In this document: positions 1 through 64,000 of the stretch, piece after piece | How positions within the stretch are numbered: position 1 is the first letter of the stretch | Layout: each line of letters begins with the position of its first letter | Assembly: GCA_030390025.1 (NCBI GenBank) | Contig: CM059432.1 | Coordinates: 24,926,001-24,990,000, forward strand | Direction: 5' to 3' | DNA length: 64,000 nt | From: Squalus acanthias | Lineage: Eukaryota | Made by a program: the position numbers and the translations under genes | The notes under the pieces: generated by a model | Database searches by the model: none | What the model was told of the DNA's origin: nothing | Seen by the model: the letters and a program-made list of their open reading frames with translations, nothing else

Positions 1-1070
1 GATGTCAGATGGCCATTTGACGCACTTTTTTCCAATGCCATAATGTTCTTCCTGTAAGTTGGCCAACCAGAACTCTCACAGTACTCCAGATAAGGATGAA
101 TCAAAGATTCACATCCTCTCATTTCTGCTCTGTTCCATGATCTGTTCAACCCAAGATCCTTATTTGTGGCTTTGCGTGTGAAAAAGTTGTTATGAAAAAG
201 GGCGGAAAAGGGCAAATTGTTTCTGTCCCATAGGTTTTAGTTCAGTTCTTGGTCAATTATGTACTGAATTAAGAAACAATGTGGTAAATGTTTTGCTCAT
301 CAAGGTGAGGGATGTTAGTGATGGTGGGTCTTCCACTTTTGTCACCCATTATCAGTAGTGGGTTCTCACGGGTCACAACCACATGGCCAAGTGCAGAGTA
401 AAAACTCCTTTCAAGGTTGTGTTAGTGCCACCTGGTCCCAAATCGCAGATCTTACACAGCTGGCTGCCAGCAAAAATGCTAAGACTTTTACATTTGGATT
501 TTAGCCGGCTGCAGAAAACTCACACTTTGGGAGCCCAGAGGCACTAGAGTGGGTCTTGCTCAGCGCAAAAGCACCTTTACTCTGCCCTAATAATGTCCCT
601 CTGCTGAATGCCTGGAGAACACTGCCTTCTACACTACTGGAAACATTTCCACTTTTCATTACCAGTAATCTGTATGGTCTCACAGAATAACTTTGTTAGT
701 TTAGTGCCAATTCTGGGCTGTGGGCCCACGGGAACTATATTGAAACGACCCAAACTCATTTCACTTTGGATCTTTATAACCAACATGCAGAAAAAAAACT
801 GTTCCTCCATTCAGTCTGGACTGAATTGAAACCCAGGTCTCAAAACTAAAATGATAGCTGGGTTGATTTTATCTCCCATGTTGTTTTTGGCAGGAAACTG
901 CAGGTAACAGTTAATTTTCTGTCCGCCCGTGGTAGAATGAGCCCACTGCGATTTTAACACCAGGCCTCATTAACATGCCGTAAGCCGCCTTCCTGCCCAA
1001 AATGTTGTCAGCACTCAGTTAAGTGTGGGGGCTGGGGTCCCGGGTCATTCCATAGGGCCCGGAGGAGCAT

Positions 1071-2186
1071 TCATAGAATCATAGAATGGTTACAGCTCAG
1101 AAGGAGGCCATTCGGCCCGTCGAGCCCATGCCGGCTCTCTGCAAGAGCACTTCAGCTAGTCCCACTCCCCCGCCCTTTCCCCGTAGCCCTGCAATTTTTT
1201 ATCCTTCAGATACTTATCTAATTCCCTTTTGAAAGCCACGATTGAATCTGCCTCCACATTCAGGCAGCGCATTCCAGATCATAACCACTTGCTGTGTAAA
1301 AAAGTTTTTTCTCATGTCGCCTTTGGTTCTTCTGCCAATCACCTTAAATCTGTGTCCTCTGTTTCTCGATCCTTCTGCCAATTGGAACAGTTTCTCTCTA
1401 TCTACTCTGTCTAGGCCCCTCATGATTTTGAACACCTCTATCAAATCTCCTCTCAATCTTCTCCGCTCTTAGGAGAACACCCCCAGTTTCTCAGGCTATC
1501 CACGTAACTGAAGTTCCTCATCTCAGGAACCATTCTTGTAAATCTTTTCTGCACCCTCTCTAAGGCCTTCACATCCTTTCTAAAGTGTGGTGCCCTTAAT
1601 TGGACACAATACTCCAGTTGAGGCCAAACTAGTGTTTTATACAGGTTCATCATAACTTCCTTGCTTTAGTACTCTGTGCCTCTATTTATGAAGCCCAGGA
1701 TCCCGTAAGCTTTTTTAACCGCTTTCTCAACCTGCCCTGCCACCTTCAACGATTTGTGCACATATACCCCTAGGTCTCTCTGTTCATGCAACCCTTTTAG
1801 GATTGTACTCTTTATTGTCTCTCCTCATTCTTCCCACCAGAATGTATCACTTTGCACTTTTCTACATTAAATTTCATCTGCCACGTGTCCACCCATTCCA
1901 CCAGCCTGTCTATGTCCTCTTGAAGTCTATCACTATCCTCCTCACTGTTCACTAGACATCCAAGCTTTGTGTCATCTGCAAATTTAGAAATTGTGCCCTG
2001 AACACCCACATCCAAGTCATTAATATATATCAAGAAAAGCAGTGGTCCTCGTACCGACCCCTGGGGAACACCACTGTATACCTTCCTCCAGTCCGAAAAA
2101 CAGCCGTTCACCACTACTCTCTGTTTCCTGTCACTTAGCCAATTTCGTATCCATGCTGTCATTGTCCCTTTTATTCCACGGGCTTC
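1071..2186 (-). mobile_element. CR1 LINE, 5'-truncated (RT C-terminal region + 3'UTR)
   Basis: ORFs 1812-2213, 1453-1653 and 1214-1456 give SGVPQGS, YINDLD, KFADDTKL, LEYCVQ, RGDLIEVFKIM. (ATTCTATG)n tail reads CATAGAATCATAGAAT at 1072. Confidence 0.93.
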
Positions 2187-2351
2187 TATTGGCCCCACAA
2201 AGCAAAGTACCATGAATGGCCTCTTCTGCTTCCGATCCGCTTCTGACAGGCCTTCACCTGGCCGGAAAGCTGCAGCGGCTTCCTCGCTCAGCTAGAGTTC
2301 AAATCGTAATCAAACCCCTGATCTGCATATTTAAAGAAGGACACGGTCAGC

Positions 2352-3323
2352 TTTTTTAAAAATTTGTTTATGGGATGTGGGTGTCGCTGGCAAGGCCAGC
2401 ATTTATTGCCCATCCCTAGTTGCCCTTGAGAAGGTGGTGGTGAGCTGCCTTCTTGAACCGCTGCAGTCCGTGTGGTGATGGTACTCCCACAGTGCTGTTA
2501 GGTAGGGAGTTCCTGGATTTTGACCCAGCGACGATGAAGGATCGGCGATATACTTCTAAGTCAGGATGGTGTGTGACTTGGAGGGGAACTTGGAGGTGGT
2601 GGTGTTCCCATGTGCCTGCTGCCCTTTTCCTTCTAGGTGGAAGAGGTCATGGGTTTGGGAGGTGCTGCCGAAGAAGCCTTGGCGAGTTGTTGCAGTGCAT
2701 CTTGTAGATGGTACACACTGCAGCCACGGTACGCCGGTGGTGGAGGGAGTGAATGTTTAAGGTGGTGGATGGGGTGCCAATCAAGCAGGCTGCTTTGTCC
2801 TGGATGGTGTCGAGCTTCTTCAGTGTTGTTGGAGCTGCACTCATCTAGGCAAGTGGAGAGTATTCCATCACACTCCTTACTTGTGCCTTGTAGATGGTGG
2901 AAAGGCTTTGGGGAGTCAGGAGGTGAGACACTCGCTGCAGAATACCTAGCCTCCGACCTGCTCTTGTTGCCACTGTATTTATGTGGCTGATCCAGTTTAG
3001 TTTCTGGTTAATGGTGACCCCCAGGATGTTGATAGTGGGGGATTCGGCGATGGTAATGCCATTGAATGTCAAGGGGAGGTGGTTAGATTCGCTCTTGTTG
3101 GAGATAATCATTGCCTGGTACTTCTGTGGTGCGAATGTTACCTGCCACTTATCAGCCCAAGCCTGAACGTCGTCCAGGTCTTGTTGCATGCGGGCATGGA
3201 CTGCTTCATTATCTGAGGAGTTGTGAATGGCGCTGAACACTGTGCAGTCATCAGCGAACATCCCCATTTCTGACCTTATGTTGGAGGGAAGGTCATTGAT
3301 GAAGCAGCTGAAGATGGTTGGCC
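2352..3323 (-). mobile_element. Non-LTR retrotransposon 3' fragment (second CR1-clade-like family, different 3' end)
   Basis: ORF 2845-3267 has MFADD..WADKWQVTF..ILGV..YKAQVRSVMEY; continues in 2647-2844. Same family at 43142-43985 and 51322-51633. Confidence 0.85.
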
Positions 3324-3463
3324 CTTGGTGGGAAGCTTAGTCGTTTGCCCGGACATGCCTCTAAATATCGGCAATTGCAGGATCCAGGCAGGACATCAAC
3401 GGGTAAGTCACCCAGTGGATTTTAGCTGCTTACCTGTCCGGTTCCCGATGGGTGGGTAGGGTT

Positions 3464-4466
3464 CATAGAATCATAGAATCATAGAAAGTTACAGCATGGA
3501 AGGAGGCCATTTCGGCCCATCGTGTCCGCGCCGGCCAACAAAGAGCTATCCAGCCTAATCCCACTTCCCAGCTCTTGGTCCGTAGCCCTGCAGGTTAGAG
3601 CATCCCAAGTGCATATCCAAGTACTTTTTAAATGTGGTTAGGGTTCCTGCCTCTACCACCCTTTCAGGCAGTGAGTTCCGGACCCCCACAACCCTCTGGG
3701 TGAAGAAATTTCCCCTCAAATCCCCTCTAAACCATCCACCAATTACTTTAAATCTGTGCCTCCTGGTTTTTGACACATCTGCTAAGGGAAATAGGTCCTT
3801 TCTATCCACTTTATCTATGGCCCTCATAATTTTATACACCTCAATAAGGTCTCCCCTCAGCCTCCTCTGTTCCAAGGACCCAGCCTATCCAGTCTTTCCT
3901 CATAGCTAAGATTCTCTACTCCCGGCAACATCCTTGTAAATCTCCTCTGTACCCTCTCCAGTGCAATCAAATCTTTCCTGTAATGTGGTGACCAGAACTG
4001 CATGCAGTACTCTAGCTGATGCCTAACTAGTGTTTTATACAGTTGAAGCATAACCCCCCTGCTCTTGTATTCTATGCCACGGCTAATAAAGGCAAGCATT
4101 CCGTATGCCTTCTTAACCACCTTATCTACCTGGCCTGCTACCTTCAGGGATCTGTGGACATGCACTCCAAGGTCCCTTTGTTCCTCTACACTACTCAGTG
4201 TCCTACCATTTAATGTGTATTCCCTTTCCTTGTTAGCCCTCCCCAAATGCATTACCTCACACTTCTCCGAATTGAATTCCATTTGCCACTGTTCTGCCCA
4301 CCTGACCGATTTATTGATATCTTCCTGCAGTCTACAGCTTCCTTCTTCAGTATCAACCAGACAGCCGATTTTAGTATCATCTGCAAACTTCTTAATCATA
4401 CCCACTATATTCAAGTCAAGATCGTTGATCTATACCACAAAAAGCAAGGACCTAGTACTGAGTACT
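3464..4466 (-). mobile_element. CR1 LINE, 5'-truncated
   Basis: ORFs 3857-4414 (KFADDTKIG..LEYC) and 3555-3875. CATAGAAT x3 tail. GGGTT flanks both sides (3459-3463, 4467-4471) as probable TSD. Confidence 0.93.
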
Positions 4467-4685
4467 GGGTTAAAATCCCCCTCAATGTCTCACTGTACCA
4501 CCCAATTTCCCGATAATATATTGTCCATATTATTAGATGCGACAGTTTCACATAATGTTTTATTGTGATTGAGATAGATTTAAAGTCGAAAAACATTGGA
4601 AAACAGTCGGACTCGGCCCTGAAACAGGTCCTGAAAGGCAGTTAAACTGATGGATTGGCGGGCCTTCTCACACCCCTGAATTCTA

Positions 4686-5435
4686 GGGGGGGAAATTTGG
4701 TCGCACCCCCTTTGGGCCACACCCCCTTTTGGCCGCTAACTTCACCAAGGCACTACTTTTAGTGCCCCGAAAATGTTCGCGGCCCCGCGCCCGAAATTGA
4801 ATGGGAGCGCCCTAAGCAGGAGACGGGGCGCTACTGGACGCGCCCCCCCCTCTTGGGGTGCTCCCATTGAATATCGCGGTGCTACGTGCAGCAGCTTCAC
4901 GCGCGTTGGCATGTAGCACCGCGGTACTGCAGGCCTCCTCCCCTGATTAAAGTGGCGGGGCATAGCGCTGTGCGCACCGGGGCCCTGCTGGACCACCGGG
5001 GGGAGGGGTGCCGGCAAAAGAGCCCAGCACTCAAGAGGAGTGCTGGGCTGACCGATCGGGGCCAGCACCCCACAGGAGGAGGCGAGAGGGGGCGGGTGCT
5101 GGCAGGCAGCCCAAAAAAAATGGCCGCCCGGCACCTGCCCTTTAATTTGCGCCACCGCTGCCGCTGAAACACCTCCCTGACCCTGTCGAACATAGCATCC
5201 GGTGGTAGGTCAGGGGGCGCGAGCCAAGTTTGCGGCCGGTGCGCTGCGCACGGCGATGATGTCATTGCCGGAGGTGCAGCGCTGCGGGGTGCTACCGGCT
5301 ACCGCCGCCGCTAACCTCCCGCTGAATTTTGCGGGAAGCGTTAGCGGCGCCGTGCCCGGGTGCTAGGTGCTTTGCGGTCCGTTAGCATCCCCAAGGGCGC
5401 TAACAGGAGGCGCAAAGCAACCAAATTTTTCCCCC
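4686..5435. mobile_element. GC-rich non-autonomous PIF/Harbinger element
   Basis: TIRs GGGGGAAATTTGGT / ACCAAATTTTTCCCCC resemble those of 15666-19837. Body is colinear with 52240-52967. Confidence 0.8.
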
Positions 5436-5559
5436 TTGGGCTTTTACAATCTGCTATACATACTGAAAAAAACAGAACTCCCTCTTTTTCCTCTGCATTT
5501 CGCTCCCGCCCTGAGGGCATTAGTTTGTGTTGACTTACAAGCATTGGGCATCCACCAAT

Positions 5560-5845
5560 AGCTGTTCTTCTGGTTTGTGCCTAGACAGTGAATGTTTGCA
5601 AAATTTTCAAACATGGAGGACATCATTGTCAAGTCTACTCCTGTGCTCACTTGATTCCACCGGACTTCAGGAGCAGGAGCCCTGCCCTGATTTCATCCCC
5701 CCCATACTAACCCAGAGGAGTCGGCACCAATACCCTTACCATCGACCTGGCTGCACCCAACCAACGCAGCAGAGATCAAAACCTGTGAACGTTCAGCTCT
5801 GTATTTGTCACTGAGGGGTACCACCCATTTAAATCACTGAGCTAT
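5560..5845 (-). mobile_element. Degenerate tRNA-derived SINE (AmnSINE2-like)
   Basis: Reverse complement resembles the copies at 6555, 44125, 50765 and 62250; diverged. Confidence 0.4.
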
Positions 5846-5868
5846 TTGAAGACATGAACAAATGTTAT

Positions 5869-5966
5869 ACAATAGCAAAATACTGCGGATGCTGGAATTC
5901 TGATGAAAGGACTTTGACCTGAAACGTTAACTCTGTTTCTCTCTCCACGGATGCTGCCTGGCCTGC
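5869..5966. mobile_element. Short Penelope-like pLTR insert with internal inversion and hammerhead motif
   Basis: TSD TGAACAAATGTTAT (5855-5868, 5967-5980). First ~28 bp are the reverse complement of the 3' end of the 9111-9248 copy; the rest is forward. Confidence 0.75.
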
Positions 5967-6554
5967 TGAACAAATGTTATGTTGGAGTGCAGAAGGTCAT
6001 TGCGTTATTTAGATATAGAGGCATATACAGAGTTGGGTCATTGCATTTTATAGATATGGAGGCAGATACTGACTCTTGTTTTTCTATCAGAGTAATGAGG
6101 TTAGCTGTTACAGATATAAAAACAGATTGTGAGTGATTTAGCAGATAGAGAGATAAGTGCAACAAGGCAGATTTGAGATACTACACGGTGAGTGTTTTCC
6201 AGTGTTTGAAGAAACAATTGTACTACTAATCTATAATCTCTGATATCGTAACAAATTGTGATGAGGTTAATGGCTATAATTAATACTTAGAAAAATCAGC
6301 TAGCCAACATGTTCAAAGTTATGCTGGTAAGCTAATCTGATTGGTGACATTATAGGGTAGAGCAGAAATACTTCATTATGTTACATGGGATCATCATTAT
6401 CAATATATGGCTGGGATTTCAGTTACAGTGATGCATTATTTGTGGTGGTTGGTACCAGAGCAAGGCTTTTAACATTAAACCCAACACCCGCTGACCTAAA
6501 TCCTGTGTTTGTGGAGTTCAACCTGATATGAAATGTTAGAAATGTAAGTGCACT

Positions 6555-6725
6555 TCCCTCTGCTGGGTTAGTCAGCAAATGGCCTGCCCTGTGTGGTGTT
6601 GAGCCATGCAGAGCACTGCACCTGACCATCGAGCCATCTGTATGGAGTTAGTTGATCTAGTCAGGGCTGTAGTCGGAATGCTGTAATTTGCCTGAGCAAC
6701 CCTGGGCTGGAGAAGGGGAAAAAAT
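6555..6725 (+). mobile_element. Degenerate SINE (AmnSINE2-like)
   Basis: TGTGGTGTTGAGCCATGCAGA..GAGTTAGTTGATCTAGTCAGGG..CCCTGGGCTGGAGAAGGGGAAAAAATC shared with 50765-51150. Confidence 0.5.
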
Positions 6726-7353
6726 CTACATCATAGTGAATGTCACTCATATCGTAAGACTCATACTTATATATTTTCACAAAAGAATTATAAAACATTT
6801 TTGACCAAGTAGCAAATATTAAATTATTGTATCAAATATCATTTACAAGGCACATTTTTAATGCCCCGCCCCCCACTCCCCCCGCCACCCACTTCCACCT
6901 CACCACAGATCTAAAGATGCCGTGAATCAAAGATGAATAAAGATGACCTTTCTTTTGTGGTTTCAGTCTTGACAGGTCAAGGGAAAAGACCAAACATGGT
7001 AATCCAATACCATGAATGGGCAGTGAATGTATCTCCTGCTCCATCAGCCTACTGGGAAAAGTAACTCTACTTAACAATGCCCTCCTCCTTAACCTTCAGA
7101 ACTGCATCTTAGACTACCAGTCAGCAGAAGAGTGTGAAAGAAATTCGACATAGTTCTTTTGAAAACTCTTATATTTTAGTGAAAAGGAATACTATATATA
7201 TATATATAATAGAGAGAGTCAGTGCAGTATATCCCTATTTTTTCCCTAAGATATTATGTCAAGAATCCCTCTAAGCTTTGAATGCAGGATTATGTGGTCG
7301 AGTCTGACCTTTCACCTGCAGGATACAGGTTTGATTCCAGGTTAAAAGTCTCT

Positions 7354-7539
7354 GGGGGTGAAATTCGACTTCTGCGGGGATGCAAAACTGGCATTGTTGC
7401 ATCTGTCGCCAGTTATACGCCCAGTCCAAAATTCAATTCCATTGAAGTCAATGGAACTGGATATTGGATGAGACGTATAACAGGTGTCAGATGTGATACT
7501 GCTCGTTTTGCATTCCCACCCAAGTCGAATTTCACCACC
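7354..7539. mobile_element. Palindromic hairpin MITE (probably Harbinger-type)
   Basis: GGTGAAATTCGACTT..AAGTCGAATTTCACC arms with central TTCCATTGAAGTCAATGGAA. Relatives at ~8810-8985 and 28739-28926. Confidence 0.7.
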
Positions 7540-7689
7540 TCTCCCTCTCCCCAGTAAGGAACAAATCGAAAATTAATTTGAGCCACCTTAATAGGTTCCA
7601 AGTGGGCATTGGCCAACAGTACAAAAACTTTCACCAAGCTGGAAATCTCATGCAGAGATCGCATGGATACTTGGTGTAAGAGAATGTTA

Positions 7690-7818
7690 TAAAAGCGGAG
7701 GCTGGAAATCTGAAATAAAAGCAGAAAATGCTGGAAACGCTCAGCAGGTCAGGCAGCATCTGTGGAGAGAGAAACAGAGTTAATGTTTCAGATGAAAGGT
7801 CATCAACCTGAAATGTTT
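7690..7818 (-). mobile_element. Penelope-like pLTR fragment with short terminal inversion
   Basis: Reverse complement of ~9135-9235, followed by forward GATGAAAGGTCATCAACCTGAAATGTT. Confidence 0.65.
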
Positions 7819-8096
7819 CTATGTAATGTGACGCTGGTAAAGAGGGAGGTTCTCATTTTGGGAAGATTAACATCTGGCCCATGGTATACTTAACCAGAGA
7901 GTTGTTAACGTTGACAATGGGTGCATGGAATGCAAGGTGTTTTATCTCCCAGCAATAACATACTAGAAGAATACCACAAGTATAAAGAGAAAAGATCATT
8001 TGACCCTGAGCCACAGTGGTGGATTTAAGATTTCTTTCTGTAAAAGATTTAAAAAGAACTTTGCATCAATATTGTTCTCATTCAGAAGGATACATG

Positions 8097-8644
8097 CTGC
8101 ACACCTTATCTGAGGAAGGATGTTCTTGCCATGGAAGGAGTTCAGCGAAGATTCACAAGGCTGATACCTGGGATGGCAGGAATGACGTATGAAGAAAGAT
8201 TGGGTCGATTGGGCTTATACTCGCTGGAGTTTAGAAGAATGAGAGGGGATCTCATTGAAACTTATAAAATTCTGACAGGACTGGACAGACTAGATGCAGG
8301 AAGGATGTTTCCGATGGCCGCGGAGTCCAGAACCAGGGGTCACAGTCTAAGGATAAGGGGTAAGCCATTTAGGACAGAAATGAGGAGGAATTTCTTCACC
8401 CAGAGAGTGGTGAACCTGTGGAATTCTCTGCCACAGAAGGCAGTAGAGGCCAATTCATTAAATAGATTCAAGAAGGAGTTGGATATATTTCTTAAGGCTA
8501 AAGGGATCAAGGGATATGGGGAGAAAGCAGGGACAGGGTACTGAATTTGGATGATCAACCATGATCGCATCGAATGGCGGAGCAGGCTAGAGGGGCCGAA
8601 TGGCCTACTCCTGCTCCTATCTTCTATGATTCTACGATTCTATG
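8097..8644 (+). mobile_element. CR1 LINE 3' end (young subfamily)
   Basis: ORF 8131-8544 (QRRFTRLIPGM..RGDLIETYKIL..NFFTQRVV). TTCTATGATTCTACGATTCTATG tail. Confidence 0.93.
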
Positions 8645-9110
8645 AATGATGATCAATGAGCTCATTTGAAGTTTGTGTTTTATCAATTTTTTTGCTGTAG
8701 CTGTAGATTGCAATTGAACTGTTCATTAAAAAAATAAAACTAAAGCGGAAACTTGGCATGGCCTACAGAGAAGCGAAATGATCAAATCCTGTGTAAAGAA
8801 ACAACACATGGGGTAAATTTACATCTCCACAGCCTAGGTGGTAATCTGGTAGAGCAGATCGCCCGCCTGTTATAGAATCCTCTCGATTTTCATCCTATTG
8901 AATGAAAATCTTGTGGATTCAATAATGAATGAGTGATCTGTTACTCCAGATTACTGCCGAGACGATAAAGACGAAAATTTACCTCGTAATCTTACACGAA
9001 GATACGAAAAGACAGACAGGAAATGAGTGGCTGGGCTCCGCGCAGAGGCACTTCCAATAATAACAAGCCACTGACTGCGAGAACACAACCAATTGCCTAT
9101 CCAGAACATA

Positions 9111-9147
9111 AGTTCTGACGAAGGATCATCGACCTGAAATGTTAACT
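9111..9147 (+). ncRNA. Minimal type-I hammerhead ribozyme motif
   Basis: AGTT-CTGACGA-AGG(ATCATCGA)CCT-GAAA-TG-TT-AACT: stem I AGUU/AACU, CUGANGA and GAAA core, stem II AGG/CCU. Stem III is the palindrome ACGU in sister copies (C>T here). Confidence 0.65.
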
Positions 9148-9248
9148 CTGTTTCTCTCTCCACAGATGCTGCCTGACCTGCTGAGTATTTCCAGCATTTT
9201 CTGTTCTTATTTCAGATTTCCAGCATCCGCAGTATTTTGCTTTTGTAT
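9111..9248 (+). mobile_element. Penelope-like pLTR fragment starting at a hammerhead motif
   Basis: Matches the 5869, 7690 and 35216 copies. ATAAGT at 9108-9113 and 9247-9252 is a possible TSD. Confidence 0.7.
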
Positions 9249-9990
9249 AAGTAGGAGGGTGTTGGAAGTGTCAAACCTTGAGGTGATAAAGGCATGGATT
9301 CAGATTTTGGCAGTGAAAGGAGAGCAATAAGGACAGAGGCAGAAAATGCTGCAGAACTGCAAGGAAGTGGCATTGATAACAGAGAGGATGTGAATGAGGA
9401 ATTGGAAAGTATGAATACTTTAAACCCTTCATATGCTAGTGCACAATTTCAACCCATTTAAGTGGAACAGTTCCTGCGACAGAGTGGAGGAGGGAATTAG
9501 TCCCAGTTTCTGACTAGGAGAGACGCCTGAAAATAATAATCTGTACTGCAATGTGAATCGTATAAATGACAGTACATTGATTGCATTATGGTAAGAGCAG
9601 GGCTTCCTTTCACAGTGAGGGTGGGAGTATGATCCGTTGCTGGATGAACCCTGTCAGGTTCCAGAATAGATTGTGCATTTACCACCTCAGTACCAATGGA
9701 ATGGTTTATCTCTTTCACGTGTCTGAACCATTAACTGAGCCATTGTATATGTCACAGGGCAATTACAGCTGCCCGTGAAAAATGGTTGTAACAGTGCCGC
9801 TGTGCTCCAATGACAAATATCCCGCTGTCTTTTCTGGTAGGTGCCATGGTGCTTCACCAGGGTGACCAATTGATTCATAATATCGCTGTCAATTTTTGAA
9901 TTTAAATTTTTCCTATGTTAGACACCACCCTAAGCTAAGATCATTGCCTCAATGAGATTTTGTACAGGCTCATATGGAACAGATGTATTG

Positions 9991-10578
9991 GAATCATAGA
10001 AGATAGGAGCAGGAGTAGGCCATTCGGCCCCTGGAGCCTGCTCCGCCATTCAATGAGATCATGGCTGATCATCCAAATTCAGTAACCTGTCCCTGCCTTC
10101 TCCCCATATCCCTTGATCCCTTTAGCCTTAAGAAATATATCAACTCCTTCTTGAATATATTTAATGAGTTGGCCTCAACTGCCTTCTGTGGTAGAGAATT
10201 CTACAGGTTCACCACTCTTTGGGTGAAGAAATTCCTCCTCATCTCTGTCCTAAATGTGACCCCTGGTTCTGGACTCCCCGCCATCGGGAATATCTTTCCT
10301 GCATCTAGTCTGTCTAGTCCTGTTAGAATTTTATAAGTTTCAGTGAGATCCCCTCTCATTCTTCTAAACTCCTGCGAGTATAAGCCCAATCGACCCAATC
10401 TCTCTTCATACGTCATTCCTGCCATCCCAGGTATCAGTCTGGTGAATCTTCGCTGCACACCCTCCATGGCAAGAACATCCTTCCTCAGATAAGGCGATCA
10501 AAACTGCGCACAATACTCAAGATGTGGTCTCACCAAGGCTCTGTACAACTGCAGCAAGACATCCTTGTTCCTGTACTG
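9991..10578 (-). mobile_element. CR1 LINE 3' end (same subfamily as 8097-8644, opposite orientation)
   Basis: ORF 10201-10467 nearly identical to 8131-8544. GAATCATAGAAG tail at 9991. Confidence 0.92.
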
Positions 10579-10794
10579 GAATGACGTCAGCATGGGGGCT
10601 TCACCATCAACACATCTATCTCACAGAATAGGGATCTTTGTTTTGACAGCATTGTAGAGAACAGCAGCAGTGGAGTTTTATCTTTTTTATCAATCTCCAT
10701 AGAGCAATACCGATCCATTCAGGTCCTAAAATTATGTAGCAGTGTTTCAGCAAATCATTATGTGACCAGAGTACCCTTGATTCTTCCTCTCAAT

Positions 10795-11018
10795 GGTAAT
10801 AAGTATTTAGCATCGGTCTTTACTAAAGAGGTGGATATCAGAGTGAAGGTGAATCCGGAAGTGGGTGAGAATGAGATGAGTGACATTATGATGGATCAAA
10901 GGAAAATTTGAGAGAAGTTAGTTAAACTGAAGGAAGATAGAGCGCCGGGGCCTGACGGGATACATCTTAGGATGCTGAAGGAGTTGAGAGAGGAAATTGC
11001 AAAGGCCCGAGAAATTAT
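10795..11018 (+). mobile_element. Old CR1 ORF2 fragment (first piece of an element fragmented to ~21420)
   Basis: Translates KYLASVFTKE..KLVKLKEDRAPGPDGIHLRMLKELREEIAKA. Confidence 0.75.
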
Positions 11019-11697
11019 AGCTTCCATTTTAAGTCAGATCGCTTTTGGGGCGGGTGGAAATCACCACGAAGTGTTCACAGTGAGGCCTGGGCCATTTTAA
11101 CTCCAGGGCCTTATTTGAATAGTTCTAGTCCGTCTCCTGCCGAAAACTTGGGGTAGTGATGTCATGGACAGCGGGCAGGATCAGGAATTATGCCGGGAAC
11201 CAGACGTCTCCAGGAACCCAAGGAAATGGTTACTGGCATAAGTTAGCGCTGGGATGGGAGGATTCTCCAAGGAAATGCCGCAGATGAGAGGGAGAGGCAA
11301 GGCCGGGGTGGAGTGGCCCAAGGGCTCCTTGCGGTGTCTGGGGGGAGGACTCCAGCTCCTGGCCCACAACGGTTCCGAATGAGAATCACCCTGCTGATTC
11401 CCATCAGGTTTGGTTAGGGGAGGGTGGGGTTTTCGGGAAGTCAGTGCTGTGCGGGCCCCATGATCCCGGGAGTTGAAATTGTGTTGCAGCGTCGATGACA
11501 TCAGTGGGCCACGACATCCACATCTTAAGTAGGCCCCACCTACCTCAGGCAGTCTGCTCTCCCGATTCTGTTTCATACGAAGTTAAAGTGGCGGCGGATG
11601 GGAACGCATCAGGATCACGATGCGAACCCCCTGACAGCCATTTAAAAAACCCGCTCCACCTGCTTACGCTGATCGAGCTGGGTTAAAATCCAGGTTT
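11019..11697. mobile_element. GC-rich MITE-like element with degenerate TIRs
   Basis: AGCTTCCATTTTAAGTCAGATCG versus CGAGCTGGGTTAAAATCCAGGTT. Interrupts the old CR1 frame (EII|..QGS). Confidence 0.55.
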
Positions 11698-11715
11698 TAG
11701 TTCAGGGCTCGATTC

Positions 11716-12282
11716 AACAACAACAACAACAACAACTTGCTTTTATTGAGCGCCTTTAAGGCAGTAAAATGGAAGTCAAGGCGCTTCATTGTAGACTTCA
11801 TATCAGGCAAAAATTGACACCGAGCCAAAGAAGGAAACATTAGGACAGGTAACTGAAAGCCTGGTTAAAGAGATAGGTTTTAAAGAGGGTCTTAAAGGAG
11901 GAGAGAGAGTTGTAAAGGCAGAGAAGTTTAGGAAGGGAATTCCAAAGCTTAGGGCCTTGAGTGCTGCAGGCATGGCCGCCAATAGTGGGGCGAAGGGAGT
12001 GGGGAATGTGTAACAGGCCACAATTGGAAGAACGCAGAGTTAGAGGAGGATTGCCGGGCTGGAGGAGTTACAGACATAGGGACGGGCGAGGCTAAGAAGG
12101 GATTTGAACACGAGGATGATAAATTGAAAATGGAGGCATTCGGGGACTGGGAGGTAATGTAGGTCAGCGAGCACAATGGTGTTTAGTGAACGTGACTTGG
12201 TGCACGTTAGTACACTGGCAGCAGAATTTTGGATGAATTTAAGTTTATGGAAGATGGAAGATGGGAGGCCGACCAGGAGAGC
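11716..12282 (-). mobile_element. L2 LINE 3' fragment
   Basis: (CAA)n tail at 11716-11736. Minus ORF 12040-12357 has L2-like IQNSAASVLT..VLADLHYLPV. Confidence 0.75.
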
Positions 12283-15200
12283 ATAGAAACATAGACATAG
12301 AAACATAGAAGATAGGAGCAGGAGTAGGCCATTCGGCCCCCGAGCCTGCTCCGCCATTCAATGCGATCATGGCTGATCATCCAAATTCAGTACCCTGTCC
12401 CTGCTTTCTCCCCATATCCCTTGATCCCCTTAGCCTTAAGAAATATATCTAACTCCTTCTTGAATATATTTAATGAATTGGACTCAACTGTCTTCTGTGG
12501 TAGAGAATTCCACAGGTTCACCACTCTCTGGGTGAAGAAATTCCTCCTCATCTCAGTCCTAAATGGCTTACCCCTTATCCTTAGACTGTGACCCCTGGTT
12601 CTGGACTCCCCACCATCGGGAACATCATTCCTGCATCAAGTCTGTCTAGTCCTGTTAGAATTTTATAAGTTTCAATGAGATCCCCTTTCATTCTTCTAAA
12701 CTAAGCAAATACAAGCCCAATCGACCCAATCTCTCTTCGTACGTCATTCCTGCCATCCCAGGTATCAATCTGGTGAATCTTCGCTGCACTGTTTCCATGG
12801 CAAGAACAATCTTCCTCAGATAAGGCAACCAAAACTGCACACAATACTCAAGGTGTGGTCTCACCAAGGCCCTGTACAACTGCAGCAAGACATCCTTGCT
12901 CCTGTACTCGAATCCTCTCGCTATGAAGGCCAACATACCATTTGCCTTCTTAACTGCCTGCTGCACCTGCATGCTTACCTTCAGCGACTGGTGCACAAGG
13001 ACACCCAGGTCTCGTTGCACTTCCCCTTTTCCCAATCTATTGCCATTCAGATAATAATCTGCCTTACTGTTTTTGCCACCAAAGTGGATAACCTTGCATT
13101 TATCCACATTATACAGCATCTGCCATGCATCTGCCCAATCACCCAACCTGTCCAAATCATACTGGAGTTTCTCTGCATCCTCCTCACAGCACACATGCCC
13201 ACCCAGCTTTGTGTCGTCTGCAAACTTGGAGATACTTCATCTAGTTCCCTCGTCTAGATCATTAATATATTTTGTGAATAACTGGGGTCCTAGCACAAAT
13301 CCCTGCGGTACCCCACTAGTCACTGCCTGCCACTCGGAAAAAGACCCATTTATTCCAACTCTTTGCTTCCTGTCTGCCAACCAGTTTTCTATCCAAGACA
13401 TAACCTTACCCCCAATCCCGTGTGCTTTAACTTTGCACGCTAATCTCTTATGCGGGACCTTATCGAAAGCCTTCTGAAAGTCCAAATACACCACATCCAC
13501 TGGTTCTTCCTTATCTATTCTATCAGTTACTTCCTCAAAAAATTCCAGTAGATTAGTCAAGCATGATTTACCTTTTGTAAATCCATGTTGAGTTTGTCCG
13601 ATCCTGTCACTGTTTTCTAAGTGCTCTGCTATTACATCTTTTATAATGGACTCTAGCATTTTACTCACTACCGATGTCAGGCTTACTGGTCTATAATTCC
13701 CCATTTTTTCTCTACCACCTTTTTTAATAGTGAGGTTACATTAGCTACCCTCCAATCCATGGGAACTGTTCCAGAGTCTATAGAATTTTGGAAGATGACC
13801 AGCAATGCATCTATTATTTCTAAGGCCACTTCCTTAAGTACCCTAGGATGTAGATTATCAGGCCCTGGGGATTTATCGGCCTTCAATCCCATCAATTTCC
13901 CTAACACCATTTCCCTACACATACTGATTTCATTCAGTTCCTCCCACTCATTAGACCCTATGTTCCCCAACATCTCTGGGAGGTTATTTGTGTCCTCCTT
14001 TGTGAAGATAGAACGTATGTATGTATTTAATGGGTTTGCCATTTCTTTGTTCCCCATTATAAATTCCCCTGATTCTGACTGCAAGGGACCTATGCTTGAC
14101 TTCACCAATCTTTTTCTCTTCACATATCTATAGAAGCTTTTACAGTCAGTTTTTATGTTCCCTGAAAGCTTACTCTCATACTCTAGTTTCCCCCTCTTAA
14201 TTAATCCCTTTGTCCTCCTTTGCTGAATCCTAAACTGCTCCCAATCCTCAGGTTTGCTGCTTTTTCTGGCCAATTTATATCTCCTCTCCTTGGATCTTAT
14301 GCTATCCCTAATTTCCCTTGTTAGCCACCGTTGAGTCACCTTTTTTGTTTTAGTTTTATGCCAAACAGGGATGAACAAATTCTGTAGTTCATCCATGCAA
14401 TCTTTAAATGTTTGCCATTGCCTATCCACCATCAACCCTTTAAGTAACGTTCCCCAATCCATCCTAGCCAACTCGCCACTCATACCATCGTAGTTTCCTT
14501 TATTTAAATTCAGGACCCTAGTCTCTGAGTCAACTACTTCACTCTCCATCTTAATGAAGAATTCTATCATATTATGATCGCTCCTCCCCAAGGGACCTCG
14601 CACAACAAGATTGCTAATCAATCCTTTCTCATTACATAATACCCAGTCTAAGATGGCCTGATCTCCAGTTGGTTCCTTGACATATTGGTTCAGGAAACCA
14701 TCCCGTATACACTCTAGGAATTCCTCCTCCACAGTATTGTTAATAATTTGGTTAGCCCAATCTACATGTAGATTAAAGTCACCCATGATAACTGCTGTGC
14801 CCTTCTTGCACATGTCTCTAATTTCCCGTTTAATGCCATCCCCAACCTCAGCATTACTATTTGGGGGTCTGTATGCAACTCCCACTAACATTTTCTGCCC
14901 CTTGGTATTTCTCAGCTCTACCCATACAGATTCCACATCATCAGAGCTAATATCCTTCCTTACTATTGTGTTAATCTCCTCTTTAACCAGCAATGCTACC
15001 CCACCTCCTTTTCCTTTTTGCCTGTCCTTCCTGAATATTGAATACCCCTGGATGTTGAATTCCCAGCCTTGGTCACCCTGGAGCCATGTCTCCGTAATCC
15101 CAATTATATCATATCCGTTTACATCTATTTGCACAGCTAATTCATCCACCTTATTACGAATGCTCCTCGCATTAAGACACAGAGCCTTCAGGCTTGTTTT

Positions 15201-15558
15201 TTTAACACTCATTTAGAATATTGTTTACTGTGGCCATGTTTGATTTACACCCTTGATTTCTCTGCCTTCCACTTTTGCTTTTTTCCTTCCTGTCTTGTGT
15301 TTCTATCCTTGCTTCCCTTTCCTCTGTCTCCCTGCACAGGTTCCCAACCCCATTTTAGTTTAAACCCTCCCCAACAGCACTAGCAAATACTCGCCCTAGG
15401 ACATCGGTCCGGGTCCTGCCCAGATGCAAACCGTCCAGTTTGTACTGGTCCCACCTCCCCCAGAACTGCTTCCAATGTCCCAGGAATTTGAATCCCTCCC
15501 CCTTGCAGCATTCTTCTAGCCACGTATTCATCTGAAATATCCTTCTATTTCTACTCAC
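12283..15558 (-). mobile_element. CR1 LINE, 3.3 kb: ORF1 C-terminus (SGNH esterase-like) + frameshifted ORF2 (APE endonuclease + RT)
   Basis: 13683-15212: LNARSIRNK, GITETW, MGDFN, SDHN, SPGPD. 13237-13704: [24 protein letters not shown]. 12688-13194: RT C-terminus. Frame ending at 15355 has DGLHL..VGEGLN. CATAGAAA tail. Confidence 0.96.
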
Positions 15559-15982
15559 CGGAATAGTTGAACCAGAGGACTGGAGAATGGCCAATGTAAT
15601 ACCCATTATTAAAAAGGTAGACACATATAATCTGGGTAATTACATCTGTGATAGAGAAATATTTGGGGGGAAAAATTCGGTATCGCCCATTTTGAGGCAC
15701 TAATATCACAAATTATCGCTGGCAACTGCAAAATTCGTCTCCAGCGCCCCTGGAGGTGATTGGAGCGCTAAATCAAGCACTACACACCTCTCTTATGGGC
15801 GCTAACGTCGGGGAACAAGGCGTTACCTCAGAGCGCTACTCAAGCAATTACCTTGTACTCAGACAGACTGGTGCCTTCCAGTTCTTAAAGGGGAGGGTCC
15901 ATCATGCTGCACAGTCTCACCCTGCTCATTGCAGCGTTTGACCTCGGCCTGCAAGCAGGTAAAAATCTTCACCAAAGATTCA

Positions 15983-17860
15983 TGATAGCTACTCAGAGGC
16001 CCAGGGAGAGAGCTCGCTGGTTTAGCGACCAGGCATTGGTGGCTCTAGTTGGCGCTGTGGAACGCCGACGGGCAGTGCTGTTTCCAGAGACTGGCAGGAG
16101 GCCATTGCCCCGAGAGTTTACAAGGGTGTGGCGGGAGGTGGCCCAGCATGTTTCATCCAGGAGCCTGGTCCAAAGGACGCATACGCAGTGCCACAAGAAG
16201 TTCAACGACCTCACTCGGGTGGTCAGGGTGAGTACCTGCTTGAAAAACCTCTACATCCCACCATCTCAACCTCACTCTGTGCACAGACAGTGTAAATCCC
16301 CAAATCCCCAACACTCACCCAACAACTATGCCCATCTACTAAAACTCACATGCCCATCCCACACCTTGCACACATTAACGGCTATTCAACTATGGTAGGC
16401 ACATCTGCCAAACACATGGCTGCACACACGTGCTGCCCTTTTACTTGCAGGCTAACTGGAGGGAGAACAACGCACAGGGGGAGGACAGGCAGAGCTGCAC
16501 CCCCTCACACAACTGGAGGAGCGAGTCCACAGACTCATCGCCAGTCATGTCGTGGGCGCTGTGGCAGTTGGAGAGGTCGACCCCCTTGGGGACAGCAATG
16601 GTATGTTCATCAGCTTTATCTTCTCTCTCATACAACTTCCCCCTCACAACACAAGCCTTTTACGCTTTCCATCTAACTATACTGTCTCCATTCCTTGCTC
16701 CCTTCCTGCCCCGTGCCCTCATGTTAAAGCCACTCTTGTACCTTCCTGCTTTCAGATAGTGAGCCACCAGCTGACCAGCCTGTCCCTCAGCCTCCCAGTG
16801 GCAGTGATGCGGGAGAGGAGGTGGAACACGAAGCCCGCGCCTCACCGCCTGCATCTCCCGAGGGTGAGACATCCGATACTGGGGTCATGTGTTCACTGGA
16901 GGGGAGCAGGGAGTTTCCATCTGATGTGGGTGAAACTCCGGGACCCAGTGAGCTGCAGCAATGCCATGGGGGAAGGGATGCTCGGGGGCCATCTCTCCGG
17001 AGGGTGAGTGCGCGCACGAGTTCTGCTGCACAGGACTCGGATGAGGACCTCGATATAGCGGCGATGAATACTCCGGCGATGAGCTCATTGGCAAGGGTGC
17101 CCGACAGCATGGGTGCACTGGCTAGGAGCGTGGAGGAGTCTGCCACCAGCACAGCTGTCATCTGTATGCAAACCCTCGATCCCATCCTTGCCTCGTTGCA
17201 GAGGATGGTTGACTTGCAGAGAGACCGTGGGGACCCAGGGGCCATGCCGCGTGTAAAGGGTGAGGTGGCAACATCCATTGCAGCACAGGCCGAGGCAAGG
17301 CAACGGCTTAGTGCTGGAATCGAGTCAGTGGTTGGTGCCATCCAATCTCAGACTGCTCTGATGCACTCTCAGATTGATGCCACGCAAGCGCTGACTGCTG
17401 CCATCGTCGCTGGGTCGCCCACAGTCCACCGGGGATCTCATGGTGCCGCAGCAGGCCAGCAATCTGTGCCCCGGGGGAGTGGCAGTGTGTCAGTTGAGCA
17501 GGGAGGTGCTGTCTTCTCTCGGGATTGAGAGGTCGCACAACACCAGGTTATAGTCCAACTTGTTTGTGATTTCAAATAAAACTGTTGGACTATAACCTGG
17601 TGTTGTGCGACCTCTCAATTTTGTCCACCCCAGTCCAACACCGGCATCTCCGCAACATTCTCTCGGGATGACAGCATTCCTGCTGCCACCACTGCTACTC
17701 TGCCATTGCACTTGCCATAGCCTGTAACCCAGCCAGCCCAGACTGCTGCCGCCCATGCTGAGTTGGTGCAGTCTGCAGCCGGGCCCTGCAGGCCCAGAGC
17801 TAATCGAGGGCTTTTGCAAGGCCATCTGCAGTCTCTGGATCCGAGATTCAGCAGCCTTCC
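15983..17860 (+). pseudogene. Harbinger Myb/SANT-like DNA-binding protein gene, 3 exons (~15983-16227, 16451-16600, 16756-~17860), disrupted
   Basis: Exon 1 RERARWFSDQAL..W..VA..RTHTQCHKKFNDL. Splice sites AGG|GTGAGT, TTGCAG|, G|GTATGT, TTTCAG|. Exon 2 RTGGGQAELHPLTQLEE needs a frameshift. Exon 3 is cut by an insert at 17526. 3' end approximate. Confidence 0.8.
17526..17657. mobile_element. Short hairpin-forming insert, probably a pLTR fragment of a second Penelope-like family
   Basis: TSD TTCTCTCGGGAT (17514-17525, 17658-17669). Perfect 36-bp inverted repeat at 17524-17559 / 17584-17619. Confidence 0.7.
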
Positions 17861-18269
17861 GCCAGCCTTGCTGCAGCCACTGTGGCCACATTACGGAGGA
17901 GCAGTAGGGTGGGAAGGGGGGAAGTGCGAAAGGGAGGGAGATCATTCTCGAAGGGCGAATAACTAAAAATTCTCAAACAAATGGGGGGAATGTTTGTCCC
18001 AAAGTTGGATGTTTATGTAAATATATTGTTCACTCTGTTAACGCTTATCTCGATGTGGTAAGAACCCATTTTGTTTGTTAATGAATTGTTGTGTTTGTTT
18101 GTTATTGGTTGTGCTTAATAAGACACAGTTTGTCAGAAAAATAATTTTTTTATTGAAACCAGACAACTTTGCCAATTTTACTCATTGGAGCTTTGTCTGG
18201 TAATAGGGGCTTTGGGATGGTTGTAATCATGTGCTTCTTCATCCCAAAAGCCATCTTCTCTGTCATTCA

Positions 18270-19442
18270 TCAGAAGCGGTGTCTTATCAGGCGTTCATGA
18301 ACGGCCCTTGCAGAGGCAACATTGAGCGCCTCCCTCCCACATTGGTGCTGCTCATCCTCCTCTTCATCCTCCTCCTCCGCCTCCTCTTCCTCTTCCTCCT
18401 CTCCCTCTTCCTGAGGTGGTGCACCAATCCCTGGTGGCAATGGCTGTGTTCTCAGAATTGCGAGGTTGTGAAGCATGCAGCACGCAACAATAAAAGCGAT
18501 ACTCGCTCGGGAGAGTACTGCAGGGCTCCTGCAGAGTGGTCAAGACACTGGAACCGTTGCTTCAAGACACCGATCGTCTGTTCAATGAGGTTCCTGGTGG
18601 CGCTATGGCTCTCATTGTATGCGAGCTCAGCAGGAGTTACGGTTATGGAGCGGTGTCATCAACCAGGTGCAGAGTGGATAGCTCTTGTCCCCGAGGAGCC
18701 AACCATAAGGTTGATGCGGTGGTTGGAACAGGTCTGGGACACCAGTCTGGTGCAGGATGAATGCATCGTGGCTGCTGCCAGGATAGTGGGCATTGACGGC
18801 GAGGATGCACTGTCTGTGGTCGCAAACCAACTGGACGTTAAGAGAGTGGAAGCCTTTGTGGTTGCGGAAAACCTCTGCATTTTCATGAGGTTCCCGCAAT
18901 GCCACATGCGTGCAGTCAATGGCGCCCTGAACCATGGGGAAGCCCGCTATCCTAGCGAAGCTACATGCGCATTCACGCTGTTTGTCTCGGGTCATGGGGA
19001 ATGAGAAGAACTCCCTTCTCCTTTGGTAGAGAGCATTTGTGACCTCCCGGATGTAGCAATGGACAGTGAACTGGGAGATGTTTGCAATATCCCCAGTTGA
19101 AACCTGGAAGGAGCCGCTGGCATAGAAATTGAGAGCCACCATCACCTTCACTGCCACCGACAGAGACGTCCTGGTCCTGAGCTGAGGCTGCAGCTCTGGC
19201 TGCAGGAGGTGGCAGAGCTCTGTGACCGCCTCCTTGCTGAAGAGGAGCCTTCTAAAACACTGCTCCTCAGATAAATTAATGTAGGATAATTGCTCCCGGA
19301 ACACCCTGGGAGGGTAAGGTCTCCTGTGCAGAGCCCTGTTGGCCCTCCTCCCTCTTGCCACGTTTGCCACTCTCTCTCTCCGCCTCTGCTGCCTCCGAAG
19401 GTGAAGCTGGAGCACGACGCCCCATGTTAGTACAGCCCCCAT
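18270..19442 (-). pseudogene. Harbinger (HARBI1-family) DDE transposase, frameshifted
   Basis: ORF 18627-19442: ALNFYASGSFQ, GAIDCTH, KGFHSLNVQLVCD, PGSSHDAFIL, LLGDKSYP, WLMTP. Next frame IEQTIGVLKQRFQCL, then MLHNLAI, acidic tail and stop at 18270. Confidence 0.92.
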
Positions 19443-20007
19443 TTAATGATAGCGTTAAATGCCTCTCTCCCTCTCTCAACCTGCGTATGCAGAATATTTT
19501 GCCGACAGGAAAAAGCAGCAAGCGCACGCCTTTAAATAGCGCTCCCTCAGCTCCCAGCCGACTGCAAAAGGTCCCCCTCTACCTGTCGTTCCTAAAGGCA
19601 GGAGCTAAGGCAGTGTGCGAGAATCAATTTCTGGTCCGGGGCGTTGCGCGCTTCGATGACGTCCTGATCTCCGGGTGCAGGAGATCGTGGCGGTAGTGTT
19701 TAGCGCCACCGCAAAGTGCCAGGTCAATTTCGCAGGTGGCAATAAAATCGCTGCGCTCGGGCGGTAAGTCGTTAGTGCCCCGTTAGCGCCCCCCGGAGGC
19801 GCTAATGGGAGGCACTAGCCAACTGAATTTTTCCCCCTTAAAGTCTTTAATTAAGGATGAAATTACCACGTATCTAGACAAAGATAAGATAGTCAGAAAT
19901 AGCCAGCATGGACTTCAAAAGGGAAGATTGTGCTTTACAAACCATATAAAATTCTTTGAGGGGGTAACAGACTTGGTAGATGGGGGAAATGCAGTGAATG
20001 TATTGGG

Positions 20008-21022
20008 GTGTTGCCAGAGGACGAGAGGATTGCAAATGTTACACCCCTGTTCAAAAAAGGCAAGAGAGATAAGCTCGACAATTACAGGCAAGTCAGCCTA
20101 ATGTTGGTGGTGGGGAAACTTTTAGAGGAAATATTCCGGGACAAAATTAATTGGCACTTGGAAAATTATGGGCTAACAAATGAAAGTCAGCATGGATTTG
20201 TTAAAGGCAAACCATGTTTGATTAACTTCACTGAGTTCTTTAATGAAATTTAATGCAGAGAAGTGTGTAGTGATATATTTTGGTAGGAAGAATGAGGAGA
20301 GGCAATATGAATTGGATGGTACAATTTAAGGGGGGTGCAGGAAGACCTGGGGGTGTATGTACACAAATCTTGAAGGTTGCAGGACACGTTGAGAAGGCTG
20401 TTAAAAAAGCATATGGGTTGCTTGGCTTTATTAATAGAGGCACAGAATATAAAAACAAGAAGTTATGCTAAACTTTTATAAAACCCTAGTTAGGCCACAG
20501 CTGGAGTATTCAATTCCGGGCACCACACTTTAGGAAAGATGTCTAGGCCTTAGAGAGGGTGCAGAAGACATTTACTAGAATGGTAGCAGGGATTAGGTAC
20601 TTCAGTTATGCGGAGAGACTGGAGAAGTTGGGGCTATTGTCCTTAGAGTAGAGAAGGTTAAGAGGAGATTTGAGAGTGTTGTACAAAATCATGGACAGTT
20701 TTGATAGATTAATTAAGAATAAACTGTTTCCAGTGGCAGAAGGGTCAGTAACGAGAGCGCACAGATTTAAGGTGATTAGCAAAAGAGCCAGAGGCGACAT
20801 GAGGACTTTTTTTATGCAACAAGTTGTTGTGATCGGGTGTACACTGCCTGAAAGGGATTCAATAGTAACTTTCAAGACGGAATTGGATAAATACTTGAAG
20901 GGGAAAAATTTACAGGGCTATGGGGAAAGAGCAGAAGAGTGTGACTAATTGGATAGCTCTTTCAACAAGCCGGCACAGGCACATGGGCCGAATGGCCTCC
21001 TTCTGTGCTCTATGATTCTATG
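20008..21022 (+). mobile_element. CR1 LINE with internal deletion, nested in older CR1
   Basis: ORFs 20008-20253 (ANVTPLFKKG, NYRQVSL), 20280-20471, 20670-20948. CTATGATTCTATG tail. Jump from RT N-terminus to C-terminal region near 20245. Confidence 0.85.
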
Positions 21023-21420
21023 AAGTATACAAGGTCTTTAGGAAACCTTTGCCAAGGTACCACATGGGAGATTACTGAGAAGATTAATAGGTAAGGAATT
21101 CGGAGGAGGATAGCAAACTGGATTAAAAATTGATTAGAATGGGGGACAACAAAAGGTAGAGTTAATTGTAGTTTGTCAGTGTGTTTAGAAGATTGTGGTG
21201 GTGTCCCTCAGGGTTCAGCTCTGGGGTTATTTCTGTTCACTGTGTACATCAATGATTTGGATATAGGCCTAGAGAGAGTGGTGTTGACATTTGCAGAGGA
21301 TATCAAAACGGGAGGCATAGTTCATTCTTTAGGTGACCAAAGGAAACTGCAAAGGGATATTGATAAGATGGCTTTATGGACTAGAGAGTGTGAGATGGAA
21401 TTCAGTGTGAACTGATACAT
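21023..21420 (+). mobile_element. Old CR1 RT fragment (continuation of 19838-20007)
   Basis: ORF 21173-21415 GGVPQGSALG..YINDLD..FAED. Confidence 0.75.
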
Positions 21421-21756
21421 TTTTGTAAACAAAATAACAGCAGGAATTCTACTCTGAATGGAAGTAGGCTTGATATTATGAAGAACAGAGTGACTTGAGG
21501 ATACAAGGATCACTGGTTTGGCTGCCAAGCCCCTGAGAATACTGGTCACAGCCGAGACGTTGTTGCTAGCCAATTGTGCAAAAGAACAATTTCCTCACAC
21601 TAGACAGCATCCTAGTGAATCTGCAATGTACCGTCTCTGAAGCCTCAATGTCCTTTCTACAGCGTGAAGCCCAATACTGCACACAGCACGCTAACTGAGG
21701 TTTTATTAAGGTTTTATACAGGCTTATTATTATCTCTTGGCTTTTATATTCTATTT

Positions 21757-22545
21757 TAAGGTTTTAAGGAGCATCTTAGAGGAGGAGAGAAAGGCAGAGA
21801 AGTTTAGGGCGGAAATTCCAGAGCTTAGGACCAAGGCAGCTGAAAGCACGGCCGCCAATGGTGTAGCGATTAAAATCAGGGATGCGCAAGAGACCAAAAT
21901 TGAAGGAGTGCAGAGATCATGAAGGCTTGTAGCTTGTAGGGCTTTGAAAACAAGGATGAGGATTTTAAAATTAAGGTGTTGTCAGACCGGGAGCCAGTGC
22001 AGGTCAGCAAGCACAGAAGTGATGGGTGAATGAGACTTGGTTCGAGTTAAGATATGGGCAGCAGAGTGTTGGATGAGCACAAGTTTATATAGGGTAGAAA
22101 ATGGGAGGCTGAAGGAAGAGGGTTTTAGTAGCAGATGAGCTGAGGGAGGGTCGGAGTCGAGCGATGTTACTGAGGTGGAAGTAGGCAGTCTTGGTGATGG
22201 AGTGAATATGTAGTCAGAAGCACATCTCAAGGTCAAACACAACACCAAGGTTGTGAACAGTCTGGCTCAGCATCAGACAGTTACCAGGGATGGAAACGGT
22301 GGTCATGGAATGGAGTTTGTGGTGGGGCCCAAAGACAATGGCTTCAGTCTTCCCAATATTTAGTTGGAGGAAATTTCTGCTCATCCAATATTGGATGTCG
22401 GACAAGCAGTGTGACCAATCAGAGTTAGTGGAGGAGGGTCAAGAGAGGTGGTGGTCAGATAGAGCAAAGTGTCATCAGCATACATGTGAAAATTGATGTC
22501 TTTTCGGCTGATATCACAGAGGGGCAGCATGTCGATGAAAAATAG
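21757..22545 (-). mobile_element. L2 LINE fragment(s)
   Basis: Minus ORFs FHMYADDTLLYL, WMSRNFLQLNIGKTEAIVFG, VLADLHWLPV. Confidence 0.8.
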
Positions 22546-23457
22546 ATGGTCAAGGCAGATGGCCACTGTACAGATTTACCCAACATTTTGTAACTGTGGC
22601 AGTCTCGCTCTGAGCAACCACAAGATGGGTGCTATGGGAATGGTGAAGTAGGAAGCCTTGTGTTGCTGCGGTATGTTATTGGGCCAAAGTAGAGGAAAAA
22701 AAGAAAGACTTGCTTTCATATGGCACCTTGCCACATCTCTCAGAAACATCTCAAAGCATTTCACCTACATTGAATTACTTTGAAGTGCCATCAACTGCTG
22801 ATATGTAGCCAACTTTACTCTCCATCAAATTGTGCAGTACTACACTGGAAGTGCTTGACACTGACACTGGGTGCCTGAAATGAAAAAACAAAGTTCTATT
22901 TTCCACATTACTCACATTGATGAGCACAACTTTAAAAAAATAGAATACAATCATATTACTTTAAAACTCTATCCTTGTCAGTTGAAGTGCCAAGGAGTTA
23001 AAGACAGTGATAGAGAGAGAACAGCTGTTCTATGTCCTGGTGATAAGACAAACACTCAGCGACAGATTGACTGCAACAAGACAATTACAGCCATGCATGA
23101 CATATATTTATGATCATGTCATGGGGTGTCTTCACGGTAAAAATTGTGATGCAAATTAATTACCTTTATTGGAAAAACTTGTGCCATCTGTAATGAATAT
23201 TAACAAAACCATCAAGTACCTTACCCCAAACGTAATGGAGACAGAAACAACAACAAAGAAGGAAAGAGGTTTTTTGAGTTCACAATACATAAGTCTTCTA
23301 ATTGAAGTGGGCAGATTAAACACCATTGAGAACCTCAATTAAAAAGATGAAAGCTTTATTTAACACACGTTCATTTGACAATTGACTTGGACAATGTGCA
23401 TCACATCTAAAAATAATAATATTTTTGGTTGTGCCCTGCATTGTCACTATGGTTAGG

Positions 23458-23915
23458 TATCAGCCTTGGCTCAGTGGTAGCACACTCGCTTCTGATTCAG
23501 TAGATTGTAGGTTCAAGTCCCACTCGAAAGACTTGAGCACATAATCTAGGCTGATACTCCAGTGTAGTACTGATGGAGTGCTGCACTGTTGGAAGGGCTG
23601 TCTTTCAGATGAAATGCTTAACCGAGGCCTCGTTTGCCCGCTCAGATGGACATAAAATATCCCACAGCACTATTTCGAAGAGCAGGGAAGTTCTCCCCGG
23701 TCTCCTGGCCAATGTTTATCCCTCAACCAATGCCACGAAAACAGATTATCTAGTCATTAACCTCAATACTATTTGTGGGACCTTGCTGTGTGCTAATTGC
23801 CTATCACATCTCCTACATGACAACAGTGACTATACTTCAAAAATATTTTGTTGTCTATAAAGCGCTTGAGATGTCATGAGGTCATGAAAGGTGTTATAAA
23901 AATTCAAGTTCTTTA
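23458..23915 (+). mobile_element. tRNA-derived DeuSINE (SacSINE1-like), full length
   Basis: Box A TGGCTCAGTGG, box B GGTTCAAGTCC, central CTCCTGGCCAATGTTTATCCCTCAACCAA, L2-like tail AAAGCGCTT..GAAAGGTGTTATA. Confidence 0.8.
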
Positions 23916-24140
23916 CTTCTTTACATATTAGACACTAATGAGTTAGAAGGTATGAGCAACAGTAGGCAATTTTGTTTTTGTTTTTCTGATGATTATAAGA
24001 TTTGGACTCGGCCTTTTGCCAAACATAGCATTAGTGAATAAGTAAGTACAAAATAAGAATACAAATAAATTATGAAGCCTTTTCAGTCTCAAGTGTCAGG
24101 CAAGGCATTTTAATGATTATGTAATGCAACAGTCACTTAG

Positions 24141-25005
24141 AAGGTGATTTTAACCCTACCTGCTCATAGAGTTGCCAACTCTGGTTGGACATATTGTTGG
24201 AGGTTCCTACACATAACCGCCCGGCTAAGTCAAACAGCTTTCCAATATTTCATAATTAATAAATGAAAGTGCTCAAAGAAAATGATGAAAACGTGCAACT
24301 TTCTGTCATACCTTATGCATTTTCTCACGCTCCCAGCAGTGTCCAGGCGATTAATCTTCAATTCCTGGAGACCCCCAGGACAATCCTGGAGGGTTGGCAA
24401 CTCTCCTCACCCGGCAGAGGCCACGTGGCTGGGCTGTTAAAATGCCCCAGGTCACTTACTTGCCGATGCCCCGCCTGCTTCTTAGCAATCCTGATTTCAA
24501 CCTTCTCTTCTGAGAAGGCGGCAAAGGCACCTGCCTGAAACCAGTGGGGTCTTTCTTTAAATATGTATATCAGGGTCCGTTGACTACAATTTTAACTCTG
24601 GCTTGAGCTGGGAAGCTGCTTCGGCTATACCGAGAGGTGAGGACAGCGAGAAGAGGAGCCGGGACCAGAAGAAGCTGTTTATGGTAAGTTTTTTTTACTT
24701 TCCTTGTGGAAGTAGGAGTACTCATCGGACCCCACAAGAAAAGTTTAGGCCTCCCCTTACCCAGATTCCGCCCCCTTCCCTCCCACGGGGAGCCCCATCC
24801 CCCCCTAAACCCCCCCCCCCAACCCCCCACCCACCCCCCACAAAACACCCTTTCCACGACTTAATTTCTTGCCGGTGAGCCTTACTATGGTGCCAGCCTC
24901 CGGCCCTCCTGCCCCCACCCGCCGGTGAGCTGCCATGCGGGAGTGTTTGCCACTCACTCCACCTCCCACTGCCCAGAATTCCGTTTCCCCGTTAAAATTC
25001 TCCTT
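24141..25005. mobile_element. MITE-like TIR element (family of 860-4481, opposite orientation)
   Basis: AAGGTGATTTTAAC..GTTAAAATTCTCCTT termini. Internal similarity to ~2270-2340. Right boundary approximate. Confidence 0.55.
24167..24405. mobile_element. Small hAT (Blackjack-like) MITE nested in the previous element
   Basis: TIRs TAGAGTTGCCAAC / GTTGGCAACTCT; no clean 8-bp TSD seen. Confidence 0.6.
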
Positions 25006-25161
25006 TGGAAGATTCACCTTTGCACTGCTATGACTGCCAGTTTGGATTCAGCGCTGCTGGGAAAAAGAATAGATATCAAAATGGCAAAGGTGCAAGGTTT
25101 CCCAATCTCGCTGTGCCGGCAGCCATTCTGTGCCATATTTCTACCTGTTGCAGGCCGTAAG

Positions 25162-25379
25162 TGACGTAAGAAAACTACTAGGCACTTGGTCTAAGCGTTA
25201 AACAAAGCTTTAATCAACTGTTTTTCAACATGGAGATCTAGTTGTGTCCTTCACTAGTTCCTGTTGAGGAATGTCCTAAGCAAGCTGGGCCCATGCCCGA
25301 GTATTTATACTCTCCCTGGACAGCGCCACCTGCAGGCCACCCAGTATTACTTCATACATGAATGGCAAGATTCATGTCA
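25162..25379 (-). mobile_element. Solo LTR, 218 bp
   Basis: TGACGT..ATGTCA termini. TSD GTAAG (25157-25161, 25380-25384). Minus-strand TATAAATA (~25302-25309) upstream of ATTAAA (~25209-25214). Confidence 0.75.
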
Positions 25380-25519
25380 GTAAGTAGCATCTAATTGAGG
25401 CCAGGGGGTTTAAATACCCCAGACCTGAAACTTAGCTAGCTGTCTAATTCCCCCACGCTCGCCCTAAACCCACTCCAGGTTACAATCGAACCCACAGATT
25501 ATTAACAATATCCCACAAG

Positions 25520-26330
25520 GTAGATAGAAATGAGGAAAGCCATTCGGCCGATCCATGTAGGAAAATCTAGTCCCTAATTACAGCATTCAACTGCCTCTCA
25601 AATGAACCCAATGTTTTTGCCATCATTATGCAACTTGAAAGTTCATTCAAGTATTGATTAGTGTGTGAGTGAAATGAACTTTGTGGGTTGGTATTAAAAT
25701 TGCCTGTCACTAATCTGAAGCTATGGGCTCCTCCCTATTGTCAAAGTTTACCTTGAAGTAGTGTTTCAGATGACCTCTTCTATACTGTTTCCTATATCAT
25801 ATATCTCCATAATGTCCCCTCTCAGTTGCCCCCTTTCAAAGTTGAAGAGCTGGAGTTTATTTCCAATCTTTCCTCAGGGTTTATTCTACCGACACGTGAA
25901 TGCTTTTCTCTGTATCACTTCTTTGATCATTAGTATTGTACACCAAAACCAAACACTGTACTTAAAATGTGGTGTAACCGGAGCACTGTACTGTGTACTA
26001 TTTTAGAGTTAAATACTTCAATTTATAATCTACTGATCTACTGATAAAATTCAGCATTCTATTTATTTTCCTTCACTGTGACTGGATATGTTAAGTGCTG
26101 ATTCCACAAGCAACTCTAGATATCTTTCAACTGCATTCTTGCCTAGTTCGACACCATTTATACTTATTGCTCTTATTTTTCCTTCTATTCTGCATTACTC
26201 TGCACATATCTGTATTGAATTTCCTATGCCACAATTCTACCCACTTACAGATTTTATCTAGCTCAGTTTGGAAGTACTACACTGTCTCATCAGTTTAATC
26301 TTGTCTGTAAATCTGACCAATTCACACTCG
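25520..26330 (-). mobile_element. Highly decayed CR1 3' region
   Basis: Residual motifs (CCATTCGGCC tail, ATGTCCCCTCTCAG, CACCAAAACCAAACACTGTACTT, CACTTACAGATTTTATCTAG). Confidence 0.5.
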
Positions 26331-27339
26331 TTTTCAGGATTGCTCTCTCATTTCTCGACAAACAGGCACGTTAACTATCATGCATCAATTAACTTCATTA
26401 CTTAATCACCTGGTATATTTTGAGTTAGACAGTTTATGAAAATCCAAAGAGGACCTCAAGCCTTTGGCAATGAACCGAGACTGCCCCCTCCATTATTTTC
26501 CTCAGGCTAGAAGGTCTATAAAGGAAAGAGAAAAATACACATGTTTTTTAAAAGAGCCTTGCATCTAGCATACATCCATCACATTTTACGCATCAGGTAA
26601 AAATTTCAGGGCAATGGGGAAAGAGCAGGGGAGTGGGACTAATTGGATAGCTCTCTGAAAGAGCCAGCACAGGCACAATGGGCCGAATGGCCTCCTTCCG
26701 TGCTGTATGATTCTATGACCCTGATTTTCATCCCTGTTTTCAGGCGGGAGTTGGGCAGTAGCATGCTCAAAATCGAAGTGCAGAACTTACCGCCCCCCAT
26801 TCCCATTGTCACGCCATCTGCCGCCATTTTGATTGGGGCCTTCAGGTAGACAGCCAAGGCACCAACCGTCAATTGGACCCGAATACAATTTTCAAGTACC
26901 ACTCGGAGGAGTTTGTGTGAGTGCACTCCACCCAATGGTACAGGACGTAGAGCGGCTTAACCGGCAGTCCTTAAAGGGACCGCTGACGGTCGCTCCAAAA
27001 ATGGAGCAGATAGGTTTACTAGTGAATTTTGTAGGGTAAGAAGAGCATTAATGCTCCTCCAGGTCGCACAAAAATCAATCTGCCCTATTCCCAACTCTCC
27101 CCTCGGATTGACAGTCTGTCCTCCCTTAACTTAATTCACCCATCTCAACTCTGCGGACTACTCATCCCTCCCCCCCCCACCCCCCAATCGCAGCCCAGAA
27201 TGCCAAGCTGCTCTGAATATGTGTTCAAAATGGTCTTGGCCTCAAACCGCTTTCATTGTGGGGGGGGGGGGGAGCAGCTGGGTGCTGGTGGGCTCGCTCG
27301 ACCCACCTCCTGCCTGAAGAAAGGGGTCACATCAAAAAA

Positions 27340-27692
27340 AGTTGTAATGTAGGGAAATGCACCAGCCAATTTACACACAGCAAAGTCCTACGAACAGCAA
27401 TGAGGTAAATGACGAATTAAACTGTTTTAGTGATGTTGGTTGTGCGATAAATGTTGGCCAGGATACGAGGAGAACTGCTCTGCTCTTTTTTGAAATGGTA
27501 CCATGGGATCTTTGATGTCCACCTGGGAGGGCAGAAGGGACCTTTGTTTCATGTCTCATCCGACCACGCAGCACTCCCTCAGTACTGCACTTGAGTGTCA
27601 GCTAAGATTAGCTGCTCAAGTCTCTGGAACGGGGCTTGAACCCACAACCTGACCAAGAGGTGAGAGTGCTACCCATTAATCCAAGGCTGACA
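27340..27692 (-). mobile_element. DeuSINE (SacSinE1-like)
   Basis: Reverse complement aligns with 23458-23915; GGGCTTGAACCC..CCAAGGCTGAC head. Confidence 0.75.
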
Positions 27693-28738
27693 TTAATATT
27701 GGACAAATAATTATTAATGAGAAATGTTATGCTATGGACTTGGAGCCGGAAAGTTGATTGTGGTTGTATGACATGTTAAGAATTATTTTGAATAATTGAA
27801 AAATAGAGAGAAAATAAGCCATTCATTTCCTGATGGTTTTGGGGACCATACTTGAGCTCTTACTCAGTATCTCCTCTGCTTCCCAAGCAGGAGTTAGGGA
27901 TTTGTAACCATTTGCCAATTTAGAGAAACTTCCCTTAACAATTAACCTCAAATTGACCTGAAGATGTGCCTACTTAGATCACTTCCCCACAAAGATTTTC
28001 TAAGCAATGACTTTAAAGGGACGGATCAGGTTAAGTGCAGCTCCAGCTTAGCAGCTAAGCATTAAATCCACGAAGACGAACCCTAGACTTACTGGTAAAC
28101 ACCACAGGATGTCATCTACTGTAGGATTTTTTTCGCCATTACTAGTTTATAGAAGCACGGCGATTCAAACTGACCTCCAGTTCACCCTGGGCAAAATGAA
28201 TAAAGTAACAGATTTCTCCTTCCTGTACCTTGTTTGCTGAGTGTGTTTATTTTTCCAGGCAAGTCATTTGGCATTGTGAGGAGGGAAGATGATATTCGGC
28301 AGATGATAATCAAGAGCAGTGCTTTATTCCTGTAATCCACAGTTGCCTGCCACATATCATATTTGTCCCACAAGCCACACTGTAACCAAATCTATGAGCA
28401 CTGTTATATTAATCCCCCGAATATCATCTGTATACAGAAGGAAAATAAAGACAGATGGAATTCGACAGGGAGAAGAGAGACTACCACCTTTAATGGAGCA
28501 AGGCTTTATGTATTGAATGGTAGTGAATGCATGTTAGCTGTGTAACACATTGTTAGTAGAATTTGTGCAGATAAGTGAATAATATTATACATGTAAAATT
28601 AAGTAGTCTAGAAAAATTACTGTTTACTTTTAATATTTCTTGATTATTTTCTCTCTTGCTTAGGTTCCCTTTGCTCAATGGCCGATTCCATTCTCTCGTT
28701 GATGGGGGGGTGGGGGCAGCAAGTGGCCTGCTGCCACT

Positions 28739-28926
28739 GGGGGTAATTTTAACCTAACTCGGTGAAAGGGAAACCCACCCGATCGGGTGGTATGCCGGTT
28801 ATATACCCCGCCCAATATTACTCCACATGGACTTCAATGGAGAGTAAAATCGGGTGAGATGAAAAACCAGTGTTGCAGCTAATCTTGTCAGTTTCACAAC
28901 GGACGGGTTGGGTTAAAATTGCCCCC
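28739..28926. mobile_element. Palindromic MITE
   Basis: GGGGGTAATTTTAACC..GGTTAAAATTGCCCCC with central ATGGACTTCAATGG, like 7354-7539. Confidence 0.65.
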
Positions 28927-29483
28927 GATCATTCCATGTACTGTACTGAAGTGGCAATTTTCCCTTCTGACTTAAAGTTTAAATGGCTGTTCCTCAGATT
29001 TCTTTTGAGCTATCAGCATCCCATACATCACATTCTGAGCAGTGAATCACTACTCCAAACAAATTGGTGGTCCAATCGGTCTTTGGATTCCGTTCCTCTT
29101 CCTCCAGGGCTATGATAAAAAATGATCACCAGTGCATCCCCATAGCAAGGGAGAGTGGAGACCCTTTTTTCCAGCACTGGGGGCGAATAACCTATTGCTT
29201 TGAATACTTTTTGTTGAAGTCATCAAGGAGCCTATTGAATTTAGACTATGAGTGTAGAAAAAGAGAACGTAACTGCACAATTAACAAGCCTCTAGCGAGA
29301 CTAGAAATAAGTATAATTGGGCAGGTGGAAAAGGCTCCCAGTAGAAGCAACTGAAACTGTGTCAATTAACATACTCATAAAAAGTTGTATGGCTATCTGG
29401 TTGGCTGTGGAATTAAAGGTTATAGGAATTAACAAGACTGGTCCAGGAGAGACAGGCTGCATTTAAACCAAATAAGAATAAAG

Positions 29484-29988
29484 TGGCCTAAATTTAATGG
29501 GTGTAAAATGGCGCAACGATTACAAATTCAACAGGCAGAGGCCCGTGCACAATCCGCACAGCCACTGCTAAATTTGTCAGGACCTTTTACCTTAGACGAC
29601 CATGGGAGTCGCTTAAAATGAGCGCAGGCTTCATTTTAATAAAGACTCCTGCGGCCATTTCAGGCATGGACTCTTAAATTGGCTTCGACTAGTTGGAGCT
29701 TTTTGTGAAGTTGGAACCAGCAACTGCGGGCTGCTGTCAGCCTACCCTTGGTCCCTCACGATCGCCTTCCCATTCCGGATTTACCTGTGAGCCTTGGAGG
29801 TGACCAAATTTCATTAGGCCCCGATAGGCAAGCTGCGTTGGGCTGATTGGTTCCCGTAGCTTGCCTAAATTATGATGATGGGGCCCGAGGATGAATTTTG
29901 TTTGGTTTTCAGGCCTCTCCGTTCTGGCGCCATGTTGTGGCGCGCTGCTGGAATCGTGCCCAGTTTGGGGCACGAACAAATTTAGGCA
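29484..29988. mobile_element. TIR element (MITE-like)
   Basis: GCCTAAATTT..AAATTTAGGC termini around a GC-richer body. Confidence 0.5.
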
Positions 29989-30149
29989 GTAAAGAGAGTT
30001 GTGAGGAACTTTGAGACAGCTATTAAAATTTATTTACTCCTTATAATTGGGGGAGGTAAGAGCAGAGAAACAACCAGATTTCAAATAAGCTGGGTTGTAG
30101 GGTAGAAGATAGTCACTAGGTGGGTACCAGGACAAAGACCCAGAGAAAC

Positions 30150-31035
30150 ATATGTTAACAAAAGCAAAATTAGTGATTTTGATATAAATAAGATGGGAGT
30201 TCTAGACAGATTTAAAGTGCTCAAAACTAATAATTCTCGTGGGAGAGATGATATTTATCTCCTAGTGCTGAAAAAGAGGAGGGAGAAGATTTATCAGGCA
30301 TTGACAATCATTATGAGGTGAGCTACCAGTAGATTGGAAACAGCCAAATGCAGTGCTCATATTCAACAATGATGACAAAACAGAAACAGGCAACTAATGA
30401 CCCATTAGTCTTAATTAAATCCCATGTAAAATAATGCAACCAATTATCAGGAGTAAACTTGAAGGCTATCCATACAAAAATACTGTAGTGAATAGCAGTC
30501 AGCATGGATACAGAAGGGGGAGATCCAGCCCTATCAAGTTCTTTGACTTCTTGAATAAAGCTCTGGTTAGACCCCATTTAGAGTGCTGTGTTCATTTCTG
30601 GAGACCGCAACTCAGGAAAGATATATTGGCCTTGGAGAGGGTGCAGTGCAGATTCAGCAGAATGATACCAGAGCTAATAGGGTTAAATTATGAGGGCAGG
30701 TTGCACAGACTAGGCTTGTATTCTCTTAAGTACAGATTAAGGGGTGATCTAATTGAGGAGTTTAAGATGAATAAAGAAACTGATAGGGTAGATAGAGAGA
30801 AACTATTTCCTCTGGGAGGTGGGAATCCAGAAAAAGTGGGCATAACCTTAAGAGCTAGGCCATTCAGGGGTAGTGGATATCTGGAACTCTCCCACAAAAA
30901 GCTGTTGATATTTTTGTTAGGCAAGGGTATTAAGGGTTACAGAACCAAGGCGGGTAGATGGAGTTAAGATACAGATCAGCCACAATCTAACTGAATGGCG
31001 GAACAGTCTCAAGGGGCTGAATGGCCTATTCCTAA
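30150..31035 (+). mobile_element. Decayed/composite CR1
   Basis: ORF 30434-30967 (SQHG..ALVRPHLECCV..RLRGDLIE) and CR1 3'UTR GAATGGCGGAACAG..GAATGGCCT. Confidence 0.75.
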
Positions 31036-32069
31036 ATGAAAATTGGACACTTTCTATCACAGTTGGCTGATCTGCAACGCCAGTTTTATGTCTGGTGGCA
31101 AGTTGAAAATCTACCCCATTTTGTCATTCTAGGTTCTCTCATGTTCTTATCAAAAAGATGTCATTCCAGTTAATTTAATTAGAATGCAAATCTCAATTTT
31201 TTTGTGTCACTTTTCCCTTGCTAATTACTTCAGTTACTAATTACATAAAAAAAAATATGATTCAGTTCACCAACTTTATTTTGAATTGGTACTTTTAATT
31301 AAATGTATACATTGCGACTGTCAGTTTTACTTTACACTTCAAAGTGATTTTCATGTGCAAAATACAACTTATTCAATTCACGTTTCACTGCCACTTCTTT
31401 AAAAAAAAATTGGCCTTTTGCAGTAAATTAATCATGTTTTTAGGATGTTAATGTAGCTCGTATTTCAAACAGTATAATGTTGCCTTTGTAATCATGAGAA
31501 TCTCTGCAGATGAGAATTAATTACCAAAGCTGAATAGAAAAATTTGGGTCTTCGGGGAGATCAGTAAACTGTACGGATATCAACCAGCCGCAACTAGAAC
31601 AGATTCATTCTGACATCTTCTGGAGACTTATCTTAAATTAATTTTCTGGATTTCCCTCTTAATATTTCTTCACCCTTCTGCCAAACCGCTGCTTACCTCA
31701 ATATGTCCTCCAACCAATTGAAGGGAGAGAAACAAGTCAAGGACTCCTTCATGCCTCTGTCACTAGAGGCCTTCAGAGGACTTTCTTCTCCTCCAGCTAT
31801 GATGTACAATGATCGTCATGGGTAAGTGTAACCTTGCTCATATTAATTTACCCAATATTCTTGCAAAGATAGCCATTTTTAGCCCAATATGTGTAGAGAC
31901 CAAATTTGAAATTTTCTTTGGAGTGCAGATGATTATGCTTATCAGGATAAATCTCAGTGCTGAGGATTGGAATTCTTTTCTGATTTTTACACCAGTATGA
32001 TCAAGTCAGGTATAACATGGATTGCATGCAACATCCTCCACCCTGGGTCAATTATGTGCCTTAAATACC

Positions 32070-32615
32070 ACACTTGCTTCTGAGTCAGAAGGTTCTAGGT
32101 TCAAGTCTCACTCAAGAGACTTAAGCACATGATCTAGACTGACACTTTAGTGAAGTACTGAGGGAGTACTGCACTGGTGGAGGTGGCACTGAGTCAGACA
32201 GTTGTGGCTTCAGGTCTCATTCCAGAGACTTGAGTGCAAAATCCAGACTGCCACTCCAGTACAGTACTGAGAGTGTTGGAGGTGCTGTTTTTCAGATGAC
32301 GCATTAAAATGAGGCTCTGTCTGCCCTCTCAGGTGGACATAAAAGATCCGTGGCACTATTCAAAGAAGAGCAGCAGAGTTCTCCCCAGTGTTCAGGCCAA
32401 TATTTATTCCTCAACCGATATCAATAAAAAACAGATTATCTGGTCATTATCACATTGCTGGACCTTTTTGAGGGACCTTGCTTTGCGCACATTGGCTGCC
32501 ACATTTCTCTACATTACAACAGTGACTACATTTTAAATGTACTTCATTGGCCATAAATCACTTTGAGGCGTCCTGAGGTCGTGAAAGGTGATATATAATT
32601 GTAAGTCCTTCTTCT
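32070..32615 (+). mobile_element. DeuSINE (SacSINE1-like) with duplicated 5' head
   Basis: CTGAGTCAGA..AGTACTGAG segment present twice (from ~32080 and ~32188), then Deu domain and tail. Confidence 0.75.
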
Positions 32616-34271
32616 TCCTCTTGAATCTTTGAGCTCAGTTGGTAACCCTCTATTGCGTTAGTGTGGCATTTCCATGTTTTACACCAACCATCTTGTAAGA
32701 CTGCCAATTCAGCGTCTATGAGCACTGAATAATAGCTAGTTTGTGCTATTGATTCTTGCCAACAAGTAATTGGGTTGATACTGCCTTAACCTCCGTCTTA
32801 GCCCAGGTCTTAATCAGCATATTGGAAGACTGTCCCCATTTCACATTGATTAGCACTAGATTTTCTGTTCTTTGCAAAGAGGCCACATGGATGGCTGGTG
32901 TAAGAAACTGAAAAATTCACACTGGTATAGTACAGACTAAGCTTCTGAAGTTGCGACTAACACATATTGTTGGGTCTAATGAGAGAAAGCTTTATCCAGG
33001 TACTGCCAATGGCACACCTGACTTGGGAGGGCTTGATGTTGAAATTGGGTGGCTAGTGTTGTTGTCCCTTGCATAAAATAATACAAAGAAAAAAGTTAAC
33101 CAAAGCTATTTAATATAAGAGGCTTCTACCTGAGATAGAGAGGACTAATCCTTATAGCCTGAGCTGAATTGAACCCTAGATGCTTGATGGAAAAGTGAGT
33201 CTAAAAGCAAAAGGATTGAAAATATTCCATTCCACAGCACTGACATCTCTCAACTTAAGAAAGACAACCATTCAGCAGAAATAAAACAGTCAGCTACTTG
33301 CTAGGTGCAGGGGGTTATAAGAAGGTTTCTTCAAGTAGCCATTCAACCATCTGCACAAGTCTCATTGGAGCCTTTCTTGTTTTGAAAGCTTAAAATGGAA
33401 GTGGGACACTGTGCTGATGATCCCACAGTTGTTGTTGCACCTCCACGTGGTTCTTGGCATTGAATGATCGGATTGATTATCGGGAGCAATAGGAGTTGAA
33501 CACGAATCACATGTTTCTACTGACTCCAGAAGAAAACGCACCAATTTATTGTAGCTGTTGCTCTGTGATCAGCTGCCTGTAGGACTGAAAATCATTGTAC
33601 TCTACACATTAAATATTATTCCAAAGCTCAATCTCTTGTATCACCTTAATACTTCATTGCCATTGTGTAAAAAAGTACACTTAATCAAATGGAGGCCTAG
33701 AAGTGCATGCCTGTTTGTAGCAGAAGGCCCCTTTAATATGCAAATTGGAGTCCCATGATGCACTTATATACTCCGATTGCAATTTTGAGGGACAAGTGGG
33801 TGTAGCCTGCAGTGTGCATGCTCCGCTCATTTTTCCCAGGTGGTAGTTTCAAAAAATGGCCTCAAATCTTTTCTCAGATCATGACACATAGCAGCTGAGC
33901 AGCAATATAATAATGAGATCCATTTCTGCAGAGTAATAACTGAGCATACCATTAACATGTTGAAGGCATGCTTCAGATGCCTGGATTGATCTGGGGCAGC
34001 CTGCAATATAGCGAGGGAAAAAAGCTTAACTTGTATGATTTACTGCTGCTGATCAGTAACAAGCTGTATATTGAGAGAGTGGAATCCTTTCCTCTTGCCT
34101 TAGTAATGGCATTAAGCAAAGGAGCATGTAGGACTATGTGGGGGCAATTTGTGAGTTCCTGGGGCCAGGAGGAGCAGGAGTGCCCAACATTATGAGCACT
34201 GCTCTGCTCAGGTTTGTGGAACGCCTCTGACTGGAAGCTTGCCCATTGATTTCATTGGCATCATTAGATCT

Positions 34272-34945
34272 TAACATAAGAACATAAGAAATAGGAGCAG
34301 GAGTAGGCCATTTGGCCCATCGAGCCTACTCCGCCATTCAATAAGATCATGGCTGATCTTGTACCTCAACTCCACTTTCCTGCACTATCCCCATATCTCT
34401 AGATTCCCGTATTATTCAAAAATCTATCGATCTCTGTCTTGAATATACTCAACGACTGAGCCTCCACAGCCCTCTGGGGTAGAGAATTCCAAAGATTCAC
34501 CACTCTCTGAGTGCAGAAATTTCTCCTCACCTCAGTCCTAAATGGCCGACCCCTTAGTCTGAGACTGTAACCCCTGGTTCCAGACTCCTCAGCCGGGGAA
34601 ACATCCTCCCTGCATCTACCCTGTCAAGCCTGTAAGAATTTTGTATGTTTCAATGAAATTACCTCTCATTCTTCTAAACTCTAGAGAATATAGGCCTAGT
34701 CTACTGAACCTCTCCTCATAGGTCAATCCCCCCCATCCCAGAAATCAGTCTGGTGAACCTTTGTTGCACTCACTCTAAGGCAAGTATATTCTTCCTTAGG
34801 TAAGGAGACCAAAAATGTACACAATACTCCAGGTGTGGTCTCATCAGGGCCCTATATAATTGCAGTAAGGCATCTTTACTCTTATACTCAAATCCTCTTG
34901 TAATAAAGGCCAACATACCATTTGATTTCCTAATTGCTTGCTGTA
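34272..34945 (-). mobile_element. CR1 LINE 3' portion
   Basis: AACATAAGAACATAAGAA tail; ORF 34770-35081 NGMLAFITRG..RPHLEYCV. Confidence 0.9.
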
Positions 34946-35215
34946 TCTTCTGTATGAAAGTTGGCAACAGGTTGTCCTCTCCATCTTCAGATTGTAGCTG
35001 CACCTTTGGCTGATCTCCTTGCTGGAAGCTTTCTTCCCAGCTTCCATGATGATGCCACTTTTTGAAGCAGGTAGCATACACGCACGATCCTTGAGACCCT
35101 AACAGGGCTATATTGCAGGCTGCCCCAGATCAATCCAGGCATCTGAAGCATGCCTTCAACATGTTAGTGGTATGCTCAGTTATTACTCTGCAGAAATGAA
35201 TCTCATTATATTGCT

Positions 35216-35612
35216 AAATAACAACAGAAAACGCTGGAAAAACTCAGCAGGCCAGGCAACATCCGTGGAGAGAGAAACAGAGTTAACGTTTCAGGTCGAA
35301 ACCCTTCGTCGGAACTGAAAGAGCAGGAAATTAAACAGATAAAAATGCAAGGGGGAGGCTGGGGGGAGGAATAAAAGAACAAAAGTGGGGGGGGTCTATG
35401 GTAAGTAGAGACATTAAGAGATGCTCAAGGCAAGACGAGATGGTAATGGGACAGGTTAAGAAACAAAAGGTGAGGTGTGAAATGCTGGCAGAATGAGAGA
35501 CAGCTGCCGTGGGGGGGAGAGAGAGAGAAAAAAAAAGGAAAAAGGCACGGACCAAAAGAGTGGATAAAATGTATACATATGTGGTAGGGGCCGGGGTTAT
35601 GATCTGAAATTG
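35216..35612 (-). mobile_element. Penelope-like 3'/pLTR fragment with hammerhead motif (35281-35316)
   Basis: TSD ATCTCATTATATTGCT (35200-35215, 35613-35628). The inverted copy near 33900-33925 lacks the insert. Confidence 0.8.
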
Positions 35613-38049
35613 ATCTCATTATATTGCTGCTCAGCTGCTATGTGTCATGATCATTGGCTGCAGAATTCCAGTGGAATTCCCAGAGGTTAGACAGAGACTT
35701 GTCTTTCTAGGTCAAAGAGTTCTGACATGGTGGGCTACTTCAAAATGACGGTATCATGGCAACTCTCAGGGGGTGAACATTCACTTGTATGATTTACTGC
35801 TGCTGATCAGTAACAAGCTGTACATTGAGAGAGTGGAATCCTTTCCTCTTGCCTTAGGTAATGACAATAAGTGAAGGGGCATGTAGGACTATGTGGGGGC
35901 AATTTGTGACTTCCTGGGGCCTTTGGGAATCCTGCCACTGCAAATTTGATGTGCCCTGTCACTCTGCCATCGATTGTCCATTAGGGTGGAGATGGAATTG
36001 CTTGCTCTAATAAACAATATATATGTGACCCTTTTAGTGCATCTACGCACGGCTGATTAGATAATGTTAGTGATGTCTCCAATGAAATGACCCCATAGCA
36101 TAAAAGTTAAGGGCAGTTGTAACCTTAAGAGCAACGGGCAGTGTGGTGTCTGTGGTAGATGCAGTTTGTAGATCGGTTGCAGCATGTGGCATAACTCATT
36201 ATGGCTTCTTTTGTAAAGTAAATCTTCCACAGACAATACTCCTCTGAAAAACGCAAGTATGTGCTTCCACCAGTATATTCTGCTGTGGAGGGACTCGCGG
36301 GTTTGGACTATGTGCCTCGGGTACTGCCTGACCAGTCTGGAATCCCTTCAGTGGCTGTAAAGTGCTTTGGGACATCCTGAGGTTGTGAAAGGTGCTATAT
36401 AAATGTAATTTCTTCTAATTTCATTGTTCCTCCTCTTTTTCTACCAAAAAACAAAGGTACAAGTGGAATTTGCTATGTGTAACCCATTGTGCCCTGTCTT
36501 AATTGCGAAGAGAAATCAACAGGAAAAAATGCAGCCCCACTGCAAATAGCACATAGTAGTCACAAACAGCAAAACAATGAGCACCCCAAATTGAGTGAGA
36601 AATAGGTTTTAAACTGGTACTACAGACATTGATGCTAGGTTCTTTAAATCTTCTTCCAATTTCTGCTGAGCCCCTGACAACCCTGGATGCCGGTTTTGTG
36701 CAGGTGAGAAGATAAATTAGTACGAACAAGGCAGAAATATGGGAAAATGGGATGTATGAAGTCATGGTATTTTTTTTTAGCTCATTTGCATACAACAATC
36801 CAAAAATCTCAGGCACTTCCAGTACTTGCCAAAAATTAAGGCAAAAAAATGGGACAGGACAACAATGTGAGTGCAAATGTGTCCAATTTTCCAGTTGGCT
36901 CCACCCAATTTTCGAGCACAAACTAGGTGGATCCAATCAAAATATTCAAGCTATCATGTCACCTTGGAGCCAATTCAAAGCCAAAGAGACTCCCCTTATC
37001 ACTGCTTGATGAAATGTTTAATGTCAGAAAAGAACTGAAAGGTGGTCAATTTGGACAATGTATAATCCTTAATTTTTTTCTTTAAAGTGCCTTTTCTCCC
37101 ATGGTCAATGTAAAATGTTAAACCGACTCTTCAACATTGGCTGTACTGTAATGGTAGAATGTTTTTGCTGTGATGCAAAATATTCAGTATAACTACACTA
37201 TCTGTCACCTTTACAAGTCCTGGATGAAACGAGTTTAGGCAGTCCTATCTCAGGTCCTAGATCCTTAAAGGTACCCGTCATTTGGTACAGGTTGCACTGT
37301 ATTAGCACTTTCACTCAGACATACTGCAAGAATGATTAGTGTATGAAGTGGAAATATCATAGTGTAGTAAAAAAGTGCTGTTCCAAGGTTAGCGTTAAGG
37401 CACATTGTTGGGACATGTTTAAGGAAGGTTTAGCCTGCATGTAACCCCATTATGAAGTACTTGTCCCAGTGCCAAGTGCTCAACCAGTTAGGTAGAAATA
37501 GATTAGATACATCAACATTAGGCTAGAGAGATGGTGTAGAAGAGAGGCCTCTAGATTCCTAGAATACACAAGTCTTGAGGTAAGGGAAGCCATTCAGACA
37601 GGACTAGATTTGTACGAATATGCTTGCAAAGAAATAAATAGAGCATTGGGGAAGGGTGTAAATGTTAAACATAGGGGCAATATATAAAATATACCAGAGA
37701 AAAAGCAGAAAGATCAAAGGAATGTTTTGAAGATTTATGGCTGTAAAGCGCTTTAGGATGTCCGGTGGTTATGAAAGGCGCTATATAAATGTAAGTCTTT
37801 CTTTTTACTAAAACATTTGCAACAAAATAACAACTCAAAGCTGTTGGAAACAATAATGTAATGGGATCTCAGAAATATAATTAATCTCCACTGACGGAGA
37901 TGATACAACATACTAATGTTTAGAGTACTCAGGAAGGACAAACTAGACAGAAAAGGAAATTACATGGCTATGGGGAACGAGCAACAAAGTGGGACTAATT
38001 GGTTAGCTCTTTCAAAGAGCCAGCACAGACTCGTGGGAATGGTTCCCCG

Positions 38050-40055
38050 CAGTCAATGGGCTGAGAATTCCTTCAACATCACACTGAGAAATGGGAAGGT
38101 TGGGGATTCCCTCAAGAATCGCATTAAGGATGGGGAGGGCTGAATTCATAGAATCATAGAATTATCCAGCGCAAGATGAGGCCATTTGGCCCATCGTGCC
38201 TGTGCCGGCTCCTTGAAAGAGCGATCCAATTAGTTCGACCTCCCCTGCCCTTTCTTCATAGCCCTGCAAATTTTCCCCCTTTGAGTATTTATCCAATTCC
38301 CTTTTCAACGTTCTTATTGAATCTGCTTCCACCACCCTTTCAGGCAGTGCATTCCAGATCATATCAACTCGCTGCGTAAAAAAGATTCTCCTCATCGCAT
38401 TGAAGATGGGGCGGCTGGGGATTCCCCCAACAATCGCATTGGAGGGAATGTTTCCAGGGGGTCAGCGGGCATGTTCGGTGGTAGGTCGGGTGGGACAAAA
38501 ACCATTTTGACAGTGGGTTGAGACCCCGCTGTCAACCCATCACCACGCGCCTACCCAGATGTCGGGTCTGTCAGTGCTGAACAGACCCGACACGCAGCGG
38601 CGGGGGAGGCAATTCAGGTCATTATGACCTTGTTAACAGCCCATTAAGAAGTATTTTGAGCTCACCTTTACATTTTATGAGGTCGCCCACAGGATCCACG
38701 CTGCTCAAGGACCACGTCAGGTAAGCAGGTTGGGAGTTGTAGGACCATGGAATCATCACATTACTTGACAACTGCAAACATGCTATAAAAGCTCCCATCT
38801 CACAGCTGCTCACTTTCCAAGCTCAGAAGCTGTTGCTCACTGCATTTGGAAAACAGATTGCGTTTTATGTAGGTTGCAAGTGTTTGGAGTAAACTATCTA
38901 TCCAGTGTCACCTCATTGGAACAACCTCTCTACCATTGACAGATCGCTTCTGTCATCTCAAGTTCACCTGCCATCAGCATCGGTGCCCTTGAAACTATCT
39001 CACCTTGGTCCTCAGAATCCCAACACGATCAGCCCCAACACCAGCAGCACCAGCAACAACACCAACCTTCTCCACAATCAACTGATGTTGCACAGGACAG
39101 GGAGCATCAGCACCCAACCATATTGCTGCCCAGGAGGCCAGGGATGGCCCCACCATGGCCAGATTTACTTCAATTGACATTGTACACACTGGCTGCCACA
39201 TGATGCACCAGGTTGGCACCACCCCACACCAACATCATAAAGCATCCCTACAATGCCCAAGCCATTCCTTTCACACTCATCACCATTGCGGGGGATACCG
39301 TTATTTCTCACCATACACTGCAACTCACTAAGCCACTTCCAAAGGTGCACACAGATCTGTCCAAGAATGCAAAGTGTTGAAAATAAAGGTTTCAATGTTT
39401 GACACCACATTAACAGAAACTTTACATGAATATAGCATAAAACACCCATGTGCCTACTCTTAAGTGTTGTTAGTTGGTATGATTGGACTAGGATGAGGGT
39501 GACGACATCCCTGCTTGTGTCCTCCTGTGCAATGTGCAACCAGGCTACGTTGGTTTCCTGGGGAGGTCTCTTCCGCCAATTGAAAGAGAAGAGAACATCC
39601 CTGTGTGCTGTGACTCCCTCCATAAGCATATGGAGGAAATCATGGGAGAGCCTGGGTGCAGCTCTGCACCTCTGTGCAGTGCTTGTCAGTGTTTGCAGCA
39701 CCTCAATGCTGTGGAAAACTGACAGCAGAACTGTCAAAATAAATTTGCGCATGGTCCCTTTAAGGAAACCGGCTGATGACGTGTCATCAACTGACGTCAT
39801 CAGACCCACTTCCTTCAATTGGCCGGCAAACGCAGGGGAAAATCATTTTGGACAGCGGGCTGGAGCCAGCAGCGAGGCCGGAACCCGCCACCAACGTCGC
39901 CCGCCACGGACCCGCCGAGGTAGGAGAAATCGCGGCCATTAAGGATGGGGAGGGTTGGGGATTCCCTCAACGATCACAGTGGAATGAGGAAGGCTGGGGA
40001 TTCCATCTGCGCGATAAGAGGATGGGGAGAACAGGGAATTCCCTTTGCGTGATCG
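38050..40055 (+). repeat. Degenerate ~39-bp minisatellite interrupted by a CR1 tail (38146-38396) and a Harbinger relic
   Basis: Units like AGGATGGGGAGGTTGGGGATTCCCTCAACGATCGCATT at ~38060-38142, 38397-38440 and 39938-40055. Confidence 0.65.
38441..39937. mobile_element. Internally deleted, decayed Harbinger transposon (Myb/SANT exon on minus strand)
   Basis: Minus ORF 39165-39818 has RAAPRLSHDFLHMLMEGV..RDVLF..AWLHIAQE, resembling 15983-16227. ATT on both flanks; TIRs weak. Confidence 0.6.
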
Positions 40056-40286
40056 GGTGGAAGTCTGGGGCTGGATAGGCTGAAGGAATCCTTGAAGGGC
40101 CTGGGGTGAGCTGAAAGTACACAGCAGGTCAGTCAGCATCTGTAAAGAGAAAAGACAGGAGGATGAAGTTTCAGGTATGCATTTTTCACCAAAGTCGATG
40201 AAAAGTTACAGCCAAAGTGTTTGTTTGACCTGCTGTGTTATTGCCAGAATTTTCTGATTCTTACCACAACCCAATACTAAGGTATA

Positions 40287-40742
40287 AGAAAGAAAGATTT
40301 GCATTTATATAGCGCCTTTCACGGCCTTTCAGGATGTCCCAAAGCACTTTACAGCCAATGAAGTACTTTTTTGAAGTGTAGTCACTGTTGTAATGTAGGA
40401 AACGCGGCAACCATTTTGCACACAGCAAGCTCCCACAGACAGCAATGTGATAATGACCAAATAATCTGTTTTAGTGATGTTGGTTGAGGAATAAATATTG
40501 GCCAGGACACCGGGAATAACTCCTCCGCTCTTCTTTGAAATAGTGCCATGGGATCTTTTACGTCCACCTGAGAGAGCAGATGGGACCTTGGTTTAACGTC
40601 TCATCCGAAAGACGGCAGCATTCCCTCAGTACTGCACTGGAGTGTCAGCCTAGATTTTTGTGCTCAAGTCTGTGGAGTGGGACTTGAACCCTCAATCTTC
40701 TGACTCAGAAATGAGAGTGCTACCTACTGAGCCATGGCTGAC
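40287..40742 (-). mobile_element. DeuSINE (SacSINE1-like), full length
   Basis: Well-preserved reverse complement of 23458-23915, with A/B boxes near 40680-40740 and an (AAAG)n tail. Confidence 0.85.
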
Positions 40743-40749
40743 AACTTGA

Positions 40750-41900
40750 AAGGACAAATCGAATACCTTGAAAGACATACCACTGACAATTGTACATACC
40801 AAGGACTTGTAATTGCAGATTAACTGCATCAATAAGACAAAATTGAGGGAAATATGTAAGAAAAAACAAACTGAACAATGCCTGAATGGGAAAAAAGTGA
40901 GGGAAACTGAAGAATAAAGAGATCTGCAAAAAGGAATGTTAAAATATGGCAATCAGAGGGACAAAGAGGGAACTAGAAATAAGCATTGCAATAGAAGTCA
41001 AATGTAACAGTAAGAAATTCTTCCAGTATTATAACTGCAAGAGGGTTATCGAAGGTGAACTAAGGTCCCTTAAGGATGTATGTGGGATTGCAGCTGAAGA
41101 TGAACTAAAAATAGTTGACATATTAAATTAAAACTGGAAGTATCCACTAGAGAAGACACTAGTATAATGCTACCTATCAAATGAGGTTCTATAACTAAAC
41201 TTAATGACTTTGATATCACTTTCTGGACATCTAGACAGCTTAAAGGGCTCAAAACCAACAAATCCCTAAGTATGTATGATATATACCTGAGGATGTGATA
41301 TGATACAAGGGATGAAATCTACAAATTACTGACAGTCATCATGATAAAAAAAAAACCCAGGTAACTATAGACCCATTAGTCTTAAATCAGTAACTAGAGA
41401 AATAATGGAATCGATCTTTAGGGGCAAAGTTGAGGATTACCTAAATGAAAATGACTTAATAACAATTTCAGAGGAACATATGAATTGCTAAACAAAAAAG
41501 GCCTAGTCCATCTAATTCGCCTTCTACAATCATGGTAGTTGCATGATACAATGATAATGGAGTTGTTGACTATTCATAGTAATGAATCTCCATCAATTAG
41601 TCTGCAACAGAAATGACACGAAAAAAAAACCAATAGTGGAGAGCTTTGGGAACCATAGGTTCAAAGTCACCATTTTCCTCCCAAGCATGTTGCACTTGCC
41701 ACATGAGGAGCCAACTGTTTTTGTTCCACATAAATGACCTAGATTCAACAGCACATTAAAATATTGTCAAATTCACAAATGATACCAAACTAGGAAGGGC
41801 AATGGTATCTGATGAAGCAGCTGAGGAGTTGCAGAATTGCCCAGAAAATATTTGCAAGTGGTCAGAATAATGACAAGTGAAATTCAATGCAAATCAGTGA
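40750..41900 (+). mobile_element. Old decayed CR1 ORF2 fragments
   Basis: NSKKFFQYYN, NYRPISL, KFTNDTKLG-like motifs; interrupted ~41460-41705. Confidence 0.6.
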
Positions 41901-41959
41901 GAAGATTTTTGTTTATATTTGCTCGAGATGTGGGCAATGTGGACAGGGGCATCCGTAAT

Positions 41960-42990
41960 TCACCAAGAATGTACTGGTGTTCCACAGGGGTCAGTGCTGG
42001 GTCCCCAACTCTTCACAATCTATATTAACGATTTGGAGGAAGGGACCAAGTGTAACATATCAAAATTTGCAGATGATACAAAGATGGGAGGGAAAGTAGT
42101 GAATGAGGAGGACATAAAAAACCTGCAAGGGGACATAGACAGGCTAAGTAAGTGGGCAGAGATTTGGCAGATGGAATACAACACTGGAAAGTGTGAGGTG
42201 ATGCACTTTGGCAGGAAAAATCCTAGAGCAATTTATTATCTTAATGGCAAGAAACTGGAGAGTACTGAAGTGCAAAGGGATCTGGGGGTCCTGGTGCACG
42301 AAACTCAAAAGGTTAGTATGCAGGTGCAGCAAGTGATTAAGAAGGCAAATGGAATGTTGGCTTTCATTGCTAGGGGGATAGAATATAAAAATAGGGAGGT
42401 ATTGCTTCAGTTGTACAAGGTATTGGTGAGACCGCACCTGGAATACTGCATACAGTTTTGGTGTCCTTACTTAAGGAAAGACATCCTTGCTCTCGAGGCA
42501 GTGCAAAAAAGGTTCATTCGGTTAATCCCGGGGATGAGGAGGTGGTCATATGAGGAGAGGTTGGGTAGATTGGGACTCTACTCATTGGAGTTCAGAAGAA
42601 TGAGAGGCGATTTTATTGAAACATATAAGATTGTGAAGGGGTTGGATCGGGTGGATGCGGGGAGGATGTTCCCGATGACGGGTGAGACGAGAACTAGGGG
42701 ACATAGTCTTAGAATAAGGGGCTGCTCTTTCAAAACTGAGATGAGGAGGAACTACTTCACTCAGAGGGTGGTAGGTCCATGGAATATGCTGCCACAAAAA
42801 GCTGTAGAAGCTACAACATTAATTAAATTTAAAACAGAAATAGACAGTTTCCTAGAAGTAAAGGGCATTAAGGGTTACGGGGAGCGGGCAGGAATTTGGA
42901 CATGAGTCTAGGTTCGGATCGGTCATGGCCCTGTGGGTAGTGGAGCGGGCCCAGGGACTGTGTAGCCTGATTCTGCTCCTATTTCGTGTG
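41960..42990 (+). mobile_element. CR1 LINE, 5'-truncated, RT C-terminal frame still open
   Basis: ORF 41919-42905: GVPQGSVLGP, YINDL, KFADDTK, RPHLEYC, RGDFIETYK. Confidence 0.93.
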
Positions 42991-43141
42991 TGCAATTCTG
43001 TTAGATGCAGGAGATGGTTCTGTGATAGATAGTAGATTGGCGGTTAGGATCAGATCAGCCATGATCTTATTGAATGGCGGAGCAGGCTCGAGGGGCCGAT
43101 TGGCCTACTCCTGCTCCTATTTCTTATGTTCTTATGTTCTT

Positions 43142-43985
43142 AAGCTGCTGCAGTCCATGTAATGACGGTATTCCCATGATCGTGTTAGGTAGGGAATTCT
43201 AGTCTTTTGACTCAGCGATGATGAAGGAGCAGTGATATCTGTGTAAGTGTAGATGGTGTGTGACCTTGGAGAGGTATTTGGAGACGTTGCTGTTCTTGAC
43301 CATTTTGGTGGTAGAGGCCGCAGGGCTGGGAGGTGCTAGTGAAGTAATCTTGGTGAGTTGCTGCAGTGTAGAACAGGCTGGGTCTCTTTTCTCTTGAAAA
43401 AAGAAGGCCAAAGGGTGACCTAATCGAGGTCTTTAAAATTATGAAAGGTTTTGATAGAGTGGATACAGAGAGAATGTTTCCACTTGTGGGGAAGAGCATA
43501 ACTAGAGGCCATCAATATAAGATAGTCACCAAGAAATCCAATAGGGAATTTGGAAGAAACTTCTTTACCCAAAGAGTGGTGAGAAAGTGGAACTTACTAC
43601 CACAGGGAGTGGTTGAAGCAAATAGTATAGATGCATTTAAGGGGAGGCTGGACAAACATATGAGGGAGAAGGGAATAGAGGGTTATGCTGATAGATTTAG
43701 ATGAGGAAAGACGGGAGGAGGCTCGAGTGGAGCATAAACGCCGGCATGGACTGGTTGGGCCGAATGGTCCGTTTCTCTGCCATATATCCTATGTAATCCT
43801 ATGTAGATGGTACCTACTGCCACCATGTGCTCCAGTGATGAAGGAGGTGAATACTGACTTCAGTGGCAGGAGTGCCAGTAACAAGGATTGCTATGGGCTG
43901 GATGGTGTTGCGTTTATAGAGTATTGTTGCGGCTGCATGTGGTGAGTATTCCATCACAGTCCTAACTTGAGCTTTGTAGATGATG
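43142..43985 (-). mobile_element. Decayed LINE of the 2352-3323 family, interrupted by a plus-strand CR1 3' end (~43373-43800)
   Basis: Colinear with ~2455-2900. TGTAGA flanks the nested CR1 (ORF 43441-43704). Confidence 0.7.
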
Positions 43986-44124
43986 GAAAGCATGTGAACA
44001 CTTCAAACCTTCCTCAAAATCTATGTCTTCAATCATCTCCCCTTACTATTCTCCTCAGTTTTTGCTTGATGCCTGAACCCTCTTGTAAAACATTTTGCTG
44101 TGTTAAAAACATAAGAGCAAGCTG

Positions 44125-44380
44125 TTTTTGAGTTAATTGATCTCAGTCAAGATGTCTGCAGTGGCATTATCACTGGTTTCCATGTCCCTGAGCTAGGGAG
44201 AGGAATAATCTGCCAGGACTTGTGCTCCTGGTTGCTATGCAGTAATTCCTGCTGCAAGGTGTGCGTGTGTACAAGCACTCACTGTTGGCCTCATTTTAGA
44301 AAAACTTGGGCAAGGTACTGGAGGACATTCTGCACCTGTGGAAAGGTACCCCAGCAAGGATTCAGTGCCTTTAGGTAAAA
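44125..44380 (+). mobile_element. Degenerate SINE (AmnSINE2-like)
   Basis: TGAGTTAATTGATCTCAG..CCCTGAGCTAGGGAGAGG..TGCTCCTG shared with other copies. Confidence 0.5.
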
Positions 44381-45314
44381 TCGGGGGAAAAGACAACCCA
44401 GAAAGTTTAGTAGCGGAGATGAATTTGCTTTTAAATAATACATTTTATGCAAGAGGCAAACTTGGCTGCGAAACTTCAAGAAGAACTTCACTGCTGTAAG
44501 TCTCGCTGCGCTGTCATGAGATAACATCACAGTTCCTACTGTCTCTGTGAATTGTGGATTGTTCCAAAATGCAAAATTCAACGGAGCCCTAAATTATGTA
44601 TTAAGGCTCATGTTGGTGAGCATCAAGTGAAGTCTCCTTTCCCAGGCAAGCAGCCAGCTTGCTTGTCAAGGCTCTGCAAATTGGGGTAAACTTGCAAATC
44701 AAAATGCTTAGTGATGTTTGGTTTATTAAAGTTGTGATGCTCCGTAATGTTCATTTTCTGATTTAAAGCAGGCCTGTCATTTGAATTAATACTTTGTATC
44801 AAATTCAACACCTTACTTTGGTGTATTGTTAAATAATTTACACTACATAGCATGTGTTTGATACCTCCACTGTGTCGAATATAGGATACTAGATAGCTAG
44901 GAGCATGTTGCTAGGGAGGAACACATAAAAAGATTCAGATGGTGACCTAAACTATTAGAATGGAACTTGAGCACTACGGTGACATTTTCCAAATCTGCTT
45001 GTTTTATTGAGAAATTTGAATGAAGGGCTATTGCCATATTGCAAGATGCCACCAAGACAAGCTAAACCAGGAAGTTGTGGCGGATCGCCACCTAAACGGG
45101 CATTATCCACTCTTCCGTCTGTGGACAAATATCGAGCACCTTCCCTTTAAGGCACCTTACCTTTAAGGCAGGAGTGGGCGGGGCCTCAGGGCTTTCCCAG
45201 AGAATTCTGGGAACTTACGAGTCAGCCATTTTTGTGCCATGCAGTTGAATTAAAGTCTCTTGTTTTCCACATATGGATTCAGCCTCCATTCGTGTTTCGC
45301 GGCAGCCTCAACAT

Positions 45315-45326
45315 TGGTGACCCCGA
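45315..45326 (+). promoter_or_regulatory. Primer-binding site (tRNA-Trp)
   Basis: TGGTGACCCCGA 1 nt after the 5' LTR; matches the classical tRNA-Trp PBS. Confidence 0.85.
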
Positions 45327-45353
45327 TGCTCAGAACGTATTCCGAGCACTGCA

Positions 45354-48300
45354 ATGGCGGACACGAACGCAGTTTCCGTGAAACTGCCGGAGTTTTGGGA
45401 AAACCAGCCCGAAGCCTGGTTTCTCCAAGCTGAATCTCGCGTCCGGCTGCGAAATATCACCACAGATGGGACGAAGTACGACTATCTCATCACATCACTC
45501 GGTAGCGCCACAGTTTCGAAGGTTTGGACAGTGCTGCAGAACCCACCAGAGGAAGGCAAGTACGCACATCTCAGGACAGTGCTGCTTAAAAAATTTACGG
45601 CCTCGGCATATCAGCCTCACCGTCAGACCTCCTCTCCCACATGCTCTCCCTCACCGACGAGAGCCCACCCGGATCCCTCTTCCACACGCTGTTCATCCGC
45701 CAGCTCCCTCTCAGCATCCGCCCAGCGATCGTGGCGTCCGGCCTCACGAACCTGGAAGCCCTGGCCAATGAGGCCGACAAGCTGCTGTCTGCTCACTCCA
45801 GCCGCGACGTCACTCCGGACCTGGCAGCCAATGCCTGGGCGCGCCCCTCACCGGCCACCACGCGGCCACAAGGGCCTGCCACCAGGCCCACGGGGCCTTC
45901 ACGCCCCACTAACCCGGGCCACTCTTACTACCATGCACGGTTTGGCGCCAGGGCACAACGGTGCACACCTCCCTGCTCTTTCAAGTCAGCCCCCGTACCA
46001 GCCCCCGTGATGGCCGTGGGCCACGCGGGCTCCCTGCTGTTCGTTACGGATGACAAAACCGGCCGCCGGTTCCTGTGCGACACTGGGGCTCAGCACAGCA
46101 TCATCCCGGCCTCCTTCCTCGACATCCAAAAGGGCGAACGAGGGCCGGCGCTGGCTGCTGCTAACGGCTCGGAAATCCGGACGTATGGCACCCGGACGGT
46201 CACCCTCAACCTCGCTGGTCGCCGCTACCGATGGGAGTTTATCACTGCCAAGGTGCTCTCCCCTCTCATCAGTGCAGATTTCCTGTGCGCCCACGGCCTA
46301 CTGGTAGACATCCCCCATCACCGCCTCGTGGACATGAACACCATGTCCCCCATCCTGGGCGCCATGGCCCCCCCCGTCAACCCGCCGACATGGCGTCACA
46401 GTGCCACGTCTGGGCCACGGATGACTACTCGGCACTCCTGGCCGAATTCCCGGCCCTTACCAATCCGACCTTCTCCGCGGAGGCTGCCAAACACGGGGTG
46501 GAGCACTTCATCCCCACAACAGGCCCACCAGTGTACGCCCACGCCCGCAGGCTGGACCCGACCAAACTGGAGATCGCGCGGACCGAGATTGCCACCATGG
46601 AACAGCTCGGCATCATCCGCCGCTCCAACAGTCCCTGGGCCTCCCCACTCCACATCGTCCCCAAACCAGGCGGAGGTTGGCGCCCCTGCGGGGATTACCG
46701 CCGCCTCAACGACGCCACCACCCCTGATCGGTACCCCGTGCCGTACATTCAGGACTTCTCGGCTAGACTGGCTGGCCGCTCAGTCTTTTCCAAGGTCGAC
46801 CTGGTGCGCGGCTACCACCAAGTCCCCGTCCACCCCACGGACGTCCCCATTACGGACGTAATCACCCCCTTCGGCCTGTTCGAGTTCCTGCGGATGCCCT
46901 TTGGCCTCAAAAACGCGGCCCAGGCATTCCAACGGCTCATGGACTCGGTCCTTCGGGACCTGAAGTTCCTGTTCGTCTACCTGGATGACATCATGGTAGC
47001 CAGTTCCTCCAAGCAGGAACACCTCGAACACCTTTGCATCCTGTTCGGGCGCCTCAGCGCCCACGGGCTCATCCTCAGCCCAGCCAAATGCCAGTTCGGC
47101 CTGGACAAGATCGACTTCCTCAGCCACCACATCACCCATGCTGGGGCCATTCCCCTGCCCACCAAGGTGCAGGCCGTCCAACAATTTCCCCGCCCCACCA
47201 CCATCAAAGGCCTCCAGGAGTTCCTCGGGATGGTGAATTTCTATAACCGCTTCATCCCCAAAGCGGCATCCCTCATGAGGCCCCTGTATGAAGCCCTCCA
47301 GGGCAGGAGCAGCAAGATGGCGGTCGAATGGACGGCAGACGCGTCCGCCGCCTTCGACTCCACCAAGACCGCGCTCGCCAACGCCACCCTGCTCGCGCAC
47401 CCACAGCCCAATGCCAGAGTAGCGCTGACCACGGACGCATCCGACCACGCGGTCGGCGCCGTGTATGAGCAGTGGGTCGACGGCGCCTGGCAACCACTTG
47501 CCTTCTTCAGCCGCCAACTACGCCCCCCGGAGGTCAAGTACAGCACCTTCGACCGCGAATTCCTCGCGCTGTTCCTGGCGGTCCGCATTTCCGGTTTTTG
47601 CTTGAGGGCCACCCCTTCACTGCGTTTCTCGACCACAAGCCCCTGACATTCGCAATGGCAAAGACAACCGACCCCTGGTCCGCCAGGCAGCAGCGCCAGC
47701 TCGCGGCAGTGTCCGAGTTCACCACGGACATCCAACACGTCTCCGGCCGAGACAATGTGGTAGCCGACTGCCTCTCCCGCCCCGCCATCCATGCCGCACA
47801 CCTGGCAGTTGACTACGCTCAACTCGCAGCAGACCAGATCACCGACCCTGACCTGCTCTCCGCACCCACCAACCTACCAGGGCTACGCCTGGCCGACGTC
47901 GCCTGTGGCCCGACCGCAGTCACGGTCAAGTGCGACATATCCCTATGTCAACCTCGGCCCGTCATCCCAGCGTCCTGGCGCCGCCGGGTATTCGACATTC
48001 TCCACATCCTCTCCCACCCCGGCGCCCGCGCATCCATCAAATTGGTAGTCAACCGCTTCGTCTGGCGCGGCCTTCGCAAGGATGTGTGTACTTGGGCCAA
48101 CTCCTGCCTAGCCTGCCAACGGGCCAAGGTACAGCAACACACGAAAGCACCCCTCGAAGAGTTTACCGTCCCCTCGCGGAGATTCGACCACATCCACGTG
48201 GACATCGTCGGGCCCCTGCCGCCGTCGCAAGGCCACACGCACTTGCTGACCATCGTTGACCGCACCACACGCTGGCCCGAGGCAATTCCACTGACCTCTA

Positions 48301-49127
48301 CCAACACCGCCGACATCGCCAGAGCCTTCGTCAGCACCTGGGTCGCACGGTTCGGCGTCCCCTCCGACATGACGTCAGACAGAGGTCCGCAATTTACCTC
48401 TGAACTCTGGACCGCCGTCGCACGCAATCTTGGGGTGACCATTCACCGCACCACAGCGTACCACCCCCAAGCCAACGGACTGTGTGGGCGGTTCCACAGA
48501 TCCTTGAAGGCATCTCTTCGAGCCAGCCTCCAGGACGGCGCCTGGACCGACCGACTTCCGTGGGTCCTCCACGGCCTGCGCACCGCGGTTAAAGAAGACC
48601 TCCACGCATCGGCAGCAGAGCTCGTGTACGGTCAGCCGCTGCGTGTACCTGGCGAGTTCCTCCCCACCGCCACGACACCCTGGTCAGCCGACCAGCAACG
48701 CCACGACTTCACCGCACCAGCGCTGCAGTTCGCCCCGGTGCCCATTGCCCGACACGGCGAAGCCACCTCACACGTCCCACTAAGCCTGCACCAGGCACGA
48801 TTTGTTTTCGTCCGGCACGACTCCCACCGCGGACCCCTTCAACCCCCGTACGACGGGACCTACAAGGTGCTATAGGCTGGGGACAAATTTTTCACCCTGC
48901 AAGTGGGCGACAGGACCGAAAAAGTGTTGGTTGACCGACTCAAGCCAGCACACTCGGAGCCCGGGGAGCAGGTCCCTGTAGCTCGTCCACCTCCACGCGG
49001 CCGACCTGCGCTCAAGCTGGTTCACCCGGCTGCTCCACACCCGGCCGTTCCACGTCCACCGGCGTCCTACAAGAGCCGCTCCGGCCGGCCCATCAGACCG
49101 TCGCACTGTCTCGTCCACACCTCCTAA
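45354..49127 (+). pseudogene. gag-pol (gag, protease, RT, RNase H, integrase) with about 3 frameshifts and a stop
   Basis: Gag KLPEFW..PEAWF. (C>S)YYH..FG..C..PC zinc motif. FLCDTGA protease. WASP, DYRRLN, RMPFGL, YLDD RT. TTDAS RNase H. HHCC, HVDIVGP, SDRG integrase. Frames switch near 45610, 46390 and 47585; TAG at 48873. Confidence 0.95.
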
Positions 49128-50764
49128 GCAGATTCTGGGGGGAGCTGTGTGGCGGATCGCCACCTAAACGGGCATAATCCACTCTTCCGTCTGTGGACAA
49201 ATATCGAGCACCTTCCCTTTAAGGCAGGAGTGGGCGGGGCCTCAGGGCTTTCTCAGAGAATTCTGGGAACTCACGAGTCAGCCATTTTTGTGCCATGCAG
49301 TTGAATTAAAGTCTCTTGTTTTCCACATATGGATTCAGCCTCCATTCGTGTTTCGCGGCAGCCTCAACAAAGTAATGCTTGGATGACATTAAGCTTGAGT
49401 TTTAAAAGCCTGTGGATTGAAGAAAGAGGAGATGGCTGGGGGAAGTTAAGAAATTTTACAGATTTGAGGTCTGGGAATGTTTAAGTTAGAATGCAATGGA
49501 TCTTGATTTCAACACAATAAGGACACAGGAAAGAGGAAGAGGTGCAAGATGGTACATTTGAGGAACAAGAGATCAAACTCCAGAAGAGCATTAACCATGT
49601 TAGTACTGATTAAATAAAGAAAGACAAGTTGGGGGCAGCATGGGGTGATTTCAGGATCCAATGCCCCAAAGGGAGTGGGGCTCACAGGGAGTGAATCTTG
49701 GCAAATTGCAGGCATACAAGCTTGTAAGTGCCATTCCCCCACTGTGAGTGCTGGATTACAGAATCACTTCTGTTAAGGTGGAGGCTGGATGGATCTCCTA
49801 TCAGCCAAGATTTTTTCTTGTATCCATTATTGCTTTGAAGTACATTGCTAAACATTAAAGGGATGAATTTGCTTGGCAGTTTTGGGGGCCATTTCCGGAA
49901 TAACTCTGGCGGGAATGGCCGCAAACTTTGCCAAGACCCAGATACGCTAGGCCCAGACTTGCACTTAAATTTTCTGCCCACCCCAAAGAGGGTGGGGCCA
50001 AGGCCAGGGATTCTCAGCCTTACAGGAACTCAACTTAAGTTTGGAGGCTGATACAGCAAGTCAGAAGAGGCATACTGATGGGCAGCAGTGGGCCCCACAG
50101 CAGGATCCAGTCTGGGATCACGACATTTTGTAAACATATTCAGAGTGAATCCCTTGGCACGGTTGCTGCGGGGGGCAGGGGCATTTGCAGGAGGGGAAAA
50201 GGTGGACTGCTCACCAACCCCCCTCCCCCGGCTTGGCCGCATTTTGCACTCTCCTGGGGAAAATGGGTGCCGAAGAAGTGCCCTTAGTGGTATGGGCGCC
50301 CACTAGATCCAAGCAGATAGAGTGACCTCCCACTAATACTGCATACTCTAGCAGTGTGACTAGCAGAGGCCACTGGTGGGCACGATTCTGGCAGTTGTGC
50401 TGCTATCATGGCCCTGAGCAATTTTGGTCCCCAGTTGTTCTTAGCCCCTAGGAATTCTGGGCTGCCTGGGCCTGCCATCTTATTGTGATTAATGCTCGTG
50501 GACAGGGATACTGAAAAAACCTCGAATAAAGTAACAATAATGCTGGGAGTAGCCCCATTACTCTATTATTAACTCTTTAAGCAGTTAGAAAAATTAAAAT
50601 TAAAATCGAGCTTAAAAGCTTTGTTTGTCTCTTCTCCCATTCTTATTCACATTCTGGCTTCTGCTTTTATTTATGTAATTTTGTTTTTGTCATTTCTAAC
50701 GACTTTACTATAATCTTGCATTGGTTCTTGATGAAAATGAATTGCCCTTTAAAAACTTGTCAAT

Positions 50765-51150
50765 AGCTCCCCCGGTGGCTCAATAGCATAAATGCAATTC
50801 TCCAGAGTGGAATTGAGAATACAGACCAATAAGGTTCTAGATTGAAACCCTGGACTTCGCTGAGTTAACTGATCTCAGGCAGAGGAGCACTTGGCAGTGC
50901 TAAAATTGGCCACAATGTCCTTTGGAGCTACGGAAGGGAAAAATCAAGCATTTTTGATCACTATCCAGTGACCCTTGCTGCAAGGGGTACGCATATGGAT
51001 CTCTGTCTCTCATGGTAAAACAGTCTCTGTCAGTATTCACTGTCGAGGCTCACACTTGAATGACCACTTGGATGAGGTACTGAGAGAACTGCTAGTGCCT
51101 GTGGAACCGAACCTTGGCATGATTCGTGGCATTTGGGAGAAGGGGGAAGA
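50765..51150 (+). mobile_element. tRNA-derived SINE (AmnSINE2-like), near full length
   Basis: GGTGGCTCAATAG head, CTGAGTTAACTGATCTCAG, CTATCCAGTGACCC, CACTGTCGAGGCTCACAC; name from recall. Confidence 0.55.
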
Positions 51151-51321
51151 AACCTGCAGAGGGGATTTTTTTTAAATTACAATAATTAATTTGGCTAGTA
51201 AAAGAATATTACAACGCATATAAGCATTGAACAGCTTTTGAAAAAATTGCTCACCAGCGTACAGCGTGGAGTGAGATCCAAGCCTGAAATGATCTGAACC
51301 AATCTGTGTCACGCATGAGGT

Positions 51322-51633
51322 GCTATTGCACCTCCAAAGCTCGTGACCTCTACCACCTAGAAGGACAAGGGCAGCAGGTGCATGGGAACACCACCACCTC
51401 CAAGTTCCCCTCCAAGTCACATACCAACCTGACTTGGAAATATATCACTCTTGCTTCATCGTTGCTGGGGCAAAATCCTGGAATTCCCTACCTATCAGCA
51501 CTGTGGGAGCACCTTCACCACACGGACTGCAGCGGTTCAAGAAGACTCACCACCACCTTCTCAAGGTCAACTAGGGATGAGCAATAAATGGCGGCCTCGC
51601 TAGCGACGCCCACATCCCGAGAATGAATTTTAA
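51322..51633 (+). mobile_element. 3' end of the 2352-3323 LINE family
   Basis: Reverse complement of ~2355-2660, ending CCCACATCCCGAGAATGAATTTTAAAA. Confidence 0.8.
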
Positions 51634-52239
51634 AAACTCTTCTGCTGCGAGTTCCCCCTCCTGTTTTAGTGAGTGGTGTGTGCTCCATGTGTTCTCTGCA
51701 GTCCTGATGGCGGCCTTGGAGGACTGGACACCAATGCTCGGCTTATCACGTGGTCGTCTACCCATTGTTGGCACAGATAGGAAAATGAAGACAATTACAG
51801 GATTCAGGAATTTTAGTTGTGGGTAAAGCCCATGTTAGTTGGGCTCACTTTCATGAGGGGAAAAAAAGACTTCAAGGTGACCTCATTTATGTTTAAGATT
51901 TAGAAGGGAATTGATAAAGTGGTTCCAGCTATTATTTATTATTATTTAGGTTTTAAATACCAGGGTCACTGGTTAAAAATTAAGTTCAGAGTAAGAATGG
52001 TAATCAAGTGGCACTCAAAGGATCAATGACCTTGGAATTTTCAGGGAAGGGCATTGAAACATTATAATCCACATGCGCGGATTTTTGAATGGGCCGCACG
52101 GCCCAAAATAAATTAGAGGGAACATTGGTGTCCAGTCCTCCACCTGTGAGTAAAATCACTGAAAATTACTTAAAAAAAAACTATACTGAACCATTTAATA
52201 GTTTCATTGGTGTACACTAGTCAGTTCTTAGTAAATTAA

Positions 52240-52967
52240 GGGGTAAAAATTGGATAGCGCGCCCTTTGGGGTGCTACCTTCGCCGGGGCGTTAATTTTAG
52301 CGCTCCGAAAAAGTTAGCGCCCCCGCGGCTGATTTTCCCAGGTAGCGCCCCGAGAGGGAGGAGGGGCGCTACTGGAAGTGCCCCGCGTCCCTCTTGGGGC
52401 GCTATGAGCCAATATCACGGCACTACGTGCTGCAGTACTGCAGGCCTTCCTCCCCTTATTAAAGGGGAGGGGCCTGGCACAGCGCGTCCCGGCGCCCAGC
52501 TGGGCCAGCAGGGATCGGGAGTGCCGGCAAACGAGCCCGGCAATCAAGAGGAGTGCCAGGCTCACGGAGAGCAGCCAACACCCCACGGGGGGGGCTTCAC
52601 GGGGGTCGGGGACAGCAACGGGGGCAGGTGCTGGCAGGCGGCCAGCAACAAAAATGGCCGCCCGCCACTTCCACTGTAACTAGCGCCGCCCCGACCGCAG
52701 GTCGGCCCCGCTGACCCCGGTGGACATAGCGTCCGGCGGTAAGTCGGGGGGCGCCACCCAATATTACAGCCGGGGCACGAGTGGGGCGCTATGTACGGCG
52801 ATGATGTCATCGCCGGCAGCGCAGCGCCGTGCGGCGCTAACGGCGTTAACCTCCGCTGAATTTTGCGGGAGTCATTAGTGGTGCCGCGCCCAAGCGCTAG
52901 TTGATTTGCGCCCCGTTAGCACCCTCTTAGGGCGCTAACAGGAGGCGCAAATCAACCGAATACCCCC
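52240..52967. mobile_element. GC-rich non-autonomous PIF/Harbinger element
   Basis: GGGGTAAAAATTGG..CCGAATACCCCC termini with TAA TSD (52237-52239, 52968-52970). Colinear with 4686-5435. Confidence 0.82.
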
Positions 52968-53609
52968 TAAATATTTTTGGTATGAAAAAACTTTGATAAC
53001 GTGCTTACTAATGCCTGTATTCTAAAAAAAATGAGCACAATTGAGTCTCCCCAAACCAGCATAATTGGCAGAATCTTGCAATTGTGACAGGGGCCATGGC
53101 CAGTTTTATGGGCGGGGCCTGATACGGGCATGTTGAATCTTGACCCAGTGTAAAAAGTCGCGAAAACACGAGTGTAAGTGGTATTGGCCATAATTCGGTA
53201 ATGTTTAAAATTTTCTGAATTTTTGCGCTGGTTCGGCCTATTCCGCCCAGATTGCGTTGATATTACTAGCGTAAACTTGAGCCCATTGGGGTTAAGAGAC
53301 AGTTGGATGTATTTCTGAGTTGAGTAAGGATTGAGGAATATAATGAGAAGATAGATGAGTGGGGTTGATCTATCACATAGGATAGCCTTAAGAACCTAAG
53401 TTTAGGTTTGAAGTTCAATCTTAAGCTTAAGTTTAATACTGGTGGAAGGAAGGTGTGTCAGTTGCCTCTGGTGACATTAACTATATGATCAGCCATAATC
53501 TCATTGAATGGTGGAGCAGGCTCGAAGGGCCGAATGGCCTACTCCTGCTCCTATTTCTTATGTTCTTGTGTTCTTTTTAGTCTGACATTACAAACTATGC
53601 TACACAATC

Positions 53610-55585
53610 TGTAAGGTTTCCAAAATTTTGGAGATCCCCAAAACCTAAGGAAAAAGGACTTTGGATTTACCTCAGAGTGATAAAAATGCATTTGGACCTA
53701 ACCTAAGGACTTTAAGACCAAAACCCAAGTTGTGGCATTTTAAAACTATATCTGGGCCTGTAAAGGGACAAGGAGGTGGGGTGGACCTCTGTAAAAGCAG
53801 TTTTGGTTATTGCAGTTAATTGCACTGTCTGGGGAACCGGGATGACCCCACTCAAGCCCCAGCAGACATTAACATTTGAACAATAAACCCAGGGACAGTC
53901 CCACCCAAAATACAGGCCCCATCAAAACCGATTATAGGGCCCATCAGAAAACATGCATAATAAAACATCACTCAGGACCATTCTATAGAAAAGACCGAGT
54001 CCAGCCTAGAAACCCAAAACACGAAATCAATCACCAGTGATCAACCAAGGAGATCGACAGGATGCAAACCATCCCAAAAGGCCATTTGACACTGACAGAG
54101 CAGTTACTGGTAACAGGCCCGTCAAAACCAGACAATGAACTGAGTAGATTTGGCAGGTAGATAAGGCCATAGAAACATAGAAACATAGGAGATAGGAGCA
54201 GGAGTAGGCCATTCGGCCCCTCGAGCCTGCTCCGCCATTTAATGAGATCATGGCTGATCATCCAAACTCAGTACCCTGTCCCTGCCTTCTCCCCATATCC
54301 CTTGATACCTTTAGCCTTAAGAAATATATCTAACTCCTTCTTGAATATATTTACTGACTTGGCCTCAACTGCCTTCTGTGGTAGAGAATTCCACAGGTTC
54401 ACCACTCTCTGGGTGAAGAAATTCCTCCTCATCTCAGTCCTAAATGGCTTACCCCTTATCTTTAGACTGTGACCTCTTGTTCTGGACTCCCCCACCATCG
54501 GGAACATCCTTCCTGCATCCAGTCTGTCTAACCCTGTTAGAATTTTATAAGTTTCAATGAGATCTCCTCTCATTCTTCTAAACTACTGCGAGTATAAGCC
54601 CAATTGACCCAATCTCTCCTCGTACGTCATTCCTGCCATACCAGGTATCAGTCTGGTGAATCTTCGCTTCACTCCCTCCATGGCAAGAACATCCTTCCTC
54701 AGATAAGGTGACCAAAACTGCACACAATACTCAAGGTGTGGTCTCACCAAGGCCTTGTACAGCTGCAGCAAGACATCCTTGTTCCTGTACTCAAACCCTC
54801 TCGCTACGAAAGCCAACATACCATTTGCCTTCTTAACCGCCTGCTGTACCTGCATGCTTACCTTCAGCGACTGGTGCACAAGGACACCCGGGTCTCGTTG
54901 CACTTCCCTTTCTCCCAATCTATTGCCGTTCAGATAATAATCTGCCTTTCTGTTTTTGCCACCAAAGTGGATAACCTCGCATTTATCCACATTATACTGC
55001 ATCTGTCATGCTTCTGCCCAATCACCCAACCTGTCCAAATCATACTGGAGTTTCTCGGCATCCTCCTCGCAGCACACACGCCCACCCAGCTTTGTGTCAT
55101 CTGCAAACTTGGAGATATTACATCTAGTTCCCTCGTTCAATGTTCAATGGGTGAGATTGAAGGCCTGTTAAAAAACCAGTTAACGCGCTAGTAAATCGTT
55201 ACCGATTTACGAGCCCGCCAAAAACCAGACAATGAACCCAAAACCGCAATTTAGCCCAACTGTCAAAGGATTGGTGAGCATTGTCCCTGGTCCTTCAAAA
55301 CCTAACTTAGCTAGTAAAATGGGGTTGGGAGGGATGAAGTATTGTTCTACTGTCATTTCCCTCGCTTGGACCAAAGTGTTCCCCACCTTTAGAGTGTTAA
55401 GAGTGTTGTCATTTTGTGTTTTACCTTTTGAATAAAGATTGAAGTTCTTTCATCAATCTCAGTTGTCTGCTGCACCTTTTGTCACAACCCCCAAATAAGT
55501 CCAAGGTCTCGAACCAAGGGAGTGGGAGCGATTCGAACCGCTCAGAAGTCAGAGGTAAAGCTGACACAAACCACCACCCCCTACA
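53610..55585 (+). mobile_element. LTR copy A (contains nested CR1)
   Basis: TGTAAGG..CCCTACA termini, AATAAA at 55432; similar to copy B at both ends. Confidence 0.85.
54168..55137 (-). mobile_element. CR1 LINE, 5'-truncated, nested in LTR copy A
   Basis: ORFs 54583-55002 and 54268-54573. CATAGAAACATAGAAA tail. Same subfamily as 12283-15558. Confidence 0.93.
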
Positions 55586-55590
55586 GGGAC

Positions 55591-56877
55591 TGTAAGGTTT
55601 CCAAAATTTGCAGATCCCCAAATACCTAAGGAAAAAGGACTTTGGAACTACCTCAGAGTGATAAAAATGCATTTGGGCCTAACCTAAGGAATTTAAGACC
55701 AAAAACCAAGTTTTGGCATTTTAAAAACATGTCTGGGCCTGTAAAGGGACAAGGAGGTGAGTTCGACCTCTGTAAAAACAGTTTGGTTGTTGCATTTAAT
55801 TGCACTGTCTGAGGAACCGGGATGACCTCACTCAAGCTCCAGCAGACATGAATATGTGAACAATAGACCCAGGGGAAGAGCAGTCCCACCCAAAAGACAG
55901 GCCCCATCAAAACCGATTACAGGGCCCATCAGAAACATGCATAATACAAATCACTCAGACCCATTTCTATGGAAAGACCGAGTCCAGCCTAGAAAACCAA
56001 ACACAAAACCAATCAACTGTAATCAACCAAGGAGATCAACAGGATGCAAGCCATCCCAAAAACTAGTTAACACGCTAGTAAAGTCATTACTGTTAACGAG
56101 GCCTCCAAAATCTTACAATGACCGGGATTTGATTTGGTTTTGATAGGAAGCTTCAATTAGTATAATTGAAAGGCTGTTTTCTCAAGAAGTCAGTTCAGCA
56201 GTTACAACAGTTCAAGTTCGAGTTCTCCAGTAGAGTTACACAGCAGCAAGGAATTCAGCAAGCAGTCCGGCAGAAGACAGTTACAGTTCTGCAAGAAGGC
56301 AGTTCCACAGCTCGGAAGAAGACAGTTACAGTTCTGCAAGAAGGCAGTTCCACAGCTCGGAAGAAGACAGTTTAAACAGAGGCAGAGTTCAACAGAAAGA
56401 AGTTCAACAAAGAAGGCCAACAGCTCCAGAAGTAGGCCGACACGCAAGAAGAGACCAGAGCGACCACCTCAGTGACCTACGGACACCTCACGGCAACAAG
56501 GGCCTTACGAAACTTTTTATTCAAAAGACTCTAAACCCTAACTCTCAACTGTCAAGGATTCGTTTGGTGAGCATTATCCCTGGTTCTCTGGAGTCCAACT
56601 TAGCTAGTGAAGTGGGATTGGGAGGGGTGTAGTACTCTTTTAATGTTATTTCCCTCGCTTGTACCGAAGTGTTCCCCACCTTTAGAGTGTTACGAGTGTT
56701 TGTGTTGTATTTTACTTTCTTGAATAAAGATCGAAGTTCCTTCATCAAACTCAGTTGTCTGCTGCACATTTTATCACAACTCCCAAATAAGTCCAAGGTC
56801 TAGAACCAAGGGAGTGGGAGCGATTCAAACCACTCAGAAGTCAGAGGTGAAGCTGACACAAACCACCACCCCCTACA
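55591..56877 (+). mobile_element. LTR copy B (1287 bp)
   Basis: TGTAAGG..CCCTACA termini, TATAA at 56161, AATAAA at 56723. Followed by AATC matching the AATC before copy A. Confidence 0.88.
56272..56372 (+). repeat. 45-bp tandem repeat (2.2 copies) inside LTR B
   Basis: AGAAGACAGTTACAGTTCTGCAAGAAGGCAGTTCCACAGCTCGGA twice plus a partial unit. Confidence 0.9.
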
Positions 56878-59800
56878 AATCCTGACCAGTTATATTCCAC
56901 AAATGACACTTCCATGGGTCTGGCCCCATGACAATCATTGTGTTTAATGAGGTATTTGATCGTCAATGACAAATTTGGAAATGTTACATTTAGTCCCCTC
57001 ATCCAAACCATTGATATAGATTGTGAATAGCTGGGGCCCAGGGATAATATCCGGGGATATTCATTTGATTACTTCCAGAGATCATGAAATGTATGAATAC
57101 TTTATCCAGTGGTACTACAGTCCAAGATCATTGTACAGAGAAATTGCAAGACTCTGCTCCTCGCATTAAGACTGGAAAATCAGGAATGCTGCAATAGAGT
57201 GCATTGATCTCCACACTCAATTCTCCGAACAGGCAAGACTCCACTCCGGAGAGGAGTGTTGGAAGTTCAGGACTTACATTTCTGCACATACTATTGTTGC
57301 ACTGGCTTTAACCTGTTTATCTTAAATGAGTTAAAGCCTGCCTAAAGATAATGCATACAGGAGAGTAGCGCCAGCGCATTCAGTGTTCATACATGAACTT
57401 CATCATTCACAAGGATGACTGTTTTGTGTAGAACTCCTCCTGAGGTGACACCAGGAAATTCTGCTCCAGTAACATTACAAATGGGACAGCTTTACTCCTA
57501 ATTAAAGAGTTTCATACCTTTCATGATCTCTGGAAGTAATCAAATGAATATCCCCGGATTTTATCCCTGGGCCCCAGCTATTCAGAATCTATATCAATAA
57601 TTTGGATGAGGGGACTAAATGTAACATTTCCAAATTTGTCATTGACAATCAAATACCTCATTAAACACAGTGATTGTCATGGGGCCAGACCCATGGAAGT
57701 GTCATTTGTGGAATATAACTGGTCAGGATTGTATAGCATAGTTTGTACTGTCAGACTAATAAGAACATAAGAAATAGGAGCAGGAGTAGGCCATTTGGCC
57801 CTTCGGGCCTGCTCCGCCATTCAATGAGATCATGGCTGATCATATAGTTAAAGTCACCAGAGGCAACTGACACACCTTCCTTCCACCAGTATTAAACTTA
57901 AGCTTAAGATTGAACTTCAAACCTAAACTTAGGTTCTTAAGGCTATCCTTTGTGATAGTTCAACCCCACTCATCTATCTTCTCATTATATTCCTCAATCC
58001 TTACTCAACTCAGAAATACATCCTGCGGCTTTTACCAGGCGTAAGAATTTGACAGGCATTCAGCGGGTGGAAGTTGTGCAAAAAGCGCAACTCTCCACCC
58101 GCAGAGGCACTTTTCCCAGGCAGGCGAAGATTTGTCAAGAGAATTCTTGACAGATCGCTAGTGCTGGGTTTCAGCGCTTGTGCTTCGCATGCCTGAAACT
58201 GGCACTTGCGCGGCCCCTACGGGCGCGTACACACCCGTGGGGGTCGGAAAATCTGGCCCAATACCTCACATTTATCTGTGTTGAATTTTGGTATCATATT
58301 TGTATCACATTCACTGTGTTACAAAAATGCATAGAGCACTTAGGAAAGAAAATAGATAGTGAGCGAGCTAGTAAAGGGAGCAATGTGGGGTGTCCCAAAG
58401 GCACGGTCAAAGGCAGGATGATTTGTTCGGGGGGGGCGGGGTTTGAAGGTTGGGAGAAAGGAATTAAGAAAAGGGTTGGATCTGTGATCCTGCCCCCAAA
58501 CCGGGTGAGATAGAAGCGGAAACAGTGGGGAAAAATCAGGCGGTGAGGCAGCTCATCGCAAGCTTTCTCCCCTTCACCGTCTTCCACATGTAAATGCTGG
58601 CGGGGAGGCAGGGCCTTGCAAGCCGCTACATTTCCGTGCTTACCGCCACTGTCTCTGCCGACCCCAAAGATCTCCAGGTGAAAGGTGACGGTAGTCCCTG
58701 GGTAACAGCAATATGCACCCTATGCTGCTGTATGAAGGGTGAGGATCTAGTAATGGGCTCTTTTCCCTCCATATAGGCCCCACACATTTATGTTTATAGG
58801 CCTCAGTCTTGGCCAGTGCCTAAAAAAAAAATCTTGCCTTCCTCTTCAGGGTTATTCTGCCACTTCTGGTGCCACTGCGGCCAAGTCGCTGCCGCACTGC
58901 TAGAATTTTCCGCCATGACAGTAGCAGGCTGGAACTCTGACCTTTCATGACCAATCAGCCCCAGTCCAGAAAATAAGCTGTGTTTACAACGGGGTCAGGG
59001 CAGCGGGCAGATGACACGCCTCGCTGTAAAGTGGTCAACGGGAGGAGAATCCCACCAAGCGGGTTTTTTTTGGGAGAGAATTCAAGAGGGTAGGAGACAA
59101 ACAGTAAGCCGGATTCGGAGGTTGCAGGCATAGTGAATGGAAAAGATCACAAAAGGAGGATGGAGCGCTATCCTGAAAGGATTTGAAAACAATACTTACT
59201 TTGCAAGGTGCTTTGCTGTACTGACGCAGCTAGCTTAGATATAAGGGTACATTTTCTCAGTATGTTGCTGCGATGCTGGAAATGCAGCACTGTGATTCTT
59301 TCATTGGCACGAGCTGACCATGGTGGGTCTTTCAGCATTGGCTCTCATTTTGTGTTGAAGGTGAGCTCCCATCCTGGCCAGCACCTTGTGCCAAAAGGGT
59401 GAGGTTCAGGAAACCCAGCACATCATCAGCTCCTGAACAGCTGCACGCCACAATTAAATGGATGCAGCCACTTAAAGGGGAATGGCCACATATGGGGACA
59501 CATTCTTTTTCAGCCTTTCCAAAGGATGCATGGGGCAAATGAAAGGTGGAATCTGTGAGCAACTGAAGGGAGTGCTGCAGCACCCAAATCCACTGTTTGA
59601 TGACTAACAAAGAGGAACATGCTTCAGCAATGAGATGGGTGCAAGGAGCATTCCCATCGTTTGGCACACCAGTGAACCTTCTGCAGTGCAGAGTGCTTTA
59701 TGTACACTACCTGATGGAGCTGGGAACAGAAATAGAGATTGCACGCCTTAAGGAAGCTGCCATGGTAGATGGCTCAAGTCCATGGTTTATGCTGCAAAGT

Positions 59801-60539
59801 GTTGTCAGGTAACCTGTTCCACATTTACTGCTCGTCTACACCAAGTCCTGACACAAGCTGACAGATCTTACATGGCTTACCATGCATAATGGTCCTGCAG
59901 CACACACTCCTGCAGAGGATTACACACAAATGGAGATGAATGTCTGCAAAAATATGAGAAAGCCCATTGCAATGGAAGCATTTACAAGATTTTGCCAGTA
60001 TTGGAAGAGCTTCTCCCACACACAGCCACACAAACATCACAGAGAAGGAGCAGTATCCTAACATGTGGATGGCCACGGAGCTGCTTTCAATGACCCCTGA
60101 ACTTGGGGAAATAAAACCGTGCAATGACATGGCAGGGCAGCCATGTCATGTTCCAATAGCGATTCATTAGGAACAGAGATAAAGATGCTGGCCACACTGT
60201 TGAAGCATCAATCATCTATTTGAGATTTGTGGGAGCAGATCATTGGCTGATACTGAAGATGCCTTTCTAGAAGGAGGTAGAGGCAGAAAGGTTAAGGGTA
60301 ATGGTGGCTTTGACTGCCACTGGCAGTGTCTTTCCTATTCTGCGGGTTGACTACAGGTCACCTTGCAGCAGATAGCACAGGTTTGCGACTGAGTCCATGA
60401 GTAATTGAGGTCGACAGTTCAGGTATTTCTCCTAACAGGTTATTTTCTCATTCTAATAGATTCCCATTCAGGTAAGTATATTTTAAAAACTTACCTTTTT
60501 GGTTGTGGCCTAACTGGCGGTTTGTTTAATGTAGGCAGA

Positions 60540-61705
60540 CATTTCACTATGGTACTGAATGAGTGCTGCCTTGTTGGAGGTGCCATATTTTGTATGAGAT
60601 GTTAAACTGAAGCTCCCTCTGATTGTTCCAGTGATTCAGGTAAACATTAAATTTGGCACTGTTAAAACAGAGCAACAAGTTCTCCCAGAGTCCTGCACAA
60701 CATTAATCTCTCGAACAACACCATCAAAAATAGATTAACTGGTCATTGATCTCATTGCTGTTTGTAAAATGGCTTCCTATGCAATAACAGTCACTACTTT
60801 CAAATTAATTAATTGTACGTGAAGCGCAGACTCGGCGGTTAAGTGGCAGATGAACTTTAACACAGATAAATGTGAGGTGATGCACTTTGGTAGGAAAAAC
60901 AGAAACATCATCTATACCTTAGAAAATAAGAAACTGAATGGAGTAGAAGAGCAAAGGGTTCTAGGGATACAGGTGAACCAATCATTAAAAGCAGCATCGC
61001 AGGTTAGCAAAGCATTTACAAATGCTAACAAAGCACTAGGATTTATTTCTAGGAGGATAGAATTCAATCATAGTGAAGTTATGTCAAACTTGTATAGGAC
61101 CTTGATCAGGTCACACTTTGAGACCTGTGCACAGCTATAAAAAGGACATAGGACTGGGGAAAGTGCAAAAAAGATTTACAAGAATGGTACCAAAACTGAG
61201 AGATTACAGCCAACGGGAAAGATTGAACAGGTTGTGGCTTTTTTCTTTAGAAAATAGAAAACTTAGAGGAAACCTGATAGAGGTCTTTAAAATGGTGAAT
61301 GGGTTGGACAGGGTAGATGTGGAGAGAATGTTTTCACTTGTGGGAGAATCTAAAACCAAGGGCCATAAATACAAGATGGTTACTAATATATCTAATAGGG
61401 AAATAAGGAGAAGTTTCTTTACTCAGAGAGTGGTTAGAATATGGAACTCGCTACCACAGGAAGCTGTTGAGGCAAATAGCTTAGATGTTTTCAAAAGGAA
61501 ACTAGTACATGAGAGAAAAGAGAATAGAAAAATATGCTGAAAGGCTTAGATGAGGTAGATGGAATGGGAGGAGACTTTATGAGTATAAACACTAGCATAA
61601 GCTAGTTGGGCCGAATGGCTTGTTTCTGTGCTGTACATTCTATGCATTTCTATGCTTTGAGATGTTTCTGAGAATTATAATAAGCCATTGTATAAATTCA
61701 AGTTG
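60540..61705 (+). mobile_element. Decayed DeuSINE interrupted by a CR1 3' fragment (60828-61653)
   Basis: SINE tail GTGAAGCGC|TTTGAGATG is split by CR1 ORFs 60850-61140 and 61118-61540 and an ATTCTATG tail. Confidence 0.75.
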
Positions 61706-62249
61706 CTGTTTCTTTGCATCGTTCCCAGTGTTTCTTACATTTGACTTGAGTGTGGTCATATATTATTAATCCCACAATAGTTGTGGTGGTGAAGAACCTT
61801 AAAGTTAGATTTCACCCACAGCGGATAAGGACTTGGGATCTTACCATGGGAAAATTGGATACCACAGTTGCCTACATAACAACCGTGTCTACACTTCGCA
61901 AATAGGCATAATTCATTGGATGTGAAGCACTTTGAAACATCTTGAGAATATGTTTTAAATTCTATATACATGTTCCTAATGAAGTTTACAGTAAATGTTT
62001 ATCAACATAACTGATGGATTTTCAAGTCTAAAGGTAGTTTCAATAAACAGATGTGGTTTGATAATGTTACTTGTATGATGCACACAAAATATTTAACGGA
62101 AAGGACTTCATCATGCATGGTATAAAATTTGGATTGACGACTTGATAGTTGCCAAGTGCTCCGATCACTTAGTGGGAACTTTGTGAATTCTTATTCGAAA
62201 CTAAACCCACATGTATGTTAATGATAGTCCAATGGAGGAACCTGAAAAG

Positions 62250-62590
62250 AGCATCTTGGTGGTTCTGTGGATAAATGCGGTATGTGGTGCTGCACTGAAC
62301 CATACAGATCTGGGATGTCCCAGGTTCAATCCATGAGCTCTCTTGTATTAGGTGATCTTTTTAGATTTTCTACGGCCCTGGATAAAAGAGAGGGAAAAAA
62401 ACTGCTTGCATCCACACTCCTAGAGCTACCCAGTGGCTGACACTTTTATGGAAAGTGTGCATTTGTGGTTGTCAGTGAGGACAGGGTCTGACTCAGCAGT
62501 GAGGCTACCTCCAGTGTTGAATATTTTGATGACACTCACAAATAAAGAATAGTTTTCCAGGTGAGTTACCACCCCATCATAGCTGAATCC
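62250..62590 (+). mobile_element. Degenerate SINE (AmnSINE2-like)
   Basis: GGATAAATGC..ACTGAACCATACAGATC..GTCCCAGGTTCAATCC head plus shared body motifs. Confidence 0.5.
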
Positions 62591-63539
62591 AATCCCAAAT
62601 CCCAGTCCTAGCTCAATACATAATTTTATAGTTTAATTATCTCCCAAGTGATGCACTGGACTATCTTTCATATTCATCTGTTATGAAAGAGCGAACACTA
62701 CAGTCAGCTCTTTTCGAACTTTAAAGAACTTCATCACCGTTGTGACAGCAGTGAGCAGAGCTTTACATGTGTGCTTCAGCATGTGCAGGGAAAGAAAGAG
62801 AATGAAAAGAAAGCAAGAAAACAGCAACGCTTACATAGCACCTAAACATGTCCTCAAGATGTCCCAAAGTACTTTACATGTAATGAATTATGCTTTTCAT
62901 GAAGTGTAGTCACTGTTGTTATTTAGGTAAATATGGCAGTGTAGAGGAGAAGGAAGTCCTCACCAGACCACAGTCCTGTGTATCCTGTGGCCAAACCAAG
63001 AGAGATAGGCATTAGTCTGACAGCTGAATGTGCTGCTGTCCTCTTGGCTGCAGAAGTGCATCATTTCCCTGATGGCAGCTGAAAGGGGAAAAATGTACAA
63101 GGATAATGATGCCTCTCATTAAGGGGCAGATACCTTCATCCCTAAAGGTTAAGTGGAAAAAACAACATTCATTGTAATAATTGATACCAGTATAGAGGGA
63201 ACATGGTTATCTGATGATGGAACATAGACAACCTGACCACATTGTAGTTTGTGGATTGTAAGTTACAATTCTTTAAAGAAATTTGATTATCGCCCAAAAG
63301 AGGCAGTTTATGTAGTGACTCGTGTGTTTAGATAATCATGATAAAATGAAGTTGTCGTACTACGTACTAGATCTGAAGTAACATTTCTTGATGCACGCAT
63401 ACTGTTGCTTTTCCGTGCTATAAAGGCTTAGATATCCATGAGGCAGATACATAGCACTGCTGGATCACCTTACCAAGCCCCAATTAACTTTTAGTCAACA
63501 GTTAACCCAAGTAAACAGAAGACCCACAGGGCTGACCCC

Positions 63540-64000
63540 TAGCATCAGAGGATTGAATTAATGATTTAAAAAAACTGGAGAAACTGGGACTCATTAATTT
63601 GGAAGGTTGAAAGAGAAGTAGGTGTCTTAGTAGACTCAATGCGCAACATGTCCTAGCAACGCAGAGCAGGAATCAACAAAACCAATAGAATATTGAACTA
63701 TATAGCCAAAACAGTAGAAGATAAGTCAGAGGAAGTTGTGATCAAGCTGGTCAGACCACACCTGAATACTATGTGCAGTTCTCAGCACCAAGAAACAAGG
63801 AGGCATTCAACCACTGGAGGCACTGCAGAGAAGCACCACTCGGCTAATTCCAGTGTCAGGGGTTTGAGTTATGAATGAAGAACTGGAGAGACTTGAGTTT
63901 TTCAGCATGAAAAGGAGACATCTGTATGAAAAAGGTTAATTGGGGTTACTACTACAAATTAAGCAGTGGGAGTAGGATAATGGGACACAGGTTCAAACTG
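63540..64000 (+). mobile_element. Old CR1 3' fragment running off the window
   Basis: ORF 63693-63878 KLVRPHL..GLSYE-like; decayed. Confidence 0.6.

Follow-up and report, generated by a model that had tools for sequence, protein, structure and literature searches.

How might two unlike long terminal repeats (LTRs) come to lie five bases apart on a chromosome, with a single target-site duplication (TSD) around the pair? The locus that raises this question lies in a window of 64,000 nucleotides of Squalus acanthias DNA, the whole stretch that was analysed here. The order read is AATC, LTR A (53610-55585), GGGAC, LTR B (55591-56877), AATC, and an earlier note made from the letters alone had placed these motifs correctly, with AATC at 53606-53609 and 56878-56881 and the spacer at 55586-55590 (Table 1). 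The explanation that we favour, at a probability of roughly 0.42, is that DNA copies (cDNAs) of two different subfamilies were joined end to end and integrated as one unit, after which each was reduced to a solo LTR. On this explanation the unit would be an inert fossil and no longer mobile; no host function is indicated for it.

The unit interrupts one arm of a host inverted repeat. The other arm (57511-58023) is unbroken across one AATC, which bears out the single TSD that had been claimed and shows that the insertion site is empty there and that GGGAC is not host-derived. The two arms differ at 17 of 513 columns (3.3%, against a claimed ~3%). Over the 297 columns of the left part of arm 1 there are 10 substitutions and an 8-bp gap, and this part also contains a short piece of a LINE 3' end at ~53485-53567. 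One integration site for the whole unit is supported. Both LTRs start with TGTAAG and finish with CCTACA, and their TG...CA termini, short TSD and empty site in arm 2 are those of integrase-mobilised LTRs; their class may be ERV or Gypsy. The reported absence of a primer-binding site (PBS) holds both after A and after B, and no purine tract was found before A. Long ORFs inside the unit are limited to the LINE piece and to one frame of 132 aa that is free of stops and has no Pfam match; no tRNA genes were found in the window, and the two Rfam matches at 53300-58100 are both well under the gathering score. We rejected a TRIM or other non-autonomous LTR element, for which a PBS and a polypurine tract (PPT) between two identical LTRs are definitive (PMC13570524, in part), on the evidence of five bases between the LTRs, no PBS and no purine tract before A; a tandem LTR retrotransposon with a shared LTR was rejected because there is no internal region in the unit. 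The coding-free mobile LTR dimer suggested by the earlier note is unsupported if A is to act as the 5' and B as the 3' LTR, as a primer site is lacking and the two LTRs would be made identical by reverse transcription.

Table 1. Features of the double-LTR unit and its host arms (positions in the window)
Feature	Positions	Strand	Basis
Host inverted repeat arm 1, left of insertion	53305..53609	+	comparison with 57727-58023, reverse complement
Left target-site copy AATC	53606..53609	+	sequence; arm comparison
LTR A, TG...CA, 1005 bp without LINE	53610..55585	+	86% blastn identity to B over 53610-54153 and 55257-55585
First U3 tandem-unit copy of LTR A	54076..54168, resumes 55140-55170	+	20/63 differences from B unit
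5'-truncated LINE (970 bp), antisense in LTR A	~54169..55139	-	93% to copy at 12290-13253
Second U3 unit of LTR A, shortened by deletion join 55237/55238	55171..55237	+	A/B alignment
Subfamily-diagnostic block of LTR A	55238..55360	+	22.5% different from B 56530-56653
AATAAA of LTR A, poly(A)-signal position	55431..55436	+	sequence
Five-base spacer GGGAC	55586..55590	+	sequence; absent from empty site
LTR B, TG...CA, 1287 bp	55591..56877	+	sequence
45-bp tandem repeat, 2.8 copies, middle of LTR B	56246..56372	+	repeat detection
AATAAA of LTR B	56723..56728	+	sequence
Right target-site copy AATC	56878..56881	+	sequence; arm comparison
Host inverted repeat arm 1, right of insertion	56878..57097	+	7/220 differences from 57511-57730, reverse complement
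Single-copy spacer between host arms	57098..57510	.	contig cover, runs X1 and X3
Host inverted repeat arm 2, empty site at 57727-57730	57511..58023	-	arm comparison

The span of 1976 bp first assigned to LTR A has the right borders but includes an antisense LINE fragment that had gone unmentioned; with the LINE removed, A measures 1005 bp versus the 1287 bp of B. The LINE is presumably CR1-type (it was named from its 8-bp tail), its copy at 12290-13253 adjoins an endonuclease ORF, and A-like contigs free of CR1 are found as loose ends at 55140 in the public runs X1 and X6. A U3 unit of ~110 bp is present in two copies in LTR A, the second of which differs from the B unit at 10 of 64 positions, and in one copy in LTR B. 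The counterpart of B 56122-56529 is absent from A, so that the middle of B with its 45-bp repeats is indeed missing there; the 'TATA' assigned to this middle is a lone TATAA at 56161, for which the counterpart in A differs, and does not locate a promoter. On the upstream side of 55237, other copies of the family continue into sequence that A does not have (loose ends of four contigs in X3 and two in X7).

The first 277 bp of the two LTRs differ by 23 substitutions and 3 one-base gaps, in agreement with the ~26 differences counted earlier, but the overall divergence of ~10% given with that count is unevenly spread. At their two ends A and B differ at 56 of 687 positions (8.2%, 95% CI 6.2-10.5), as against 27 of 120 (22.5%) at 55238-55360 (Fisher P=1.4e-5), a block in which identity falls to only 72-80% in 61-nt windows. 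The 5' part (38/464) and the tail (18/223) are equally divergent (P=1.0). ADAR-type hyperediting was rejected as a source of the differences, as the 5' part has 7 sites with A in LTR A and G in LTR B and 7 of the opposite kind. To judge by these patterns, LTR A and LTR B belong to different subfamilies.

The public data consist of contigs only, and 4 of 15 runs (X1, X3, X6 and X7) were compared over 55110-57500, so that the 5' part of A, the left TSD and the bulk of the LINE fall outside the comparison; the comparison rests on 40 of 113 variant rows, 24 of 726 loose ends and 32 of 14867 pieces. The LTR family is dispersed and high-copy: summed contig depth, which is not copy number, is 3,400-322,000 in the LTR bins versus 9-51 in the spacer between the arms (X3 and X1). 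Contigs of X1 and X3 cover 57060-57500 at depths of 9 and 16, with 2 and 1 other letters, respectively; missing spacer cover in X6 and X7 was kept out of the evidence. Contigs at least 85% identical pile up in all four runs both on the A version at 55334 (depth 20953, 89899, 1950 and 1446) and on the B version at 56630 (52465, 116198, 2676 and 5564), although an intermediate third form could align to either version of the divergent block. The two-unit U3 of A and the one-unit U3 of B are also both found elsewhere (loose ends at 55140; piece 21 of X6 over 55980-56110). The existence of the 22% block, and the presence in other copies of both its versions and both U3 layouts, indicate that A and B were still unequal when they were joined. 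The same had been claimed on the basis of the arm clock, which does not carry it; the subfamily-level differences do. At 19 of the 32 listed B rows the other letters reach at least 90% in all four runs, and in organism A a fraction of 0.51-0.54 of words is present, where a young set of multi-copy sisters should give ~0.65. LTR B looks locus-private rather than amplified in this comparison, with the reservation that contigs lose rare variants, so that 'private' letters are no proof of a single copy. None of the 32 pieces bridges the A/B junction, short junction contigs being outside that set, and none of 15 of 22 joints or of the 24 loose ends falls at an LTR end, a result that speaks neither for nor against a repeated junction. 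Matches to a 21-nt LTR-end motif at 4 metagenome-contig loci and 1 viral-contig locus were set aside as chance, their flanks being unlike the LTR in 5 of 5.

The arm clock argument set ~10% divergence between the LTRs against ~3% between the arms. The figures approximately hold, but the argument is weak, as the private change of both the LINE and the LTRs exceeds the arm rate. The arms have changed by 1.7% per lineage and the LINE in LTR A carries 14 private changes in 504 columns (2.8%), a difference that is not significant (Fisher P=0.18) but has the wrong direction, since the arms have to be older than anything inserted in them. The LINE clock itself scatters widely: over 504 columns, four young copies have 7, 14, 14 and 15 changes of their own (a fifth, older copy was excluded). 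By word sharing, the LTRs are ~2.3-3.4% away from any public-contig sequence. Given these private changes in the LINE and the LTRs, ~5-6 of the 8 points of end difference can have arisen after insertion, and much of the difference probably did.

At the junction itself an intact U5 end and an intact U3 end, both preserved to the single base, are joined through a few bases as CA-GGGAC-TG, a pattern with one occurrence in the window and 0 in 100 shuffles. GGGAC differs from AATC and is missing in the empty site; the junction thus contains no TSD copy, unlike a double insertion at one target. By the criterion of identity the two LTRs do not come from one cDNA, given the 22.5% block, the unequal number of U3 units and the occurrence of both forms in other copies. 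GGGAC might represent a GGG remnant of the PPT followed by the AC of an unprocessed U3 end, on the analogy of an HIV-1 class of 2-LTR junctions with processed U5, 3 nt of PPT and unprocessed U3 (PMC5618025, in part).

The end-joining explanation envisages that two linear cDNAs, from two subfamilies of one high-copy LTR family, were present together in one germline nucleus, where host end-joining might have linked the A-type cDNA by its right (U5) end, already trimmed to CA, with the left (U3) end of the B-type cDNA. The latter end would have retained its terminal AC and three unremoved bases of the polypurine-tract primer, to yield CA-GGG-AC-TG if the letters have this origin. Integrase would then have used the two outer ends of the dimer, with one 4-bp duplication as the result, and in each half the two identical LTRs might have recombined with one another, in preference to recombination of A with B, and so removed the interior, so that two unlike solo LTRs were left adjacent. 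Afterwards, as can be roughly read from the present sequence, a LINE entered A, ~400 bp of A's middle was lost and both LTRs drifted by ~2.5-3%. The explanation is favoured by the single TSD together with an empty site that lacks GGGAC, by the different subfamilies of A and B, by the seemingly locus-private letters of B with their word share under expectation, and by the exact inner LTR ends, which a random internal deletion would hardly yield. The exact ends and unlike subfamilies also support the earlier view that this is not an ordinary internally deleted provirus. The joining of two DNA copies before entry into the chromosome, the most likely origin, would have been a rare accident. It counts against the heterodimer that its reading of the spacer is borrowed from HIV-1, that the identical five letters are predicted if A integrated 5 bp ahead of a B-type 3' LTR, that three rare or repeated steps are needed (a dimer, mixed subfamilies and two collapses), and that this pair represents the only family copies in the window, which on sampling grounds is more to be expected of a structure that recurs or has been amplified.

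It is conceivable, if rather unlikely, that A-GGGAC-B is the terminal repeat of a propagating double-LTR subfamily at many loci with different TSDs, or that this LTR family regularly integrates by way of mixed end-joined dimers. A composite LTR left as a solo, which we also hold to be unlikely, might have formed when an A-type element integrated at the PPT end of a B-type element (GGGA being its 4-bp TSD), or when an A provirus was read through into an adjacent B LTR; reverse transcription would then have repeated A-GGGAC-B at both ends, perhaps in many copies. One TSD and a 5-bp spacer fit such a history, A resembles an upstream passenger in being without the middle that holds B's only TATAA and the 45-bp repeats, a small genome sample would more probably catch the pair if it were multi-copy, and weak terminators that permit tandem transcripts have been proposed (PMC11899658, in part). 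However, A retains its AATAAA, so that most transcripts should stop in A and the composite should collapse to one LTR; moreover, sequence is present in other copies where A is deleted, the letters of B are nearly absent from the family contigs, and word sharing is under the young-sister expectation.

An improbable route would be the meeting of a junction-bearing circle with a solo LTR, whereby a 2-LTR circle of one subfamily recombined with, or templated the repair of, an older solo LTR of the other subfamily at this TSD, to leave reciprocal chimeras flanking the circle junction. It predicts the same junction anatomy and needs no heterodimer, since 2-LTR circles are routine by-products (PMC11054761, in part), and integrase-independent entry of cDNA at existing elements has been shown for Tf1 (PMC11042837, in part). 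The recombination would nevertheless have to occur in the vertebrate germline between sequences several percent apart, the Tf1 products described in that part of the source share one LTR and keep no junction, and the homologous 3' block gives no sign that one LTR is older than the other (among the rows listed, 3 are private to A and 6 to B, P=0.51). Slightly more improbable still is a nested insertion, in which an A-type element entered an earlier B-type provirus 5 bp short of the provirus's 3' LTR, and the 5' LTR of B then recombined with an A LTR, with loss of all that lay between. Only common steps are involved, the same five letters are predicted and A has the exact CA end that integrase leaves, but in an element of several kb the insertion must come to within a few bases of a given point. 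Its left LTR should also begin as B-type, whereas A and B differ early at the family-variable sites 55623, 55727, 55932 and 56016 (such sites can recur), and the equal divergence of the 5' part and the tail speaks against it as well.

An ordinary old provirus with a deleted interior is a remote prospect. Its LTRs would differ by age, with one partly overwritten by another subfamily, and gene conversion would keep the host arms alike; the end difference is indeed close above twice the private-change estimates, and arm-to-arm conversion is known (PMC8600007, PMC3723533 and PMC1803023, each in part). Both ends of the deletion would, however, need to be placed within 5 bp of the LTR borders, the 22.5% block, the number of U3 units and the different middle need a further event, and the arm differences are without the clustering sought as a sign of conversion (longest identical run 97 bp, P=0.44). 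An assembly artefact is scarcely credible: none of the contigs listed bridges the A/B join or either TSD, and one contig (piece 7 of X1) matches 56878-56997 exactly and then leaves into 52 letters unlike the end of B, but the empty arm runs without a break from the left flank to the right, which are hence one locus, A and B are too different for alleles, the spacer and arm layout is present in two organism A samples, and graph simplification of the two arms (bubble removal, at a depth near 12) predicts the letters of that contig, which for this reason is not claimed as an empty allele of arm 1, although it looks like one.

If the heterodimer explanation is true, the locus is a germline fossil of the end-joining and integration of two different cDNAs, a step known from the circles of infected cells, and one nucleus had both subfamilies active at once; an age taken from LTR-LTR divergence would then be wrong here, because the LTRs under one TSD were never identical. 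If the junction is instead multi-copy, an LTR can enlarge by absorbing a whole second LTR. No description of two unlike solo LTRs abutting under one TSD was found in the literature searched, whose scope left out most subscription papers; the 'tandem LTR' of PMC7898769 refers to ordinary flanking LTRs, and in the HERVarium preprint tandem LTRs are mentioned solely as a pattern that goes uncaptured.

Among known systems, the HIV-1 2-LTR circle junctions with PPT retention share with this locus a U5 ending in CA, a few G, AC and the TG of U3, which is the layout of the sample HL3a23; the circle joins identical ends of one molecule, whereas the junction described here is chromosomal, lies inside a TSD and involves two subfamilies (PMC5618025, in part). 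Low-frequency LTR-LTR junctions are also found in Drosophila and imply a route beyond unequal exchange, but the mechanism worked out there is double insertion, which leaves a TSD in the junction, and the spacer here is not a TSD (McGurk and Barbash 2018, PMC5932611, in part). In plants and fission yeast, tandem LTR retrotransposons and tandem TRIMs likewise carry several LTRs under one TSD, with insertion of a pre-formed tandem proposed, although as described in those parts of the sources they alternate LTRs with internal regions and share the middle LTR, while the present unit has two complete LTRs side by side and lacks an internal region (PMC11899658, PMC13570524 and PMC11042837, each in part). 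With the ERV or Gypsy solo LTRs of fish and sharks the unit has in common its TG...CA ends, a 4-bp TSD, an AATAAA ~150 bp from the end and a very high copy number, and it differs from them in having two unlike LTRs under one TSD, with no coding region found (PMC4422223, in part).

The host DNA here forms a local inverted duplication, one of whose arms is interrupted by two solo-like LTRs, A and B, head to tail; the layout proposed in the earlier note, AATC-A-GGGAC-B-AATC under one target-site duplication (TSD), was borne out in its coordinates and motifs. GGGAC is the entire sequence that separates LTR A from LTR B, and both LTRs carry AATAAA ~150 bp before their ends. The second arm (57511-58023) crosses a single AATC with nothing inserted, which confirms the TSD and rules out a host origin for GGGAC. 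A search for the junction pattern gave a single match in the window and none in 100 shuffles; no further copies of the LTR A/B family were found in these 64 kb. The host duplication spans 53305-58023, with 413 bp of spacer between arms that hold scraps of LINEs, and is local and close to single-copy. A double insertion at one target was ruled out since GGGAC is not the TSD (passages of PMC5932611), and the suggestion of a coding-free two-LTR mobile element was rejected because the A-GGGAC-B unit has no PBS (definition from an excerpt of PMC13570524).

Features of the insertion and of other elements in the window
Feature	Position	Strand	Remarks
Left TSD AATC	53606-53609		read from sequence
LTR A	53610-55585		TGTAAG...CCTACA
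LTR B	55591-56877		TGTAAG...CCTACA
Right TSD AATC	56878-56881		read from sequence
LINE, 5'-truncated, antisense within LTR A	~54169-55139	-	93% identity to copy at 12290-13253
Gypsy-type element	45076-49369		LTRs 92% identical; AAGT both sides
Myb/SANT-like ORF and DDE_Tnp_4 transposase ORF	15889-19442	+ and -, respectively
GC-rich non-coding repeat	52262-52961 and 4724-5426		69.5% alike
Further self-inverted or short inverted duplications	7354-7539, 17524-17619, 33901-35215

Without its LINE, LTR A measures 1005 bp. It holds two copies of a U3 unit of ~110 bp as against one in B, and a counterpart of B 56122-56529 is missing from it. Divergence between A and B is uneven along the LTRs: 38 of 464 columns differ in the 5' part and 18 of 223 in the tail, versus 27 of 120 at 55238-55360 (Fisher P=1.4e-5 against these ends). 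Hyperediting was ruled out as the source of the differences, as the changes run in both directions. The related copy at 12290-13253, which adjoins an endonuclease ORF, lies within a long minus-strand LINE copy (12290-15212) whose endonuclease ORF is 509 aa long, the nearest relative in the window. The tail of the LINE in A points to a probable cartilaginous fish as host, an animal with a genome rich in repeats. The U5 of A holds a motif at 55530-55541 that resembles a tRNA T-arm on the reverse strand.

Contigs of four public sequencing runs (X1, X3, X6 and X7) were aligned to 55110-57500 at 85% likeness. Their summed depth was 3,400-322,000 across LTR bins (X3, X1) versus 9-51 in the spacer between the arms; the LTR family is very abundant. 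In the divergent block, where A and B are 72-80% alike per 61-nt window, all four runs cover both versions, with depths of 20953, 89899, 1950 and 1446 on that of A (at 55334) and 52465, 116198, 2676 and 5564 on that of B (at 56630). Contigs matching A from 55238 have upstream sequence unlike that of B (X3, n=4; X7, n=2), and those matching A from 55140 run on into sequence that, by eye, looks like the part of A to the left of the LINE (X1, n=3; X6, n=3), so that the two-unit U3 form also occurs without the LINE; one X6 contig (piece 21) spans the one-unit join of B. All this suggests that A and B belong to two subfamilies, although an intermediate third form might blur the depth argument; the variant rows considered were 40 of 113. 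It is on the contigs for both block versions and on U3 unit number, and not on the arm clock, that the earlier claim of LTRs already unlike when joined can be upheld.

That clock had compared A/B with arm/arm divergence. The LTR ends are indeed more diverged (8.2%, CI 6.2-10.5) than the arms (17 of 513 columns, or 1.7% per lineage, 95% CI 1.0-2.6; P=0.0004), but the dating drawn from this is weak. The LINE sits inside A and must post-date the arms, yet 14 of its 504 columns (2.8%) show private changes (7, 14 and 15 in three sister copies), a difference from the arms that is not significant (P=0.18). The words shared with the best public contig sets (0.51-0.54 of 241) place the LTR stretch, under stated assumptions, ~2.3-3.4% from anything in those contigs. 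These values together suggest a probable age of 2.5-3% per lineage for the insertion, with arms that evolve slowly by chance or conversion and with ~5-6 of the 8 points of end divergence as possible post-insertion change. Clustering of arm differences, as a direct sign of conversion, was not found (P=0.44). Post hoc, 8 of 10 distal-arm substitutions lie within the 130 bp closest to the insertion, perhaps through reduced conversion beside heterology.

The inner ends of both LTRs are complete to the single base (an intact U5 end, a few bases and an intact U3 end, CA/GGGAC/TG), and the join was therefore made by a process acting on LTR ends; a circle joins identical LTRs, so that unlike ones need two molecules. 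The simplest path, to which we give a probability of about 0.42, takes the single TSD, junction letters, subfamily differences and later LINE insertion as observed. An A-type cDNA would have been joined end to end with a B-type cDNA, the GGG being possibly PPT-derived; the dimer would have integrated through its outer ends, and both halves would have collapsed to solo LTRs. For HIV-1, passages of PMC5618025 give AC as the dinucleotide at an unprocessed U3 end and report mispriming at U3 in 22.7-30.4% of 2-LTR junctions.

A composite LTR propagated with A-GGGAC-B as its repeat is favored by a sampling argument; we consider it doubtful, since the AATAAA of A is intact and letters of B look private. 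Among 32 listed B rows, 19 have at least 90% of depth with another letter in all four runs, a signal weakened by the loss of rare variants from contigs; word sharing fell short of the 0.65 that young sister copies should give. None of the 32 pieces listed of 14867 bridges the A/B junction, a junction contig being too short to appear there. The private letters of B and the low word sharing lean weakly toward a single old locus, and an older amplified composite is possible. Recombination of a 2-LTR circle with an older solo LTR, which yields an identical junction and predicts reciprocal chimeras, seems unlikely, and no likelier is a nested insertion 5 bp upstream of a 3' LTR followed by recombination, which requires a very exact hit. 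Deletion of an ordinary provirus with age and conversion, already doubted in the earlier note, is improbable, as it explains neither the exact LTR ends nor the subfamily differences. An assembly artefact is most improbable, the spacer and arm layout being present in contigs of two samples of organism A and the flanks continuous in the empty arm. One X1 contig (piece 7) has arm-1 letters over 56878-56997, apparently without an LTR upstream, and reflects either an empty allele or simplification of the assembly graph.

Elsewhere in the window, the Gypsy-type element encodes RT/RNase H in one frame and integrase in another; its primer site starts TGG and has no complement of at least 8 nt within its own LTR, in contrast to self-priming Gypsy elements. 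The Myb/SANT-like and DDE_Tnp_4 pair we take to be typical of a Harbinger/PIF transposon. The GC-rich repeat, with a hairpin at 52330-52417, is possibly a miniature DNA transposon, and the inverted duplication at 33901-35215 is 95.5% alike over 112 bp.

In our literature search, most subscription papers lying outside its coverage, no account turned up of two unlike solo LTRs set directly side by side within a single TSD. LTR elements in tandem that have one TSD between them are common, but those share an LTR (PMC11899658, PMC11042837); for Drosophila, the passages concerned in PMC5932611 note rare LTR-LTR junctions without a worked mechanism. A-GGGAC-B works like the end junction of a 2-LTR circle, and it differs from a plain circle junction in that its two LTRs are not identical.
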